Shown here one piece after another: positions 1-64,000 of a stretch of 64,000 nucleotides of DNA (position 1 is the stretch's first letter; every line of letters starts with the position of its first letter). Location of the stretch: assembly GCA_019429105.1 (NCBI GenBank), contig JAHYJE010000010.1:2172-66171 (forward strand), in the 5' to 3' direction. Both the position numbers and the translations under genes were made by a program. Below the pieces are notes generated by a model. That model worked only from the letters and a program-made list of their open reading frames with translations. It searched no databases and had not been told where the DNA came from. This DNA is from Syntrophobacterales bacterium. Lineage in GTDB: Bacteria > Desulfobacterota > Syntrophia > Syntrophales > UBA5619.

Positions 1-313
1 CCTTGATCGTCGGTTCGAAGGGAGGCGTGTGCCACAGCTCCAGCGGGTCGGGCGGCTGCACGTCGTAGTGGCCGTAAATCAAAATGGTACGCTTGGCGCC
101 CGACGCCTTCACCTCCCCGAAGACCACCGGGTGGCCGGTCGTCGGAAGAACCTGCGCGGCGATGCCAATGGCCTCCAACTGGGACTTGAGCAGGGTCGCG
201 CACTCGGTCACGCCCACATTCTGAGCACTGATGCTGGGTTGCCGGAGCAGCGTGAACAGTTCGCCCAGAAAGCGCTCCCGATTGCGATCCACGTACCGGA
301 AAATTTCGTGCAT
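1..313 (-). CDS. M20-family metallopeptidase (dipeptidase / ArgE-DapE-like), N-terminal fragment; the gene runs off the window start
   Basis: Absent from the ORF track because there is no stop in the window. Minus-strand ATG at 313..311 lies 4 nt after AGGAGG. Translation MHEIFRYVDRNRERFLGELFTLLRQPSISAQN...TILIYGHYDVQPPDPLELWHTPPFEPTIK carries the GHYDVQP and W..PPF motifs typical of M20 peptidases. Confidence 0.75.
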   Translation of the reverse strand, partial: MHEIFRYVDRNRERFLGELFTLLRQPSISAQNVGVTECATLLKSQLEAIGIAAQVLPTTGHPVVFGEVKASGAKRTILIYGHYDVQPPDPLELWHTPPFEPTIK

Positions 314-731
314 GGTTCCTCCTGACGACATAGCCCTTCCTCTGCGACGAACGCTTCAGCGCGCCGTGAACCTCCGCTGCCGCGTTGGTTTGTAGCGTTC
401 TCCGTCCACCCTTGTCAAGCGGAGTTTCGTGACCGGTGGGTGATCGGCCCACGGCGTCCCGCCGGGCGGGAGCGTCAGGGCGAGCATCGGGATCTTAACT
501 GGATGTATTCATCCCAGGTATATTATGTAGAGAGGTCGAGGTGGAAGGATGAGCAAGCCTGGGTGTTTGTTGCAAGATAAAAAGTTAATGAATAAAAATG
601 CCCATTTTGGCAAAATTGACCAAAGCGGGTTTTTTTTCTTGATATTATTGACGATTCTCTTTTTCTTATTCTTTAACTTTTGTATAGAGGTTAAAGAACT
701 GGGGCGGTGCGGGAATTGTGAAAACGATGGT

Positions 732-965
732 TCAAACCGATGTCTTCAATCGTTCCGCGATCCAGAACTTAATGACTGATTGCCGGGTAACACCTAACTC
801 GCGAGCGGCCTGGTCAAGACGTTCGATCATCCAGGCGGGAAAATCGACGTTGACCCGACGTTGTTCCAATCCGGGACGGAGAATATTATCAAGGTTACAG
901 TATTCCAGGACATCTTCGCCGGCATCAAACTTTTCGTCAAACTCCTTTGCGGTTATGGTCTTCAT
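732..965 (-). CDS. brnA: BrnA / CopG-type ribbon-helix-helix antitoxin
   Basis: 77 aa. RRVNVDFPAWMIERLDQAARELGVTRQSVIKFWIAERL is an RHH-like DNA-binding segment. It lies immediately downstream of the BrnT-like gene and overlaps it by 29 nt. Confidence 0.75.
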   Translation of the reverse strand: MKTITAKEFDEKFDAGEDVLEYCNLDNILRPGLEQRRVNVDFPAWMIERLDQAARELGVTRQSVIKFWIAERLKTSV

Positions 966-1218
966 AAAGCATCTCCTCTTTTTTTCGGGAGCGGCGCACG
1001 GAAATGATACGAATACAGCCTTTCCTGAATGTTGCGACGGCGGTCCAGAATTTTCCTTCGATTTTCCCTATCGTCAAAAACCGTGGTTCATCCAGCGTGG
1101 CGACGGGAACCTCAATCATTCCATGATCGTTCCAAAGAGTACGGGCTTCTTGGAAATCAATCCCGTGCTTGTCCCTGTTGGTAAGGCTCTTATTAGGATC
1201 GTACTCGAACGTCGTCAT
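937..1218 (-). CDS. brnT: BrnT-family (DUF497) ribonuclease toxin
   Basis: 93 aa. FEYDPNKSLTNRDKHGIDFQEA...RFLTIGK...CIRIISVRRSRKKEEMLY matches the BrnT pattern (FEWD..K...N..KHG..F.EA ... IRIISAR.A...E...Y). Confidence 0.8.
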   Translation of the reverse strand: MTTFEYDPNKSLTNRDKHGIDFQEARTLWNDHGMIEVPVATLDEPRFLTIGKIEGKFWTAVATFRKGCIRIISVRRSRKKEEMLYEDHNRKGV

Positions 1219-1337
1219 AGGGTATTAACTATACCTTTATTAACTTGTTGTCAAACAAAAATCCCCGTGAAGTTGACATGATCCTTACCCTCTGTTCGTG
1301 TTAAGACAAACTGCCAATTTCTCGGTCATTTGAAGAA

Positions 1338-2231
1338 TTAAGCCACATTCTGATATCTTAACCTTCCAAAAAAAGGAATTGCTTTATCCCCGTAATACGC
1401 CCCGGCAAGCTGTCCGTAAATCGCCCCGGTGGTGTCTGCATCATCGCCAAGGTTGACAGCCATTAGACAGCCTTCTTGAAAGGTATCGCTGTGGAAGAAT
1501 GCCCACAGGGCAGCTTCCATGGATTGGACGACATAGCCGCTGCCCCTGATTTCCGGGGGATGCTTGTATTTGAAGGAGCCTGCGGCAATTTCGGCAATCT
1601 CTGGGACAAGAGGGGTCTTTTGCCAGTATCCAGCTACAGGGCAGTAATGATCGGCCAGGATGGCTTCTTTATCTTCGCCGTTCAGAGCCCCGACAATCAG
1701 CGCCCCGAAATAGCGGCAGGCATCCACGGCAGCAGGGGCGCCATGGGTGGTTTCGGAGCTTTCGCCGGATTTCTCAATGGCCTCTCTGGGGCTGCCGGCA
1801 TAGAACATGGGGACCGGAGCCAGACGCATGAGGGAGCCATTTCCAGCGCTGTAAGAACCGGATGATCCGGAGAACGGGTTGCCTGTTTTCAAGAAGGCGG
1901 CAAGGGCCTTCCTGGTCGTATTGCCGATGTCGAAGCATGTCCCTGTGCTACTCAGGTGGCCCTCTTTCCACCAGAGAACGTACCGCTCCATTTGATCTTG
2001 TGGGTTGAAGTCCTGACATTCGATCAGGCTTTCAGCGAGGCACAGGGCCAGGGATGTATCGTCAGTCCACTGGCCCGGCTTGAGATTGAAGGGACCACCG
2101 CCGACCATGTCGGTGATGGGCTTGAAACTGCCCGGAGGCATGAACTCCAGAGTTGTCCCCAAGACGTCGCCAGCGGCAAGTCCGAGCAGGCAGCCCCGAT
2201 ATCGTTCGAGCTTTTCTATGCCGTTAGTCAC
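1338..2231 (-). CDS. ADP-ribosylglycohydrolase (ARH/DraG family)
   Basis: The ORF track gives 1338..2468, but the first ~80 codons overlap the upstream phosphatase gene. The conserved region begins at [27 protein letters not shown] at 2231 lies 7 nt after the upstream stop, so the start is placed there (uncertain). [15 protein letters not shown] and [21 protein letters not shown] match the ARH metal-site motifs. Confidence 0.85.
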
Positions 2232-2238
2232 GCCGCTA

Positions 2239-2691
2239 TTATTGTCCTTTCTCCCAGGAGCAAACCATCCGGATTTGCTGGGGCATTTCCGGGGAAGGCC
2301 AGTGCGCCTTTGCGTCGGTGCGGCGAAGCTCTTTAATCTTCTCCAGCACGCCTTCCCCTTCGGCAATACCATGGCGTACCAGCCAGCAGCCGACGACCGT
2401 CCCTGTTCTACCTCGCCTTCCCCAACAATGGACATAAACGGGTCGATCTTCTCCCAGTGCACCATCAATCTGATCGAGGATCTGCACCATAAAGTCTCGC
2501 GAAGGAATCCCGAGATCCCGGATAGGCATGCGGTGGCAGGTCACCGGGGGACTGCCATTGGTGATTCTTTGTAGAACCGGCACATAATCCACGAAGGGCA
2601 ACCCATTATGATCCCGCTCATCCGGCTCCATAAGATTGACAATACACCGGACGCCGCACGCCAGAAGATCCGACATCTTTTGCTTCATCAT
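2239..2691 (-). CDS. Cysteine phosphatase of the PTP/dual-specificity (CX5R) type
   Basis: 150 aa. The active-site loop [11 protein letters not shown] fits HCX5R(S/T). PIRDLGIP upstream offers a candidate general-acid Asp. The ATG overlaps the upstream stop (ATGA at 2688..2691). Confidence 0.75.
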
Positions 2692-3500
2692 GTCCTTTTG
2701 CCGGTCGCCGGGATAATAGCCGGCCAGGAATTTTCCATGGACGACCCAGTATGACCGGTCGAAGGGTGGCTTATGGTTTGTTCCCTCAGATCCTCATACT
2801 CTTTTTTGATTTTGATGACAGGCTGCCCATCTCCTGCCGTGGTGATTCTCCGGAAGTCTTTTGCGTGTTCTTCCAGTCCGGCGACCCCGGTGCAAGCGCC
2901 ATACTCGCTCTTCACCTCAACAAAGACCAAATATGGCTCTTCCCAGCCGGTTGCATCGTTAAGAGTTATCCTGCGCTTTGCTGCGATCATGTCGAATCGG
3001 CATTTGGCATATTCATACTCCAGATCCAGCACCAAATAGTCAACTGAAGATCGACCAAATATTCCGGCATTCTCGGTGGCAATCTTTTGGCAATGATCAC
3101 GCTCGTGCCTGTGTTCGCTCTCGTCATTCCGATGTTGGTCAAACCATCGGTCCATGCCGGCGATCAGATCCGGAAATGCTTCAATCCATCGTTCCAGGTT
3201 TGCGTCTATGCACTCCTGCGGTAGTTCAGGTGCTGGGCACGATATGTCATTGAAGTACTCTTTGTCGAAATGCAGAGACCAGAGTTTTTTGCGTCCATCG
3301 ACGCGCATCAGGTTGCCGCCGCGATAGTATATGTTAAAGCGATGATCCCGGATCTCTAGGCGTAGTCGCTGATCGGCAGCGACTCTGACCAGGACTGGAT
3401 TGAGCATGCCGCCTGGCCCGAGTGCATCTTCCATTGCCTGAGTCAGGAGGCGAGGTCCTTTTCGGTATGTAGTGAGGTCAACGTCATTCTTGGTAGTCAT
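2688..3500 (-). CDS. Hypothetical protein with a PD-(D/E)xK nuclease-like core (motif-level call)
   Basis: 270 aa, no family recognised. YLVLDLEYEY...RFDMIAAKR...YLVFVEVKSEYG resembles a D-(X)n-E-X-K restriction-endonuclease-fold core. It sits inside the operon. Confidence 0.5.
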   Translation of the reverse strand: MTTKNDVDLTTYRKGPRLLTQAMEDALGPGGMLNPVLVRVAADQRLRLEIRDHRFNIYYRGGNLMRVDGRKKLWSLHFDKEYFNDISCPAPELPQECIDANLERWIEAFPDLIAGMDRWFDQHRNDESEHRHERDHCQKIATENAGIFGRSSVDYLVLDLEYEYAKCRFDMIAAKRRITLNDATGWEEPYLVFVEVKSEYGACTGVAGLEEHAKDFRRITTAGDGQPVIKIKKEYEDLREQTISHPSTGHTGSSMENSWPAIIPATGKRT

Positions 3501-3641
3501 CTGTCTATTTCCACCAGTGAATACAAGGAGAACAGCTCAATGCGTTACTCGATTTCGCCAGAATCCAGCCTTGCGGAAAAGCTGGGTGACTTCGGCAATA
3601 ATTCGCTCAGACTCTTCTGCTGATACAGGAATATCCCTTTT

Positions 3642-3926
3642 CTACAGGCATTCGATATGGTTGGGCATTTCGTCGTTCCAGACGACCAGAACTGTGGATC
3701 GCGGTTCTCCCAGCCAGCGAAAGAAATAGGCCGCTCTCTCTTCAATACTGTCATACCAGAAATCATCAAAGATGATACCCGTTACCTTGGCTTCTCGAAA
3801 AATGTCGGGCCAGGTGGTTATCGGCGCAAGCAGTTTGCTTCCTTTCACCGGTGGCGGTGGGAAAATGCCATCCAACCTTCTTGTCTGTTCCGCACGTTTC
3901 TTTTCCAAGTCAATCATGTCCGGCAT
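3642..3926 (-). CDS. Small hypothetical protein (94 aa)
   Basis: MPDMIDLEKKRAEQ...VLVVWNDEMPNHIECL; no family recognised. The ATG lies 9 nt after the upstream TAG and in the same frame. The ORF ends in TAG, followed by 34 further open codons (see findings). Confidence 0.5.
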   Translation of the reverse strand: MPDMIDLEKKRAEQTRRLDGIFPPPPVKGSKLLAPITTWPDIFREAKVTGIIFDDFWYDSIEERAAYFFRWLGEPRSTVLVVWNDEMPNHIECL

Positions 3927-3935
3927 TCCCTGAGT

Positions 3936-4793
3936 CTATTGGGCAGCAAGTGGCGTGACGGTCCATTTTGAAAGGGCTTTGCTGTGCTGCAGGAGATCGC
4001 CCTCCTCTGTGATTTCAAGATAAACCCTTGCCCCGCCGTACACCCGGCACATGCCAGCATCCACGTCGATAAGCTTTAAACCCTGTGCGGTCTGGACCCT
4101 GTTTTGCCTTGTCGGCGTATGGCCGAAAATTTGGGGAATCGTCCATGCCTCGAGGGAAGGGCTGATCTTAGAAAAGTCGCACCAGAAGATGCCCCCCACG
4201 TCATTATCGCCGCCTCTCTCTGGTCCCACATGGAAAATGGGGTGCCGTTCGAGATCGTCCTTCTCTACAGCCTGTCGGAAAATCCCGTTGATATGTTCAG
4301 CAAGCCGGTCGAGATCGCCGGTCCTTTCCTTCACTTGAGCCCCAATCGTTCCCATTTCCGCCATCAGGGCTTGCCGGATGGCGGATCTCAGACCGGCATG
4401 CGAATATAGCCGCGCTCCGTCGCTATAGGCAGCCTGCACATTGCCCTTGGCGATTTCCTCGGTCAGTTCAGGCATCAACGACGCCGGGTTGGTGAAATTG
4501 GCATAGAAAAATTTCCCCTGCAGGAGCATCAGCTCATGATTTCCGCAGAGGCGGATGACTGCACCCTTGGCGTGAATGGCTTCTTTCTGAAGATTCCTCA
4601 GTAACGCAATGGTTTCTCGTGAGTAAGGTCCTCTATCTATTACATCTCCTGTTTGTATTAAGATGCAATCGCTGCCACTCCAATTGTCTTTGTTATCAAT
4701 CAATCCCGCATTTCTCAAGATTTCTCTAAATCCATCCACTTCTCCGTGTATATCTCCTACGACAATGCGTCGTTTTTGTTCTACCGATTGCAT
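3936..4793 (-). CDS. Calcineurin-like metallophosphoesterase (PPP / ApaH-PrpA-like)
   Basis: 285 aa. RRIVVGDIHGEVDGF, QTGDVIDRGPYS and LCGNHELM are motifs I-III of the metallophosphoesterase fold. RBS AAGGGG lies upstream of the ATG at 4793. Confidence 0.85.
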   Translation of the reverse strand: MQSVEQKRRIVVGDIHGEVDGFREILRNAGLIDNKDNWSGSDCILIQTGDVIDRGPYSRETIALLRNLQKEAIHAKGAVIRLCGNHELMLLQGKFFYANFTNPASLMPELTEEIAKGNVQAAYSDGARLYSHAGLRSAIRQALMAEMGTIGAQVKERTGDLDRLAEHINGIFRQAVEKDDLERHPIFHVGPERGGDNDVGGIFWCDFSKISPSLEAWTIPQIFGHTPTRQNRVQTAQGLKLIDVDAGMCRVYGGARVYLEITEEGDLLQHSKALSKWTVTPLAAQ

Positions 4794-4863
4794 TCTAACC
4801 CCTTACTCATAATGCGGTGTCCGTGTATGGTGCCAGAAAATCGTAAAGAAAGATTACGCCTTG

Positions 4864-5499
4864 TTAGACTGCACCCCACGCACCAAGGAACTCTGGTTTC
4901 GGTTTTGACTTTCCATCGACCAGAGCAAGGGCTACTCGAACACGTGTAGCTGCATCTTCAAGGGCGGCTCTGATTTCGTCCTTGTTTCGATTGTAATCTG
5001 AGTCATCACGGACAAAGAAGAGGAGATATCCATATCTGATCTCGTTCTTTGGACCGGCTAATTTCGTGGCGTCGTTTATAGTGTGAACATTCCCCTTCCC
5101 GCACTCATTAAGGGCCAACTCAGCGGCACAGAGTACCTTTTGCTTACGGTGTTCCCGCTCCGCGATAAAGAGAGGATCCCAGATCGAGATGTCGAAGGCT
5201 CCACGCCTACGGCCTTCAACCGATTCCTCCAATTTTCCGTCTACCCTTCTCAAGTAACGGGCAACAGTAGGGTATTCCTTGTGAAGTAGTATCGTGTCAT
5301 AACCCTCAGCCGTGCGATAGAGACCATTCTCAAAGCCACCCGAATATAGGCGGTGATAGAGATAGCAGTGCATGTCAGTTTCTGTGTAGAATGCATACGG
5401 ATGATTCCGAAACCTTCGGACGAGACTCTTGATGGCAGCTTCAAATTTTGGAATGAGTATTTCTGGTGAAGGCAGCTCAGATGGACGTCGATATGGCAT
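4864..5499 (-). CDS. Hypothetical protein (211 aa), operon member
   Basis: A strong RBS, AAGGAGG, overlaps the stop of the upstream HD gene. No family recognised. GAFDISIWD...AAELALNE is at best a weak nuclease-like D..E pattern. Confidence 0.6.
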   Translation of the reverse strand: MPYRRPSELPSPEILIPKFEAAIKSLVRRFRNHPYAFYTETDMHCYLYHRLYSGGFENGLYRTAEGYDTILLHKEYPTVARYLRRVDGKLEESVEGRRRGAFDISIWDPLFIAEREHRKQKVLCAAELALNECGKGNVHTINDATKLAGPKNEIRYGYLLFFVRDDSDYNRNKDEIRAALEDAATRVRVALALVDGKSKPKPEFLGAWGAV

Positions 5500-5509
5500 A
5501 TCTCCTCCT

Positions 5510-6088
5510 TTAATTCAGGTAAATCTCTCTTCCTTCTTCATAAATATGCGCCGTCCAGTAATCGGCCCAATGGACGAGCAGAGTTAAGGGTTCCTCCTTG
5601 TGGGCGATAATCCTGTTATCTTCAATATACTGCCCGTCATGATAGGCAATTGCCTGGGCTTCGGCATCGGAGAGGGGTATGTATTGCGCCACCAGGTAAA
5701 GGCTTCTCACCGCCAGTCCCATTGCCACTACTTCGGGATTGATCTTATAGCGTATCCCTCGATTCTTTACCATCCATTTATTGTCATTATGCAGATATAG
5801 CGGTTTGCCGGGCATCCCCAGTTTCCCCACATCATGGAAAAGGCCGACTATGACGCAGCTCTCCTCGGGGATCGCCGGGGCAAGAAATTCCCGGAAACGC
5901 AGCAGGGATTCCGTCACCCCGACGCTGTGTTTCAAGAGACCCTGTTCCTCCGACAGATGAAACCTGGTACTCGCTGGAGAGGCGAGCCAGGTGGTCTCGC
6001 CCTCCAGGAGTTTGATGAAACACTCAAACGGTTCCTTCCGATCCGTGATCTTCTCTTTCAGTGCCTTATAACGATCTAACAATTCCAT
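5510..6088 (-). CDS. HD-domain phosphohydrolase
   Basis: 192 aa. TRFHLSEEQGLLKHSV ... GLFHDVGK ... AYHDG gives the H...HD...D metal-binding pattern. Confidence 0.85.
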   Translation of the reverse strand: MELLDRYKALKEKITDRKEPFECFIKLLEGETTWLASPASTRFHLSEEQGLLKHSVGVTESLLRFREFLAPAIPEESCVIVGLFHDVGKLGMPGKPLYLHNDNKWMVKNRGIRYKINPEVVAMGLAVRSLYLVAQYIPLSDAEAQAIAYHDGQYIEDNRIIAHKEEPLTLLVHWADYWTAHIYEEGREIYLN

Positions 6089-6101
6089 ACATTTACCTCA
6101 A

Positions 6102-7088
6102 TCATTGATTCGTCCGGTACGCCCTTCTCCGGGAGACGGGTGACATGCGGCCGGCTTTCTCGGTTTCCGTGATCTGAAAGAAGGCCATGTGGATCGCGGT
6201 GTTCTCATAAACCAAGGCGGAGCCGACGATATTCTTCCCTTCGTAGCGGTAATCCTGACCGTAGCCCACCGAGTCGAATCTCTGCTCCGTGCACAGGGCA
6301 ATCTTCTGCAGGAAGGCATCCGCCTTCTCCGGGGGTGTTTCTTTTGCCCTCCTCGGTTTTTCCGTCAGGGCGTCCATGACATAGCTGCGGATCAGCTTGG
6401 GGTGGAGCACGCTGAATGACGATGCGCGTGAGACTCTGTCCAGGCCGACCACGTCTCCGTTCACGATTACGACGAGGCCCTCCTGATCGGCACCCATCGG
6501 GAGGTGTTCCAGAAAGGCATCCATGTCTTCCTTTTTGGCTTCCAACACATCTTTCATCGCTCCCGTTACGGGGCTGACTTTATTGATGTGAGCCTGTGTG
6601 GCGATCTCGTCCCAGACCGCCCCCTGATCGGAACAAAAGCTGTGCGCGGATTTAAGATTTTCAAAGACGGAGGCATTCTTGACCCTCCTGAGCTTGGCGG
6701 ACATGATGTGGCCCGATTCCTCAAAATGGGCGGAGCGGTAGGACCAGCGGCCGTGCTCGGTGCAGCTTACAGGGATGACCATTTCCGACATTTCTTTGAG
6801 CAGGATGGTGGTATTGAGCACCCGGTTCTGCTTGGCGCCCGAGAGTTCCTCGCCGTCGAGAAGTAAAACGGGTTTTTTCCCCCGGTTGATGACCTTCAGC
6901 TCCGGGACCGTTCCGCCCTCCGTTACCTCGGTCACCGTGAGAAGCTGTTGCTCCATGGCCTCCTTCATGGTCAGGTAATCCGGCCCGGAATCGCCGCCGC
7001 CGATGATGGGGATCACGGCCACATGACCGTGGACCTGAACCTCTCCGAACTTGATCCTTTCCAAACTTCCCTTAACGATTGCTTCCAT
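6102..7088 (-). CDS. ARPP-1 / DUF6569-like protein (family assignment from memory of motifs, unverified)
   Basis: The ORF track gives 530 aa (6102..7694), but residues 1-202 are antisense to the WYL gene. The ATG at 7088 has RBS AGGAGA and gives 328 aa. LLLDGEELSGAKQNRVLNTT and IPVSCTEHGRW resemble the family found next to ADP-ribosylglycohydrolase and rhodanese-phosphatase genes. Confidence 0.55.
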   Translation of the reverse strand: MEAIVKGSLERIKFGEVQVHGHVAVIPIIGGGDSGPDYLTMKEAMEQQLLTVTEVTEGGTVPELKVINRGKKPVLLLDGEELSGAKQNRVLNTTILLKEMSEMVIPVSCTEHGRWSYRSAHFEESGHIMSAKLRRVKNASVFENLKSAHSFCSDQGAVWDEIATQAHINKVSPVTGAMKDVLEAKKEDMDAFLEHLPMGADQEGLVVIVNGDVVGLDRVSRASSFSVLHPKLIRSYVMDALTEKPRRAKETPPEKADAFLQKIALCTEQRFDSVGYGQDYRYEGKNIVGSALVYENTAIHMAFFQITETEKAGRMSPVSRRRAYRTNQ

Positions 7089-7116
7089 GGCTTTTCTCCT
7101 TTCCCCCTCTTTTGTC

Positions 7117-7144
7117 TTGACCTTAGGCGGTTTTCCCTGATAAT
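7117..7144 (+). promoter_or_regulatory. Candidate sigma70-type promoter for the WYL regulator gene
   Basis: TTGACC (7117..7122), a 16-nt spacer, then GATAAT (7139..7144), about 68 nt upstream of the ATG at 7212 in the divergent control region. Confidence 0.4.
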
Positions 7145-7155
7145 TCCAGAGCGGG

Positions 7156-7173
7156 GCGACAAGGGTGTGTCGC
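7156..7173. promoter_or_regulatory. Inverted repeat GCGACA-N6-TGTCGC in the divergent control region (candidate operator or leader hairpin)
   Basis: gcgacaagggtgtgtcgc lies between the candidate promoter and the WYL gene RBS (GAAGGAGG). Confidence 0.3.
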
Positions 7174-7211
7174 ATTATTTGAGGACGCATTTCCTGAAGG
7201 AGGCAAAGGCG

Positions 7212-8207
7212 ATGGGCCGTGAGCAAAACGCGCAGACGAAACTGATCCGGTTGGGCCAGATCCTCAGAATCTTCATGGAGAAGGATAAAGTCGCGAGCAG
7301 TTGGTTGAGCGAGCAGTTCCAGACCACACCTCGGACGATTCAGCGTGACCTGCTTCTCCTCAAAGAGTCCGGTTTCCCTCTTCATGAGATACAGAAAGGC
7401 ATTCACCAGATGAGCAAGGACCTGGTGAAAAATCTGGAGGTGTTCGACGATACCGAGCTTGCCCTGGTGATCGCCCTGAAGAATATGGTGGGGCAGTTGG
7501 GCCAGCCCTTCCAGCAGGCGGCCGACGGTGTTCTCGACCGGCTGTACGATTGCGTGACTACCATGCCGGTGTTCGTGAAGATCGACGAATCCGTACCGCT
7601 GGACAGTGCTCTGCTCAATCGGATCGTGAAGGCCATTCGGGAAAAGAGGCGGGTTGGTTTTCAGTATGCGCTCGCAAAAGGGAGCGGGATGCATCCCGTC
7701 GATCTGGAACCCTACCGGGTCGTCTATTTCGGCGGTTTCTGGTACCTGATCGGCAACGAGCCCTGCACGGGGATTCTCAAACGGTACGCCCTCGACCGGA
7801 TCAGGAATTTGCGTCTATCGAATGATGTATTCAAGGGTGTTCCCGATGATCTGGATACGATCCTTCAGGGCAGCGCCAATATCTGGTTTACCGGCGAGCG
7901 GAACCCGGAGGTGACCATCCTGGTCGATTCCCAGGTCGGTCATTATTTCAAGCGGCGGAAGATGTTCCCGACACAGGAGATCAAAGAAGAAAGGCCCGAT
8001 GGGGCGCTTGTCCCGACACAGGAGATCAAAGAAGAAAGGCCCGATGGGGCGCTTGTCGTCTCATATCGGGTAGGCAATTACGAGTCCATCGAAAATCTTC
8101 TCAAATCCTGGATACCCCATATCGTGATCTTGGAGCCAAAAGAATTCAGGGAGTCCTTTCTGGCGGATGCAAAGGAGTGGGTCCGCAAACAAGGGAAGGT
8201 GCGTTGA
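7212..8207 (+). CDS. HTH-WYL-WCX transcriptional regulator
   Basis: The ATG at 7212 has RBS GAAGGAGG (the ORF-track N-terminal extension from 6948 is antisense to the neighbouring gene). The N-terminal wHTH is LIRLGQILRIFMEKDKVASSWLSEQFQTTPRTIQRDLLLLKESGF. The WYL core is LEPYRVVYFGGFWYLIGNEP. The C-terminus is IVILEPKEFRESF. Confidence 0.9.
   Translation: MGREQNAQTKLIRLGQILRIFMEKDKVASSWLSEQFQTTPRTIQRDLLLLKESGFPLHEIQKGIHQMSKDLVKNLEVFDDTELALVIALKNMVGQLGQPFQQAADGVLDRLYDCVTTMPVFVKIDESVPLDSALLNRIVKAIREKRRVGFQYALAKGSGMHPVDLEPYRVVYFGGFWYLIGNEPCTGILKRYALDRIRNLRLSNDVFKGVPDDLDTILQGSANIWFTGERNPEVTILVDSQVGHYFKRRKMFPTQEIKEERPDGALVPTQEIKEERPDGALVVSYRVGNYESIENLLKSWIPHIVILEPKEFRESFLADAKEWVRKQGKVR
7966..8055 (+). 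repeat. Perfect 45-bp tandem duplication inside the WYL regulator gene (in frame, 15 aa x2)
   Basis: tcccgacacaggagatcaaagaagaaaggcccgatggggcgcttg occurs at 7966..8010 and again at 8011..8055. It encodes PTQEIKEERPDGALV twice. Confidence 0.97.
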
Positions 8208-8210
8208 TTC

Positions 8211-8237
8211 AGTATTCCGGGGATAGTATTCCGGGGA
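8211..8237. repeat. Two direct copies of AGTATTCCGGGGA separated by 1 nt
   Basis: agtattccgggga at 8211..8223 and again at 8225..8237, starting 4 nt after the WYL gene stop codon. Confidence 0.9.
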
Positions 8238-8484
8238 CATAATACCATTTTTCTTCTCATTACCAAGCTCCATGCATATTCAAGACTGGTACTGGCTCCA
8301 CAATTGTTCCCCTCGTCAGCCAAATCCTGCCGGACGGCTCTGCCTTCCTGACTTTGCAGTGGGTTCAGGTGGAACATCTGGCCACCAGGCATGTGTTTCC
8401 GGTAAATTATCGTCTTAACTTTTTATCGTTGGCGTGATATATGTCTCACCGGCGATCTGTAAATTTTAGTTTTGAGGTATAGCA

Positions 8485-8712
8485 ATGAATAATCCAACCA
8501 TTGAATTGAACCGCCCACAGCTCGTATCTGCACTATCGCAGTTCTCCCCGGAAGCACTGAAAAAGGTCATAGACGATCTGTTCCGTAAGAAGCTCTACAA
8601 ACCGCATTCTCTGGATGAAATCACCAGAGAGGCATCCGCCATGGTCTGCAAGGCCAAACTGGGGCCAGAAACGGTAGCGGAAGCGGTGAAATGGGCACGA
8701 TCTCAAAAATAG
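8485..8712 (+). CDS. Putative antitoxin partner of the downstream PIN gene (no family recognised)
   Basis: 75 aa with RBS GAGGT. Its 3' end overlaps the ATG (8691) of the PIN reading frame, a typical toxin-antitoxin arrangement. Confidence 0.5.
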   Translation: MNNPTIELNRPQLVSALSQFSPEALKKVIDDLFRKKLYKPHSLDEITREASAMVCKAKLGPETVAEAVKWARSQK

Positions 8713-9107
8713 TTATCGACACCAATGTATTCATATCCGCCTTTGGGTGGGATGGCGAACCTGAATAGGTGTTGCGCTTATTGGAACAGCAGCACATTTT
8801 CAACTACACGACCGACAATATCTATGATGAGCTCCGTCGTGTAGTTGCCTATCCCAAACTGAAGTTTTCCGCTTCACTGCAAGCCAAAATTCTTGAATTC
8901 GTCTTCTGTTGGTCAACGTTTATGCAACCCGTTAAGGCCGTTTTTGTTGTAACTGATGATCCTGATGACGACAAGTTCATTTCCTGCGCACTCGTTGCCG
9001 GCGCCAGCCACATCGTTTCCGGCAACCCCCACCTGCTGAATATTGACACCTACCAGAGCATCCGGATTCTAACCCCTGCTCAGTTTATAAAATCATTCGA
9101 CAAATAG
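8691..9107 (+). pseudogene. PIN-domain (PIN_3-like) toxin gene interrupted by an in-frame TAG at 8766..8768
   Basis: The frame from ATG 8691 reads MGTISKIVIDTNVFISAFGWDGEPE-TAG-VLRLLEQQHIFNYTTDNIYDELRRV...VVTDDPDDDKFISCALVAGASHIVSGNPHLL. IVIDTNVFISA and D.DD.FI..A...A..IVSGD..LL are PIN_3 hallmarks. The ORF track shows only the GTG-initiated C-terminal 112 aa. Confidence 0.8.
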
Positions 9108-9284
9108 CTTATGATCTCCTGCGAAACATGCCGGACGGCACACACGCGCATCCGCTTGCGGAAAGCCCCAATCCTCGCTTATTTTCTTTTCTAATGACGG
9201 CGGCACGGCGGGGCTCTCAGGATTGGTCAAAACCAAATCCTGACCTCGGCCGTCAATAGTGGACATGAAATATTTCATGCTTCA

Positions 9285-9458
9285 GAGGCAATTGCAAAAC
9301 TCTCACATTCTGTCATTCCCGCAATGATTTTAAGCGGGAAAACGAAGTTTAATGTTCATAATCTGGTTCTAACTGCTTGAAAAACCGTATTCCCGATAGA
9401 AGCATTGTGTACATTAAGCTCCGCTTTCGGGAATGACAAATAGTTTTGCAATTGGCTC
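9285..9458. repeat. MITE-like hairpin repeat bounded by terminal inverted repeats, copy A (174 bp)
   Basis: Left end gaggcaattgcaaaact, right end agttttgcaattggctc (17-bp inverted repeats, 1 mismatch). The interior shares gtcattcccgcaatgattttaagcgggaa and attcccgatagaagcatt...cgggaatgac with the copy at 57660..57791. It carries two extra inserts of about 20 nt. Confidence 0.85.
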
Positions 9459-9638
9459 TTCATACTTGGCATTTATCTTGATTATATGTCAAGTACGGTT
9501 GCCCGATAGCGAGACCATTCTGGCTGAATTTGTTGATAACATCATTAATATTAAAAGTTTATAATGTAAGGACCATTAGTGTAGAATAATTATTTTTACC
9601 GTTGACATGAAAGCGAGACAGGAGTAGGAGCACCGCTT

Positions 9639-10169
9639 ATGTTTAAACTTGTTAAAAAAATAATTGCCACACCCAATAACATCGTCTCGCTGAATCTTGA
9701 GGATTGCGAGCAGGTGGAGGTTACTGAAGTTGGCATAAAGATTGAAGAAAAAGTGAAGCGTCTCTTCCGGGGATCGCTTGCTATCAGACAGGTGGACGCA
9801 GGCTCCGACAATGCCGCCGAACAGGAACTGGTAGCCTTGTCCAATCCTTTTTACGATGTCGAGCGGTTCGGAATCCATTTTGTCGCTTCGCCCCGCCACG
9901 CCGACATGCTGATAGTAACAGGCCCGGTGACCCGGAATATGGCAGAAGCGGTGCGGCGGGCGTACGGAGCGACGCCGGATCCCAAGATCGTGGTGGCGCT
10001 CGGCGACGACGCCATTAACGGAGGCATCTATCGGGAAAGTTACGCGGTACTTGACGCGGTTAAAAACGTCATCCCGGTTGATTACGAGATTCCGGGCAAT
10101 CCGCCCTCCCCTAAAACCATTCTCTGTCATTTGGTTAAAATATTGTACAGAGTATCTGCGGCGCATTGA
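9639..10169 (+). CDS. NuoB/HycG-like small subunit of an Ehr-type complex; all Fe-S cysteine ligands substituted
   Basis: 176 aa with RBS AGGAG. FGIHFVASPRHADMLIVTGPVTRNMAEAVRRAY is the NuoB/HycG core. The cluster-ligand positions read VDAGSDNAAEQE, ALGDDAINGG and IPGNPPSP, with no Cys. Confidence 0.85.
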   Translation: MFKLVKKIIATPNNIVSLNLEDCEQVEVTEVGIKIEEKVKRLFRGSLAIRQVDAGSDNAAEQELVALSNPFYDVERFGIHFVASPRHADMLIVTGPVTRNMAEAVRRAYGATPDPKIVVALGDDAINGGIYRESYAVLDAVKNVIPVDYEIPGNPPSPKTILCHLVKILYRVSAAH

Positions 10170-10171
10170 TC

Positions 10172-12220
10172 ATGATTGAATTTATTATATCGCCGGACGG
10201 CTTTATCATATTGCTGCTGTTGTTTCTGCTGGGGGCTCTCGGCGCGGCGCTGCTGAAAAATAATGATGAGTCGGCCAACTACTGGAGCAGCTTCTTCGCG
10301 ATAGCCGGTTCGCTCTGGGGCGTCCTGTTCGGTCTGGGGTCGCTTTTTGCCGTCCGGCCGCTCCTGTTTACCATCGGGGCCTCCCCCTTTTCGCTTTTGC
10401 AGTTTTCCTTTCTGATCGACAAGCTGGCCGCCTTCTTCGTTTTTATCATCTGCCTGATCGCCCTCTTCTGTTCGCTCTACGGCATTGACTATGTTAGGCA
10501 GTACTACCGCAAATACAGCATCGGGTCGCTGGGATTTTTTTACAACCTCTTTATTGCCGGGATGCTGCTCGTGGTTACCGCGACCAACGGACTTTTTTTC
10601 CTGCTTGCCTGGGAGATCATGTCGGTCGCGTCCTTTTTCCTGGTCATCTACGATCGCCATGAACAGGAAAATATCCGGGCAGGGTTTCTTTACTTAGTCA
10701 TGACGCATGTCGGCACCTCCTTTATCATCGCGGCCTTTCTGCTCCTTTACAAATTTACCGGGTCGTTCGAATTTTCGCTGATCAGAAATGGGGCGGGAAT
10801 GATTCCCGGCTCAGTCAAAAACGCCGTTTTCGTTTTATCGCTGATCGGGTTCGGCACAAAGGCCGGCATTATCCCGCTGCATATCTGGCTCCCCGGCGCG
10901 CACCCGGCGGCCCCTTCGCACGTCTCGGGGCTAATGTCCGGCGTGATGATAAAAACCGGGATATACATGATGATCCGGATTTTTCTCGATCTGCTCCAGC
11001 CGTTTCCGTTGTGGTGGGGGGTGGTTCTGCTCATCACCGGCGCGGTTTCTTCCCTGCTGGGCGTCCTTTACGCCCTGACCGAGCACGACATCAAAAAGCT
11101 GCTGGCCTACCACAGCATAGAAAATATCGGGATCATCCTGCTGGGTCTCGGGAGCGCCCTCACCTTTCTTTCCCTCCAAATGCCGGCGCTCGCGCTGGTC
11201 GGTTTGGTCGCCTCCCTTTTTCATACGTTAAACCACGCCACCTTCAAGTCGCTCCTTTTTCTCGGCGCCGGTTCGGTGATCAATCAAACGCACACCCGAA
11301 ACATGGAGGAATATGGCGGTCTTATCAAATTAATGCCGCAGACCGCGCTGCTTTTTCTCGTTGGGTCCATGGCCATCACGGCCCTGCCGCCCTTTAATGG
11401 TTTTTTCAGCGAATGGCTCACCTTCCAAGCGCTCTTCCAGGGAATCGCAGCTCCCAATTCACAGGTAATCTGGATATTTGTGATAGCGGCGGGCGCACTG
11501 GCCTTTACCGGCGGTCTGGCGCTTGCCTGTTTCGTCAAGGCCTTTGGCGCGATCTTTCTCGCCCGTCCCCGCAGCGACGAGGCCAAGCACGCCAAAGAAT
11601 CCTCCCCCTTCATGCTCGCCGGGATGTGGTCGCTGGGGGCGCTGTCGCTGTTATTCGGGGTTGGTTCCGGCTATGTTTCTCAAGTTCTTCAAGCAGTTGG
11701 AGGCGAGTTTGCGGTCTTCCAAAATCTTCCTGCCCCGTTTTTGCACACGGAAGGGGGATGGATCACAGTCGGCGGCTTTTCCTCCGTCTTTGCGCCGGCA
11801 ATATTTCTGGCGTTGCTCTTGGCGCTTTTGGCCGTTGTCTTTGCGGTCAACCGCCTGCTCAGTCGTCGGCAGACCGTCAGGACCGGCCCCACCTGGGATT
11901 GCGGCACGGATCTGACGCCCCGCATGGAAATTACCTCAACCGGGTTCGCACGTTCCATCATCCTTATATTTAAGGGAATCTTGAAACCGACCATGCAAAA
12001 AGCGGTTGAATATCGGGACGGGGAGTCGCGCTATCTGCCGAAGTCGAGGATGATCAAGCTCGGCATGAACGATATCTACGAGAAATATCTCTATGAACCG
12101 GCCCAGGCCTTTGTCCTCAAATTTTCGCTCTACGCCAAAAAGGTGCAGAGCGGCTTGATCAACATGTATATCCTTTACATTTTAATCGCCCTGGTCGGCG
12201 TTTTACTTTTTTCACTGTGA
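10172..12220 (+). CDS. HyfB/NuoL-like antiporter-type membrane subunit (EhrA-like)
   Basis: About 682 aa and polytopic. LLAWEIMSVASFFLV, GTKAGIIPLHIWLPGAHPAAPSHVSGLMSGVMIK and LAYHSIENIGIILLG are Mrp/NuoL-family motifs. The ATG at 10172 lies 3 nt after the upstream stop (the ORF track uses TTG at 10166). Confidence 0.9.
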   Translation: MIEFIISPDGFIILLLLFLLGALGAALLKNNDESANYWSSFFAIAGSLWGVLFGLGSLFAVRPLLFTIGASPFSLLQFSFLIDKLAAFFVFIICLIALFCSLYGIDYVRQYYRKYSIGSLGFFYNLFIAGMLLVVTATNGLFFLLAWEIMSVASFFLVIYDRHEQENIRAGFLYLVMTHVGTSFIIAAFLLLYKFTGSFEFSLIRNGAGMIPGSVKNAVFVLSLIGFGTKAGIIPLHIWLPGAHPAAPSHVSGLMSGVMIKTGIYMMIRIFLDLLQPFPLWWGVVLLITGAVSSLLGVLYALTEHDIKKLLAYHSIENIGIILLGLGSALTFLSLQMPALALVGLVASLFHTLNHATFKSLLFLGAGSVINQTHTRNMEEYGGLIKLMPQTALLFLVGSMAITALPPFNGFFSEWLTFQALFQGIAAPNSQVIWIFVIAAGALAFTGGLALACFVKAFGAIFLARPRSDEAKHAKESSPFMLAGMWSLGALSLLFGVGSGYVSQVLQAVGGEFAVFQNLPAPFLHTEGGWITVGGFSSVFAPAIFLALLLALLAVVFAVNRLLSRRQTVRTGPTWDCGTDLTPRMEITSTGFARSIILIFKGILKPTMQKAVEYRDGESRYLPKSRMIKLGMNDIYEKYLYEPAQAFVLKFSLYAKKVQSGLINMYILYILIALVGVLLFSL

Positions 12221-12223
12221 ACT

Positions 12224-13150
12224 ATGAATATAATTTTTGACATACTGCAACCGCTTTTCGTCCCTTTGCTTTCGCCGCTCTTGATCGGCGTCGTCAAGAA
12301 GATCAAGGCAAAAATGCAAAATCGCCAGGGCGCGGGCGTTCTTCAGCCGTATCGGGACTTATGGAAGCTTTTTCACAAGGATGAGGTAATCAGTCAAGAC
12401 GCCTCCTGGATTTTCCGCATGGCGCCCTATATCATCTTCGCGGTCACGCTCATTGTCGGCGCCTTCATCCCTATATTCAATTTGAACACCTTCACAGCCC
12501 CCCTCGGCGATTTGCTCGCCGTTGTGTATCTGCTAGCAATCGGTACGTTTTTTCTGGCTCTGGCCGGAATCGATACCGGCAGCGCGTTCGGCGGGTTCGC
12601 CTCCAGCCGCGAAATGACCGTTTCGGCGCTCGCGGAAGTGGGCCTGATCTTTTCGTTTTTTATCCTATCATTGGTGAGCGGCAGCACAAACCTCTTTACA
12701 ATCGCCGATTCCGTACTCGTCGCCAATATCACCTCCCTGCAGCCGATCATCCTGGCCGGTCTGGGATATTTTATAGTACTGCTGGCCGAGGGCGGGCGGT
12801 ATCCCTTTGACAACCCGGCAACCCACCTTGAACTGACCATGATTCACGAAGCGATGATTTTGGAATATTGCGGCCGGCGGTTGGCGCTCATGGAGTGGGC
12901 AGCTGCCAATAAGTTATTTATTTTCATGACTTTGGGAGCTAATTTATTCTTTCCGTGGGGGCTGATGCATGAGTTTTCATTGGCCGCCCTGATTGTTGCC
13001 GTCGCCGTTTTCGCTCTCAAACTATCGGCGTTCTGTTTTGCAATTGCCTTTATCGAGTCCGGCATCGCCAAATTCCGCTTCTTCCGTCTGCCGGATTTGC
13101 TTATCGTCTCTTTCATACTTAATATTGTCGCAATCGGGTTAATTAAATAA
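12224..13150 (+). CDS. HycD/HyfC/NuoH-like membrane subunit (EhrB-like)
   Basis: 308 aa. LQPYRDLWKLFHKDEVIS near the N-terminus and FDNPATHLELTMIHEAMILEY are typical of HycD/NuoH-like subunits. Confidence 0.85.
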   Translation: MNIIFDILQPLFVPLLSPLLIGVVKKIKAKMQNRQGAGVLQPYRDLWKLFHKDEVISQDASWIFRMAPYIIFAVTLIVGAFIPIFNLNTFTAPLGDLLAVVYLLAIGTFFLALAGIDTGSAFGGFASSREMTVSALAEVGLIFSFFILSLVSGSTNLFTIADSVLVANITSLQPIILAGLGYFIVLLAEGGRYPFDNPATHLELTMIHEAMILEYCGRRLALMEWAAANKLFIFMTLGANLFFPWGLMHEFSLAALIVAVAVFALKLSAFCFAIAFIESGIAKFRFFRLPDLLIVSFILNIVAIGLIK

Positions 13151-13151
13151 A

Positions 13152-13799
13152 ATGGAACTGTTCTCCCCACACTTTCTGGCAGTAGCGATTTTTCTGACGA
13201 TCATCTTCTCCCATATCGTCAAGAGAAACATTATCATCGTTACCGTTTACGGCATTCAGTCGTCGGCAATCGTGCTGCTGCTGTTCCGCTCGTTTTTAGA
13301 GACAAAGTCCCTGGCGATGCTCTTTATCGTTATCCTCGTTGCCGCCATCAAGGTTTTCCTGCCGCTCCGTTTTTTTATCGGCTTTATCCGAAAGTACGAA
13401 ACGGGCTTGTCCTCATCCGCATATCTGAATTTGCCCCTGACCCTGATTGTGGTCGCGGCGCTGAGCACGTTTGCGCACAGCCGGCTGTTTGCGCCGCTTG
13501 CGACAATCGTACCGGGAAATAGCGCCCTGCTTTCGCTCAGCATCGCCGGGATGATGATCTCGCTTTTATTGATGATCAACCGTAAAGGCATCTTGTCGCA
13601 GATCATCGGGGTGCTTTCGCTGGAAAACGCCATCGTGGAATTCGGTTTGTTTGCCGGCCTCGAACAATCGCCCGTGCTGCAGCTTGGCATCATGTTCAAC
13701 ATCCTGGTCTGGCTGATTATTACGGCCGTTTTTTCCTCAATGATCTACCGGCATTTTGGAGCGCTGGAGACGGCGGGAATGAAGAGTTTGAAAGAATAG
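13152..13799 (+). CDS. HyfE/NuoK-like small membrane subunit (EhrC-like)
   Basis: 215 aa and hydrophobic. Its position between the NuoH-like and NuoN/M-like genes matches hyf/hyc-type clusters. VLSLENAIVEFGLFAG resembles HyfE. Confidence 0.7.
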   Translation: MELFSPHFLAVAIFLTIIFSHIVKRNIIIVTVYGIQSSAIVLLLFRSFLETKSLAMLFIVILVAAIKVFLPLRFFIGFIRKYETGLSSSAYLNLPLTLIVVAALSTFAHSRLFAPLATIVPGNSALLSLSIAGMMISLLLMINRKGILSQIIGVLSLENAIVEFGLFAGLEQSPVLQLGIMFNILVWLIITAVFSSMIYRHFGALETAGMKSLKE

Positions 13800-13802
13800 T
13801 CA

Positions 13803-15251
13803 ATGGAACCTGTTATCATCATATCGATTTTGTCGCTCGCCGCCATGGCCTGTCTGCTCCTCAAGAGCCTCCGGGCGATCGAGTATGTCTCCCTCGGCGC
13901 TGCCGCTATCGTTTTTATCGCAGCCGTCAGCCTGGCGCTTGACGTCTCCGTTCATCCCTCTCTTGCTTCCGCCCAGTTTTTTTGGGTCGATCCGCTGGCG
14001 GCGATCATTGCCCTGCTGATCGGAACGGTCGGTTTGGCCGCGGCGTTCTATTCCATATTTTACCTCCGTGCGGAGATGGCCAAGGGGATCATCGGGTTTC
14101 ACCGCGTCAAGCAGTATTTCATCCTGTTCAACCTTTTTCTCCTGGCGATGTTCTTTGCGGTAATGGTCAACAATCCGATTTTGATGTGGATCGCGATTGA
14201 ATCGACGACGCTTTCCACCGTCTTTCTGATCAGCTTCTACGACAAGCCAACCGCCCTCGAAGCCGCCTGGAAATATTTGATCATCAACTCCACCGGTCTC
14301 TTGCTGGGATTTTTCGGAACGCTCCTCTATTTTACCTCGGTGCACTCAACGGGTGGAAATGATTTGATAAGCTGGGAGATATTAAGGGCAAACACGGCGA
14401 ATTTGAATCCGCTCATCGCCAAGATCGCCTTTATTTTTGTTCTGATCGGTTACGGTACGAAGGTCGGATTTGCGCCGATGCACACCTGGCTTCCCGACGC
14501 CCACAGCAAAGCCCCGGCGCCGATCAGCGCCCTCCTCTCCGGCGTACTGCTTAATATCGCCCTTTTTGCCGTCCTGCGCTTCAAACTGCTTACCGACGCG
14601 GTTGCCGGGCAGGCTTTTTCCGAGGGACTCCTCATGTTGTTCGGCCTCGTTTCGATCATCATCGCCGCCCTGATCATGCTGACCCAGCAAAATTATAAGC
14701 GGCTTTTGGCATACTCGAGCATTGAAAACATGGGGATAGTGGCGCTCGGTTTCGGCATGGGAGGAATCGGGGTTTTTGCCGCGATCCTCCACATGATCTA
14801 TCATGCCCTGGTGAAACCGGCTCTGTTTTTTTTAGCGGGCAACATTTTTTTGAAATACAGCTCCACCAAAATCGCCAATATCCGAGGGGTAATTTCCGCC
14901 TTGCCGGTATCTGCGGGTCTATTTCTGACCGGATTTTTTACCGTTACCGGCACGCCGCCGTTTGGAATCTTTTTTACGAAGATTTATGTCCTGTCCGCTG
15001 CCATCGGGACGAATCTCTTCGCCGGTCTGATCGCGATTTTCGCCTTTGCGCTCGTTTTCATTGGTTTTTTCAGGCAGGTTATCGCAATGATGTTCGGCGA
15101 AAAACCTTCAGAGATGCCGGTCGGGGAAATCCATCGCCTGCTCATTGCTCCGCCTTTGCTGCTTTTAGCAGCAGCGCTGGCGCTTAGTTTTTATCTGCCG
15201 CCGTTTCTTTCTGAACTGATCACGCAGGCCGTAGGGAAATATTCGTTATGA
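13803..15251 (+). CDS. HyfF/HycC/NuoN-M-like antiporter-type membrane subunit (EhrD-like)
   Basis: 482 aa. GTKVGFAPMHTWLPDAHSKAPAPISALLSGVLLN and LAYSSIENMGIVALGFG are motifs of the antiporter-like subunits. Confidence 0.9.
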   Translation: MEPVIIISILSLAAMACLLLKSLRAIEYVSLGAAAIVFIAAVSLALDVSVHPSLASAQFFWVDPLAAIIALLIGTVGLAAAFYSIFYLRAEMAKGIIGFHRVKQYFILFNLFLLAMFFAVMVNNPILMWIAIESTTLSTVFLISFYDKPTALEAAWKYLIINSTGLLLGFFGTLLYFTSVHSTGGNDLISWEILRANTANLNPLIAKIAFIFVLIGYGTKVGFAPMHTWLPDAHSKAPAPISALLSGVLLNIALFAVLRFKLLTDAVAGQAFSEGLLMLFGLVSIIIAALIMLTQQNYKRLLAYSSIENMGIVALGFGMGGIGVFAAILHMIYHALVKPALFFLAGNIFLKYSSTKIANIRGVISALPVSAGLFLTGFFTVTGTPPFGIFFTKIYVLSAAIGTNLFAGLIAIFAFALVFIGFFRQVIAMMFGEKPSEMPVGEIHRLLIAPPLLLLAAALALSFYLPPFLSELITQAVGKYSL

Positions 15252-16822
15252 AATCACAAGTTTTTGACAGCATTATTCCCGCAGGGCATCAAATTGAACG
15301 TCATGGACGTTTGAGTGTTTTTGCCGTCAGCCCCTCCGAAATCAAAAAAGTCGCACTTTATTTTCACCAGGAAAAACGGTTGCCGCTGATGATAATTGCC
15401 GCAACCGACGAAAGGAAAGAAAAGGGCGCCTTTAAAATATGGTATGTCTTCGGAGTTCCTGGAGAAAACCGTTTTGTGGCTCCCTATATCAGCCTCGCTG
15501 ACACAGTGGAATTCCCGTCTCTTGCCGCGGAGATTCACGAAACATGGGAGTATGAAAGACTGATTCAGACCTTTTTTGGCTTGCGGCCGGTCGGTCATCC
15601 CCATCCGCTGCCGCTGATTCTGCATGAGAACTGGCCAGCCGACGGCTTCCCGCTGCGCAAGGATTTTCACTGGCAGACCCGGCCGGAAACGGCGCAGGGC
15701 GTTTATCCTTTTCAACAGGTAGCGGGCGAAGGAATCTACGAAATACCGGTAGGCCCCATCCACGCCGGCATTATCGAACCGGGCCATTTCCGCTTCAGCG
15801 TTGCCGGCGAGGAGATCGTCCTGCTCGAACCACGCCTCGGCTACACGCACAAGGGCAGCGAAAAACTCTTCGAAGAACTGCCGCTGCCGGATAAAATCCG
15901 CCTCTCCGAGAAGATTTCCGGCGACAGCTCCTTTAGCCACTCTCTGGCCTTCTGCCAGGCGCTGGAGGAGCTGGCCGACATAACCGTTCCCGCCCGGGCG
16001 TCTCATCTGCGCGTGATCTATGCAGAATTGGAAAGGCTGGCCAACCACCTGGGCGATCTCGGCGCAATCATGCTCGACGCCGGCTTTAACTTCGGCGGTT
16101 CGCAGTGCTCGCGCCTGCGGGAAATGATCATGCAAATAAACGATCGCCTTACCGGCAGCAGATTTCTGCGGGGGGTGAACGCCATAGGCGGGGTTGAAAA
16201 GGATATTTCCTTGGAAAAGTCCCTTCAGTTAGTGGATGAGCTAGGGAAAATCAGGAAGGATTTTTCCGAAATAATGGCGGTTGCCCAAAACAGCGCCTCG
16301 CTGCTCAATCGCCTGGAGACGACCGGCACACTGCCGCTGGAGATTGCCCGAGAGCATGGCGTCGTCGGGATTGCTGCGAAGGCGCTGGGAATCGTGAATG
16401 ACGCCCGGCGCGATTATCCATACGCCGCTTATGACAGCCTCTATGTTGCCGATACATTTGCAAAAACCGGCGGCGATGTGTATGCCCGCTTTATGGCGCG
16501 GGCAACAGAGGTTTATGGTTCCATCAAGATGATTCAGCAGGCGCTGGCGGGGTTGCCCGCCGGGCCCATACAGACAGCAATCGCCGGGGCGGGATTGTTC
16601 CGAAAAAGCTCATTGGCGCTTGGAATTGTGGAAGGCTGGCGGGGGAATATCGTTTATTTAGTCCATACAGACGAACAGGGCGAAATAAGTAGGGTAGCCC
16701 TGCGCGATCCCTCTTTTTTAAACTGGACGCTGCTCGGTTACGCAGCGGCCGGCTACATCGTCCCCGATTTTCCCCTGATCAACAAGAGCTTCAACCTTTC
16801 CTACTCCGGAAACGACCTCTAA
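15248..16822 (+). CDS. NuoC-NuoD / HycE-like large subunit (EhrL-like) lacking both NiFe-binding CxxC motifs
   Basis: 524 aa; ATGA overlap with the upstream gene. VGPIHAGIIEPGHFRF and LEPRLGYTHKGSEK are large-subunit hallmarks. The N-terminal NiFe motif reads EKISGDSSFSH and the C-terminal one reads FNLSYSGNDL, with no Cys at the ligand positions. Confidence 0.88.
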   Translation: MKSQVFDSIIPAGHQIERHGRLSVFAVSPSEIKKVALYFHQEKRLPLMIIAATDERKEKGAFKIWYVFGVPGENRFVAPYISLADTVEFPSLAAEIHETWEYERLIQTFFGLRPVGHPHPLPLILHENWPADGFPLRKDFHWQTRPETAQGVYPFQQVAGEGIYEIPVGPIHAGIIEPGHFRFSVAGEEIVLLEPRLGYTHKGSEKLFEELPLPDKIRLSEKISGDSSFSHSLAFCQALEELADITVPARASHLRVIYAELERLANHLGDLGAIMLDAGFNFGGSQCSRLREMIMQINDRLTGSRFLRGVNAIGGVEKDISLEKSLQLVDELGKIRKDFSEIMAVAQNSASLLNRLETTGTLPLEIAREHGVVGIAAKALGIVNDARRDYPYAAYDSLYVADTFAKTGGDVYARFMARATEVYGSIKMIQQALAGLPAGPIQTAIAGAGLFRKSSLALGIVEGWRGNIVYLVHTDEQGEISRVALRDPSFLNWTLLGYAAAGYIVPDFPLINKSFNLSYSGNDL

Positions 16823-16983
16823 AAAGCTGCCGACCAATGTCAGGAAATCAGTCAAATCGTCATACCGTCGAAAGACGGTATCCAGTCCTTTCAAGCTCTT
16901 CCCGGACAAGATCTTTTTCTAAGCGCAGGCATCCTGGGGCTGCAAATTCCTTCCCCAGGCCCGGCGGCTTTATCTAAGGCCAA

Positions 16984-17778
16984 TCAGCCGCGCGATCCCA
17001 ACCGCAGGCCGCCGTGAATAAAAAACACCTCGCCCGCCATCGCCTCGTTTCGGTAAAGCTCGCAGATCAAAGAGGCGATCTCTTCCGGTTCTATCAGCCG
17101 TCCGATCGGAACATCACCGATGATTTTCCCCAAGGCCCTCTCATCCATCCCCTTCACCATCGGGGTTGCCACATAACCAGGCGCCACCGCAACGCAGCGG
17201 ATACGGTCCGCCAGATTTCTTCTGAAAAACTCGGCGGTAAGCACCTTGGGAATGACGGACATCGCCGCCTTGGACGAGGAGTAGTTGATCTGCCCCGCCG
17301 TTCCCAGCGAGCCCGTTGAGGACATAAGGCAGATCAGCCCCTTCGAGCCGGAATTGATCATCTGTTCCGCGCACTCGCGGATGGTAAGAAAAACGCCGGT
17401 CAGATTGATGTCCAAAACCGACTGGAACTGCCGGAGCGACATCTTGCCGGTCACCTTGCCCGTTTCCCGGTCGGGCGACAAAAACATGCCGTCTTTGATG
17501 ATCCCTGCGGCGGGGAAAACAAGGTTGATCCGCTGGTAGCGCTCAATGGCAAGGGCGGCGAGCCGGGCATTGTCCTCTTCCTTGGTTACATCACAGATAA
17601 AGGAACTGACATCGCCCCCCAGAGCGGTGAGTTCCCGCTCCACCCTCGATAAATTCTCGGGAACGATATCCGCAAGCACAGCCCTCCCCTTTTGTTGCAC
17701 CCAATATTTCGCCACAGCCTCGCCGATCCCGCTGCCCGCGCCCGTTATTATCGCAACCGCCTGTTCAATGTCGAGCAC
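16984..17778 (-). CDS. Short-chain dehydrogenase/reductase (SDR)
   Basis: 264 aa. AIITGAGSGIGEAVA is the TGxxxGxG NAD(P) motif. SSSKAAM is the YxxxK-region equivalent. PGYVATPM is also present. Confidence 0.85.
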   Translation of the reverse strand: MLDIEQAVAIITGAGSGIGEAVAKYWVQQKGRAVLADIVPENLSRVERELTALGGDVSSFICDVTKEEDNARLAALAIERYQRINLVFPAAGIIKDGMFLSPDRETGKVTGKMSLRQFQSVLDINLTGVFLTIRECAEQMINSGSKGLICLMSSTGSLGTAGQINYSSSKAAMSVIPKVLTAEFFRRNLADRIRCVAVAPGYVATPMVKGMDERALGKIIGDVPIGRLIEPEEIASLICELYRNEAMAGEVFFIHGGLRLGSRG

Positions 17779-17845
17779 CTAACCTCCTTTAGTTTATCCC
17801 GCTATTTATCGGGAAACAAAATATTTTTCCGCGGTTTTCGTATTT

Positions 17846-18553
17846 CTATAAACCCAGATAGGCCTTTTTTATTTTCTCATCCTTGAGAAGATCAGCGGCG
17901 ACCCCTTCCATTGTTATCGTCCCGTTTTCCATCACATAGCCGCGGTGGGCTATTTTGAGCGCCATGAACGCGTTCTGTTCCACGAGCAGAATCGTCGTTT
18001 TGTTCTCGGAGTTAATTTTCTTTATCATTTCAAATATCTGCGCAACGGCAAGCGGCGCAAGTCCCAAAGAAGGTTCATCGAGAAGCAGCAGGCGGGGCCT
18101 GGCCATCAAAGCGCGGGAAATGGCCAGCATCTGCTGTTCGCCACCACTGAGCGTTCCTCCATCCTGGTGAATCCTTTTTTTCAGGATTGGGAAAAGCGTA
18201 AAAACATATTCAAGATCACTTTCGACCCCGGCCTTATCCTTGCGAAGGAAGGCGCCCATATCAAGATTTTCCGCAACCGTCATCATCGGGAAAATACGCC
18301 GTCCCTCGGGTGCCTGAGATATGCCAAGCGAAACTATGACATTCGGTTCCAGCAAACGGATCGAGTTGCCCTGAAAGATTATATCGCCACTGCGGGCGGG
18401 GACTACTCCGCAAATCGTCATCAGCGTTGTCGATTTCCCGGCGCCGTTCGCCCCGATCAGGGTTATGATCTCTCCCTCGGCTACAGAAAGGGTGACGCCC
18501 TTGAGCGCCCTTATATTGCCGTAGTATGTTTCGACGTTCCTTATCTCAAGCAT
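17846..18553 (-). CDS. livF: Branched-chain amino acid ABC transporter ATP-binding protein LivF
   Basis: 235 aa. Walker A GANGAGKST, signature LSGGEQQML, Walker B LLLLDEPS. Confidence 0.92.
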   Translation of the reverse strand: MLEIRNVETYYGNIRALKGVTLSVAEGEIITLIGANGAGKSTTLMTICGVVPARSGDIIFQGNSIRLLEPNVIVSLGISQAPEGRRIFPMMTVAENLDMGAFLRKDKAGVESDLEYVFTLFPILKKRIHQDGGTLSGGEQQMLAISRALMARPRLLLLDEPSLGLAPLAVAQIFEMIKKINSENKTTILLVEQNAFMALKIAHRGYVMENGTITMEGVAADLLKDEKIKKAYLGL

Positions 18554-19340
18554 TTACGCTGAAATCCTCTCCCAGATAAGCCTTAATGACGATCGGGTTT
18601 TCCCGTATCTCTTCCGGGGTTCCCTCCGCGATCTTTTCCCCGTAATCGAGAACAAATATCCGGTCCGAAATACCCATGACCATCTTCATATCGTGCTCTA
18701 TCATCAGCACCGATATCCCCTCTTCGTTCCTGATCCGGTCGATCAGCTCCTTGAGTTCATAAGTTTCACTGGGGTTCATGCCGGCCGCCGGTTCGTCCAG
18801 AAGAAGAAGGAAGGGTTCCGTGGCCATGGCTCTCGCTATTTCCAGACGGCGCTGGGCGCCGTAGGGAAGGTTCTTTGCCATTTCATTGACCTGCCCATCA
18901 AGTTCTACCTTGACAAGTACCTGATAACTGAAGTCGATTATCGCCTGTTCTTCCTGCTTTGTTGCTGAATCCCGGACGGCGGCGCCGAAAACCCCAGCCT
19001 GGGATCGGCAATGACGGCCTATCATGACGTTTTCCAGCACCGTCATGCTCGGAAATAATCTGATATTCTGAAATGTTCTGGCGATGCCGAGTTCAGTCAC
19101 CTTGTTTATCTGCATCCCGTTGATTCTCTTTTTCTTTTTCCCCGGCGGAACGACAAATATCTCACCTTCGGTGGGAACGTAAATTCCGGTAATGCAGTTG
19201 AATAGCGTCGTCTTGCCGGCACCGTTCGGCCCTATCAAGGCCACGATCTCTTTTTGCCCCACATTCAGATCAACCGCGCTGACGGCGCGCAGGCCGCCAA
19301 AAACCATCGACAGGTTGTTAATTTGAAGGAGTTCATTCAT
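18546..19340 (-). CDS. livG: Branched-chain amino acid ABC transporter ATP-binding protein LivG
   Basis: 264 aa. GPNGAGKTTLFN, YGAQRRLEIARA, LLLLDEPAAGMNP. It overlaps livF by 8 nt. Confidence 0.92.
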   Translation of the reverse strand: MNELLQINNLSMVFGGLRAVSAVDLNVGQKEIVALIGPNGAGKTTLFNCITGIYVPTEGEIFVVPPGKKKKRINGMQINKVTELGIARTFQNIRLFPSMTVLENVMIGRHCRSQAGVFGAAVRDSATKQEEQAIIDFSYQVLVKVELDGQVNEMAKNLPYGAQRRLEIARAMATEPFLLLLDEPAAGMNPSETYELKELIDRIRNEEGISVLMIEHDMKMVMGISDRIFVLDYGEKIAEGTPEEIRENPIVIKAYLGEDFSVNA

Positions 19341-19344
19341 ATAA

Positions 19345-20553
19345 TCATCTATTTGTTTTTTCCGGCGTCCGGAATTTGTATGTACGGCGCACGTTGGGCA
19401 CGATGCCCTGAGGTCTGAAGACCATCATCAGAACCATCACGGCGCCGAACAAAAGCATCCGGTAATTGCTGAAGGCCCGCAGATATTCCGGGCTCAGAAT
19501 CAGGATCATGGCGGCAATAAAAACCCCCACAATGGAACCCATTCCGCCCAGAACAACGATTGACAGTATCATCGCGGATTCAAGAAAGGTGAAACTCGCC
19601 GGGTTGACAAACGTGGTCTTGGCGGCGAAAATCACCCCCACCATCCCTGCCCAGGTCGCGCCGAGCGCGAATGCCGTCAACTTTGTCTTTGTCTTGTCAA
19701 TGCCCATTGCCTGACAGGCGACTTCGTCTTCCCGAAGGGCGATCCAGGCGCGACCAATCCGGGAGTCCTGCAATCTGTTGATTATGAAAATCGTCAACAG
19801 GCAAAACAGGATCATCAGATAGTACAGATAAATAATTGACTCATTCAGGGTCAAGTTCACTCCGAAAAAGCCGGGACGCGGAATGTGGGCAATGCCGCTG
19901 GGACCAAACGAAAATTCGTTCCAGTTTTCCAGAATAAGACGAATGATCTCACCAAAGCCGAGCGTGACGATGGCAAGATAATCCCCTCGCAGTCTCAACA
20001 CGGGAAAGCCCAGAAGGATCCCAAAGGAGGCGGCAAGCAGAGCCCCAACGGGAAGAACCGCCCAGAAGCCCAACCCGAAATGGTAGTTGATCAGGGCATA
20101 GCTGTAGGCTCCCACCGCGTAAAAGGCCACGTACCCGAGATCGAGAAGTCCCGCCAGGCCGACCACGATATTCAACCCCAGCCCCAGCATTACGTACATC
20201 AGGGCGGTTATCATGATATTTGTCTGATAGCTGGAAAAGATGTACGGAAAAACAAGGGCGAACAAAGCGATTATCCCGAGAGCCGGTTTGTAATACTTTG
20301 GTTCTTCGAGGATCAACTGGCCCCATGATCGGGAACCTTTTTGCGATTCTGCCTGTTTTTGCTTGCGTTCTAAAAAGTATCGCCAGACAAAAGAAAAAAA
20401 GAAGCTGCCGATGCCGATAAAAGCCATGTTGCGCCAGCGCCATTCAACTATCTTCTCGATCGTGTTTACCCTGATCACCATGATCGGAAATGTCAGGAAC
20501 ATGAACCACAGGGAAACAACCAGTGATTTTTTGAGTTCAGAAACGGCTTTCAT
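19345..20553 (-). CDS. livM: Branched-chain amino acid ABC transporter permease LivM
   Basis: 402 aa and polytopic. GLAGLLDLGYVAFYAVGAY and LRGDYLAIVTLGFGEI are LivM motifs. Confidence 0.9.
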   Translation of the reverse strand: MKAVSELKKSLVVSLWFMFLTFPIMVIRVNTIEKIVEWRWRNMAFIGIGSFFFSFVWRYFLERKQKQAESQKGSRSWGQLILEEPKYYKPALGIIALFALVFPYIFSSYQTNIMITALMYVMLGLGLNIVVGLAGLLDLGYVAFYAVGAYSYALINYHFGLGFWAVLPVGALLAASFGILLGFPVLRLRGDYLAIVTLGFGEIIRLILENWNEFSFGPSGIAHIPRPGFFGVNLTLNESIIYLYYLMILFCLLTIFIINRLQDSRIGRAWIALREDEVACQAMGIDKTKTKLTAFALGATWAGMVGVIFAAKTTFVNPASFTFLESAMILSIVVLGGMGSIVGVFIAAMILILSPEYLRAFSNYRMLLFGAVMVLMMVFRPQGIVPNVRRTYKFRTPEKTNR

Positions 20554-20572
20554 CGGCTATTGCGATTTCCTT

Positions 20573-21475
20573 TCATACCTTTTGAATGGGCGAGCGGCCC
20601 AGCAGCCCAGCAGGTCTGAATATCAAAATAAGCACGAGCAGCAAAAAGGCGAATACATCCTCATAATCGCTCGATACATAGCCGGTGGCAAAACTCTCGG
20701 TCCAGCCAAGAACAAGTCCCCCCAGAACAGCCCCGGGGATGCTTCCTATGCCTCCCAGAACAGCCGCCGTAAAGGCCTTTATCCCGGCGATGAACCCTAT
20801 GTAGAAATTAATCCGGCCGATATGGGAGGCAATCAGCACCCCGCCGATCGCGGCCAGCGCTGAGCCGACAATAAAGGTATTAGAAATAACCCTGTTTACA
20901 TTCACACCGGTAAGCATGGCCATGTTTCGATCCTGAGCCGTTGCCCGCATGGCCTTTCCGACTTTTGTAAATTTTATGAGGATGGTCAGGATGATCGTCA
21001 CAACCGCGGTTGTGACTACAATGAAAAGTTCAGCAGGCCCGATGATATGCGAGTAAGGCTCCAAAAAAGGCAACTCCGGGATAAGGCTGGGAAACGGCAG
21101 AAAATCCGAGGTCTGCGCGATAAGTACATAATTCTGTAAAAAGATCGACATGCCGATCGCGCTGATCAACGGGGAAAGCCGCGGCGCCTGACGAAGCGGC
21201 TTGTATGCTATCTTCTCAACGGTAAATCCATAGGCGGCAGAGTATATTACCGCGACAACCGAGGCAAGTATCAAAACCGAAAGCCCGGTCATTCCTGCCA
21301 TCGTCAGTATTGATGCAACAATAAGCGCTGTGAAGGCACCAATCATGTAAATCTCGCCGTGGGCGAAATTTATCAATTCTATTATGCCGTAAACCATTGT
21401 ATAGCCGAGGGCGATCAGGGCGTAAATACTGCCCCTTGTCAATCCTCCCAGCAGGAGTTCAAGAAAGTAGTCCAT
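20573..21475 (-). CDS. livH: Branched-chain amino acid ABC transporter permease LivH
   Basis: 300 aa. GLTRGSIYALIALGYTMVYGIIELINFAHGE is the typical LivH N-terminus. Confidence 0.9.
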   Translation of the reverse strand: MDYFLELLLGGLTRGSIYALIALGYTMVYGIIELINFAHGEIYMIGAFTALIVASILTMAGMTGLSVLILASVVAVIYSAAYGFTVEKIAYKPLRQAPRLSPLISAIGMSIFLQNYVLIAQTSDFLPFPSLIPELPFLEPYSHIIGPAELFIVVTTAVVTIILTILIKFTKVGKAMRATAQDRNMAMLTGVNVNRVISNTFIVGSALAAIGGVLIASHIGRINFYIGFIAGIKAFTAAVLGGIGSIPGAVLGGLVLGWTESFATGYVSSDYEDVFAFLLLVLILIFRPAGLLGRSPIQKV

Positions 21476-21568
21476 CTTAAATCATAATTTCCACAACCCT
21501 TTATTTCAAAGAAAATAAACTCATGGGAGGGCCTGACGCCCACCCTGAGCAAGTGACTTCATCGCAAG

Positions 21569-22702
21569 TTATTTAAGCTCGACATAGTTTCCTTTTTGGA
21601 CCTGATAGATAGAGAACCCTACGCCGATCGCATCTCCCCTTTTGTCGAACTTGATTTTTCCCAGGGGCGTCTCGACAAATTGAGTCTTAAGGGCCTTGCT
21701 TACGGCATCGTAATCAGTTGAACCGGCCTTCTGGATTGCGTTAAGAATAGCCTGCGTTGCAGCGTACCCATTCAAATAGAAGGCACCCGCATCGGCACCG
21801 TGTGTTTTTTTGTGGAGTTCATTCGCGGCAACGGCCATTGGATTTTTCGAGGTATCTTTCGGACCGGTGGCATAAACACCCTCGGCGTATTTGCCGGCAA
21901 CCTTTATGAAGGTGGCATCCTTTACCCCGTCATCCGAAATAAAGAAGGTTTTCATCTTCTTCTTGCGCATCTGGGCAACTATGGAAGAGGCTTCCGGATG
22001 GTATCCTCCAAAAATAACCGCTTCGGCGCCGGACTGTTTGATTTTCTGAACTACGGCCGAGTAGTCAACCGCGCCGGGAGTAACTCCCTCAAAAAGAACA
22101 ACGGAAGCCTTTTTAGACTCATCAACGAATTTCTTCGCGAATTCAGCAAGCCCCTTTCCATAATCGCCCTTGTCGTGCAGCACCGCTATTTTCTTTACCT
22201 TTAATTTGCTGATCGCAAATTCCACCTCCAAACGGGCCTGGGCGTCATCAGAGGCGATGGTCCGATAGAAATTCGGGTAAGCGCCGCTTTGCGTCAATTC
22301 CGGATTCGTTGCCGAAGGCGAAATGACGAGCACCTTTGCATCCTTGTAAATGCCGAGCGCCGACTTGGTTGCGCCGCTGCAGATATGCCCGATGACAAAC
22401 CTGACGTCTTGTGAAACCAGTTTTGTCGCGGTATTCGTGGCCACTTCCGGCTTGCAGACGTCATCTTCGACGACTAGTTCAACCTGCTTACCGAGGAGAC
22501 CCCCTTTGGCATTTATCTCCTTAACTACAAACTCTGCCGCCTTTACCGTGGGCAGTCCATAAGAGGCCAGATCGCCGCTGTGGGCGCCGGCTACGCCAAG
22601 CTTGATGGTGTCGGCCGCAAAAACATTGTCTGAAACAAGGAAACCCATCAACACAACGCTTAAAAATCCCGCCAGAATCGTCCGAAAATAAAACTTCTTC
22701 AT
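21569..22702 (-). CDS. livK: Branched-chain amino acid ABC transporter periplasmic substrate-binding protein
   Basis: 377 aa with a signal peptide. IKLGVAGAHSGDLASYG and VIGHICSGAT are LivJ/K-type (Peripla_BP_6) motifs. It is the first gene of the liv operon. Confidence 0.88.
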   Translation of the reverse strand: MKKFYFRTILAGFLSVVLMGFLVSDNVFAADTIKLGVAGAHSGDLASYGLPTVKAAEFVVKEINAKGGLLGKQVELVVEDDVCKPEVATNTATKLVSQDVRFVIGHICSGATKSALGIYKDAKVLVISPSATNPELTQSGAYPNFYRTIASDDAQARLEVEFAISKLKVKKIAVLHDKGDYGKGLAEFAKKFVDESKKASVVLFEGVTPGAVDYSAVVQKIKQSGAEAVIFGGYHPEASSIVAQMRKKKMKTFFISDDGVKDATFIKVAGKYAEGVYATGPKDTSKNPMAVAANELHKKTHGADAGAFYLNGYAATQAILNAIQKAGSTDYDAVSKALKTQFVETPLGKIKFDKRGDAIGVGFSIYQVQKGNYVELK

Positions 22703-22794
22703 AACATCCCTCCTGTTTGATAAAGATAAACATTGGACACCCTTGAGAAATTGTATGCGGGCGGTATTACCTTAAAGTATTTTTGGTGTCAAGA

Positions 22795-22830
22795 TAAAAA
22801 AGGGCCCCTATCATAGACAGGGGCCCTTTT
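22795..22830 (-). terminator. Rho-independent terminator after groEL (bidirectional architecture)
   Basis: An A-run at 22795..22801, a GGGCCCCT/AGGGGCCC 8-bp stem (22802..22809 and 22819..22826) and a T-run. On the minus strand the stem is followed by TTTTTTT. Confidence 0.8.
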
Positions 22831-22858
22831 GATTTTACATTTTCAGACTGGGGAAGAA

Positions 22859-24499
<1,641 letters not shown>

Positions 24500-24527
24500 C
24501 TATCTTTCCTCCCTAATATTTCATTAA

Positions 24528-24818
24528 TTATTTTTCAAGGATACCGAGGATATCATCCTCGCGCATGATTAAAAGCTCCTGGCCGTCAATTTTGACCTCG
24601 GTGCCGGAGTACTTCCCGAACAGAACCCTGTTGCCCTCTTTGACATCCATCGGGATCAATTTGCCTTCATCGGTTTTCTTGCCTTTGCCTACCGCAACTA
24701 CCAAGCCCTCCATAGGCTTCTCTTTGGCGGTATCGGGAATTATGATCCCCCCCTTGCTTTTCTCTTCCTCGTCAACGCGTTTGACGATCAATCTGTCCTG
24801 CAATGGTCTGATTTTCAC
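24528..24818 (-). CDS. groES: Co-chaperonin GroES
   Basis: 96 aa. [14 protein letters not shown]...[13 protein letters not shown]...GKVVAVG. Confidence 0.98.
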
Positions 24819-24888
24819 TGTCTATCCTCTCCTTTCATCTTTATTAATTTTAAGCTTATGATTTTTGATTAACCCAGTAATCGGCGAT

Positions 24889-24916
24889 ATGATATGCATC
24901 GATTCAGCTGTGTCAA
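24889..24916 (-). promoter_or_regulatory. Candidate promoter for groES-groEL
   Basis: On the minus strand: TTGACA (complement of 24911..24916), a 16-nt spacer, then TATCAT (complement of 24889..24894), about 70 nt upstream of the groES ATG. No CIRCE element (TTAGCACTC-N9-GAGTGCTAA) was seen. Confidence 0.35.
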
Positions 24917-24946
24917 GTCGCGAACAAAAAAAATTTTCGCTCCCAG

Positions 24947-26338
24947 TCAGAAAATACCCTCTACCAGCTCGCCCAGCGAATGGATCGGGATGAGTTCAAT
25001 GCCAAGCCTCGATTTATCTGACGACATCACCTCGGGTTGTCTGTTTCCCGGAAAAATACATCGCTTAAATCCCATGCGGGCGGCCTCTTTTATCCGAAAT
25101 TCGGTCTGCGAAACCCCGCGAATTTCCCCGGTCAGGCCAACCTCTCCAAAAACAACGGTGTCTGCCGCAATGGGCCTGTTGAGAAAACTGGAGGCAATCG
25201 CCGCGACAATCCCCAAATCAGTCGCTGTCTCGTCAATTTTTACTCCGCCAGCCACATTGAGAAAGATGTCGCTGTTGGCAACATGAATCCCGCAGATCTT
25301 GTCCATCACCGCCGTAAGCAGCGAAACCCGGTTATGATCAACGCCAATCGCCGTTCTTCTCGGCATTCCAAAGCTGGTCGCACTGACCAGCGACTGCACC
25401 TCAACCAAAATCGGCCGACTTCCCTCCATACTCGGGACGACAATCGATCCCGCCACCCCTTCGGGACGTTCGGCGAGAAAAAAGGCCGATGGGTTGGCAA
25501 CCTCGGCCAGACCAGTGTCCCGCATCTCAAACACCCCGATTTCATGGGTGGGCCCGAAGCGATTTTTTATGCACCGGACAATGCGATAGGCGTGACCGGA
25601 ATCGCCTTCAAAATAGAGCACCGTATCAACCATGTGTTCGAGAATTTTGGGACCGGCAATTGAACCGTCCTTCGTTACATGACCGACAAGAAAAATCGGG
25701 ATGCCTGTTTTTTTGGCGAAGAGAATCAGTTTACCGGCAGCCTCGCGCACCTGCCCGACACTTCCCGGCGCAGAAGAAAAAGCTGTCGAATAGATGGTTT
25801 GTATCGAATCGATGACGGCCACTGCCGGTTTTACCTCAGACAGACGGGCCAGAATGCTCTCCAATTCTACCTCAACCAGGATCAGAAGATCCTTGGCCGC
25901 TGCCCCCAGACGTTTCCCCCGGAGCTTTATCTGGCGGGCCGATTCCTCGCCGGAGACGTAGAGAACCGGCAGCCCTTTTTCTGCCAGCTTCTCCAGAACC
26001 TGCAAAAGGAGCGTAGATTTTCCAATTCCCGGATCACCGCCAATCAGAACCGCCGAGCCGCCGACAATGCCGCCTCCCAAAACCCGGTCCAATTCGGCGA
26101 TTCCCGTCAGCAAACGCTCCCCATCATTCGCTTCAATCGCCTCAATGGATTGGGGAACGCCGTTCAGGCGGAATTCAGAAGTTTTGCAAGCGGGATCGCT
26201 TTGCAGCTCCTCCTCGACAAAGGTGTTCCACTCGCCGCAGGTGGGACAGCGACCCAGCCATTTGGGAGCCTGTTGTCCGCAGTTGCTGCAGAAAAACACG
26301 GTCTTGATTTTTTTATTAACGGTAATCTCTTTTTTCAC
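24947..26338 (-). CDS. radA: DNA repair protein RadA/Sms
   Basis: Zinc finger CSNCGQQAPKWLGRCPTCGEW, Walker A GDPGIGKSTLLLQ and the KNRFG motif (IKNRFGPTHE). The start is set at GTG 26338, 6 nt after AGGAGG (the ORF track starts at 26404). Confidence 0.93.
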   Translation of the reverse strand: MKKEITVNKKIKTVFFCSNCGQQAPKWLGRCPTCGEWNTFVEEELQSDPACKTSEFRLNGVPQSIEAIEANDGERLLTGIAELDRVLGGGIVGGSAVLIGGDPGIGKSTLLLQVLEKLAEKGLPVLYVSGEESARQIKLRGKRLGAAAKDLLILVEVELESILARLSEVKPAVAVIDSIQTIYSTAFSSAPGSVGQVREAAGKLILFAKKTGIPIFLVGHVTKDGSIAGPKILEHMVDTVLYFEGDSGHAYRIVRCIKNRFGPTHEIGVFEMRDTGLAEVANPSAFFLAERPEGVAGSIVVPSMEGSRPILVEVQSLVSATSFGMPRRTAIGVDHNRVSLLTAVMDKICGIHVANSDIFLNVAGGVKIDETATDLGIVAAIASSFLNRPIAADTVVFGEVGLTGEIRGVSQTEFRIKEAARMGFKRCIFPGNRQPEVMSSDKSRLGIELIPIHSLGELVEGIF

Positions 26339-26606
26339 GAATGCCCTCCTGCGTGCCGTAAATATTTTAAACCAATACCCTTTCGATTGTCCGGCGTCAA
26401 CCAATATCCACTTGAATAATTACTATAATCCTGATATTCACCCAACGCTGATTATGTAGTTTACCTGTAACTGGAGGATTGCGCATACTAAATCGAAGAA
26501 GATATATGTATAAAAAGCAGAAAATGCTTAAAAACATCATTGATGGTGATGCACAATTCATTTTTTTACAAATCTCTATTCTTTCTTTTCATGAAAGGAG
26601 CATCGT

Positions 26607-27734
26607 ATGACAAATCCTAATTTCGGGTCCGGCCCCTGCAGCAAGAGGCCGGGATGGAACCTCGACGCACTGAAGGACGCGGCAGTGGGCCGTTCCCACC
26701 GCTCCACGCTGGGCATGGGAAAACTTCAAGACGCCATCAACGAGACACGAAAAATCCTTGAAATCCCTGATCATTATCTTCTGGGAATAATGCCGGCATC
26801 GGACACCGGGGCTTTTGAGGCCGCCATGTGGAGCCTGCTGGGAAAACGGGCGGTAACCGTCCTGGTCTGGGAGAGTTTTTCCGAGGGCTGGGCGACCGAC
26901 GTCGCCAAACAGTTAAAACTGAACCCGACGGTAATCCGGGCGGACTACGGGAAAATCCCCGCTCTTGCCACCGTCAACTGGGAGAATGATGTAATCTTTG
27001 TCGCCAACGGCACCACTAGCGGCGTCAAAATTCCGAATTGGGACTGGATACCGTCCGACCGCAAGGGACTTTCCTTCTGTGATGCGACAAGTGCCGCCTT
27101 CGCGATGCCGATACAATGGGACAAGGTGGATGTCCTGACCTTTTCCTGGCAGAAATGTCTGGGCGGCGAAGCTGCGCATGGCATGCTGGCGCTAAGCCCC
27201 CGCGCTGTTGAACGCCTTGAATCTTATGATCCTCCCTGGCCGCTTCCCAAAATATTCCGGATGAAAAAAGGTGGAAAAATAAGCCAGACGATCTTCGAGG
27301 CCAGCACGATTAACACCCCGTCGCTTCTGTGCGTAGAAGATTACCTCGACGCCCTGAAATGGGCCGGAAAAATCGGCCTGGCCGGGTTGATCAAAAGGAG
27401 CAGGGAAAATTTCCAGGTCGTAGAAAAATGGGTTGCAGCCAACGACTGGATTGCCTTTCTGGCCGAAGTGCCCGAGACGCGTTCTACCACATCTGTTTGC
27501 CTTTCTGTTGTGAGCCCGCAAGTGCAGGCCCTTCCCTTGGCAGAGCAGGCCAAATTCCTCAAAGAGATATCGTCGGAGATGGCGAAGAGAAAAGCCGCCT
27601 ACGACATGAACTCCTACAAGGACGCCCCCCCGGGCTTCCGTCTCTGGTGCGGCCCCACAATCGAACCTGAAGACCTGCGCTTAGCACTGTCCGAACTCGA
27701 AAAGGTTTACCGGGAAAAAACCGCGGGGTTATAA
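26607..27734 (+). CDS. serC: Phosphoserine aminotransferase (short actinobacterial-type SerC)
   Basis: 375 aa with [23 protein letters not shown] at the N-terminus and the [16 protein letters not shown]-Lys region. It is adjacent to serA. Confidence 0.85.
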
Positions 27735-27806
27735 TTGGGCGCTATGCCGGGGCAGGGTTGAAACCGACCCCGGCATCATAATAATTTAAAAAGGGAGGGA
27801 AGAGCG

Positions 27807-29390
27807 ATGAGCAAGGTTCTAATCAGTGATAATCTGTCGCCGGAAGCTTTGGAGATATTAAGAAATACCGAAGAGATAGAAGTAGATTTTCACTCGAAAA
27901 TGACGGCGGAGGAATTGAATGCCGTAATCGGCAATTACGATGCGCTGATCATCCGCAGCGCAACCAAGGTCACCGCTGAGGTTATGGAACTCGCGGGCCG
28001 CCTGAAGGTCATCGGCCGGGCTGGCATCGGGCTTGACAATGTTGATATCCCCGCGGCCAGCAAAAGGGGAATCGTCGTAATGAACACCCCCGGCGGCAAC
28101 TCCGTTACAACCGGCGAACATGCAATCGCAATGATGCTCGCCCTCAACAGAAAGATTCCCCAGGCAACGGCCTCCATGAAGGCCGGCAAATGGGAAAAGA
28201 GCAAATTCACCGGCCGGGAGCTCCTCAACAAGACCCTCGGAATAATCGGAATTGGTCGTGTGGGCGGCATCGTTGCCGACCGCGCCCAGGGGCTCAAAAT
28301 GAAGGTGCTTGCCTACGACCCGTTTATCTCTCCGGAAGCCGCGGAAAAGATGGGGATCACTCTTGCGTCCCTGGATGAAATATTCCGAACTGCTGATTTC
28401 ATCTCCGTTCACACCCCCATGACCAAGGAAACCCGCGGGGTGATCAATGCCGAAGCCTTCGCGAAGATGAAGAAGGAAGCATGCGTCATCAACTGCGCCC
28501 GCGGAGGAATTATTGACGAAAAGGATCTCCAGGACGCGCTTGCTTCCGGGCGCATTGCCGGCGCCGCCCTTGACGTTTTTGAAGAGGAACCGACAAAAAA
28601 TATGGAACTCCTCTCCCTGGAGAACTTGATCTGCACCCCCCACCTGGGAGCTTCAACCAATGAGGCGCAGGTCAACGTTGCAGTTGCCATAGCCACACAG
28701 ATCGTTGCCTATCTTACAACAGGCGAGATCAACGGCGCGGTAAATTTTCCGGCCGTAACCGCTGAGATTCTGGCAGTCATTCAACCCTACCTAACCCTGG
28801 CGGAAAAACTCGGGAGGTTTGAGGCGCAGATCGTATCCGGGGCGATTGAGGAAGTCAAAATCGAGTATAGCGGTGAGATTTTGAACTACAACGTGGCCCC
28901 GATCACAATCTCCCTGCTCAAGGGACTTCTCACTCCCATTTTGAACGAAAGCGTTAATTTTATTAACGCCCCCTTGATCGCCAAGGAACGGGGAATACGC
29001 GTTGTCGAGTCCAAAAGCAACGAGGTAAAAGACTATACCAGCATGATCTCCGTTACCGTAAATACGGCAAAAGAAGAAGCGTTCGCAGCCGGCGCCATTT
29101 TCGGAAGGCGTGAACAGCGCATCGTCCGTATTAACCAATTTACCGTCGAAGTTATTCCGGAAGGCCGGCTGTTTGTAGTTCATAACACCGATAAACCTGG
29201 GGTAATCGGCAACATCGGCACTATCCTCAGCCAAAATGGCGTAAATATTTCCCACCTCAACCTGAGCAGGGAAAAGATCGATGGGCAAGCAATGGTAATA
29301 CTCGGAACAGACAGTGTGGTCTCTCCGGACGTTGTTGATAAGCTGCGAAATCTGCCCAACATTTTGTCCGTAAACGAGCTGGAGATGTAA
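27807..29390 (+). CDS. serA: D-3-phosphoglycerate dehydrogenase
   Basis: 527 aa. GIIGIGRVGGIVA is the NAD motif; also NCARGGIIDE, TPHLGAST and a C-terminal ACT-like region. Confidence 0.95.
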   Translation: MSKVLISDNLSPEALEILRNTEEIEVDFHSKMTAEELNAVIGNYDALIIRSATKVTAEVMELAGRLKVIGRAGIGLDNVDIPAASKRGIVVMNTPGGNSVTTGEHAIAMMLALNRKIPQATASMKAGKWEKSKFTGRELLNKTLGIIGIGRVGGIVADRAQGLKMKVLAYDPFISPEAAEKMGITLASLDEIFRTADFISVHTPMTKETRGVINAEAFAKMKKEACVINCARGGIIDEKDLQDALASGRIAGAALDVFEEEPTKNMELLSLENLICTPHLGASTNEAQVNVAVAIATQIVAYLTTGEINGAVNFPAVTAEILAVIQPYLTLAEKLGRFEAQIVSGAIEEVKIEYSGEILNYNVAPITISLLKGLLTPILNESVNFINAPLIAKERGIRVVESKSNEVKDYTSMISVTVNTAKEEAFAAGAIFGRREQRIVRINQFTVEVIPEGRLFVVHNTDKPGVIGNIGTILSQNGVNISHLNLSREKIDGQAMVILGTDSVVSPDVVDKLRNLPNILSVNELEM

Positions 29391-29397
29391 TGATTAA

Positions 29398-30714
<1,317 letters not shown>

Positions 30715-30792
30715 ACGGGGGGATGGAAAAATTCATATAATGCTTGACAAGAAAACGCCGTTCCTGTTAAAGCCCACCATCTGAAGTTCAGG

Positions 30793-30868
30793 GGGTCGTT
30801 AGCTCAGCTGGTAGAGCAGCGGACTTTTAATCCGTTGGTCGCGGGTTCAATTCCCGCACGACCCACCA
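30793..30868 (+). tRNA. tRNA-Lys (anticodon UUU)
   Basis: 76 nt: GGGTCGTTAGCTCAGCTGGTAGAGCAGCGGACTTTTAATCCGTTGGTCGCGGGTTCAATTCCCGCACGACCCACCA. Cloverleaf arms are present, the anticodon loop is CTTTTAA, and CCA is encoded. Confidence 0.95.
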
Positions 30869-30877
30869 AGAAAATCA

Positions 30878-30913
30878 AGCTCATCGCGGGTTTCCCGTCG
30901 ATGGGCTTTTTTT
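30878..30913 (+). terminator. Rho-independent terminator after tRNA-Lys
   Basis: agctcatcg...cgatgggct stem (one G-U pair) followed by TTTTTTT. Confidence 0.65.
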
Positions 30914-31561
30914 CAACCTCCTTAAAACACCTTAAATAAACGCGAAATGCAGACAGTTTGCAGACAGCTAAATCGTCATCAGCTTCCTTTTTTCATCTCT
31001 TCCCCATTGGCGACATTCCTCAACATAGTCATTGTAAGCCTTCGATTCTTCCGACAGACCAATCCTAAGCATTTTAATTTCATCGCTGACTGAATACCTC
31101 TCCCTAATTTTGTCAACCACCGACCGTTGATATTCTTAAAAAAAGGGCTTCTCCCTATAGGCCGGATCGAGGTTTTTAACCAATGCCGCGGTGCATCCAG
31201 TCGGAGTCATCAACACAAATCACGAATCACTGACAAATAGTAAAATATGTCTTGACAAGCCAAAACTGCCCCCCTATACTCCGCCTCGCCGAAAAGCAAT
31301 GTCTTTTCAAGCAATTCAATAAGAATCTCCGATCCTTCGTTTGCAAATGTCCCGAATGCCAGACGAAGATGGAAATCTTTTCGGGCGAATTCATAAAAGC
31401 ACAAGTGCAGGAAGTGCGGCAAGCGAATCGATTTCAGCAGCGCGCTCCGGAAGCGGGAAATGGCGCCACCGCGCCACGCTGATCCGGGTTACGGCGGCGC
31501 CTGCAAGGCAAGTTCGCGGTAGCCATCAATAACGCCCCGATACCAATAGAAACGGTGGAGC

Positions 31562-33661
31562 ATGGCCAATCGACTGGAAAAGGAAAAAAGCCCTTATCTC
31601 CTGCAGCACGCCGCCAATCCGGTGGACTGGTTTCCCTGGTCGGATGAAGCTTTTGCCAGGGCCGCGGCGGAAGACAAGCCGGTTTTCCTGTCGGTCGGTT
31701 ACGCCACCTGCCACTGGTGCCATGTAATGGCGCACGAATCGTTTGAGGACCACGAAGTCGCGGATCGCCTCAACCGCGATTTCGTGGCCATCAAGGTGGA
31801 CCGGGAGGAACGTCCGGACCTGGACCAGATTTACATGACCGTGTGCCAGGCCATGACCGGACGCGGCGGCTGGCCTCTGTCGGTGTTCATGACCCCCGAG
31901 CGCCGACCTTTTTTCGCCGGCACTTACTTTCCCAAGGAAAACAGGCTGGGGATGACGGGATTCATCAGCATTCTGGAACAGATCTCCGGCCTTTGGAAAA
32001 ACCAGCGGCGGAAGGTACTGGACAACAGCGCCACGGTTATCGCCGCGCTCCAACCGTTCTTGGCAGACACCTCCCGGTCTTCGTCCGGGCTCGATCAGAC
32101 GGTGCTGGCAGAAGCCCTCGGTCAGCTCAAAAGCGTGTTCGATGCCACCTGGGGCGGGTTCGGAACGGCACCCAAATTCCCCACACCGCATCAGCTCACT
32201 TTCCTTCTTCGCCGGCATCAGCGGACCGGCAGCCCGGCAGCCCTGGAGATGGTGGAAAAGAGCCTCGTCGCCATGCGCCACGGCGGCATCTTCGATCAGA
32301 TTGGCTTCGGGTTCCACCGCTATTCGGTGGACCAGCAGTGGCTGACGCCGCATTTCGAAAAGATGCTGTACGATCAGGCAATGCTGGCGATGGCTTACGT
32401 GGAAGCCTATCAGGTAACGGGCAAGCCGTTTTACGCGGCGGTGGTGCGGGAAATTTTCGAATACGTGGAGCGCGACCTCGGCCATCCGCAAGGGGCCTTC
32501 ACCTGCGCCGAAGACGCCGACAGCGAAGGCCGCGAAGGGCTATTCTACCTATGGCAACCGGATCAGGTTCGGACCGTGCTGGGAGAGGAACTGGGCGATC
32601 TGACCTGCCGTTTTTACGATGTTTCCACACTTGGGAACTTCGAAGACGGCTTCAGCATTCCGCACATCACCAAGTCCAGGGAGGTGTTTTCGGAGCTAAG
32701 TCGGACCGAACTTCCGGTCCTTGAAGAACGGCTGGAAACGGCCCGCAAGCGCCTCTTCGCGGAGCGCCGAAAACGGGTTCGGCCGTTGCTCGATGACAAG
32801 GTGCTGGCATCCTGGAACGGCCTCATGATCGCCGCCCTGGCCAAGGGCTACCAGGCCCTGGGGGACACCCCTTATCTGCAAGCCGCGAACCGCGCCGCTG
32901 ACTTCGTGCTGGAGCGGCTGCGCCCGGACGGCCGACGTTTGTATCGGCGCTGGCGCGACGGGGAAGCGGCGCACCCGGGATTCCTCGACGATTACGCTTT
33001 TCTGATCTGGGGGTTGCTGGAACTCTACCAGGCCGAATTCGATCCGCTCCGCCTGGAACAGGCCATCGACCTTCAGCAGCAGATGATCGCTTTGTTCCAC
33101 GATCCGGAGACCGGCGGTTTTTACTTCAGTGGCAGCGACGGCGAAGCGCTCATCGTGCGCGATAAGGAAATCCACGACGGCGCCCTTCCCTCAGGCAATT
33201 CCGTGGCCATCGAAAACCTGCTGCGGTTGAGCCGCTTGACCGGCAACACCCGCTGGGAGGAACTGGCCGAACAAGGAATCAACTCCTTTGCCGAACTGGT
33301 ACGGGGCTACCCCATGGCCTACACGCAATTTCTCCAGGCCGTGGATTTCTCGCTGGGACCGACTCTGGAACTGGTAGTCGTGGGCCGTGCCGCCGCTCCC
33401 GATACCGGAGCAATGCTCCGGCTCATTCAATCGGTTTACTGCCCGCGTAAAAGTGTCCATTGGCTGAACGGGGACCCGGTTGCTGAGCAACGTCTGATGC
33501 GCCTGGCGCCCCATTTGGAAAGTCTGCAAGCCGACGGCGGGCCCAGGGTTTATCTGTGCGAAGGCTTCAGCTGTCAGCAGCCGCTTCGCAGCCTGGCGGA
33601 ACTCAAACGCGCCCTCGCCGTGAGCGGGCCCTCGGGCTCGCCGCAACAGGAACAACCGTGA
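31562..33661 (+). CDS. Thioredoxin-domain protein of the DUF255 / YyaL family (thioredoxin-like N-domain plus alpha/alpha-toroid domain)
   Basis: 699 aa. The N-terminus [54 protein letters not shown] is diagnostic. The gene lies in a visibly GC-rich block. Confidence 0.9.
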
Positions 33662-33744
33662 GGAGGACACAAACATCGACCTGCAGCATTGGAATAAACT
33701 GATCTACTCGACTGCTCTTGACAAACCATGAATTATTTCTGTAG

Positions 33745-34236
33745 ATGACATTCAAATTGACAGATGCGCCGATCTCATCTATTTTGAGGGCGAAACCAAA
33801 CCGTTTCCTTGAGATATTCGGGCACAGAGAAGGGAACGGTGTTAGAAGAGAGAAGGCGCCCTATGCCGCTGACAGCCTGGAAACTGATTGCCCTTACATC
33901 ATCTCGGAACCGGGTATCGCCGGAGGACGGCCGGTGATCGCGGGGCCCGGGATCACCGTAAACTGTATTGCCGGGTATTGCCAGCTCGGCATGAACATCG
34001 CCGAGATACCGGGCAGCCTTCGGCATCTGACCCCGTCCAGGTACAATTCCGCCCTGGCCTATTACTTCGACCGCCAAGACGCGATCAATGTGGATATTGA
34101 AAAGGCGGGCAACAACGAATGCTGGAAGAGTCAGGTTCAGGCCCATCCCGCACCACGCCAATTGCGGATCGCCATCGGATTAAACCTTTGCAGTGGGATG
34201 CTTGGTAAAACTGTTGACGCTGCGAAACAACCATAG
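33745..34236 (+). CDS. DUF433-domain protein (start uncertain)
   Basis: PYIISEPGIAGGRPVIAGPGITVNCIAGYCQLGMNIAEI...LTPSRYNSALAYY matches the DUF433 core (GG.P.I.GT.I.V..I......G.s..EI......L....I..AL.Yy). Both extensions are atypically long. Confidence 0.55.
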   Translation: MTFKLTDAPISSILRAKPNRFLEIFGHREGNGVRREKAPYAADSLETDCPYIISEPGIAGGRPVIAGPGITVNCIAGYCQLGMNIAEIPGSLRHLTPSRYNSALAYYFDRQDAINVDIEKAGNNECWKSQVQAHPAPRQLRIAIGLNLCSGMLGKTVDAAKQP

Positions 34237-34244
34237 AGGTGATT

Positions 34245-35111
34245 ATGACTTACAAAACATTGCTGGTGGAAATAAGACAGGGTGTGGGGGTAATCTGGAT
34301 GAACCGTCCGGAGAGACAAAATGCGCTCAACGCAATAATGATCACGGAGCTTGAAGAAGCCTTTTTGTTGCTGGATGCCGATCAGGAGGTTCGCATCGTC
34401 GTTCTCGCCGGAGCGGGCGCGTGCTTCTGTGCCGGCGCGGACAGGGAAATTCTGCAGGGGCTCACCGAAAACTGTTTGGAAAAAAATCGCCTTGACGCGA
34501 TGGGCCTGGCAAAACTGCTGCAGACCATCTACAACCTTTCCAAGCCGACGATCGCCCGCGTTACTGGTTTTGCAGTCAATGGCGGGGCAGCGCTTGTTGC
34601 CGCCTGCGATATGGCGGTTAGCGACTATAATGCGGAGTTTGGGCTTTCTGATCTGCGTTTCGGCCTGCTTCCAACCACTATTGTCCCCTATTTGTGCAAA
34701 GCGGTGGGAGAGCGGCAGACGCGCCACTGGCTCCTCTCAGGCGAACTTTTTGCCGCCGCCGAGGCCTACCGCACCGGGCTCTTGACCGACATCACCCCTG
34801 CGGAGGAACTCGACGCCCGGATCAACGAGTTGATCGGTAAAATCATTCAGGGCGCCCCCAACGCCCAAGCTTGCCTCAAGGATTGGCTGCGGTCAACGGC
34901 CGGGGCCCCGATTACCCCCGGACTGTGGGAAGACAGTGCCTTACGTTTTGCCAAAGCCTGCGCCGGCGAGGAATTTCAACAGGGGCTCGCCGATCTTCTC
35001 GCCAAGCGCAAACCTCACTGGCTGCTCAAAAAGAAAAAAGCCTCCTCCAAAACGAATCGTCCGCGGAATGAAAAGCAGCCAAAAGCAGCGATAGGGCCCG
35101 GACGTAAATAA
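34245..35111 (+). CDS. Enoyl-CoA hydratase/isomerase (crotonase) family protein
   Basis: VIWMNRPERQNALN and LAGAGACFCAGAD are crotonase signatures, with a Lys-rich C-terminal tail. ATG 34245 follows AGAGG (the ORF track starts at GTG 34239). Confidence 0.85.
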   Translation: MTYKTLLVEIRQGVGVIWMNRPERQNALNAIMITELEEAFLLLDADQEVRIVVLAGAGACFCAGADREILQGLTENCLEKNRLDAMGLAKLLQTIYNLSKPTIARVTGFAVNGGAALVAACDMAVSDYNAEFGLSDLRFGLLPTTIVPYLCKAVGERQTRHWLLSGELFAAAEAYRTGLLTDITPAEELDARINELIGKIIQGAPNAQACLKDWLRSTAGAPITPGLWEDSALRFAKACAGEEFQQGLADLLAKRKPHWLLKKKKASSKTNRPRNEKQPKAAIGPGRK

Positions 35112-35251
35112 GGAGGACGCAGTGAACAATCTATACAGGACGACATAAAATATTGCTCATGTTCACTATTGTCACACAACGTATCGCGCCAACCATGCGC
35201 AATAAATTAAGACGCTGTGTATGACAAAAAACGGGGAGACAGCACAGCCCC

Positions 35252-35773
35252 TTATTTTTTCTTTGCGTCCAGGATAGAGTTCCAGCCCTCGAGCTGCTGC
35301 TTGTTGGTTTCGGCCAATCCGGAGTAGTCGCCGGAGATCGAAATCGATACTATTTTGTCGCCGACGCCTATGCTGTTTACAACGTTTTGATCATCCGCTC
35401 CGGCAACCTCGCCAAAGATGGTGTGTTTGTTATTCAGCCAAGGGGTCGGAACATGGGTGATGAAAAACTGGCTGCCGTTGGTGCCAGGACCGGCATTGGC
35501 CATTGAGAGGATGCCCGGTTTGCCATGTTTGAGACTTGGTGAAAACTCGTCCGGAAAACGGTAGCCGGGACCGCCGGTGCCCGTTCCCAGCGGGCAACCA
35601 CCCTGAATCATGAAATCGGGAATGACCCGATGGAACGCAAGTCCGTCATAAAAACCCCGTGCCGCAAGGTTGATGAAATTGAGGACCGTAAGCGGCGCCT
35701 CGACAGGAAAGAATTTAATTTGGATATCCCCCTTGTTCGTTTTTATAGTTGCCCCCAAAAGCTGTTCTGTCAT
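35252..35773 (-). CDS. ppiB: Peptidyl-prolyl cis-trans isomerase, cyclophilin type
   Basis: [25 protein letters not shown] and GSQFFIT. The ATG at 35773 has RBS AAGGAGA (the ORF-track start at 35842 adds 23 unlikely residues). Confidence 0.93.
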
Positions 35774-36016
35774 GGTTAGTTTCTCCTTTTCTTGTTTGTT
35801 TGCCGCAGGCACCTTGGCCCGAAAGCGCGCCCTATACACCATGAATGCCCGTCGCTGTCAACTCCAAACAAACGATCGGATTAACGACAGACCGAAAATT
35901 ATGAAATCTTTTATCAACTGCCGTAAATGAAATCCAGCTTTACAGAAGGCTTGTAATCGTTTATACAGGGCCGCATTGGTGCTGCGGGGATGAACACTCA
36001 TTAAGGAAATTCAAAA

Positions 36017-37027
36017 ATGATTCTGGTAACCGGCGGGGCGGGATACATTGGTTCACATACCTGTATCGAGTTGATCGCGGCGGGCTTTGATCTGGTGGTG
36101 TTCGACAATTTGAGCAACGCCCATTCGGCGTCATTGCAGCGGCTCGAAACCATTACCGGGAAAATCGTCCCCTTTGTCAAGGGCGATATTCGGTCGCATG
36201 CAGATCTGGCGGGTGTTTTCGACAATTATCAGCCGGAGGCGGTGATTCATTTTGCCGGGCTGAAAGCGGTGGGAGAATCGGTAGCGGAACCCCTCCTTTA
36301 TTACAACAACAATCTGGCCGGCACAATTTGTCTATTGGAAACGATGCAGGAGTTCGGGTGCAAAACCATCGTTTTCAGTTCATCGGCAACGGTATATGGC
36401 GATCCGCATACGACTCCGATCAGAGAAGATTTTCCGCTTGCGGCGACCAATCCTTACGGGCGCACCAAGCTGATGATCGAGGAGATGCTCGGGGATCTGT
36501 TCACTGCGGATAATGCCTGGCGGATTGCGCGGCTGCGTTATTTCAATCCGGTCGGCGCGCACACAAGCGGTCTGATCGGCGAAGACCCGCACGGGATTCC
36601 CAACAATCTGATGCCGTATATATCTCAGGTGGCAGTCGGCAAACGGGCCAAGTTGCACATCTTTGGCGGCGATTATGACACACCGGACGGAACCGGCGTG
36701 CGGGACTATATTCATGTTGTTGATCTGGCCCGGGGGCATCTGAAGGCGCTGGAGGCGCTGACAACTCAACCGCGGCTGCTGACAGTCAATCTGGGAACCG
36801 GCAAGGGTTGCTCCGTGCTGGAGATGGTAAGGGCCTTTGAAAAGTCCTCCGGCCGCAAGGTGCCGTATGAAATAGTGGCGCGGCGTCCGGGCGACGTCGC
36901 CCAGTGCTACGCCGATCCGTCACTGGCAAAATCATTGCTCGGCTGGGAGGCGCAATTCGACCTCGAGCGAATGTGCAGCGACTCCTGGCGCTGGCAATCA
37001 ATGAATCCAGACGGCTATGCTGACTGA
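36017..37027 (+). CDS. galE: UDP-glucose 4-epimerase
   Basis: 336 aa. ILVTGGAGYIGSH, SSSATVYG, YGRTKLMIE (YxxxK). Confidence 0.95.
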   Translation: MILVTGGAGYIGSHTCIELIAAGFDLVVFDNLSNAHSASLQRLETITGKIVPFVKGDIRSHADLAGVFDNYQPEAVIHFAGLKAVGESVAEPLLYYNNNLAGTICLLETMQEFGCKTIVFSSSATVYGDPHTTPIREDFPLAATNPYGRTKLMIEEMLGDLFTADNAWRIARLRYFNPVGAHTSGLIGEDPHGIPNNLMPYISQVAVGKRAKLHIFGGDYDTPDGTGVRDYIHVVDLARGHLKALEALTTQPRLLTVNLGTGKGCSVLEMVRAFEKSSGRKVPYEIVARRPGDVAQCYADPSLAKSLLGWEAQFDLERMCSDSWRWQSMNPDGYAD

Positions 37028-37075
37028 TGCCAATTGATCGTTGCAATCCGATCTCTTGGAAAAGTCTCTGGAACA

Positions 37076-37387
37076 TTACCGCTCGTAACTGCCCTTCCTG
37101 CCTGTTAGGTGTTGAAAAGCCAGAACGGGGTGACGCCAGGTCATTCTTGGCCCCGCAAAACGCATCACCTCGGTGATCCGCCCCCGCATCTCCTTCTTGT
37201 AGCAATGGATCGGGCATTGACTGCAGGCGGGTTTCTTTTCTTTGTAACGACAACCCCTGATCCGCGCCTCTGCATAGCCGGCAAGCTCCCGGCAGCTCTC
37301 ACACGGCTCTTTTGCCCCATGCCGGCCGCGACAGTAAAGGCCGATCATCAGTTTTACAGTCTTTACCTCTTTATCAAGTGATTTCAT
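37076..37387 (-). CDS. Nitrous-oxide-stimulated-promoter (YgbA-like) family Cys-rich protein
   Basis: VKLMIGLYCRGRHG...CESCREL..YAEARIRGCRY...KPACSQCPIHCYK...MRFAGPRM matches the YgbA-like pattern. An alternative start lies at 37405. Confidence 0.7.
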   Translation of the reverse strand: MKSLDKEVKTVKLMIGLYCRGRHGAKEPCESCRELAGYAEARIRGCRYKEKKPACSQCPIHCYKKEMRGRITEVMRFAGPRMTWRHPVLAFQHLTGRKGSYER

Positions 37388-37391
37388 AATC

Positions 37392-37838
37392 TTACCAGAA
37401 GCCACGCTCCATGCAGTTATCGATGAATTCCAGAGAGGTTTTCGGTTCTTTCATCACAAAATCATAGAGTTTTTTCCCCACATCAGGGTAAATCGCGCAC
37501 TGGTTGATTTTTTCGACGGCAACCCAGGCGATGCCGAGGGAACTGGTATTGTCCGGCCTCACTTTAGGAGTGCCGTAAATCTCAAAGGCCTCAAAAATGA
37601 TATGCAGGGTCTGGGGATGCCGCTTTGTTGCAGGCGCCTCGCCTACCATTATGACCCCCCCGATATCCACCTTGATGCCCAGTTCTTCCTTCCACTCTTT
37701 AATCAGCGTTGTCTTCAGCGGAGCGTCCTGATCTACGCCTCCGCCCGGCAGTGCAAAAACATCCTTGCCTCCGTACTTGTATTTCATGCAGAGAATCTCG
37801 CCGCCCCTTTCAAATACAGCCGATACACGCACCCTCAT
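37392..37838 (-). CDS. NUDIX hydrolase
   Basis: The Nudix box GGGVDQDAPLKTTLIKEWKEELGI fits GX5EX7REUXEEXGU approximately. The start is placed at M10 (MRVRVSAVFE). Confidence 0.8.
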   Translation of the reverse strand: MRVRVSAVFERGGEILCMKYKYGGKDVFALPGGGVDQDAPLKTTLIKEWKEELGIKVDIGGVIMVGEAPATKRHPQTLHIIFEAFEIYGTPKVRPDNTSSLGIAWVAVEKINQCAIYPDVGKKLYDFVMKEPKTSLEFIDNCMERGFW

Positions 37839-37923
37839 GAAGACTCCTTTCCGATCGCAGCACACTTTTTTTATTTTTTTACCATAATGTCAGCGATTAA
37901 TAAACAGGCAATTTGCCATCCAG

Positions 37924-38043
37924 GTAATTGGGGTCAGAGTCGGGGTAATTGGGGTCAGAGTCATATTTCTCTCTGGAGAAATATGACTCTGACCCCAATT
38001 ACTTTCACTCTGGAGAAATATGACTCTGACCCCAATTACTTTC
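37924..38043. repeat. Palindromic repeat cluster: 2 direct plus 2 inverted copies of GTAATTGGGGTCAGAGTC, including a 37-bp tandem repeat
   Basis: Copies lie at 37924..37941 and 37946..37963 (forward) and at 37985..38002 and 38022..38039 (reverse). ggtaattggggtcagagtcatatttctc pairs with gagaaatatgactctgaccccaattac. The unit ctctggagaaatatgactctgaccccaattactttca is repeated at 37970..38006 and 38007..38043. Confidence 0.95.
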
Positions 38044-38262
38044 AATTACTTCGATTATTGGTTGAAAATAGTTTCGCTTCGAAGCGAAGTAATAGAACTT
38101 GGCATATTATCACCGGCCAAAAAGGAGGCCAAAATCACCGGATAAAAAGAGGCCACTGATTGAGTGGGATGCACTCCGGTGCCTAAGCGCCTATTTTATG
38201 AAGCGCCTTTTCTATTCTTGTCCTGTTTTGCGGTGAACAGATCAAGCCAAGGTATTTACTTT

Positions 38263-39030
38263 TCAATCATCTGCTTTTTTTGCTTTTGGTTTCGTTCGAT
38301 AGCTTGGCCCCTCCAAGATGATGACTTCCGAGTTGTTGACAAGCCGATCGGCGATGGCCGTGGCCACGGTGGTACTGTCGAAGATTTTTCCCCAATCAGC
38401 GAACGGAAGGTTCGTAGTTATGACCGTCGATTTTTTTTCGTGTCTGGTGCTGATGACTTGGAAGAAGAGATTGGAGCCTTCGCTGCCTAAGGGAAGATAC
38501 CCTACCTCGTCGATGACCAACACATCCGGCGCCTGATATAGATGAAGCTTTTTCAGTAGAGAGCGGTCTGCCTCGGCGGCGACGAGGTGATTGATCATAT
38601 CCATGCCTGTGGTAAACAGGGCGCCGACCCCGGCCTGGGTGGCGGCATAGGCGATGCACTTTGCCAGGAAGCTTTTGCCCGTACCGGTATGTCCGATGAA
38701 GATGATGTCTTTTTTCTGCGGGATGAAGCCCAGATCCAGTAGGTGTAATATCCGGGCTTTCTGTTTGGTTCTCGATATGTGGAAGTTAAAGTCGAACTGA
38801 TCGATGGTCGGTTTTTCAAAGAGTTTTGATTGCTTGTACTTAATGTTGATCCGGTTTTGCCGCCTGTGTTCCAGCTCCAGATCGAGAAGCCGTTCGATGG
38901 TTTGCAGGATTGAGATGTTCTGTTTTTCAGCTCTCTCCAGGATTTGCGGGATGTTGTCCGCACAGGATCTGAGCCGCAGTGTTTTGAGCTTTTCCTTTAC
39001 GGATTCGAGGGAGGACTCATTGGATGTCAT
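38263..39030 (-). CDS. istB: IS21-family helper ATPase IstB
   Basis: 255 aa. Walker A GHTGTGKS and Walker B VLVIDEVGY. It overlaps the istA stop by 4 nt. Confidence 0.93.
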   Translation of the reverse strand: MTSNESSLESVKEKLKTLRLRSCADNIPQILERAEKQNISILQTIERLLDLELEHRRQNRINIKYKQSKLFEKPTIDQFDFNFHISRTKQKARILHLLDLGFIPQKKDIIFIGHTGTGKSFLAKCIAYAATQAGVGALFTTGMDMINHLVAAEADRSLLKKLHLYQAPDVLVIDEVGYLPLGSEGSNLFFQVISTRHEKKSTVITTNLPFADWGKIFDSTTVATAIADRLVNNSEVIILEGPSYRTKPKAKKADD

Positions 39031-40504
39031 TCTTCTTTCCTCCTTTTAAGGATGTAGGCATCGTAATCGGCCAATGAAGGTTCCGGCAGTCTGATATTGT
39101 TCAAGTCTTCATTTTTGAGCTTGACGGGCGGATGTTGTTTCGGCGGCGTTTTTCCCTGGCGGAGGATGTTTTCGATGTAATCGGCTCCATAAGCTTTATG
39201 GAGCATGGCTTTCCTGATGGCGCAAAGGAGTGAAACGGCGCCGTATTGCTCTTTGAGTTGCAGGAGTTTGAGGACGCTCTTCTTGATCAGTTGTCTGGCA
39301 TTGACCAGTGCGGCAAGATAATCGACGGCTTCTTGCCCCAGGGATGACAAAAGGGCGATATCCCTGTCCTGCCATAATCGTTGGTGGAGCTTTTTGACCT
39401 GTTCCTGATGTGAGGTTAGCTCGATTCTTTTTTTCCGTTCCCATGACCGATGATGGACGGCAACCTGTTTTTCCCGGTGGTAAAGCGTCACCGTTGTTTG
39501 GTCCGCTTTGAGAGTCAAGTGTCTGCCGATCGTCCAGGGGGCGCCGTGTAGCTGTTGTCGTCAAAGCGGACAGCAAAATCCTGATGCACCAGGAGAGTGG
39601 CGCTTTCCCGGCAGTCGGGCAATAACGGCGGCAGCGGTCTCAGACTGACCCCGGCGAAACGGTCGATGGGTCTGTCCCCGGTGGTTTGATGGACTCTCAC
39701 ATTGCAGACGCCGTCCCGCCACTGATTGACCTGTCCCTGGACGTCCATCAGATCGCTGAAGGAACGCAGGGGCCAGAAGTTCTGGCGGAGGTAATCGATG
39801 CTTTTTTCGATTTTTCCCTTTTCCTGAGGAGAGCGGATATGACAGGCGCGAGGAACGATTTTGTATATCCGCAAAAAATCCAGGAAGGCGTCATTGAAAC
39901 GGATGACGCTCCCGCAGCGCTCCGTGACGGCGGTCAGCATATTATCGACGACGATTTCTTCCGGGGTTCCGTTAAAGAAGTGGAAGGCGTTGAGCAATCC
40001 CTGATGAAGGGCTTCCTGCTTCTGGGAGTGGGTGAACTCTACGTAAAGCATGCGGCTGTACGATTCAATGACAGCCAAGGCGTAAAGCTTTCTGACGGAT
40101 TTTCCATAAGTCAGGGCGCCAAAGTGACCCCAGTCGATCTGTAGTTGCCTTCCCGGCGCTGATTCGAAGCGGATGAAGGCCTCCCGGTTTCGGCCCTGCT
40201 CACGCTTTTTCTGGAGGTAAGACCGGACGATGGTGACCCTGCCGTCGAATCCCTCGGTTTTGAGCCTTTGGAGAACCACTGGGGCTTTGACAGCAGGAAA
40301 CTCCTCCAGAAACGAATCAATCTTTTCCCGATAGGCATCCAGCTTTGACGCCTTGGGCTTCCTGTCGGAAACAGTACGTTCGGGATGATCGAGATACTTC
40401 TTTACGGTCTTTCTGCCGATCCTGAGTCGCTGGGCGATCTGCCTTGCCGAGCAACTTGCATCCTTGAGCCGGTGAATATCAAAAACAGTTCTTCTGTCGA
40501 TCAT
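39027..40504 (-). pseudogene. istA: IS21-family transposase IstA, split by a frameshift at a C5 run (complement of 39537..39541)
   Basis: The 329-aa ORF 39515..40504 carries the HTH and the DDE core (QIDWG, VVDN, QEKGKIEKS) and ends ...DDNSYTAPPGRSADT-stop. The -1 frame continues ...APPWTIGRHLTLKADQTTVTLYHREKQVAVHHRSW into ORF 39027..39518. One extra C would restore a single ORF of about 490 aa. Confidence 0.85.
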
Positions 40505-40917
40505 GGCAACGCCCTCCTGTAATCCGCATACCGAAGAGATTGTCGGATGATCTGCGCCACCGCGGCAGGGTCTTCATCGTCATCGTCTGCCGGCTTCCGT
40601 TTGGTCACCGGGCGGGGAGGAAGAGCCAAAACCTGGAAGATGCGACTGTCGAAACCGATCAAATCCTTCCCGATCAATCCGTCCCGGGCGGCGATGTACT
40701 CATCGAGATTGATCTGCAAAAGGGTACAGATAGCGTCATAACTGTAGCAGGAAAGACCATATCTGTCCCCGGCCAGAATCAAGAACAGGTACAGGATGAT
40801 CTCCTCCCGATCCAGAGAGGCCAAAAAACCGTCGGCCAGAAAGCGGTGGGGGATAAAGCTGAACCCGCCGGTGATCTTCCTGACCCTGTCCGCATTGAGA
40901 ATCCTTTTGGCCAGCAT
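40501..40917 (-). CDS. IS-associated hypothetical protein (138 aa), translationally coupled to istA
   Basis: The ATG at 40917 has RBS AAGGAGGG. The stop overlaps the istA ATG (ATGA). MLAKRILNADRVRKITGGFSFIPHRFLADGFLASLDREEIILYLFLILAGDRYG, followed by an acidic tail DDDDED. No family recognised. Confidence 0.6.
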   Translation of the reverse strand: MLAKRILNADRVRKITGGFSFIPHRFLADGFLASLDREEIILYLFLILAGDRYGLSCYSYDAICTLLQINLDEYIAARDGLIGKDLIGFDSRIFQVLALPPRPVTKRKPADDDDEDPAAVAQIIRQSLRYADYRRALP

Positions 40918-40981
40918 GGGCTTGCCCTCCTTGTAACCGTGATTTTGTGTCAGGCTACACCGGAAGGAATCATTTTTCCAT

Positions 40982-41141
40982 CGAGTCCTTTTTTGCAATC
41001 ACTCACAACTTGTCGGTATCCCGTAGATATTTACTTTTAACGCGTCCATTTTTGCAATCACCGGTACCAGCCAGAATTGCCCGGAGAATGTTGTTCTGCT
41101 TGGCGTTCCGAGGTGTTCCGACGCGTCCATTTTTGCAATCA
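40982..41141. repeat. Three 20-bp direct repeats (candidate IstA-binding terminal repeats or internal regulatory sites)
   Basis: cgagtccttttttgcaatca at 40982..41001, cgcgtccatttttgcaatca at 41041..41060, and cgcgtccatttttgcaatca at 41122..41141. Confidence 0.9.
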
Positions 41142-41463
41142 TAGACCCCTTCATCCCCGGCGGATCGCCCCGGCCCCGGCTGCGGCGCCTTATGTTTCGC
41201 ATTCTCTGGAGGTCCTGATTGCGCCTTGCCTTATCAGGATGTTTCTTCCGATATGCTTTCCAGTAATCGGGATGAACCCTGTACCAGTCCTGCCAGCATC
41301 TCTTCTGGTTGGCCAGGTAATCCGGATCGCCGCGAATCTTCTCCCTTTGCCACGCCGCCTTCCGAGCGCGCTGACAAACCAATTTTCCACAATACCGGGG
41401 ATGCTTCTGCCGAGGATCGGGAATAAAATACCCCCCGCAATGACAACATGACACCTCTTCCAT
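40999..41463 (-). CDS. Cys-rich basic hypothetical ORF; the C-terminal third is encoded by the 20-bp repeats and may not be genuine coding sequence
   Basis: 154-aa ORF. The N-terminus is CCHCGGYFIPDPRQKHPRYCGKLVCQRARKAAW (zinc-ribbon-like), followed by a W/R/K-rich region. After residue ~107 the translation (MIAKMDA...VIAKMDA) simply reads through the repeats. Confidence 0.4.
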   Translation of the reverse strand: MEEVSCCHCGGYFIPDPRQKHPRYCGKLVCQRARKAAWQREKIRGDPDYLANQKRCWQDWYRVHPDYWKAYRKKHPDKARRNQDLQRMRNIRRRSRGRGDPPGMKGSMIAKMDASEHLGTPSRTTFSGQFWLVPVIAKMDALKVNIYGIPTSCE

Positions 41464-41674
41464 AATTCCACCGCCATCATTCTGGATGGCTGCTGTATAT
41501 GCCCGGAATTAAAAGAATGAAATGGAATGAGAAGAATGATATGGTCTTTAGAAAGCTCAGAATGAAATGAGTGGACCTAAATGATCGGTGATGACGGTAT
41601 CAATTTACTCCGGTGATTCTGGTAGGAAATTACGCCGGCGATGATACTTGGCATAAAATAAGCGGGGGAACGAT

Positions 41675-42535
41675 ATGCTTCATATAGAAAAAAGGCTTTC
41701 TTTGGCAGTTGTGGCGCTTCTGATCATGAGTGGCTGTGTCGGAAAAAGCGAATATCTCAAAAAACAGGCTGAGGCCGACGACCTTAAAAGGGATATCGCC
41801 ACAGTTACAGCAAAAAACAGGCAGCTCCAGTTGGAAGTGGAAAATTTAATCAAGGGAAAAAAATCTTTGCTTGCCGCAGAGAAAAGCTTGCAGGCCAAGC
41901 ATGAAAAACTTGCGGCTGACAGAAAAAATCTCGAAACCAGTTCGGAGGGGTTCAAAAAAGAGGCAACCATTGCTATAGAGCGCCTGCGCGAACAAAACGC
42001 CGAGCTTCTCGGAGACAAGCAGATGCTCAACGAGAGCATTGCCCTGCTTAGAAAAACCAAGGAACAGGAAGTAAAAAAGGTAAGCGGGACGTACGAGAAC
42101 CTGCTCGAAAAAATGGATAATGAGATCAAGCAGGGACAGATTGCCATAACCGAACTCAAGGGGAAGCTGACGGTGGATGTTGTGGACAAGATTCTCTTCG
42201 ACTCCGGGAAGGCGGAAATAAAGCCCGAGGGGCTGGAGGTGCTGGGCCGCGTGGTCGATATACTGACGACGGAAGCGGACAAGGCGATCCGCGTCGAGGG
42301 ACACACCGACAATGTTCCGATCAAGGGCAATCTCGCAAAGCAGTACCCGACGAACTGGGAGTTGTCCGCGGCGCGCGCGCTCACGGTAGTGAGGTATCTT
42401 GAAACCCAGGGGCTCGACCCTCATAAGCTCGCAGCGGTTGCGTTTGGTGAGCACCGACCTGTTGCGGAAAACGACACCCCGGCAGGCCGGGCCAGAAACC
42501 GGCGAATCGCCATTGTTTTACAGCCGGAGGAATGA
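41675..42535 (+). CDS. OmpA/MotB-family peptidoglycan-binding lipoprotein with a coiled-coil N-terminal region
   Basis: 286 aa. Lipobox LIMSGC and a long heptad-like region. The C-terminal OmpA-like domain reads IRVEGHTDNVPI...NWELSAARALTVVRYL...NRRIAIVL. Confidence 0.88.
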   Translation: MLHIEKRLSLAVVALLIMSGCVGKSEYLKKQAEADDLKRDIATVTAKNRQLQLEVENLIKGKKSLLAAEKSLQAKHEKLAADRKNLETSSEGFKKEATIAIERLREQNAELLGDKQMLNESIALLRKTKEQEVKKVSGTYENLLEKMDNEIKQGQIAITELKGKLTVDVVDKILFDSGKAEIKPEGLEVLGRVVDILTTEADKAIRVEGHTDNVPIKGNLAKQYPTNWELSAARALTVVRYLETQGLDPHKLAAVAFGEHRPVAENDTPAGRARNRRIAIVLQPEE

Positions 42536-42550
42536 CAGGGCCTGAAAAAT

Positions 42551-43585
42551 ATGACAGCAAAACCTAACATCAGGGATTTGTCCCTTGAAGAGATAGAAGC
42601 CCTGATTGTCGGGTTGGGAAAGGAGAAGTACCGGGCCCGCCAGATCATGAAATGGCTTTACAACGGCGGGGCAGCCTCTTTTGCAGAAATGACCACCCTC
42701 TCGCAGGAGTTTCGCTCCCGTCTGGCCGAACTGGCCCATCTTTCCGAACCGGCAATAGAAAGGCTCCAGGCGTCTGAGGATGGAACAAAGAAGGTCCTCT
42801 TCCGGCTGTCCGATGATTTTTTCATCGAAAGCGTCCTCATACCCGGACGCAACCACTGGACCGCCTGCATCTCAACACAGGCAGGCTGCGCCATGGGCTG
42901 CCGCTTCTGTCTTACTGGCAGCCTGGGGTTCAAGCGCGACCTGAAACCCTCCGAGATTACCGGCCAGATGACCATGCTGCGGCGCAATCTGCCGGAAGGA
43001 CCAAATATCAAGAATATCGTCCTGATGGGAATGGGAGAACCGCTGGCTAACTATGACAACGTCTTGAAGGCGATCAAAATCCTGATTTCCGATTACGGGC
43101 TCGGCTTTTCCAGCCGCAAGATAACCGTCTCCACCTCCGGCCTCGCCCCGCTGATCAAACGTCTGGGCCGGGACATCTGCGTCAATCTCGCCATTTCCCT
43201 GAACGCCCCGGACAACCGCAAAAGGGACGAATTGATGCCGATCAACCGCAAATATCCCCTGCCGGAACTCCTTGCCGCCTGCCGGGAGTACCCGATGCCG
43301 GGAAGGCGAATGCTGACCTTCGAATACATTCTGCTTGCGGGCGTCAATGATTCGGTTGAGGATGCCAAAAAGCTCGTTCGCCTCCTCCGGGGGCTGCACT
43401 GCAAATTAAACCTGATCGCCTTCAACGAGTTCCCCGGCTCCGCCTATCATACTCCCACACCCGCGGCAGTTTCGACCTTTCAGCAGATTCTGCTTGATCA
43501 CCATTACACGGCAATCCTGCGCGCCAGTCACGGACGGGATATTCTCGCCGCCTGCGGTCAGTTGAGCGGGCAAGCCTCCCCCTAA
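42551..43585 (+). CDS. rlmN: 23S rRNA/tRNA (adenine-C2)-methyltransferase RlmN (radical SAM)
   Basis: 344 aa. YRARQIMKWLY, the CAMGCRFCLTG radical SAM motif, and GMGEPLANYDNV. Confidence 0.95.
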   Translation: MTAKPNIRDLSLEEIEALIVGLGKEKYRARQIMKWLYNGGAASFAEMTTLSQEFRSRLAELAHLSEPAIERLQASEDGTKKVLFRLSDDFFIESVLIPGRNHWTACISTQAGCAMGCRFCLTGSLGFKRDLKPSEITGQMTMLRRNLPEGPNIKNIVLMGMGEPLANYDNVLKAIKILISDYGLGFSSRKITVSTSGLAPLIKRLGRDICVNLAISLNAPDNRKRDELMPINRKYPLPELLAACREYPMPGRRMLTFEYILLAGVNDSVEDAKKLVRLLRGLHCKLNLIAFNEFPGSAYHTPTPAAVSTFQQILLDHHYTAILRASHGRDILAACGQLSGQASP

Positions 43586-43765
43586 GGGCCTGTCCACAAT
43601 TAACCCGGGCAAGATTGCCCTCAGATTTGGGTTGGATTTGGTTGCGGCGATTGAACAAAACCGCAGACGTAGCAGCGCTACGTTGAGGATTTTGTGATTG
43701 AGCCACAGCCAAAGACGGCCCAAAGATGAGATGCAAGATGTTCAGGCTATTTGTGGACAGGCCCT
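43585..43765. repeat. 181-bp element bounded by perfect 15-bp inverted repeats, between convergent rlmN and bamD
   Basis: agggcctgtccacaa at 43585..43599 and ttgtggacaggccct at 43751..43765; the arms abut or overlap both stop codons. Internal hairpins include gggcaagattgccc and acgtagcagcgctacgt. Confidence 0.85.
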
Positions 43766-44468
43766 AAAACAACCACCAGCTTTTTTTCTTCTCCGGGGCG
43801 TTGAGATGGTTTTTCGCTTCGGTTATCAGACGATTGACCTTTTTATCATCAAGCCCAATATTGGCGTAGTCGCGCGCGACCTTTTCGAGACGTCGCAGCG
43901 AGGCCGCGTATTTCTTTGTTTTGAAATAGAACTCACCGATATATAACTCTTTTTCTCCCATGCTCTTTCGGCACTCCAGAATCTTCTTCCCGGCCAGCAC
44001 AGAGAATTTGCTTTCGGGGAAACGCGCCGTCAGCCTTTCAAACTCCTTGATCGCCTTGAAAGCCTCGGAGTTGTCGCGATCTATCGTTGTCAGTTGATTC
44101 AGATAGCACATCCCGGTCTGGTACATGGCATAAGGCAGATTTTCGTTTGTCGGATGCAGATCAACGAATTCTTTATAGGCAAGCGCCGCCTCCGGATATT
44201 CCTTGCTGCTGAAAAAGGAATCGGCAACCCCCATCTCCGCCATAATGGCCAGCGGGCTGAGCGGATACTCCTCTTTGACCCGCTGAAAGAGTTCGATGGA
44301 ACGCTTGTAGCTGCCGGCATTGTACTCTTCCAAACCCTGTTGATAAATGCTCTCGGGATTCGCCCGGGGCATTCCGGTTCTGCTTTGCCAGGGCAGCCAC
44401 ATTTTACAGCCGGCCAGCAAAAAAACCGCAATCAGGAGCGCCGCAAAAACTTTCTTATCATGAACCAT
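43764..44468 (-). CDS. bamD: Outer membrane protein assembly factor BamD (TPR lipoprotein)
   Basis: The start is set at ATG 44468 (MVHDKKVFAALLIAVFLLAGC, with a lipobox). TPR-like repeats include YQQGLEEYNAGSYKRSIELFQRV and YIGEFYFKTKKYAASLRR. Confidence 0.85.
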   Translation of the reverse strand: MVHDKKVFAALLIAVFLLAGCKMWLPWQSRTGMPRANPESIYQQGLEEYNAGSYKRSIELFQRVKEEYPLSPLAIMAEMGVADSFFSSKEYPEAALAYKEFVDLHPTNENLPYAMYQTGMCYLNQLTTIDRDNSEAFKAIKEFERLTARFPESKFSVLAGKKILECRKSMGEKELYIGEFYFKTKKYAASLRRLEKVARDYANIGLDDKKVNRLITEAKNHLNAPEKKKSWWLF

Positions 44469-44672
44469 CTCAACTTTTCCTTTCCCGAAGGGCTTATTCT
44501 TAATAATCCAACAGCTGTACCTTTTATAACCGCGCGAATGGGGGCGACTATTGCACAAAGAACGGGGATATGTCAATCAAGATTGACGTTCATCATTCAG
44601 CGAAAAGACGATTTTGACAGAAGTCCGGCAAGCTGGTATAAACCCCCTCGACGATCTCAGGAAAGGATAACC

Positions 44673-45386
44673 ATGAAAACTCTCGGCATCATCTCTGGAA
44701 CGGTTCTGCTCAACGGCCAAGGAATATTTTCCGACCTTCGCGAAGAAGCCGTGGAAACAAAATTCGGTCGAGCGGTGGTCTTTCATTCGGCGAGAGTGTT
44801 GTTAATCGCCCGTCATGGCAGCGACCCTGACTCTCATATTCTGCCACATCTGATCAACCACCCGGCCAACCTTGCCGCTTTGAAAAAGCTTGGGGCAACT
44901 GAGGTTATCGGCGTAAACTCAACCGGCACCCTGAAACTCCGTATAAAACCGGGGACTTTCGTTATTCCTGACGATTACATCCAGCTCGGCGCTGGCATAA
45001 CCGCGGTCCAAGGAGAACCTGTTCATATCACACCGCGCCTGAATCAGGAAGTTCGACAGAAATTGCACCAGGCGGCCCATGAATGCGCCATAAATCCTGT
45101 TGACGGCGGAATATACTGGCAATCCGCCGGTCCTCGCCTGGAAACACGGGCAGAAATAGCGATGATCTCGCAATTCGCCGACATCATCGGGATGACAATG
45201 GCAAGCGAGGCAATTATCGCTCAAGAGCTGAATATCAGTTACGCATCTCTGTGCTCGGTTGACAACTACGCCCATGGCATCGGGAAACGCGAATTGACGC
45301 TCCAGCAGATCCTTCAGCACGCCCGTCTCAACACCGAGGCGATCCACCGCATACTGAACTGCTATGTAGAGCAGAATAGTCGGTGA
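44673..45386 (+). CDS. MTAP-family purine nucleoside / methylthioadenosine phosphorylase-like protein
   Basis: The ATG at 44673 follows GAAAGGA (the ORF-track extension from 44094 is antisense to bamD). LGIISGTVL, ARHG, VIGVNSTGTL, GPRLETRAEI and IIGMTMASEA match the PNP/MTAP fold motifs. Confidence 0.75.
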   Translation: MKTLGIISGTVLLNGQGIFSDLREEAVETKFGRAVVFHSARVLLIARHGSDPDSHILPHLINHPANLAALKKLGATEVIGVNSTGTLKLRIKPGTFVIPDDYIQLGAGITAVQGEPVHITPRLNQEVRQKLHQAAHECAINPVDGGIYWQSAGPRLETRAEIAMISQFADIIGMTMASEAIIAQELNISYASLCSVDNYAHGIGKRELTLQQILQHARLNTEAIHRILNCYVEQNSR

Positions 45387-45464
45387 AACCTTTGAAAAAT
45401 GCCGCGTTTTTCATGTCGAGGACAGCGTTGCAAGCCCGTTTATCCTCGAAAATGGTAAGTGGGA

Positions 45465-45911
45465 TCAGAAAGCGCCGAGTTGACAAGGCTTGATGCGAAT
45501 TTTCAGATTCTCGCAGGCCTCGGAAACCGCCATTTTCGACAGCCCTTTTTCAGCAGCTATCTCCCAGGCTGACTTGCAGGAAAGTTTTTCTTCAACAAGC
45601 CGGGCGCGAATGGCGGCTTCAATATCCGGCGCAACCATCTTCGCCGGCCCAACCGTTTTTCCTCCGGGAAATTTTTCTTTGGGAAAGCCGAAAAGTCCAA
45701 GCTGACAGTTCTTTATCCTGATCTCCAAGAGATCAACAGCGACGCCAACCTCGCTCAGCGTAACCCCGAGTTTCGCGCTGATCACCTCGGCCTGCGCGCA
45801 GGCAATCTTCCCCTCAACGCTATTTTCCCGTATCGCCGCAGCCAGTTTCTCCTCAACAACTGTTCCCGAAGCATGTTTCGCCGCGTATCCCCCTGCATCC
45901 TTATGTGTCAT
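45465..45911 (-). CDS. Hypothetical protein made of two tandem ~60-aa repeats, each ending C-Q-L-G-x-F
   Basis: The ATG at 45911 has RBS AAGGAG. Repeat 1 is IACAQAEVISAKLGVTLSEVGVAVDLLEIRIKNCQLGLF. Repeat 2 is LSCKSAWEIAAEKGLSKMAVSEACENLKIRIKPCQLGAF. Confidence 0.65.
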   Translation of the reverse strand: MTHKDAGGYAAKHASGTVVEEKLAAAIRENSVEGKIACAQAEVISAKLGVTLSEVGVAVDLLEIRIKNCQLGLFGFPKEKFPGGKTVGPAKMVAPDIEAAIRARLVEEKLSCKSAWEIAAEKGLSKMAVSEACENLKIRIKPCQLGAF

Positions 45912-46191
45912 TGCCAGCTCCTTTCTGAACATTGAACTTCGTTTTCCCTGTCATCCGGATAAATCGTTTTATACCCCTGCTCCCGGGCAAGTCGCTTTCT
46001 GCCTTGATATTGGCGATCATTCTACAATGGCAACTCTGTTTTATCAAGACAAACATCTTTTGCTTTCTTCGGCACCTTGAAGAAATATAGAAATATATGT
46101 TGACATTTCCGCGATGCTTCCGTTAGTTTGGCCGCCGTTCCAAGCTTAAGAAGGCCGGTCGTTTCGCACCTGGCGGCGACTTTTATAGGGA

Positions 46192-46344
46192 GAGGTAATT
46201 GCGAAACTCCGTGTCATGCCCGAGTGCTTTTGTCGGGCATCCATGATTTCAAATAGTTAAAAAATGGATTATGAACATTAAACTTCGTTTTCCCGCCCAG
46301 AAGCGTTGCGGGAATGACAGCGTTGGGAGTTTTGCAATTGGCTC
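46192..46344. repeat. MITE-like hairpin repeat bounded by terminal inverted repeats, copy B (153 bp, diverged)
   Basis: Ends are gaggtaattgcgaaact and agttttgcaattggctc. The interior has the hairpins catgcccgagtgcttttgtcgggcatc and ttcccgcccagaagcgttgcgggaa. It also carries the module tgaacattaaacttcgttttcccgc in inverted orientation relative to copy A. Confidence 0.8.
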
Positions 46345-46360
46345 GGGAGAAAAAAATTAT

Positions 46361-47134
46361 ATGTCCGAAAACCAAGTGCTGATCAGCCGGGAAAATGGCT
46401 TAGCGACAATAACCATCAATCGGCCCGCGGTGATGAATGCTCTGACCGCCGAAACCATGTCCACGCTGTTAGCCGCTTTCGCAGAGGTTGGAGCAGATCC
46501 GGACATCCGTGTCGTGTTGCTCCAGGGTGCCGGCGGAAATTTTACGACGGGGGCGGATATGTCTCTGCTGGGCGCCTCCGCCGATCCCGCGCAGTCATTT
46601 CAGTTTATGAAAAACACGGCAGGAGGACTTATCCTTGCCATCAAAAGAATTCCCCAGCCCGTTATCTGCAAGGTAAGGGGGAATGTTTACGGCTACGGCT
46701 GCGGGCTGGCGCTGGCGGGCGATTTTGTCGTTGCCGCAGATGAGGCAAGATTCTGCGAGGCGTTCGTCAATCTGGGCATATCCTTAGATGGCGGAGCTTC
46801 CTATTTCCTCCCCCATCTGGTCGGGATGGCCAAGGCCAAGGAACTGGCCCTTCTCGGAGATGTAATCAGCGGTAAAGAGGCTGCCGCCCTCGGGCTTATC
46901 TACAAATCCGTGCCGGATTCCGAACTCGACACAGAAACAAAGCTGCTGATTGACAGACTCGCCTCAAAATCAGCGAAGGCCATGAGCTCCATCAAGGAAA
47001 CGCTGGAAAAGGGCTGTGATACCGACCTTGCTTCGGCCCTCGCCTTGGAGGCTTATCATCAGTCAACCCTGCTTGCCGGAGAAGAATTGCAAGCAGCGAT
47101 CAGCTTGTTTCTGGAATCACGTAAAAAAGGCTGA
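46361..47134 (+). CDS. Enoyl-CoA hydratase/isomerase family protein
   Basis: ATG 46361 (MSENQVLISRENGLATITINRPAVMNAL). The ORF-track start at 46271 lies inside the repeat element. LQGAGGNFTTGADM is the crotonase signature. Confidence 0.88.
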   Translation: MSENQVLISRENGLATITINRPAVMNALTAETMSTLLAAFAEVGADPDIRVVLLQGAGGNFTTGADMSLLGASADPAQSFQFMKNTAGGLILAIKRIPQPVICKVRGNVYGYGCGLALAGDFVVAADEARFCEAFVNLGISLDGGASYFLPHLVGMAKAKELALLGDVISGKEAAALGLIYKSVPDSELDTETKLLIDRLASKSAKAMSSIKETLEKGCDTDLASALALEAYHQSTLLAGEELQAAISLFLESRKKG

Positions 47135-47146
47135 AAGCTGCCCTTT

Positions 47147-48508
47147 TCATAGTCTCTGCGCCAGATAGATAAAAACCGGCAAAGGGGAGCTTCTTTTTAT
47201 CTCTACAAACTCATTGATTATTTTTCTTCTCTGTGCCCTTCCGAAAAGCGGGGAAAGAAAAGCCGTGCCCCGATCTCGGGCCGTCGTCTCTGCGGAGAGC
47301 ATTTTTTTTATTCCTTCCTTGTGAGCTTGCGGCAGCTCGCCTCCCAAAACAAAATTGCAACTGACCGTGACCCTCTGCCAGCCCCTGTTTACCGCCATCA
47401 TTTTCCGAAAGGCCTCCTTCGTTTTTTCGGCGGTAAGCGGCTTTCCCAAAATTGACAGCGTTTCCTGATCAAACGACTCCAGCCCGATATTGAGAAACGT
47501 CCGGAAGGGCAAATTGTCGAGTGCGTCGAACAGGGAGCTTTTCGCCTTCAGAAAGGGATCAACGCTGCCGAAGAAAAAAAGATTGGCGGGCCCCTTGTGA
47601 AAGGATGAGGCAAGATTCAACCCTTCATAGGCCAGGCTTGCCGCGGTGATCAGGATTTCTTCCCCTCCCGCGAGCGCGTCGTTTTGCCCCAGAAGGATTG
47701 AATTATAATTTATCAGGTCCTCTCCATAGAAATCTTTCAAAGAGCTTATCTGCTGACGGATATTTTCCCTGTTGCGCACCTGCAGGGAATCATGCGCCGT
47801 GAATGTGCAAAACCGGCAGTTATAGTCGCAACCATCGGTAACAATAAGAGGAATAACCTCATAATCGACATCGATCGTATCCGGGGGAAGCACCGGCAGA
47901 TTTGTTCCCATGATGCGGTACAGGAGCTCAGCCTCGACGGCCAGTCCCTCCCGATCGCAGGCGGCAACCTTGAGCAAGAAATCACGGGCCCGCCCGCCAG
48001 CCGCCGTCCCGGAAAGCCTGCCCGCCTCTTTGGCAAGTTCGCAAACAGACCGCAAAGCCTGCTTTACATGGCCTGCTTTCAGTGGATTAACCGGAAAAAG
48101 ATCAAAATTATAGACGCCGTTGTAGGGTATATAGAAGTTCTTGATGAGATCATAATCGGCGTAGTCTTCAACGCCATAATAAATCAGTCCGTTTTTGTCG
48201 GTTCGCTTCAACATCTCCTGGGCGTCGGGCCAGACGCCATGCCCGCCCGTGATCCATTTCCACCCCCCGCGCAGATTGAAATCAAAACGATATCCGCGCC
48301 ATTTGATCTTGACGGGTATGCCGTACCAGACGGGAAAGCTGAACTTGCCCCAGTCATCCCTCCCGGCGCAGTCAAACAATATCTCCACATCCTCAATCTG
48401 ATAACGTTCCACTGAAAAACTCAACCTCCCTTCCCCGCCGCTTTTAGACCCGCTTCCGAAAACTTTCAAGAAGATAAAAATATCCCTTGACAAGAAAAAG
48501 CAGCCCAC
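47147..48508 (-). CDS. Radical SAM protein with an uncharacterised ~200-aa N-terminal domain (start uncertain)
   Basis: The CX3CX2C motif DGCDYNCRFCTF lies mid-protein, with the TIM-barrel-like remainder downstream. The N-terminal region (WYGIPVKIKWRGYRFDFNLRGGWKW...) is not recognised. Confidence 0.75.
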   Translation of the reverse strand: MGCFFLSRDIFIFLKVFGSGSKSGGEGRLSFSVERYQIEDVEILFDCAGRDDWGKFSFPVWYGIPVKIKWRGYRFDFNLRGGWKWITGGHGVWPDAQEMLKRTDKNGLIYYGVEDYADYDLIKNFYIPYNGVYNFDLFPVNPLKAGHVKQALRSVCELAKEAGRLSGTAAGGRARDFLLKVAACDREGLAVEAELLYRIMGTNLPVLPPDTIDVDYEVIPLIVTDGCDYNCRFCTFTAHDSLQVRNRENIRQQISSLKDFYGEDLINYNSILLGQNDALAGGEEILITAASLAYEGLNLASSFHKGPANLFFFGSVDPFLKAKSSLFDALDNLPFRTFLNIGLESFDQETLSILGKPLTAEKTKEAFRKMMAVNRGWQRVTVSCNFVLGGELPQAHKEGIKKMLSAETTARDRGTAFLSPLFGRAQRRKIINEFVEIKRSSPLPVFIYLAQRL

Positions 48509-48553
48509 CTATACCCCAGGCCAAAGAAAACAAACCATTATCAAGGAGTTAAC

Positions 48554-49570
48554 ATGCAAAAAAAGATTGATATCGTTGCTTTAATCGCCTTCTGCCTGTT
48601 CGGGCTGACTTTACCCAACCCTGCCGCCGCCAGCGAGATGGCGCCTTTTGCCAGCATCAATCAAAGTCCCCTGGTGGGAATCTTTGGGCTGCCCGGTACG
48701 GGAAATTTCATCGTCATGGCGCCGGGGCAAACAGAGGTAGGTGTTAATGCCGTATTATCGAGCAATTACACAACCAATGACAATACGCGGGAGGCAATCA
48801 TCCTTGATGGAGAAACGACCAAGTTTACCTTGATGGCAAGGCACGGTCTTTTGCCCCGCTGGGAGGTAGGTGTAAACATCCCCTATATCTCTCAAAGCGG
48901 GGGTTTTGGGGACAGCTTCATTGAGAGCTACCATGGCGCCGTCGGCCTTCCGCAGGGAGGCAGGGATCTGGCGCCGCACAATCGTTTGCTCTATCTATAT
49001 CGCCGCGACGGCGTCACCCGCCTGCGTGTTGATTCTGCTGATTCCGGCGTGGGCGACATCTCCTTGACCAGCGCCTGGCAACTGTACCAGTCTGGAGACC
49101 AGGATAAAGACGGATTGGCCTTAAACATCAGTCTCAAACTGCCCACTGGCGAAAGCGATTGCCTCCAGGGAAGCGGCAGTACGGACATCGCGTTGTCGCT
49201 GACAGGGGGGTCGGAAGCCAAATTTGAGTTCGGCAAATGGACCACTTACGGCTCTTTGGGCGCGCTTTACATGACAAAGGGCAAGGTGCTGGCCGAGCAA
49301 CAGAAAAATTGGGTCGTCTTCGGCAGCCTGGGCTTAGGGTGGAAGACTCCTCTCCCCTGGCTGGGGCTGAAGGTGCAGGCGGATGCCCACACGCCCTTTT
49401 ATCGCGACAGTGATCTGAAAGAAATATCTGCCAATTCAGTTCAGTTGATCGCCGGCGGGACGCTTTTCTTATCGGACAAAACATCCCTCGATGTCGGCGT
49501 GGGAGAAGACATTGCCGTCGGAACCGCGCCGGACGTCAGTTTTTACCTGACTCTGCGGCGCCACTTTTAG
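48554..49570 (+). CDS. Outer-membrane beta-barrel-like protein (possibly DUF3187 family)
   Basis: 338 aa with RBS AAGGAG. Signal peptide ...LPNPAAASE, alternating-polarity strands, and a C-terminal ...YLTLRRHF ending in Phe. Confidence 0.6.
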   Translation: MQKKIDIVALIAFCLFGLTLPNPAAASEMAPFASINQSPLVGIFGLPGTGNFIVMAPGQTEVGVNAVLSSNYTTNDNTREAIILDGETTKFTLMARHGLLPRWEVGVNIPYISQSGGFGDSFIESYHGAVGLPQGGRDLAPHNRLLYLYRRDGVTRLRVDSADSGVGDISLTSAWQLYQSGDQDKDGLALNISLKLPTGESDCLQGSGSTDIALSLTGGSEAKFEFGKWTTYGSLGALYMTKGKVLAEQQKNWVVFGSLGLGWKTPLPWLGLKVQADAHTPFYRDSDLKEISANSVQLIAGGTLFLSDKTSLDVGVGEDIAVGTAPDVSFYLTLRRHF

Positions 49571-49789
49571 CAAAGCGACGATAATCCTGCCCTGAAAAAG
49601 CATTGCCTTAGCAATCAATTTCAGGAGGATTCCATACATGCCAATACTTGGCGGCAAAGAGAGTGGGGATAATCCTCTTTATCAGCGCAACGCTCCATGC
49701 TATACTTGCCTTGCTGGTAAATTACGGATGAAGCAAGGGAAAATGGCAGTCTTGGAAAAAATTAATGTTTCAGCAAGAAAGGCTGTTTA

Positions 49790-52753
49790 ATGCTTCTCCC
49801 ATACAATGGGGAAATATCAAATATCATTTGTCTTTTCGCCCATTGCGGAAAGGATGAAGACGAAGGCAGCCGCATCTACCAGATAGCCGCACAGCCGCTC
49901 TCTCCCAAGGGTGAAGGGGAACCGTTCTCGTCGCCGGTACGGTACAAAAAAACGACGGAGCGGGACTATCGCCTCTCGGGCGTCTCCCGCGATATCCTGC
50001 AGGGCGCCCCTACCTTTGCCGATGTCGCCGCTTTTCTCTTCCCCCTGTTTCGGGAAACAAATATCGTTGTCACGCTGAATCCGCGGGAGGAAATAGAGTC
50101 GCTGCTGGCGGTTTACGGGAACCCCCGCGTGGTCGATCTGCGGTTCGCCGCCGAATTCTTTCTGCCCCATGCCAACACCGCCTCGCTTAAATCCCTGTGG
50201 GAATACCTGCACGGGAAAAAGCGGGAGAAGTTTTCCTTCAGCGCCGAAGAGGCGCTCCTTCTTTCAGTCGAGCTGCTCAAACATCTATCCGGTTTTATTC
50301 TCAATCCGGCGGAATTCCCCCCGGCCGCGGCCCTGCGTTTCTACCTCCGAAAAAGTGAAACCCTCTTCGGCGATCTTTTTATCGGCCTGAACAGCAACTT
50401 TCAAAATTATTTCGGAGAGCTTTTCAACCCCGGCAGCGGCGACGAAACGGACGACTGGAAAGGTTTTCTGGAAAAGGCCCCGCTCAAAATACCTGTTCCC
50501 GTTCCCGAGGAAAGGCGAAAAAAGGTTTCCCTGCCCCATATTGAAGATATCTATCGGGCGCTCTCGGCGAAGACGAAAAACTACGTAATTCGCCCCCCGC
50601 AGATCGCCTACGCCAAGCACGTGGCAACCGCCCTCAACGAGCGCGAGGTGCTCACAATCGAGGCGGGAACAGGGACCGGAAAAACCCAGGGCTACCTGAT
50701 TCCCACCATGGAGTTTCTGGCAAAAAACCCTGGCGCCCGCATAGCTATCTCCACCTACACGAAAAACCTCCAGGAACAGCTCGTCCGGCGAGAGCTCCCG
50801 CTTGCCGCCTCCCTCAAGCCGACCTACAAAAAAATACCGGTCGCGATGTTGAAGGGCAAATCGAACTACCTGTGCGCCGAGAAACTCGACCATCTCTATG
50901 AAGAGGCGCTTTTTGGAAGCAGATTGCTGTTGTGGCTCTATTTTGTCAATAAAATATATTATTTCCGGCAGGTGGGCGGCGAGACAACCGGAGAAAGAAT
51001 CCGCTTTCATCTCAACGACGGCTTTTTTTTCCGCCGCCTCCAGCATGAAATATCGGCCCGCAGCGGCTGCTCCCGCCACCATTTACGCTGCCCGGCCCAG
51101 GTAATCGTCGCCGAGGCCCTGAACGCCCGTCTTATAATCACCAATCACCACAAGCTGGCCTTGCTGAACAAGGATGGGGCCTTGGCGGGAATTTTCGGGA
51201 ACTGCATCATCGACGAGGCCAATCATTTCGAACAGGCCGTCCGCGGCGCCTTTGCGCTGGAGGTCTCGTCGCGCGAGATTTCCGACTCCGCAACCTATAT
51301 CGAAACGGCGCTCCGGCGCATCCCGCCTTCCCAGGAAAGCCCCGGCGTGAAGGCCGCCGGCGAAGCGCTTGACGCAATTAATGTTCTTCGCGAAGAAATG
51401 TCGGCATTTTCTTCAGTTATCTCGTCAGTTCGGGGTGCTCTCGCTGGCGGCAAGGCAACTATCATCCCCGCGGAATATCCCTCCTTCCGAAAAGGGCGCT
51501 TGAACTGCCAGCTTCTCGATCTACGGAAAGCCCTCAAAAAAATAGCGGTCTGCCTCTCATTTTTAAAGGACGATGAATCATGCCGGCAGCTCGGCATCCG
51601 CCCCCGGACCCTCGAACGGTTGAGGACGGCGCTGCAGGACATGGAGGAATATGGCGATACCATAAAGGCCATCGCCGACGCCTGCGAATCTCCTGAATAT
51701 GTAACCGCGGCGGTGCTTTACGTTCACCACTGGAGCGTTTCCACTCAGGCGGTAGAGGTGGCGGACATTCTCCGCACTCACCTCTACAAAATCTGGGACA
51801 GCGTGATCTTCACCTCGGCCACTCTTCGTCAGAATGAGAGCTTCGCCGGCTTCATGAGTATTGCCGGCATGTCGCCAAAGAAAGCCCCATCATCCGGAAC
51901 AAATCCGGAAGATCCTTCCAGCGCCGACAAGCGTAGAGTTCTTCAGCAGGAGCTGACCAAAAACATGACAGATGCTCGGCAAACAAAGGTTAATGGCGAT
52001 GATATTGCTCCGGCAGGTGAAAATGGCAAAAATTGCGCTGCCGGACTGGAGCCGGCATCCAGCCCTGTTCCGGATTATGATCAGGAAGCTGCGCTTGCCC
52101 GCCTCCGCGAGAATGAAGGCCTGGACGTACATCCTTGCCGAGGGAATAACAAACAGGGGCGGGATTTTCGTTTTGAGGCGATCCCCTCCCCTTTTGCGCC
52201 CGACGCCTTTGTAATCAGCGTGCCTCCGGAGGCCCTCAGCGGAGCTTATGAAAGCAAGGAATTCTGGCTGTCCCGGGTCGCGGAGCTGCTTCCCGGGCTT
52301 GTCCGCGAAAATCGGGGAAGAACCCTCGTTTTATTTGCAAGCTACGGAGATCTCAAGGAAATAGCGGCACGAATCGGCGACGATATCCGCGCTTCCGGCT
52401 ACCCCCTTCTCCTTCAGGAAAGCGGCGTTTCCACGCTCGCTTTGGTCGATGAATTTCGGGAGATCCGGGAAAGCGTCCTTTTCGGCGTGGATTCTTTCTG
52501 GTTCGGGGTGGATTTTCCCGGCGACACGCTGACCCAGGTCGTTATCACCAGGCTTCCCTTTCCTCACCCGCAGGACCCGCTGCAGATCGCCCGCCGCAAC
52601 ATCCTGACCGAAAGGGAGTACTGGCAGCGCTACCGTTACGAAACGGCGATCAAACTCCGCCAGGGCATCGGCCGCCTGATCCGCTCGGAGGCGGATAGCG
52701 GTCAGGTGGTTATCCTTGACGCCCGTTACCGTAAATACCATGAGAACAGGTAA
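49790..52753 (+). CDS. dinG: DinG/XPD-family ATP-dependent helicase with a degenerate N-terminal exonuclease-like region
   Basis: 987 aa. Walker A EAGTGTGKTQGYLIP, a DEAH-like CIIDEANHF, TSATL, and C-terminal GRLIRSEADSGQVVILD. A low-complexity insert of about 90 aa lies around 51870..52150. Confidence 0.8.
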   Translation: MLLPYNGEISNIICLFAHCGKDEDEGSRIYQIAAQPLSPKGEGEPFSSPVRYKKTTERDYRLSGVSRDILQGAPTFADVAAFLFPLFRETNIVVTLNPREEIESLLAVYGNPRVVDLRFAAEFFLPHANTASLKSLWEYLHGKKREKFSFSAEEALLLSVELLKHLSGFILNPAEFPPAAALRFYLRKSETLFGDLFIGLNSNFQNYFGELFNPGSGDETDDWKGFLEKAPLKIPVPVPEERRKKVSLPHIEDIYRALSAKTKNYVIRPPQIAYAKHVATALNEREVLTIEAGTGTGKTQGYLIPTMEFLAKNPGARIAISTYTKNLQEQLVRRELPLAASLKPTYKKIPVAMLKGKSNYLCAEKLDHLYEEALFGSRLLLWLYFVNKIYYFRQVGGETTGERIRFHLNDGFFFRRLQHEISARSGCSRHHLRCPAQVIVAEALNARLIITNHHKLALLNKDGALAGIFGNCIIDEANHFEQAVRGAFALEVSSREISDSATYIETALRRIPPSQESPGVKAAGEALDAINVLREEMSAFSSVISSVRGALAGGKATIIPAEYPSFRKGRLNCQLLDLRKALKKIAVCLSFLKDDESCRQLGIRPRTLERLRTALQDMEEYGDTIKAIADACESPEYVTAAVLYVHHWSVSTQAVEVADILRTHLYKIWDSVIFTSATLRQNESFAGFMSIAGMSPKKAPSSGTNPEDPSSADKRRVLQQELTKNMTDARQTKVNGDDIAPAGENGKNCAAGLEPASSPVPDYDQEAALARLRENEGLDVHPCRGNNKQGRDFRFEAIPSPFAPDAFVISVPPEALSGAYESKEFWLSRVAELLPGLVRENRGRTLVLFASYGDLKEIAARIGDDIRASGYPLLLQESGVSTLALVDEFREIRESVLFGVDSFWFGVDFPGDTLTQVVITRLPFPHPQDPLQIARRNILTEREYWQRYRYETAIKLRQGIGRLIRSEADSGQVVILDARYRKYHENR

Positions 52754-52856
52754 AAAAAGAAGGATCGAGCGTCAATGCAGCGTTAGTGAAGCTTATTCAG
52801 GAAGAGTTGGGAAGCAAAAAGAAACGTAATCAGATCAATATCGAGAGTGCGCAACT

Positions 52857-53459
52857 ATGGAACAGAAAATGACCGGGGTGATTCTCGCGGGGGGGAAAAG
52901 TAGCCGCATGGGAACGAACAAAGCGTTCTTGAAGATAGCAGAAGAGAGACTGATTGACAGAAACATCCGTCTTTTAAGGAACATTTTTAAGGACGTGCTG
53001 ATTGTCGTCTCAAATCCGCAGGAATATCTGCTGAAGGAGGCAACAATCGTTACCGATATCGTTCCGGGAAAAGGAGCGCTGGGCGGCATTTACACAGGGC
53101 TTTTCTTCGCGCCGGATAAATACGCCTTCGTCATGGCCTGCGACATGCCCTTTTTAAATATTAGTTTTGTTGAATACATGGCAGAAAAGGCGAAAGGCTG
53201 CGATATTGTTGTTCCTTCTCCTCCGGATGGCCTGCAGCCGCTTTGCGCAGTTTATTCGCGTGCCTGCCTGCCGGCAATTAAGAATCTCCTTGATAAAAAC
53301 AGGCTGCAGATAAAAAACTTCTACCCTGGCCACAAGGTTCTGGAAATCCCCGCCGCCACGCTGAGCTCTTTCGACCCGCAGGGAAATATGTTCACAAACC
53401 TCAACACACCTGAAGACTTCGCTGCCTTTGCGCAATCAGGACTTTCCGAAGCAGGCTGA
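52857..53459 (+). CDS. mobA: Molybdenum cofactor guanylyltransferase MobA
   Basis: 200 aa. TGVILAGGKSSRMGTNKAFL, GALGGIYTGL, ACDMPFL. Confidence 0.9.
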   Translation: MEQKMTGVILAGGKSSRMGTNKAFLKIAEERLIDRNIRLLRNIFKDVLIVVSNPQEYLLKEATIVTDIVPGKGALGGIYTGLFFAPDKYAFVMACDMPFLNISFVEYMAEKAKGCDIVVPSPPDGLQPLCAVYSRACLPAIKNLLDKNRLQIKNFYPGHKVLEIPAATLSSFDPQGNMFTNLNTPEDFAAFAQSGLSEAG

Positions 53460-53478
53460 ATTACCGACGGGGCCGATT

Positions 53479-53640
53479 TCAACTATCGATGATCACTTCA
53501 TCCTGCTTCTCTTTATAATCCTTCATTACGTTTTCCCAGCCCTTGAGGCAGCCGTAGATGACAAAACCGATCGTAGCAACCACAATACCGAGACCGAAAA
53601 ACAGCAGGGTATTGGCGGGAATGGTAAACATCTGCGTCAT
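53479..53640 (-). CDS. Small single-pass membrane protein (53 aa)
   Basis: The ATG at 53640 has RBS AAGGAGA. MTQMFTIPANTLLFFGLGIVVATIGFVIYGCL is a TM helix, followed by a charged tail. Confidence 0.5.
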   Translation of the reverse strand: MTQMFTIPANTLLFFGLGIVVATIGFVIYGCLKGWENVMKDYKEKQDEVIIDS

Positions 53641-53697
53641 CGCATCTTCTCCTTCTAATTGATTACGGAACCGATCAGCGATAAGGCCCACCGGTCT

Positions 53698-54141
53698 TTA
53701 TATTCGCACCATCTTCAGCAGGGGGTTCCTTTTGCGTATCCCTGCTATAATTTCATCCAACTCTTTGTTTCTTCCGTGGCAAAATAAATAACCGCTCTCC
53801 TTCGGCAACTTGAGTTTGAGAAAACCGAATCCTCCGGAAAACCGGGACCCCTCTACTTCGCGGATATTTTTCGCCGGCAGCTCCAGCCGCCGCCTCAAGC
53901 TTTTCAAAACCACCTGCCCCTCGAAATCGAGGGATATATGGTAAAACAGACCCAGGGACCAGAACCAGGTGAACAGATAGAAAAAGGCGATCATGAACGC
54001 GTAGAGCTTGTCTCCCATGAATTCACCGTGCTGAAACTTCTGGTAAATCAGCGGCACGGTGGCAACGGTCCAGACCAGCAACACCCCGTAGAAAACAGCC
54101 ATAAAAAGCACAGGGGCTTGAAAAACAGTCTTTTGTTCCAT
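53698..54141 (-). CDS. Hypothetical membrane protein (2 TM helices plus a soluble C-terminal domain)
   Basis: The start is placed at ATG 54141 (MEQKTVFQAPVLFMAVFYGVLLVW...). There are two hydrophobic helices. No family recognised. Confidence 0.5.
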   Translation of the reverse strand: MEQKTVFQAPVLFMAVFYGVLLVWTVATVPLIYQKFQHGEFMGDKLYAFMIAFFYLFTWFWSLGLFYHISLDFEGQVVLKSLRRRLELPAKNIREVEGSRFSGGFGFLKLKLPKESGYLFCHGRNKELDEIIAGIRKRNPLLKMVRI

Positions 54142-54255
54142 CCTTCTATCCAATGACAGCCGCATCCTTATTTTTAATCGGTGCGGCGGCGGGAGAAAAA
54201 CCCGTCGCCGCACCCCTCGCTATCTGCAAAACGACTTGCGCCAACTGCGCGTCGC

Positions 54256-55572
54256 TCAGTTCCCCATGAGCACCTTGGGCACCCAGAGGATGATATCCGG
54301 GAAGATCATAAGCAGAACCAGACCGACGAACTGAAGCCCCAAAAACGGAAAAGCCGATTTCCAGACGTCCACCGTGGAAACGCCCGGCGGCGCCACGCTC
54401 TTCAGGTAGAAGAGCGACATGCCGAAAGGCGGTGTCAGGAAGGACATCTGCATATTTACGGCGAAGAGAACCCCGAACCAGATCGGATCGAACCCGAGTT
54501 GCCGGATGATCGGCCCAAAGAGCGGGATCGTCAACATGATGATCCCGACCCAGTCGATGAACATCCCCAGGAAGATCAGGATCAACATCATGATCCAGAG
54601 GATTGTCCATTTCCCGAGGCCCGAGCCGAGAAGCATGGAGTTCACAAAATCACCACCGCCCACCATGATGTAGAGCGCGATGAAGACGTTCGCCCCGAAC
54701 ATGGTCCACATGACCATACCCGTGGCCTTGATCGTGTTAACCGCCGCCTGAACGAGTTCATTCCAGGGCATGCGCCCCTTGATCTTGGCGATGATAAAGG
54801 CCCCCAGACAGCCGACGCCCGCCGCCTCCGTCGGGGCAGCAATCCCGACAACGATCGTCCCGAGGACGAGGAAGATCAGGATCGCGGCGGGAATGATCGG
54901 GAGCGCCACCTTAAACAGGCCGACCCAATCGAGCCGCTCTTCCTTGGGGACGGGGGGACCGAGCTTGGGGTTGATGTAGCAGCGGATCGTGATGTAGATC
55001 ATGTAAATCCCCGCCAGCATGAAACCCGGCAGGATGGCGCCTGAGTAGAGCTGGCCGATGGAGGAATTATCCACCATGCCATAGACGATCAGCATGACGC
55101 TCGGGGGGATCAGGATACCCAGCGTGCCGCCGGCCAGAATGCCTCCCAGCGCCAGCCCCTTGTCGTACTTGCGGTTGAGCATCTGCGGCAGGGCGATCAT
55201 GCCCATCGTCACCTCTGTGGCCCCGACGACACCGGCCATCGCCGCCATCATCGTGCAGGCGGCAACCGTCGCCGTGGCGACGCCGCCCTTGAGCCAGCCC
55301 AGCCAGTGGTAAACCATCATGTAGATGTCCTCGATGACCCCGCTGCGTTCGAGGATGTTCGCCATCAGGATAAAGAGCGGAATGGCATCCAGCAGGTAAT
55401 TGGTCATCAGGCCGAAGATCCGCGTCGGCACGACATTGACCGCGGACGGACCCTGGAAGATCGCCGTAAAGAGGATGCCGACGAATCCGGTGGCAAAGGC
55501 CACCGGCAGACCCAAAAACATTACAAAAATCATGCTCCCGAAAAGGAGGATGGTTATCCACTCAATGCTCAT
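54256..55572 (-). CDS. dctM: TRAP transporter large permease subunit
   Basis: 438 aa and polytopic. GLPVAFATGFVGIL, PLFILMANILERSG and IPPSVMLIVYG are typical DctM motifs. Confidence 0.93.
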   Translation of the reverse strand: MSIEWITILLFGSMIFVMFLGLPVAFATGFVGILFTAIFQGPSAVNVVPTRIFGLMTNYLLDAIPLFILMANILERSGVIEDIYMMVYHWLGWLKGGVATATVAACTMMAAMAGVVGATEVTMGMIALPQMLNRKYDKGLALGGILAGGTLGILIPPSVMLIVYGMVDNSSIGQLYSGAILPGFMLAGIYMIYITIRCYINPKLGPPVPKEERLDWVGLFKVALPIIPAAILIFLVLGTIVVGIAAPTEAAGVGCLGAFIIAKIKGRMPWNELVQAAVNTIKATGMVMWTMFGANVFIALYIMVGGGDFVNSMLLGSGLGKWTILWIMMLILIFLGMFIDWVGIIMLTIPLFGPIIRQLGFDPIWFGVLFAVNMQMSFLTPPFGMSLFYLKSVAPPGVSTVDVWKSAFPFLGLQFVGLVLLMIFPDIILWVPKVLMGN

Positions 55573-56117
55573 TTAAATTCCCTCCCTGTAAAGGCCAGAT
55601 GGGCGTCCCGGATGGTCCAGACAATGCCCTGCAAAAGCAGCAGCACCCCGCCGAAAGGCATCATGAATTTGACGGGATAGAGGGGCGGCGCCCAGTCGGT
55701 GAAGGAATTCTCGCCGATTAGGTCCATGCCGAACAACGTGTTTCCCGCGCTCATCATCTGGGAACTCCAGTAAAAGTTCCAGGAGGTCCAGATATAGACC
55801 AGAACAAAGCAATAGAAAAAAACGCTGGTGATCAGATCCAGGATCGCCTTGGTCCGGGGAGTTCGGGTCGCGTAGAACACATCGACCCGCACATGGGCCC
55901 GCCAGAAGTGGGCGACGCCCACCACCATGACATAGTACATCGCGAACAGGCTGAACATGGTTTCATGCCCCCAGTTCGTCGGCATGCCGAAGACGTAGCG
56001 CATAATCACCTCGAAGGAGATCACGACCACGCAGATCAGCGATACATAGGCCATCATCCTGCCAACGAAAAAGTTGGTCTTCTCGACGGCCATCATAAAG
56101 GTCCTCAATTTGTCCAT
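55569..56117 (-). CDS. dctQ: TRAP transporter small permease subunit
   Basis: The start is set at ATG 56117 (RBS AGGAAGG). There are 4 predicted TM helices. The stop overlaps the dctM start by 4 nt. Confidence 0.85.
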   Translation of the reverse strand: MDKLRTFMMAVEKTNFFVGRMMAYVSLICVVVISFEVIMRYVFGMPTNWGHETMFSLFAMYYVMVVGVAHFWRAHVRVDVFYATRTPRTKAILDLITSVFFYCFVLVYIWTSWNFYWSSQMMSAGNTLFGMDLIGENSFTDWAPPLYPVKFMMPFGGVLLLLQGIVWTIRDAHLAFTGREFK

Positions 56118-56313
56118 AACATCAACCTTCCTCTGTTCTTTTTCCTGTTCCCTTGCAGGTTTTTGGGCAAAAGCACGGGTTCTTTGCCCACACAAACCGC
56201 GCCGTCGCAGCGCCCTTTCCGCGGGGTAAGCCATCCTTTGTCCAGCCCCTGAAAACCTTTCATAAAAAATGAGGGAGAGGGAAATTTTCCCCCTCCCCCT
56301 CTTGGGACGGGAA

Positions 56314-57477
56314 TCAGATAACCAGTTTTTTGCCCTTGCTATCCACCATATCCTTGTCGGTGTAGTAGGCCACCTTTTCCGACTTCATATATTCCCACTG
56401 GGACTTGAATGCCTTCATCGCCAGCGGATCCTTCTTTGCCCATTTCACCCAAAGCTCGGGGGCGAATTTCCGGAATTTTTCGATATCGGACTCCTTCAGG
56501 TGAATAACCTCGACACCCTTGGCCTTGTACTTGGGAATCGCTTCGAGGTTGGCCTTCTGGATCGCCGTGTAGTGATCCCAGGAATGCCACTTTACCGCCA
56601 TCTCCAGAAGCCCCTGCAGGTGCTTGGGGATCTTCTTCCAGGAATTCATGTTGATATTGATGCTCATTAAGTCAACAGGCTGGTGCAGACAGGGCGTGGA
56701 AGCGGGACCCATGATGATGTACTTGGCAATTTCGGCAAACCCGAGGTTGTAGTTGATCGCCCATCCGACATAATCGGAAGCGTCGATCACGCCCTTTTCC
56801 AGTGCCGGATAGACCTCGCCGCCGGGGAGCAGCACCGTGGAGACGCCAGCCGCCCGGTAAATGTCGGCAATGATTCCACCCGGATAACGGATTTTCTTCC
56901 CTTTGAAATCCTCGAAAGAACGGATCGGCACCTTGGAGTGGATCAGGTTGTCGTCGTGTTGAATCGGCCCGATGTAATGCATGTTGTGCTTGCCATAAGC
57001 CTCGCGGGCAATTTCCTTGCCTCCCAGCACATCGTACCAGACGTCCCACTGATCGGGGCGATCCAGGGCGAAGGGGTACGAGGAAAGGAAGGTGGCCACC
57101 GGGATCTTGCCGGGCCAGTAAACGTCGAAGCAGTGCATCGCGTCGAACACCCCGGATTTAACCGCATCGAACATCTCGAAGGTGCCAACGAGGGCGCCGG
57201 CGGGCAGACATTCGACCAGCAACTTGCCTTCGGTCACTTCGGCAACCTTCTTCCCGAAGTCCTGAAATTTTACATACCCGACTGTACCCGCATCCCAGCC
57301 GGTCTGCATCTTCAGTTTGATCGGCGCCGCCGCGGAAAGACGCATGACCCCCGGGAACCCCATAACGCCTGCCGCGCCTCCGGCCACAACTGCCGCCGTC
57401 TTCAAAAAGTTACGCCGAGATTCCTTACCCGCGCCCTTTGCCTGTTCCGCATTCTTCTCTTCTTTGACTTTGCTCAT
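56314..57477 (-). CDS. dctP: TRAP transporter substrate-binding protein with a twin-arginine signal
   Basis: The ATG at 57477 has RBS AAGGAGGAG. The Tat motif is SRRNFLKTAAVVAGGAAG. The ORF-track start at 57621 adds 48 unlikely residues. Confidence 0.88.
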   Translation of the reverse strand: MSKVKEEKNAEQAKGAGKESRRNFLKTAAVVAGGAAGVMGFPGVMRLSAAAPIKLKMQTGWDAGTVGYVKFQDFGKKVAEVTEGKLLVECLPAGALVGTFEMFDAVKSGVFDAMHCFDVYWPGKIPVATFLSSYPFALDRPDQWDVWYDVLGGKEIAREAYGKHNMHYIGPIQHDDNLIHSKVPIRSFEDFKGKKIRYPGGIIADIYRAAGVSTVLLPGGEVYPALEKGVIDASDYVGWAINYNLGFAEIAKYIIMGPASTPCLHQPVDLMSININMNSWKKIPKHLQGLLEMAVKWHSWDHYTAIQKANLEAIPKYKAKGVEVIHLKESDIEKFRKFAPELWVKWAKKDPLAMKAFKSQWEYMKSEKVAYYTDKDMVDSKGKKLVI

Positions 57478-57659
57478 AACTCTCCTCCTTGTTTTGTTAT
57501 GTTGCAATTCCATTCCGGCATGAAAACCGGAACTCCCCATACTGCACTTCAGCTTAGAGTTTAAAGTTGGCTTAACCGTTCGTTCCACGTTCTTCTTACT
57601 ATCAGTCATAGGCTGCGTCAAGCCTTAGATTGACCGGACGTCAAAACCAAATGACATCG

Positions 57660-57791
57660 GAGGCAATTGCAAAACTCTCACATTCTGTCATTCCCGCAAT
57701 GATTTTAAGCGGGAATCTGGTTCTAACTGCTTGAAAAACCGTATTCCCGATAGAAGCATTCGGGAATGACAAATAGTTTTGCAATTGCCTC
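57660..57791. repeat. MITE-like hairpin repeat bounded by terminal inverted repeats, copy C (132 bp, most compact)
   Basis: Perfect 17-bp inverted repeats: gaggcaattgcaaaact and agttttgcaattgcctc. Two internal 8-bp-stem hairpins: attcccgc-N11-gcgggaat and attcccga-N9-tcgggaat. Confidence 0.9.
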
Positions 57792-57803
57792 ATCGTTTAA
57801 AAA

Positions 57804-59105
57804 TTATTGCAGGGCCTTCTGCAATAGCTGCACCGTATGGACCACCTTGATCGCCGGATCGAGGTGGTTGGAAATGGTCAGACTGCATCCGGGGCAACCG
57901 GTCGCACAAAACTGCGCCTTCGTCGCCTCGATATTGTCGGTCTTGCGCTTGGTGATCTTTGCCGAGATCTCCGGATAGTCGATCTGAAAAGAACCGCCGC
58001 CGCCGCAACAGTCGATCGCCCCGTTCATTTCCACAAATTCCACGCCCGGAATCGACTTCAGCAGATTCCTCGGCTGTGCGCTCACCTTCTGGCCTTTCGC
58101 CAGATGGCAGGGATCGTGATAGGTAACCCTGATCTTTTCGCCGGCCGGCTTCATCGCCGGGAGCCACTCCTTATGAGAATCGATGAAAAGACTGACATCC
58201 TGAACCTTGGCCGAAAGCAGCGCTGCGGCCTTCAGCTCCTGGTCAGTCACGTCTTCACCCAGCTCCTGCAGCTCCTTTAAAATAGGATGGTACTCATTTT
58301 TTAACGAGGCGCTGCAGGTGGCGCAGTCAATGATCACCGCATCCACATCGTCCCGCGCAAAGAGACGCAGATTTTCCCGGATTACCTCGATTGAGGCCTT
58401 CCGCTCTCCCGAAAAGAATACCGGCAACCCGCAGCATCCCTGATCCTTCGGGATGATTACCTCTACTCCCATCTTACCCAAAACATCGACCACCGCCAAG
58501 CCGACGTCGCCGTAGAGGTACTTGGTGGCGCAGCCGTGGAAGTACAACACCCTGGCATTCGTCTTCCCTTTTTGGGGTTGAACCACCTCCGGCACCATCT
58601 CGTTGAAGGGCTTTTCATTCAGCGGCGGAATCCGTTCGACACAAAGAGCACCGGCATTGAGCCTGGACTCAATCCAGGCCCCGCCGAAATTGCGCCGCGC
58701 CCACTCGCCAAGCGTAGCCGAGGCCGACATCATCCAGCGACTGGATAGCACGCTGAACATCGCCCGCTTGCGCCAGTCGGCGCCGTATTTTTGCATTGCG
58801 CGCCAGCGAACGCCGGAAAACAGGCTCACCTGATCGACGCCGCTCGGGCAATTGGCAACGCAGGAACCACAGAGAAGGCAGGTTGACAAAAACGCCTTTT
58901 TGACCTCCTCTGTCAGGCTCAGGTCGTTTTCCAGCATTTTTTTTGTAATCTGCACCTTGCCGCGGGGACTGGCATGTTCCATACGGATTTCCCGATAAAC
59001 CGGACAGTGGGCCGAGCATAACCCACACTTTATGCAATGATAAACGTTTTCCGCCGTATCATTGCCGAGCAATGCCTGCTGTTCCATAATAAGCGTTTCC
59101 CTCAC
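57804..59105 (-). CDS. glcF: Fe-S subunit of a glycolate oxidase / D-lactate dehydrogenase-type complex (GlcF-like, 2x[4Fe-4S] plus two CCG domains)
   Basis: 433 aa. CIKCGLCSAHCPVY, CLLCGSCVANCPSG, and the CCG motifs GCCGLP and DCCGGGG. Confidence 0.85.
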   Translation of the reverse strand: MRETLIMEQQALLGNDTAENVYHCIKCGLCSAHCPVYREIRMEHASPRGKVQITKKMLENDLSLTEEVKKAFLSTCLLCGSCVANCPSGVDQVSLFSGVRWRAMQKYGADWRKRAMFSVLSSRWMMSASATLGEWARRNFGGAWIESRLNAGALCVERIPPLNEKPFNEMVPEVVQPQKGKTNARVLYFHGCATKYLYGDVGLAVVDVLGKMGVEVIIPKDQGCCGLPVFFSGERKASIEVIRENLRLFARDDVDAVIIDCATCSASLKNEYHPILKELQELGEDVTDQELKAAALLSAKVQDVSLFIDSHKEWLPAMKPAGEKIRVTYHDPCHLAKGQKVSAQPRNLLKSIPGVEFVEMNGAIDCCGGGGSFQIDYPEISAKITKRKTDNIEATKAQFCATGCPGCSLTISNHLDPAIKVVHTVQLLQKALQ

Positions 59106-59116
59106 TTTCCTGCCTT

Positions 59117-60481
59117 CTATATTCCGCCGACATAACGGCCCGGATTGATAACGCCGGTCGGATCGAATTTTTCTTTGAGCCCCCTTGCCAGTCCGACATC
59201 ATCGCCAATCTTTCCCCAGACCGACACATTTTCCTTGATAAAGCGCGGAGCTTTTTCCACAACGAGATTCCCGTCGTTTCTCACTGCCTCCTCGGTCATC
59301 TCCCCGATTAGCTTAACGATCGCCTCCTTTTTCGCCCCCGCCTCCCGGCCGGTCAGAATCGCCGTGGTAAGGATTCCGCTTCCGGCATGGCACGAAAGCG
59401 CGCATTCGAACCCCGCTTTTTGCGCAACCTTTTCCGCGTCTGCCATCATTTCCGTCCCTCGGGAAATGACAAAATTCGCCTTGAGCACAACCAGATCGGG
59501 ATGGTTCTTCGTCAATTCATCCGTAAAATCACCATACGCAATCCAGAAATCCCGATGCCCGTCAACTTTGAGCAAGCTCGTTCCCTGCGCCCCTGCCTTG
59601 AGGCCCATTTCCGTCATATCGGCGATTTGCCGCTCCACCGCCTCGACGATCCCTTCGAGCCCGACAGCGATGATGTAATTGCCGGAAAGCGGAACCATTC
59701 CCCGGCACGCGGCGACTGTTGCGGGGTTCATGAGTTCCAGCGCCGCCGGGTAGTAGAACGACGGGAGCACCTTGTGGAAAAACGCGTCGGCATCCTTCAG
59801 GCTGGCAAAAGCAAGAAAAAGGGTTGCCGCCGACTCCGGCTTCAAATAAATCCGAAAGGTCGTCCGACAGATCAACCCCAGCGATCCCAGGGAACCGATC
59901 ATCAGCTTGGTCAGATCGTAACTGGCGACGTTTTTCATCACCTTGCCGCCGGCATGGACGATATCCCCGTTGGCAAGCACCGCGGTATTGCCCAGGATTA
60001 TGTCGCGCAGCCCCCCGTAGAGAAGCCGCCTGGGCCCGTTGGAGTTAGTTGCGACAACCCCGCCGATCGTCGCCTTCTGTGAATGGGGCGGATCGAGCGG
60101 CAGGAAATAGCCCTCGCCTTCCGCGCTCAATTTTGCCTGTACCTCGGCTACCGTTGCCCCGCATTCCACTTCAATGGTGAGATTGGCAATATCGTAATCG
60201 GCATAGCCGTTCATCCTCTTCGTAGAGAGGAGCAAGTCAGCCCTTTTAGGGATGCCGCCCAGCGACATCTTTGTGCCGCCTCCCGTGGGAAGCACTGTCA
60301 GACCAAGCCCGTGGGCGGCAGCCATGACCCTTGACGTTTCAGCAATTGTTCCAGGAGAAACGATCAACCCGGGCATAACGCCATCCACCGCCAGGGCCTT
60401 CAGTTTGTCCTGATCGGCGACAGCATTGGCTTCTCCGACAATCTCACGGAAAACATCAACATGATTATCAGTTCTCGGCAT
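59117..60481 (-). CDS. glcE: FAD-binding subunit GlcE-like
   Basis: FAD-binding PCMH-type domain (PTGGGTKMSLGG, NVASYDLTKLMIGSLGSLG). The start is either 60481 (MPRTDNHV) or 60511; both overlap the end of glcD. Confidence 0.8.
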   Translation of the reverse strand: MPRTDNHVDVFREIVGEANAVADQDKLKALAVDGVMPGLIVSPGTIAETSRVMAAAHGLGLTVLPTGGGTKMSLGGIPKRADLLLSTKRMNGYADYDIANLTIEVECGATVAEVQAKLSAEGEGYFLPLDPPHSQKATIGGVVATNSNGPRRLLYGGLRDIILGNTAVLANGDIVHAGGKVMKNVASYDLTKLMIGSLGSLGLICRTTFRIYLKPESAATLFLAFASLKDADAFFHKVLPSFYYPAALELMNPATVAACRGMVPLSGNYIIAVGLEGIVEAVERQIADMTEMGLKAGAQGTSLLKVDGHRDFWIAYGDFTDELTKNHPDLVVLKANFVISRGTEMMADAEKVAQKAGFECALSCHAGSGILTTAILTGREAGAKKEAIVKLIGEMTEEAVRNDGNLVVEKAPRFIKENVSVWGKIGDDVGLARGLKEKFDPTGVINPGRYVGGI

Positions 60482-61889
60482 AAGCAATCTCCTTTGCTCC
60501 GCAGGCTTCACTTGCCATCAGATTCAGCTTGCCGGGGTTCAGGACGCCTTCAGGATCAAAGGTCATCTTGACATTCGCAAGCGCGGCGATATCCTCTGAA
60601 CAAAACTGCAACTGCAGAGCGGCCAGTTTTTCCACCCCGACGCCATGCTCGCCGGTAATCGTTCCCCCCATTTCGACGCATAACTGCATGATCTCAAAGG
60701 CAGCCTTGTGCACCCTGGCCAGTTCATCCTTGTCCCTTTCATCAAACAGGACAAGCGGGTGCAGATTGCCGTCGCCGGCATGGAACACATTGGCTATCTG
60801 GACATCGTACTTTTTGCCAATCTCGCCGACGCGCCGGAGCGTCTCGGGAAGTTTTGTCCGGGGAACAGTGCCGTCGTTGACAAGATAGTTCGGCCGCAGC
60901 CGGCCCGTAGCGCCGAAGGCCCCCTTGCGCGCCATCCAGAGCTGATCGCGCTCCGCATTGGTTTTCGCCAGCTTTACATCGCGGACATTATTTGCCTTGC
61001 AAATAGCGACAACCTGTTCCGCAAGCCTGCCCAACCCATCCTGCAAACCGTCGAGCTCAATCAGCAACATCGCCGCCGCATCAATCGGCAGTCCTATCTT
61101 GAAGAAGGACTCGACGGCGTTTATAGCCACATTATCCATCATCTCCAGCGTCGCCGGCACCATTCCCGCCTTGACGATCCCGGACACCGTATTGGCCCCG
61201 TCTTCAACGGTATTGAAAATAGCGAGCAGCGTTTTGACCGCTTCGTTTTTCGGCATGATGCGCAAAATGATTTTGGTGGCAATCGCCAGTGTGCCCTCGG
61301 AACCGGTTATCAGACCGATCAGATCGAACCCGGGATTGTCGAGTGCTTTTCCGCCGAGCTTGATTATCTGGCCATCGGCCAGCACCACCTCGGCGCCAAG
61401 CACGTGGTTGCTGGTAACGCCGTATTTGAAACAGAGCGGCCCGCCGGAATTCTCCGCCAGATTCCCACCGATTGTCGTCGCCTTTTCACTCGCCGGATCC
61501 GGCTGATAGAGATAACCGAGTTTCGCCACTGCGTTTTTGATATCAAGCGTAATTGCCCCCGGTTCTACAACAACCCGCTGATTTTCGAGATCAATTTCCA
61601 GTATCCGGTTCATCCTGGTCATCAGCATCACGATGCCGCCCTTGCTCGGAACCGGACCACCGCTCAGCGACGTGCCGGAACCGCGGGCAATCAACAGAAT
61701 ATCATTTTGATGGGCGAACTGCGCGATATGGGAAACCTCTGCCGCCGACTCCGGAATAACTACAAAGTCGGGCTTCCCCTTGATCAGGGAGGCATCATAG
61801 CCGTATATCTGCAGCTCCATTTCCGATGTCAGCACATCGTCTTTTCCGACTATTTTTTCCAGTTCGGTAATGATTCTTTCTTTTTCCAT
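60468..61889 (-). CDS. glcD: FAD-linked oxidase GlcD-like (glycolate oxidase / D-lactate dehydrogenase catalytic subunit)
   Basis: ARGSGTSLSGG, NVFHAGDGNLHP and GGTITGEHGVG. The start is set at ATG 61889 (RBS AGAGGGA); the alternative is 61910. Confidence 0.9.
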   Translation of the reverse strand: MEKERIITELEKIVGKDDVLTSEMELQIYGYDASLIKGKPDFVVIPESAAEVSHIAQFAHQNDILLIARGSGTSLSGGPVPSKGGIVMLMTRMNRILEIDLENQRVVVEPGAITLDIKNAVAKLGYLYQPDPASEKATTIGGNLAENSGGPLCFKYGVTSNHVLGAEVVLADGQIIKLGGKALDNPGFDLIGLITGSEGTLAIATKIILRIMPKNEAVKTLLAIFNTVEDGANTVSGIVKAGMVPATLEMMDNVAINAVESFFKIGLPIDAAAMLLIELDGLQDGLGRLAEQVVAICKANNVRDVKLAKTNAERDQLWMARKGAFGATGRLRPNYLVNDGTVPRTKLPETLRRVGEIGKKYDVQIANVFHAGDGNLHPLVLFDERDKDELARVHKAAFEIMQLCVEMGGTITGEHGVGVEKLAALQLQFCSEDIAALANVKMTFDPEGVLNPGKLNLMASEACGAKEIAYAEN

Positions 61890-62293
61890 GACGATCCCTC
61901 TTAAGGTCATTTGCTACAAGCCATCCCTGATGAACTCATCAGAAGTCAATTTTCCCCTCCCCAACGGAGGGAATTAAGGGGGGGGAAAAATTACATCCGG
62001 ACATACAGCCCCTTATCACCCCCACCCTGCCCCTCCCCCTGCACGGGGGAGGGAATTTGCGACTTTTTGCGAGCCCGTTATCCCTGAACACAGAAGCCCT
62101 ATGAACAATCAGCGACATACCAACATAACCTGCTGCGTTGAATTGGAAAAGAGCGAAGCGATAACTAAATAACCAGTATCACTTCGCCCCTCTTTACCAA
62201 ACAGCCGTTCCTTCCCGATAGAACAGGGGGAAAAAACATTGGCCCAATCGGCTATTATTTCGTATCCTAAAAGAAATCACTCCGTCGCCCTCA

Positions 62294-63187
62294 TTACTTC
62301 TTGCGCATTGCTTCCATCTCGGAAATCTCTTTCATCGTCGCCAGAATCTGCCGGGCATTATCATAGACCGGCGTATCAACCATCTTGCCGTTGAAGGAAA
62401 CAGCGGCGGCGCCTTTGGCAAGGCCCTCTTCCTCGAATACCTTCACGACGCCGGTTGCCCAGACGACATCATCGGCGGAAGGCATGTAAAGCTTGTGGGA
62501 GGGCTCAATCTGGCTGGGATGGATCAGCATTCTTCCCTCATACCCCATCTGCCGACCTTCGAGAACGCTCTTTTCAAACGCCTCCATATTCTTGAAATCG
62601 ACAAAAGGGCAGTCAATCGCAACACAACCGGCGGCGCGGGCGGCCACGGCGGTAAAGTAACGGCCATAAAGCTGCTCTGTGCCCTCGGAGGTTAGTTTCA
62701 CCCGCATATCCTTCGTGTAATCCACCGCCCCGAAGATCAGGGAGTTGACCCGCTTGCTCGCAACGGCGGAATGGTATGCATGGATCATCCCCTTGGCCGT
62801 CTCGATCAAAAGCTGAATCGCTACTGTTCCAACCGGAATGCCGCGCCTTCTTTCGAGCTCCTCGAGTTTCCAGTCCAAACGCTTTACATTGTCCGGCTCG
62901 CCGGTTTTCGCCAGGCAGACGCCGGCGAGCCCCTCATGAACAACCGCTTCCAGATCGTCATTGGTCATCAGGGTTTCCCAGTTGTTGATCCGGACATACA
63001 CCTTGGAGCCGCCGGTTCCGGCAAATTTCAGATTCTCCCTTACCACCTCGCGCGCCCGCACCTTTTCGGCGGGCGGAACGGAATCCTCCAGATCGAGGGT
63101 AACAATGTCCGCGCCGGTCTCCGGCGCCTTGCCGACCATCTTTTCGTTGTTGCCGGGGATATAAAATACCGATCTCATTACTGTCAT
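62294..63187 (-). CDS. HpcH/HpaI aldolase / citrate lyase beta (CitE)-like CoA-ester lyase (malyl-CoA lyase-like)
   Basis: 297 aa with RBS AAGGAG. RSVFYIPGNNEKMVGKAPETGADIVTLDLEDSV and LLIETAKG are CitE-family motifs. Confidence 0.85.
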   Translation of the reverse strand: MTVMRSVFYIPGNNEKMVGKAPETGADIVTLDLEDSVPPAEKVRAREVVRENLKFAGTGGSKVYVRINNWETLMTNDDLEAVVHEGLAGVCLAKTGEPDNVKRLDWKLEELERRRGIPVGTVAIQLLIETAKGMIHAYHSAVASKRVNSLIFGAVDYTKDMRVKLTSEGTEQLYGRYFTAVAARAAGCVAIDCPFVDFKNMEAFEKSVLEGRQMGYEGRMLIHPSQIEPSHKLYMPSADDVVWATGVVKVFEEEGLAKGAAAVSFNGKMVDTPVYDNARQILATMKEISEMEAMRKK

Positions 63188-63216
63188 AATAATTGCTCCT
63201 TTCGTTTATAAGTTGT

Positions 63217-64000
63217 TTATCTCAGTTTTCCCTGTTGCTTGAGTTCCTTGAGCCTCTGGGGAATTTCATTGGGGTTGTCCACAACGATAATGCCCGCTTC
63301 TTTAAGTCTGGTAATCTTGTCCTGGGTGGAACCGCTTCCCCGCTCGACGATCGCGCTGGCGTGGGAAAATTTCATCCCGGCGGGCGCCCAGGCCCCGGAA
63401 ACGTAAATAATAATCGGTTTGGTGAACTTTCCGGAACGGACCAGCTGCGCCGCTTCCTCTTCGTGATGGCCCCCCATCTCCCCGAAAATCGCCATCGCAT
63501 CCGTATCCGGATCTTCCTGAAAAAGCGGCAGCACATCGGCAAACGACATCCCGGTCACCGGTTCAGTGCCGACATGGATGACTGTGCTGACGCCGAATCC
63601 TGCCTGGTGGATTACATAGGGAAGCGTTCCCGATTGCCCGCCGCTCCGGGAGATAACGCCTACGTGGCCAGGAACGAAATGCTGCGTCGCAAATTCGACC
63701 GATCCCCCCAGCCAGCCCAGGGCGCCCACCCCGGGAGAATTTACCCCGATCGAGCCGGGGCCCAGGAGCATCGCCCCTTTTTGCTTCCCATAGGCGACCA
63801 TCTCGAGGATATCGTACAGCGGCACGCGCTCCACCGGCATGACGATCCACTTGATATCCGCATCGAGGGCCTCGAAGACGGCATCCTTCAAACCCGTCCC
63901 CGGAATAAAGGTCACCGATACATCGAACAGGCCATGATTTTTGACCGCATCCTTCACCGTATTGTAAACGGGGATTCCCTCAACTTCCTCGCCGCCGCGA
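63217..64000 (-). CDS. Succinyl-CoA ligase alpha-subunit-like CoA-binding protein (SucD/MtkB-like); 5' end lies outside the window
   Basis: VISRSGGQSGTLPY, EMGGHHEE and FSHASAIV are SucD-type motifs. The frame stays open to 64000 (..GGEEVEGIPVYNTVKDAV..), so the ORF-track GTG start at 63957 is internal. Confidence 0.85.
   Translation of the reverse strand, partial: RGGEEVEGIPVYNTVKDAVKNHGLFDVSVTFIPGTGLKDAVFEALDADIKWIVMPVERVPLYDILEMVAYGKQKGAMLLGPGSIGVNSPGVGALGWLGGSVEFATQHFVPGHVGVISRSGGQSGTLPYVIHQAGFGVSTVIHVGTEPVTGMSFADVLPLFQEDPDTDAMAIFGEMGGHHEEEAAQLVRSGKFTKPIIIYVSGAWAPAGMKFSHASAIVERGSGSTQDKITRLKEAGIIVVDNPNEIPQRLKELKQQGKLR

Follow-up and report, generated by a model that had tools for sequence, protein, structure and literature searches.

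Can a complex that is built like a group 4 hydrogenase, and from which all metal-cluster ligands have disappeared, still have a function, and if so, which one? This question is raised by positions 9639-16822 of the 64,000-nt stretch of Syntrophales DNA analysed here (i.e., the window), where six tightly packed genes lie on the + strand. An earlier note on this DNA had named six co-directional genes, in the order NuoB-like, HyfB-like, NuoH/HycD-like, HyfE-like, HyfF-like and NuoCD/HycE-like, and had read them as an Ehr-type module. All six ORFs and their family assignments bear out this order, every peptide quoted at the time is present in the translations, and both the alignment to solved structures and a large-subunit tree agree with the Ehr assignment. 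Judged by its sequence, the operon is an Ehr complex, with the following features:

9536..9565, + strand: candidate promoter ATAACA-18-TATAAT (10/12 matches), ~75 nt upstream of the first gene
~9621-9631, + strand: purine-rich RBS (from reading the sequence)
9639..10169, + strand: small subunit, NuoB/MbhJ/HycG-like, 176 aa (PF01058, 1.7e-24; MbhJ 6cfw_J, 5e-30)
10172..12220, + strand: HyfB/HycC/NuoL/MrpA-type antiporter-like subunit (PRK06521, 9e-200; PF00361)
12224..13150, + strand: NuoH/HycD-like subunit, 308 aa, linking the peripheral and membrane arms (PF00146, 3.8e-43)
13152..13799, + strand: HyfE-like small membrane subunit, 215 aa, with a NuoK-like C-terminal part (PRK11492, 1.5e-8, and PF00420, 2.9e-4, both below their respective cut-offs)
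13803..15251, + strand: HyfF/NuoN/MrpD-type antiporter-like subunit, 482 aa (HyfF PRK06458, 1e-124; PF00361, 7e-53)
15248..16822, + strand: fused NuoC+NuoD/HycE-like large subunit, 524 aa (PF00329, 4.8e-13; PF00346, 1.1e-37)

The gaps at the successive junctions amount to -4 or +2, 3, 1, 3 and -4 nt, the first depending on whether TTG 10166 (684 aa) or ATG 10172 (682 aa) is taken as the start of the HyfB-like gene, the latter being the one called in relatives. The promoter is a candidate only, since the region contains no more sites of this kind than expected after shuffling. Further matches to solved chains were obtained for the HyfB-like subunit, which carries a C-terminal extension (HycC 7z0s_C, 2e-78; MbhH, 6e-58), for the NuoH-like subunit (HycD 7z0s_D, 8e-49) and for the large subunit (HycE 7z0s_E, 1.4e-69).

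In phmmer alignments to solved MbhJ and HycG chains, all four [4Fe-4S] cysteines of the small subunit proved to be gone, with the MbhJ motifs GSCNGCD, GAC and PGCPP standing opposite GSDNAAE, GDD and PGNPP in the window. Likewise, alignment to solved HycE and MbhL revealed that all four [NiFe] cysteines are missing from the large subunit, where RVCGICGFAH and DPCYSCTD of HycE face KISGDSSFSH and NLSYSGND. The ligand columns of both subunits thus confirm what the earlier note had claimed, i.e., the loss of all cluster cysteines from the small subunit and of the RxCGxCxxxH and DPCxxC motifs from the large one, and contain the following residues instead:

9807-9809, + strand: D57, former Cys1 of the small subunit (alignment to MbhJ)
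9816-9818, + strand: A60, former Cys2 of the small subunit (alignment to MbhJ)
10008-10010, + strand: D124, former Cys3 of the small subunit (alignment to MbhJ)
10098-10100, + strand: N154, former Cys4 of the small subunit (alignment to MbhJ)
15917-15919, + strand: S224, former [NiFe] Cys of the large subunit (alignment to HycE)
15926-15928, + strand: S227, former [NiFe] Cys of the large subunit (alignment to HycE)
16799-16801, + strand: S518, former [NiFe] Cys of the large subunit (alignment to HycE)
16808-16810, + strand: G521, former [NiFe] Cys of the large subunit (alignment to HycE)

Across 120 small-subunit homologues, the former Cys columns hold D/T, C/A/V, D and D/N, respectively, the third being an invariant D within GDDA and the second being free (C/A/V/E; Ala in the window). 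The large subunit hardly varies in K/R-I-S-G-D-S-S-F-S-H and NKSFNLSYSGNDL (120 homologues), and its D226, located between the former ligands S224 and S227, is invariant. The large subunit stops (...SGNDL) where mature HycE ends (...SCTDR), indicating that there is no protease-cleaved extension. Moreover, the quinone-binding Tyr87 of complex-I Nqo4 falls opposite the invariant G225 and has no Tyr counterpart; Nqo4 His38 falls opposite I176 in an ungapped alignment, a placement that is uncertain because loop lengths differ. The fold of the cytoplasmic cap (NuoB + NuoCD) is retained without a [4Fe-4S] or [NiFe] ligand set: the AF2 model of the small subunit (pLDDT 80) matched MbhJ in Foldseek (TM 0.82), and that of the large subunit (pTM 0.85) matched HycE (TM 0.84).

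The loss of all catalytic ligands is what one would see in a decaying, functionless relic of a hydrogenase operon. Such decay is hardly credible, however, given six intact, tightly packed ORFs, a dN/dS of 0.08-0.14 in every gene (vs. a Syntrophales relative), a cross-phylum identity of 60-75% with near-invariant replaced motifs, and hundreds of loci; the selection data already contradict it. As far as sequence comparison can tell, the ligand replacements reflect selection and not decay. Identity to the window averaged ~0.70 in the small subunit, the highest value, ~0.60 in the large and NuoH-like subunits and 0.44-0.56 in the antiporter-like and HyfE-like subunits, making the peripheral arm the best-conserved part of the complex. 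The earlier description of this arm as having no recognisable redox site therefore stands in that both ligand sets are gone, but falls short in that the replaced positions are kept as an acidic/polar set within the best-conserved arm.

With these ligands missing, electrons presumably cannot enter, so that the machine would not be redox-driven. The genes around the operon were scrutinized as well: upstream lies a PIN toxin gene that is broken, and downstream lie those of an SDR and a Liv-type ABC transporter. None of these flanking genes is of the ferredoxin, hyp or protease type, as the earlier note had stated for HycF/NuoI-type ferredoxin, protease and hyp genes. The window scan covered ORFs from 200 aa upwards (from 150 aa upwards at positions below 30 kb), and shorter ORFs only at the flanks; the scanned ORFs outside the operon were housekeeping genes, with no hyp or maturation protease genes among them, and neither they nor the flanks contained NuoI/G/E/F genes adjoining the operon. 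No Fer4-type gene was found in or beside the operon in the window and its relatives, and no conserved Fe-S, hyp, protease or dehydrogenase partner emerged across 50 dereplicated Cys-less loci.

Could the complex still be a redox enzyme, with a partner encoded elsewhere (such as formate dehydrogenase or ferredoxin) and an unconventional Asp/Asn-held cofactor, reducing quinone or another acceptor? Asp serves as an Fe-S cluster ligand in some proteins, the small-subunit cubane is kept in most Ehr, and in one Firestonebacteria relative an NrfA-like cytochrome gene ends 21 nt upstream of the operon. In addition, an FDH-Ehr has been proposed in Margulisbacteria and Saganbacteria (PMC6349859), and Geobacter contains more of its Ehr subunits when grown on formate (PMC7894505). 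Nevertheless, the clade of the window has Asp/Thr/Asn at three of the four cluster ligands and a freely variable residue at the fourth, together with no NuoI/HycF-type relay, no [NiFe] ligands, a Gly opposite the quinone Tyr and no dehydrogenase conserved nearby (50 loci). We know of no cubane with Asp/Thr/Asn and a variable fourth ligand, and a redox function appears very improbable.

Ehr complexes have been described as lacking the [NiFe] cysteines (PMC3569383, PMC6349859, PMC10284858, PMC7304191), and those of CPR bacteria form a monophyletic clade inferred to be unable to interact with H2 (Jaffe et al. 2020, PMC7304191). Upon dereplication, 83 of 146 small subunits kept their cysteines, 50 had lost them and 13 were partial, some of the latter through motif-pattern mis-hits. 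Most sampled Ehr operons have the gene order B-C-E-F-L-S and retain the small-subunit cysteines. The window falls in one monophyletic subclade in which the small subunit comes first and its cysteines are lost, and which is centred on CPR/Patescibacteria but also includes Syntrophales, Endomicrobiales and Firestonebacteria. The earlier characterisation of Ehr clusters as cysteine-less consequently holds for the [NiFe] cysteines, but not for most sampled small subunits, which keep all four cubane cysteines. As the sampled loci place it, total Cys loss is a derived state of one Ehr subclade; this confinement of small-subunit Cys loss is new, the cited Ehr papers mentioning only the loss of the [NiFe] ligands. 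In a rough tree of 117 large subunits (NJ, midpoint-rooted, without a curated reference set), the window grouped with Cys-less large subunits, its clade being nested among those from Nitrospira, Thaumarchaeota, Firmicutes and Acidobacteria.

The only recurrent neighbour of Cys-less Ehr loci was the F-type ATP synthase. Among loci with usable flanks, its genes occurred within 8 kb in 9/32 Cys-less vs. 0/72 Cys-retaining loci (Fisher p = 1e-5, a value that ignores shared ancestry and the small size of CPR genomes), and the atp-linked loci were spread across both deep branches of the clade. In several loci, 10-13 nt separate the end of the last ATP synthase gene from the small-subunit gene of Ehr. 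Judging by their c subunits, the neighbouring ATP synthases seem to be of the H+ type, and a Na+ signature that would demand a Na+/H+ converter is missing. The complex might be an accessory or regulator of ATP synthase or membrane energisation (e.g., a regulated proton leak, a pH/cation sensor or an assembly platform), given that the operon runs straight on from atpC in several CPR-type loci and that the acidic residues in place of the cluster ligands could sense pH or a cation. This seems improbable, though, because keeping a pair of complete antiporter-like subunits, all relay residues included, would be costly for a mere regulator, and many members are without atp linkage, including the operon in the window, which has no atp genes next to it.

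The membrane arm, comprising two MrpA/MrpD-type antiporter-like subunits (PF00361 scores of 3.7e-58 and 7.3e-53), a NuoH-like and a NuoK-like subunit, appeared fully equipped, with all canonical Lys/Glu/His relay residues invariant (27-32 clade members). Specifically, E150, K232, K263, H353, H357, K361 and E416 of the HyfB-like subunit are invariant, as are E133, K220, H330, H334 and K338 of the HyfF-like subunit, whose TM12 position is occupied by K or E throughout. The HyfE-like gene keeps its operon position in all relatives, with K67 and E158 invariant. The NuoH-like subunit has 24 invariant charged residues and the loop P-x-D-N-P-x-T-H-L-E-L-T-M-I-H-E-A-M-x-x-E-Y-S/C-G (C in the window), which is common to true [NiFe] relatives; neither this loop nor the beta1-beta2 loop GPIHAGIIEPGHFR, both of them coupling elements, differs from its counterpart in the true [NiFe] relatives.

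Since every metal-cluster ligand has been replaced and selection is strong, the complex most likely moves ions without redox chemistry. With a probability of roughly 0.45, the operon would encode a self-contained, cofactor-free descendant of a group-4f-type hydrogenase, acting as a redox-independent, pmf-linked ion translocator, possibly together with ATP synthase. The earlier note had raised such a redox-independent translocator as one option, and the evidence favours it, although the function itself is something we infer. Ion translocation would be coupled to the ion-motive force, the complex serving either to exchange H+ for cations in the manner of Mrp or as a gated conduit for H+. Where NuoB, NuoD and NuoH meet, the chamber that once held the active site may be lined by the acidic triad D57, D124 and N154 (alternatively Asp) and by a pocket of Ser, Asp, Asn and His residues surrounding the invariant D226, and may act as a cytoplasmic ion-binding or gating site communicating with the conserved NuoH loop. 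The geometry of this chamber is conjectural, as the single-chain AF2 models have low confidence exactly at the best-conserved motifs. CPR bacteria mostly lack respiratory chains, and in them the complex would operate with the F1Fo ATP synthase, either spending pmf from ATP hydrolysis on cation and pH homeostasis or adjusting the coupling-ion gradient.

An antiporter model leaves the top conservation of the cap unexplained, because classical Mrp works without a NuoH/B/C/D module, and such conservation would be better accounted for by a role in catalysis or ligand binding. The complex could be a vectorial catalyst or a pump driven by non-redox chemistry, in which the conserved polar pocket, once the [NiFe]/quinone site, binds a small substrate and converts it by, for example, CO2/HCO3- interconversion (as in cyanobacterial NDH-1 Cup and DabAB), hydrolysis or decarboxylation, this chemistry being coupled to ion translocation so as to make pmf for the neighbouring ATP synthase or to consume it. 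The well-conserved peripheral arm and the near-invariant replacements suit a catalytic or ligand site over a plug, synteny with ATP synthase would fit a pmf-generating device, and a beta-carbonic-anhydrase-like gene (PF20393 Pro_CA_2; CxDxR, HxxC) adjoins 3/50 Cys-less operons (L089, L121 and L127). On the other hand, the pocket keeps no Zn-type His/Cys ligand set, the unchanged NuoH and beta1-beta2 loops argue against a new catalytic site, the carbonic-anhydrase-like gene adjoins few operons and is missing from the window, a carbon-concentrating mechanism would be of little benefit to CPR bacteria, and no candidate substrate enzyme is co-conserved. We regard vectorial catalysis as unlikely and retain ion translocation as the preferred reading.

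Compared with known systems, the operon resembles Ehr such as that of Geobacter sulfurreducens (EhrA-D,L,S; GSU0739-45) in its six subunit types, in having no ferredoxin-like subunit and in a large subunit with S-G-D...H and L-S-Y-S/A-G-x-D replacing the two CxxC motifs, but differs from typical Ehr (B-C-E-F-L-S, four small-subunit cysteines) in its leading small subunit with D, A, D and N. It groups with sequences of the CPR Ehr clade (PMC7304191), although its host is a Syntrophales bacterium. Its best sequence and fold matches (HycE, HycC, HycD and HycG) point to group 4f/Hyf (FHL-2) and E. coli FHL-1 (7Z0S), and its NuoH and beta1-beta2 loops are identical to the ones found in relatives that bear [NiFe] and share its gene order (L051, L064, L072 and L073). 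In contrast to group 4 [NiFe]-hydrogenases, it has no L1 RxCGxCxxxH, L2 DPCxxCxxH/R or proximal cluster, and unlike Hyf/FHL it is without HycF/HycB/HyfA-type Fe-S subunits, the C-terminal extension, protease, hyp and formate dehydrogenase. With complex I and photosynthetic NDH-1 it shares the L-shaped module logic (NuoB-NuoCD-NuoH plus antiporter-like subunits), but not the cluster N2 ligands, the quinone Tyr (opposite Gly) or NuoI/E/F/G. The likeness to Mrp (Mnh/Pha), which is redox-independent, includes MrpA/MrpD-type subunits that share the Glu/Lys/His relay (matches in the PDB: 7qru_A, 7qru_D and 6z16_A), i.e., TM5 Glu, TM7/TM8 Lys, TM11 His/Lys and TM12 Lys/Glu, and a NuoK/MrpC-like small subunit. 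Mrp, however, has no NuoH, NuoB, NuoC or NuoD homologues, and MrpB, E, F and G were not detected among the six genes by family assignment; lacking the seven-subunit MrpA-G set lowers the likelihood that the complex is an Mrp, not that it works like one. Finally, although the operon has no carbonic-anhydrase-like subunit of the DabAB/Cup kind (the Pro_CA_2 gene adjoining only the three relatives above), DAB and Cup illustrate that the same scaffold can drive non-redox chemistry or run on ion gradients.

The interval 9639–16822 is filled by six + strand ORFs separated by gaps of –4 to +3 nt, which could be assigned as follows:

9639–10169, + strand: small subunit of 176 aa, NuoB / hydrogenase small-subunit family (PF01058, 1.7e-24)
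10172 (or TTG at 10166)–12220, + strand: HyfB-like subunit of 682 aa (PRK06521, 9e-200)
12224–13150, + strand: NuoH/HycD-like subunit of 308 aa (PF00146, 3.8e-43)
13152–13799, + strand: weakly HyfE/NuoK-like subunit of 215 aa (both matches under the cut-off)
13803–15251, + strand: HyfF-like subunit of 482 aa (1e-124)
15248–16822, + strand: fused NuoC+NuoD, HycE-like large subunit of 524 aa (PF00329 and PF00346)

This arrangement agrees with the earlier note, which had described six co-directional and tightly coupled genes. Since the junctions within the operon measure only 1–4 nt, no hidden gene is present inside it, and a search for an extra small subunit in related loci revealed that the ORFs separating atpC from the small-subunit gene were mutually non-homologous. 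The closest solved relatives of the operon proteins were the chains of the Escherichia coli formate hydrogenlyase and the Pyrococcus furiosus Mbh complex (HycE 1.4e-69, HycC 2e-78, HycD 8e-49, HycG 4e-28, and MbhJ 5e-30). The searched PDB copy contained no structure of an energy-converting-hydrogenase-related (Ehr) complex; HycE (29% identity) and MbhJ (41%) gave the best matches. The small subunit was 100% identical to a GenBank protein of a Syntrophobacterales MAG. A recent horizontal transfer of the operon was rejected on the basis of a composition check, as its GC content resembles that of the remainder of the window.

The cofactor ligand columns were subsequently read from phmmer alignments to the solved chains. 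In the small subunit, the MbhJ motifs GSCNGCD / GAC / PGCPP align with GSDNAAE / GDD / PGNPP, so that the four cubane cysteines correspond to D57, A60, D124, and N154, while in the large subunit the HycE motifs RVCGICGFAH / DPCYSCTD align with KISGDSSFSH / NLSYSGND, so that the four [NiFe] cysteines correspond to S224, S227, S518, and G521. The loss of all [4Fe-4S] cysteines from the small subunit and of the [NiFe] cysteine motifs from the large subunit, as claimed in the earlier note, was thus confirmed in every column, and its description of the ORFs and ligand positions proved right in all details. Alignment with HycE furthermore showed that the large subunit ends three residues past G521, i.e., at the end of mature HycE, and lacks a protease-processed C-terminal tail. 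In the same phmmer search, the complex I quinone ligand Tyr87 of Nqo4 was found opposite G225, and Nqo4 His38 opposite I176 in an ungapped alignment that is uncertain since loop lengths differ. The likeness of the G-D-S-S and S-G-N-D stretches to SGNH-esterase blocks was put down to chance, given that the motifs are short and the fold is unrelated.

Homologues of the large subunit number in the thousands, and nearly all of the best 120 (61–89% identity) carry K/R-I-S-G-D-S-S-F-S-H and I-N-K-S-F-N-L-S-Y-S-G-N-D-L. The family to which the operon belongs is Ehr, whose large subunits are hydrogenase-like, devoid of the [NiFe] cysteines, and of unknown function (PMC3569383, PMC6349859, PMC10284858, PMC7894505). 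With one genome scanned per species, more than 580 loci were obtained, distributed over Patescibacteria/CPR, Endomicrobiales, Fibrobacteria, Thermoleophilia, Nitrospira, Rokubacteria, Acidobacteria, Verrucomicrobia, Firmicutes, Thaumarchaeota, and Methanomassiliicoccus. The majority have the gene order B-C-E-F-L-S (with B, C, E, F, L, and S standing for the HyfB-, NuoH/HycD-, HyfE-, and HyfF-like, large, and small subunits) and a small subunit with all four cysteines (GSCNGCE, GxCA, GCPP), whereas the window and its nearest relatives have the order S-B-C-E-F-L and a small subunit from which these cysteines are lost. After dereplication of the small subunits at 95%, 50 were Cys-less (32 demonstrably S-first, 17 on contigs too short to tell, and one S-last) and 83 retained all four cysteines (70 S-last and four S-first); a further 13 scored as partial, some of them being mis-hits of the motif pattern. 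The single S-last exception (L076 9815–12082, on metagenome chromosome OW818647) represents an independent loss of the small-subunit cysteines, and its large-subunit motif is highly divergent (SASTDTALGN). Two Nitrospirota loci (L029 4826–19895 and L074 34–13847) each carry two complete tandem B-C-E-F-L-S operons, the large subunits of which fall on different tree branches (motifs RVSGTSSFAH and RVSGDTTVAH).

In a neighbour-joining (NJ) tree of 117 large subunits, a check that the earlier note had proposed, the window grouped within Ehr, where it forms one nested clade with all S-first Cys-less loci; a few true [NiFe] enzymes (4f-like, with the same gene order) nest there as well. The complete loss of cofactors thus represents a derived condition that characterises one subclade of Ehr. 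CPR members of the family had already been noted to form a monophyletic clade, in a text that discusses the metal-binding cysteines of the catalytic subunit only (PMC7304191); this clade most likely corresponds to the Cys-less subclade, with which it was matched by description.

In contrast to the driving chemistry, the membrane arm has been retained. Among 27–32 clade members, the HyfB-like subunit invariantly carries E150 (TM5), K232 (TM7), K263 (TM8), H353/H357/K361 (TM11), and E416 (TM12), the HyfF-like subunit E133, K220, and H330/H334/K338 (with K or E in TM12), and the HyfE-like subunit K67 and E158, while 24 charged residues are invariant in the NuoH-like subunit. Moreover, Cys-retaining Ehr and true [NiFe] relatives have the same NuoH loop, PxDNPxTHLELTMIHEAMxxEYSG, and, in the large subunit, the same beta1-beta2 loop, GPIHAGIIEPGHFR. 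The presence of these elements in the [NiFe] relatives led us to reject both loops as a new catalytic centre and to regard them as ancestral coupling elements, and their identity across both groups indicates that the hydrogenase coupling hardware stayed unchanged while the chemistry driving it was removed.

All neighbours were clustered across 50 Cys-less and 93 other loci. Generic ABC-transporter ATPases aside, the families recurring beside Cys-less operons were the F-type ATP synthase (Pfam) and, rarely, Pro_CA_2. The alpha-gamma-beta-epsilon genes lie directly upstream and co-directional in eight loci (L004, L010, L054, L092, L093, L103, L107, and L109), and in L092 and L093 the small-subunit gene follows the end of atpC after 10–13 nt. 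In L089 and L102, the atp genes lie downstream in convergent orientation, and in L005 and L126 they are nearby. When the count was restricted to loci whose flank measured 2.5 kb or more, atp genes occurred within 8 kb of 9/32 Cys-less loci vs. 0/72 other Ehr/4f loci (Fisher p-value of 1e-5, kinship ignored), and the NJ tree placed the atp-linked loci in both deep branches of the Cys-less clade. A Na+-type c-ring in these neighbouring ATP synthases, which would have supported a Na+/H+ converter, was rejected because the c-subunit motif looks H+-type (AFAEAIAIY, no Q / E-S/T). As to Cys-retaining operons, a small gene family recurs upstream of eight of them (L023, L040, L043, L062, L130, L135, L136, and L167), directly so where checked, and is absent from the Cys-less clade; the two members scanned (L062 and L023) are ArsR/SmtB-type HTH regulators.

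The same 50 Cys-less and 93 other loci yielded no conserved redox partner in the form of FDH, ferredoxin, hyp, or protease genes. In two Firestonebacteria loci (L173/L174), a same-strand NrfA-like (Cytochrom_C552) multihaem gene at 8349–9980 terminates 21 nt upstream of the gene for the Cys-less small subunit, with ACS/CODH and NuoF-like genes convergent downstream; this one-off context could hint at a lineage-specific partner. A cryptic redox role of the complex is very improbable.

ORF scans of the window likewise revealed no ferredoxin-type, hyp, protease, or dehydrogenase genes linked to the operon, in line with the earlier note, which had found no ferredoxin, protease, or hyp gene adjacent. 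Upstream lies a TA-like pair in which a small antitoxin-like ORF accompanies a PIN toxin gene (8485–9107, + strand), the latter broken by an in-frame TAG at 8766–8768 (…FGWDGEPE*VLRLLEQQ…) that reflects either a pseudogene or a sequencing/assembly error. In the Syntrophales relative L171, this place is taken by another TA pair (TacA1 and an acetyltransferase). The 530-nt spacer after the pair contains a promoter-like site and, between this site and the TA module, one copy of a palindromic repeat family of ca. 135–190 nt (9278–9465, 46185–46351, and 57653–57798), which ends in the inverted 18-mer AGAGGCAATTGCAAAACT (7 matches vs. 0.07 expected) and resembles a MITE or REP-like element. The spacer copy forms a long hairpin (–63 kcal/mol, z = –5.7). 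No Rfam match to a riboswitch or leader RNA naming a ligand (Na+, Mg2+, c-di-AMP, etc.) was found upstream in the window and 16 related loci. Downstream and convergent are an SDR gene, the only neighbour common to the window and a Syntrophales relative, and a Liv-type ABC transporter; the other genes of the 64 kb serve housekeeping and fatty-acid or organic-acid metabolism. On the – strand, an IS21-family insertion sequence (IstB-like ATPase and rve integrase/transposase) occupies 38263–40504, and 1338–7694 holds co-directional genes for an ADP-ribosylglycohydrolase, a metallophosphatase, an ARPP-1 domain protein of 530 aa, a protein weakly matching an HD domain, and two proteins without Pfam match, which together may constitute an ADP-ribosylation or defence-type island.

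All six genes displayed a dN/dS of 0.08–0.14 between the window and a Syntrophales relative, excluding a functionless relic. The small subunit had the highest mean identity to the window (ca. 0.70), followed by the large and NuoH-like subunits (0.60) and by the HyfB-, HyfF-, and HyfE-like subunits (0.56, 0.52, and 0.44, respectively). Among 120 small-subunit homologues (69–93% identical across phyla), the former Cys1 is D or T, the former Cys3 is D (GDDA) in 120/120, and the former Cys4 is D or N, while the former Cys2 varies freely (C/A/V); genome and metagenome scans revealed divergent clade members that also have S, E, or G at positions 1, 2, or 3, respectively. In every solved homologue, these four positions encircle one cluster; by homology, and provided that the fold is maintained, they would bring two or three carboxylates together at a site that would presumably bind a cation or protons. 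Structure prediction showed the small-subunit fold to be retained (AF2 and Foldseek; TM of 0.82 to MbhJ), although single-chain AF2 models, while confirming the folds, had low confidence precisely at the key motifs. In the large subunit, no clade-specific residues marking a new site were found, D226, between two former cysteines, being the sole universal gain.

The operon thus encodes a complete, selected, six-subunit complex-I-like assembly with an intact ion-relay system, devoid of Fe-S or Ni-Fe ligands, of a counterpart to the quinone tyrosine, and of an electron-input subunit, from which we infer that it cannot be redox-driven. Its most economical function would be ion translocation coupled to the ion-motive force, via Mrp-like exchange or a gated conduit, with the former active-site chamber possibly turned into an acidic, polar site for ion binding or gating and, in CPR, a working partnership with the F1Fo ATP synthase. 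To this joint reading we assign a probability of roughly 45%. Its main weakness is the strongly conserved cap (the NuoB- and NuoCD-like subunits), which is superfluous for an antiporter. Because an antiporter needs no such cap, a non-redox catalytic or ligand-driven role of the D226 pocket, e.g., in CO2/HCO3– handling, is a serious rival, albeit unlikely. Genes for the small, beta-carbonic-anhydrase-like Pro_CA_2 (PF20393) adjoin Cys-less operons in three unrelated loci, with CxDxR and HxxC motifs visible in the second and third:

L089, 16258–16596: Pro_CA_2 gene
L121, 3743–4246: Pro_CA_2 gene
L127, 2920–3366: Pro_CA_2 gene

The ion-relay residues, for their part, are invariant throughout the clade members compared; a regulatory role of the assembly seems improbable. 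Beyond the ion-motive-force-coupled translocator, it is conceivable, if doubtful, that redox chemistry was wholly replaced, with an acidic triad at the place of N2 and an Asp-centred polar pocket at the Ni-Fe/quinone place together forming a new non-redox energy-input or ion-loading site, and the complex either pumping ions by an undiscovered reaction or interconverting gradients in an obligate F1Fo partnership. If so, CPR would possess a previously unrecognised bioenergetic module, and the Fe-S cluster of other Ehr complexes would be dispensable for core function.

CPR/Patescibacteria mostly lack respiratory chains, and the ATP synthase synteny offers a concrete hypothesis for how they manage their membrane potential. 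We know of no Ehr complex with an experimentally tested function; as a minimal six-gene target that needs no metal-cluster maturation, the present variant should be easier than most of its relatives to express heterologously and to study by metal analysis, transport assays, and cryo-EM. The Ehr family and a CPR-specific Ehr clade are already in the literature, while the Ehr papers cited here do not describe the retention of small-subunit cubane ligands in most Ehr vs. their loss in this clade, the conserved acidic residues that replace them, the tightest constraint falling on the peripheral arm, or synteny of the Cys-less clade with ATP synthase. The Ehr-defining study of Marreiros et al. 2013 (BBA) may already mention the small-subunit cysteine loss.

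The variant is of interest chiefly as a natural redox-free complex I and as a tractable route to Ehr function. How local chemistry at NuoB/NuoD/NuoH brings about long-range ion translocation in complex I and its hydrogenase relatives is debated, and the Cys-less clade provides a natural test of this coupling, as its coupling parts (NuoH loop, beta1-beta2 loop, and antiporter relay) have been kept under strong selection while conserved acidic and polar residues took the place of every redox cofactor. Should the variant transport ions, it would reveal the capabilities that the scaffold shared with complex I and the hydrogenases has in the absence of electrons, and identify the trigger residues.
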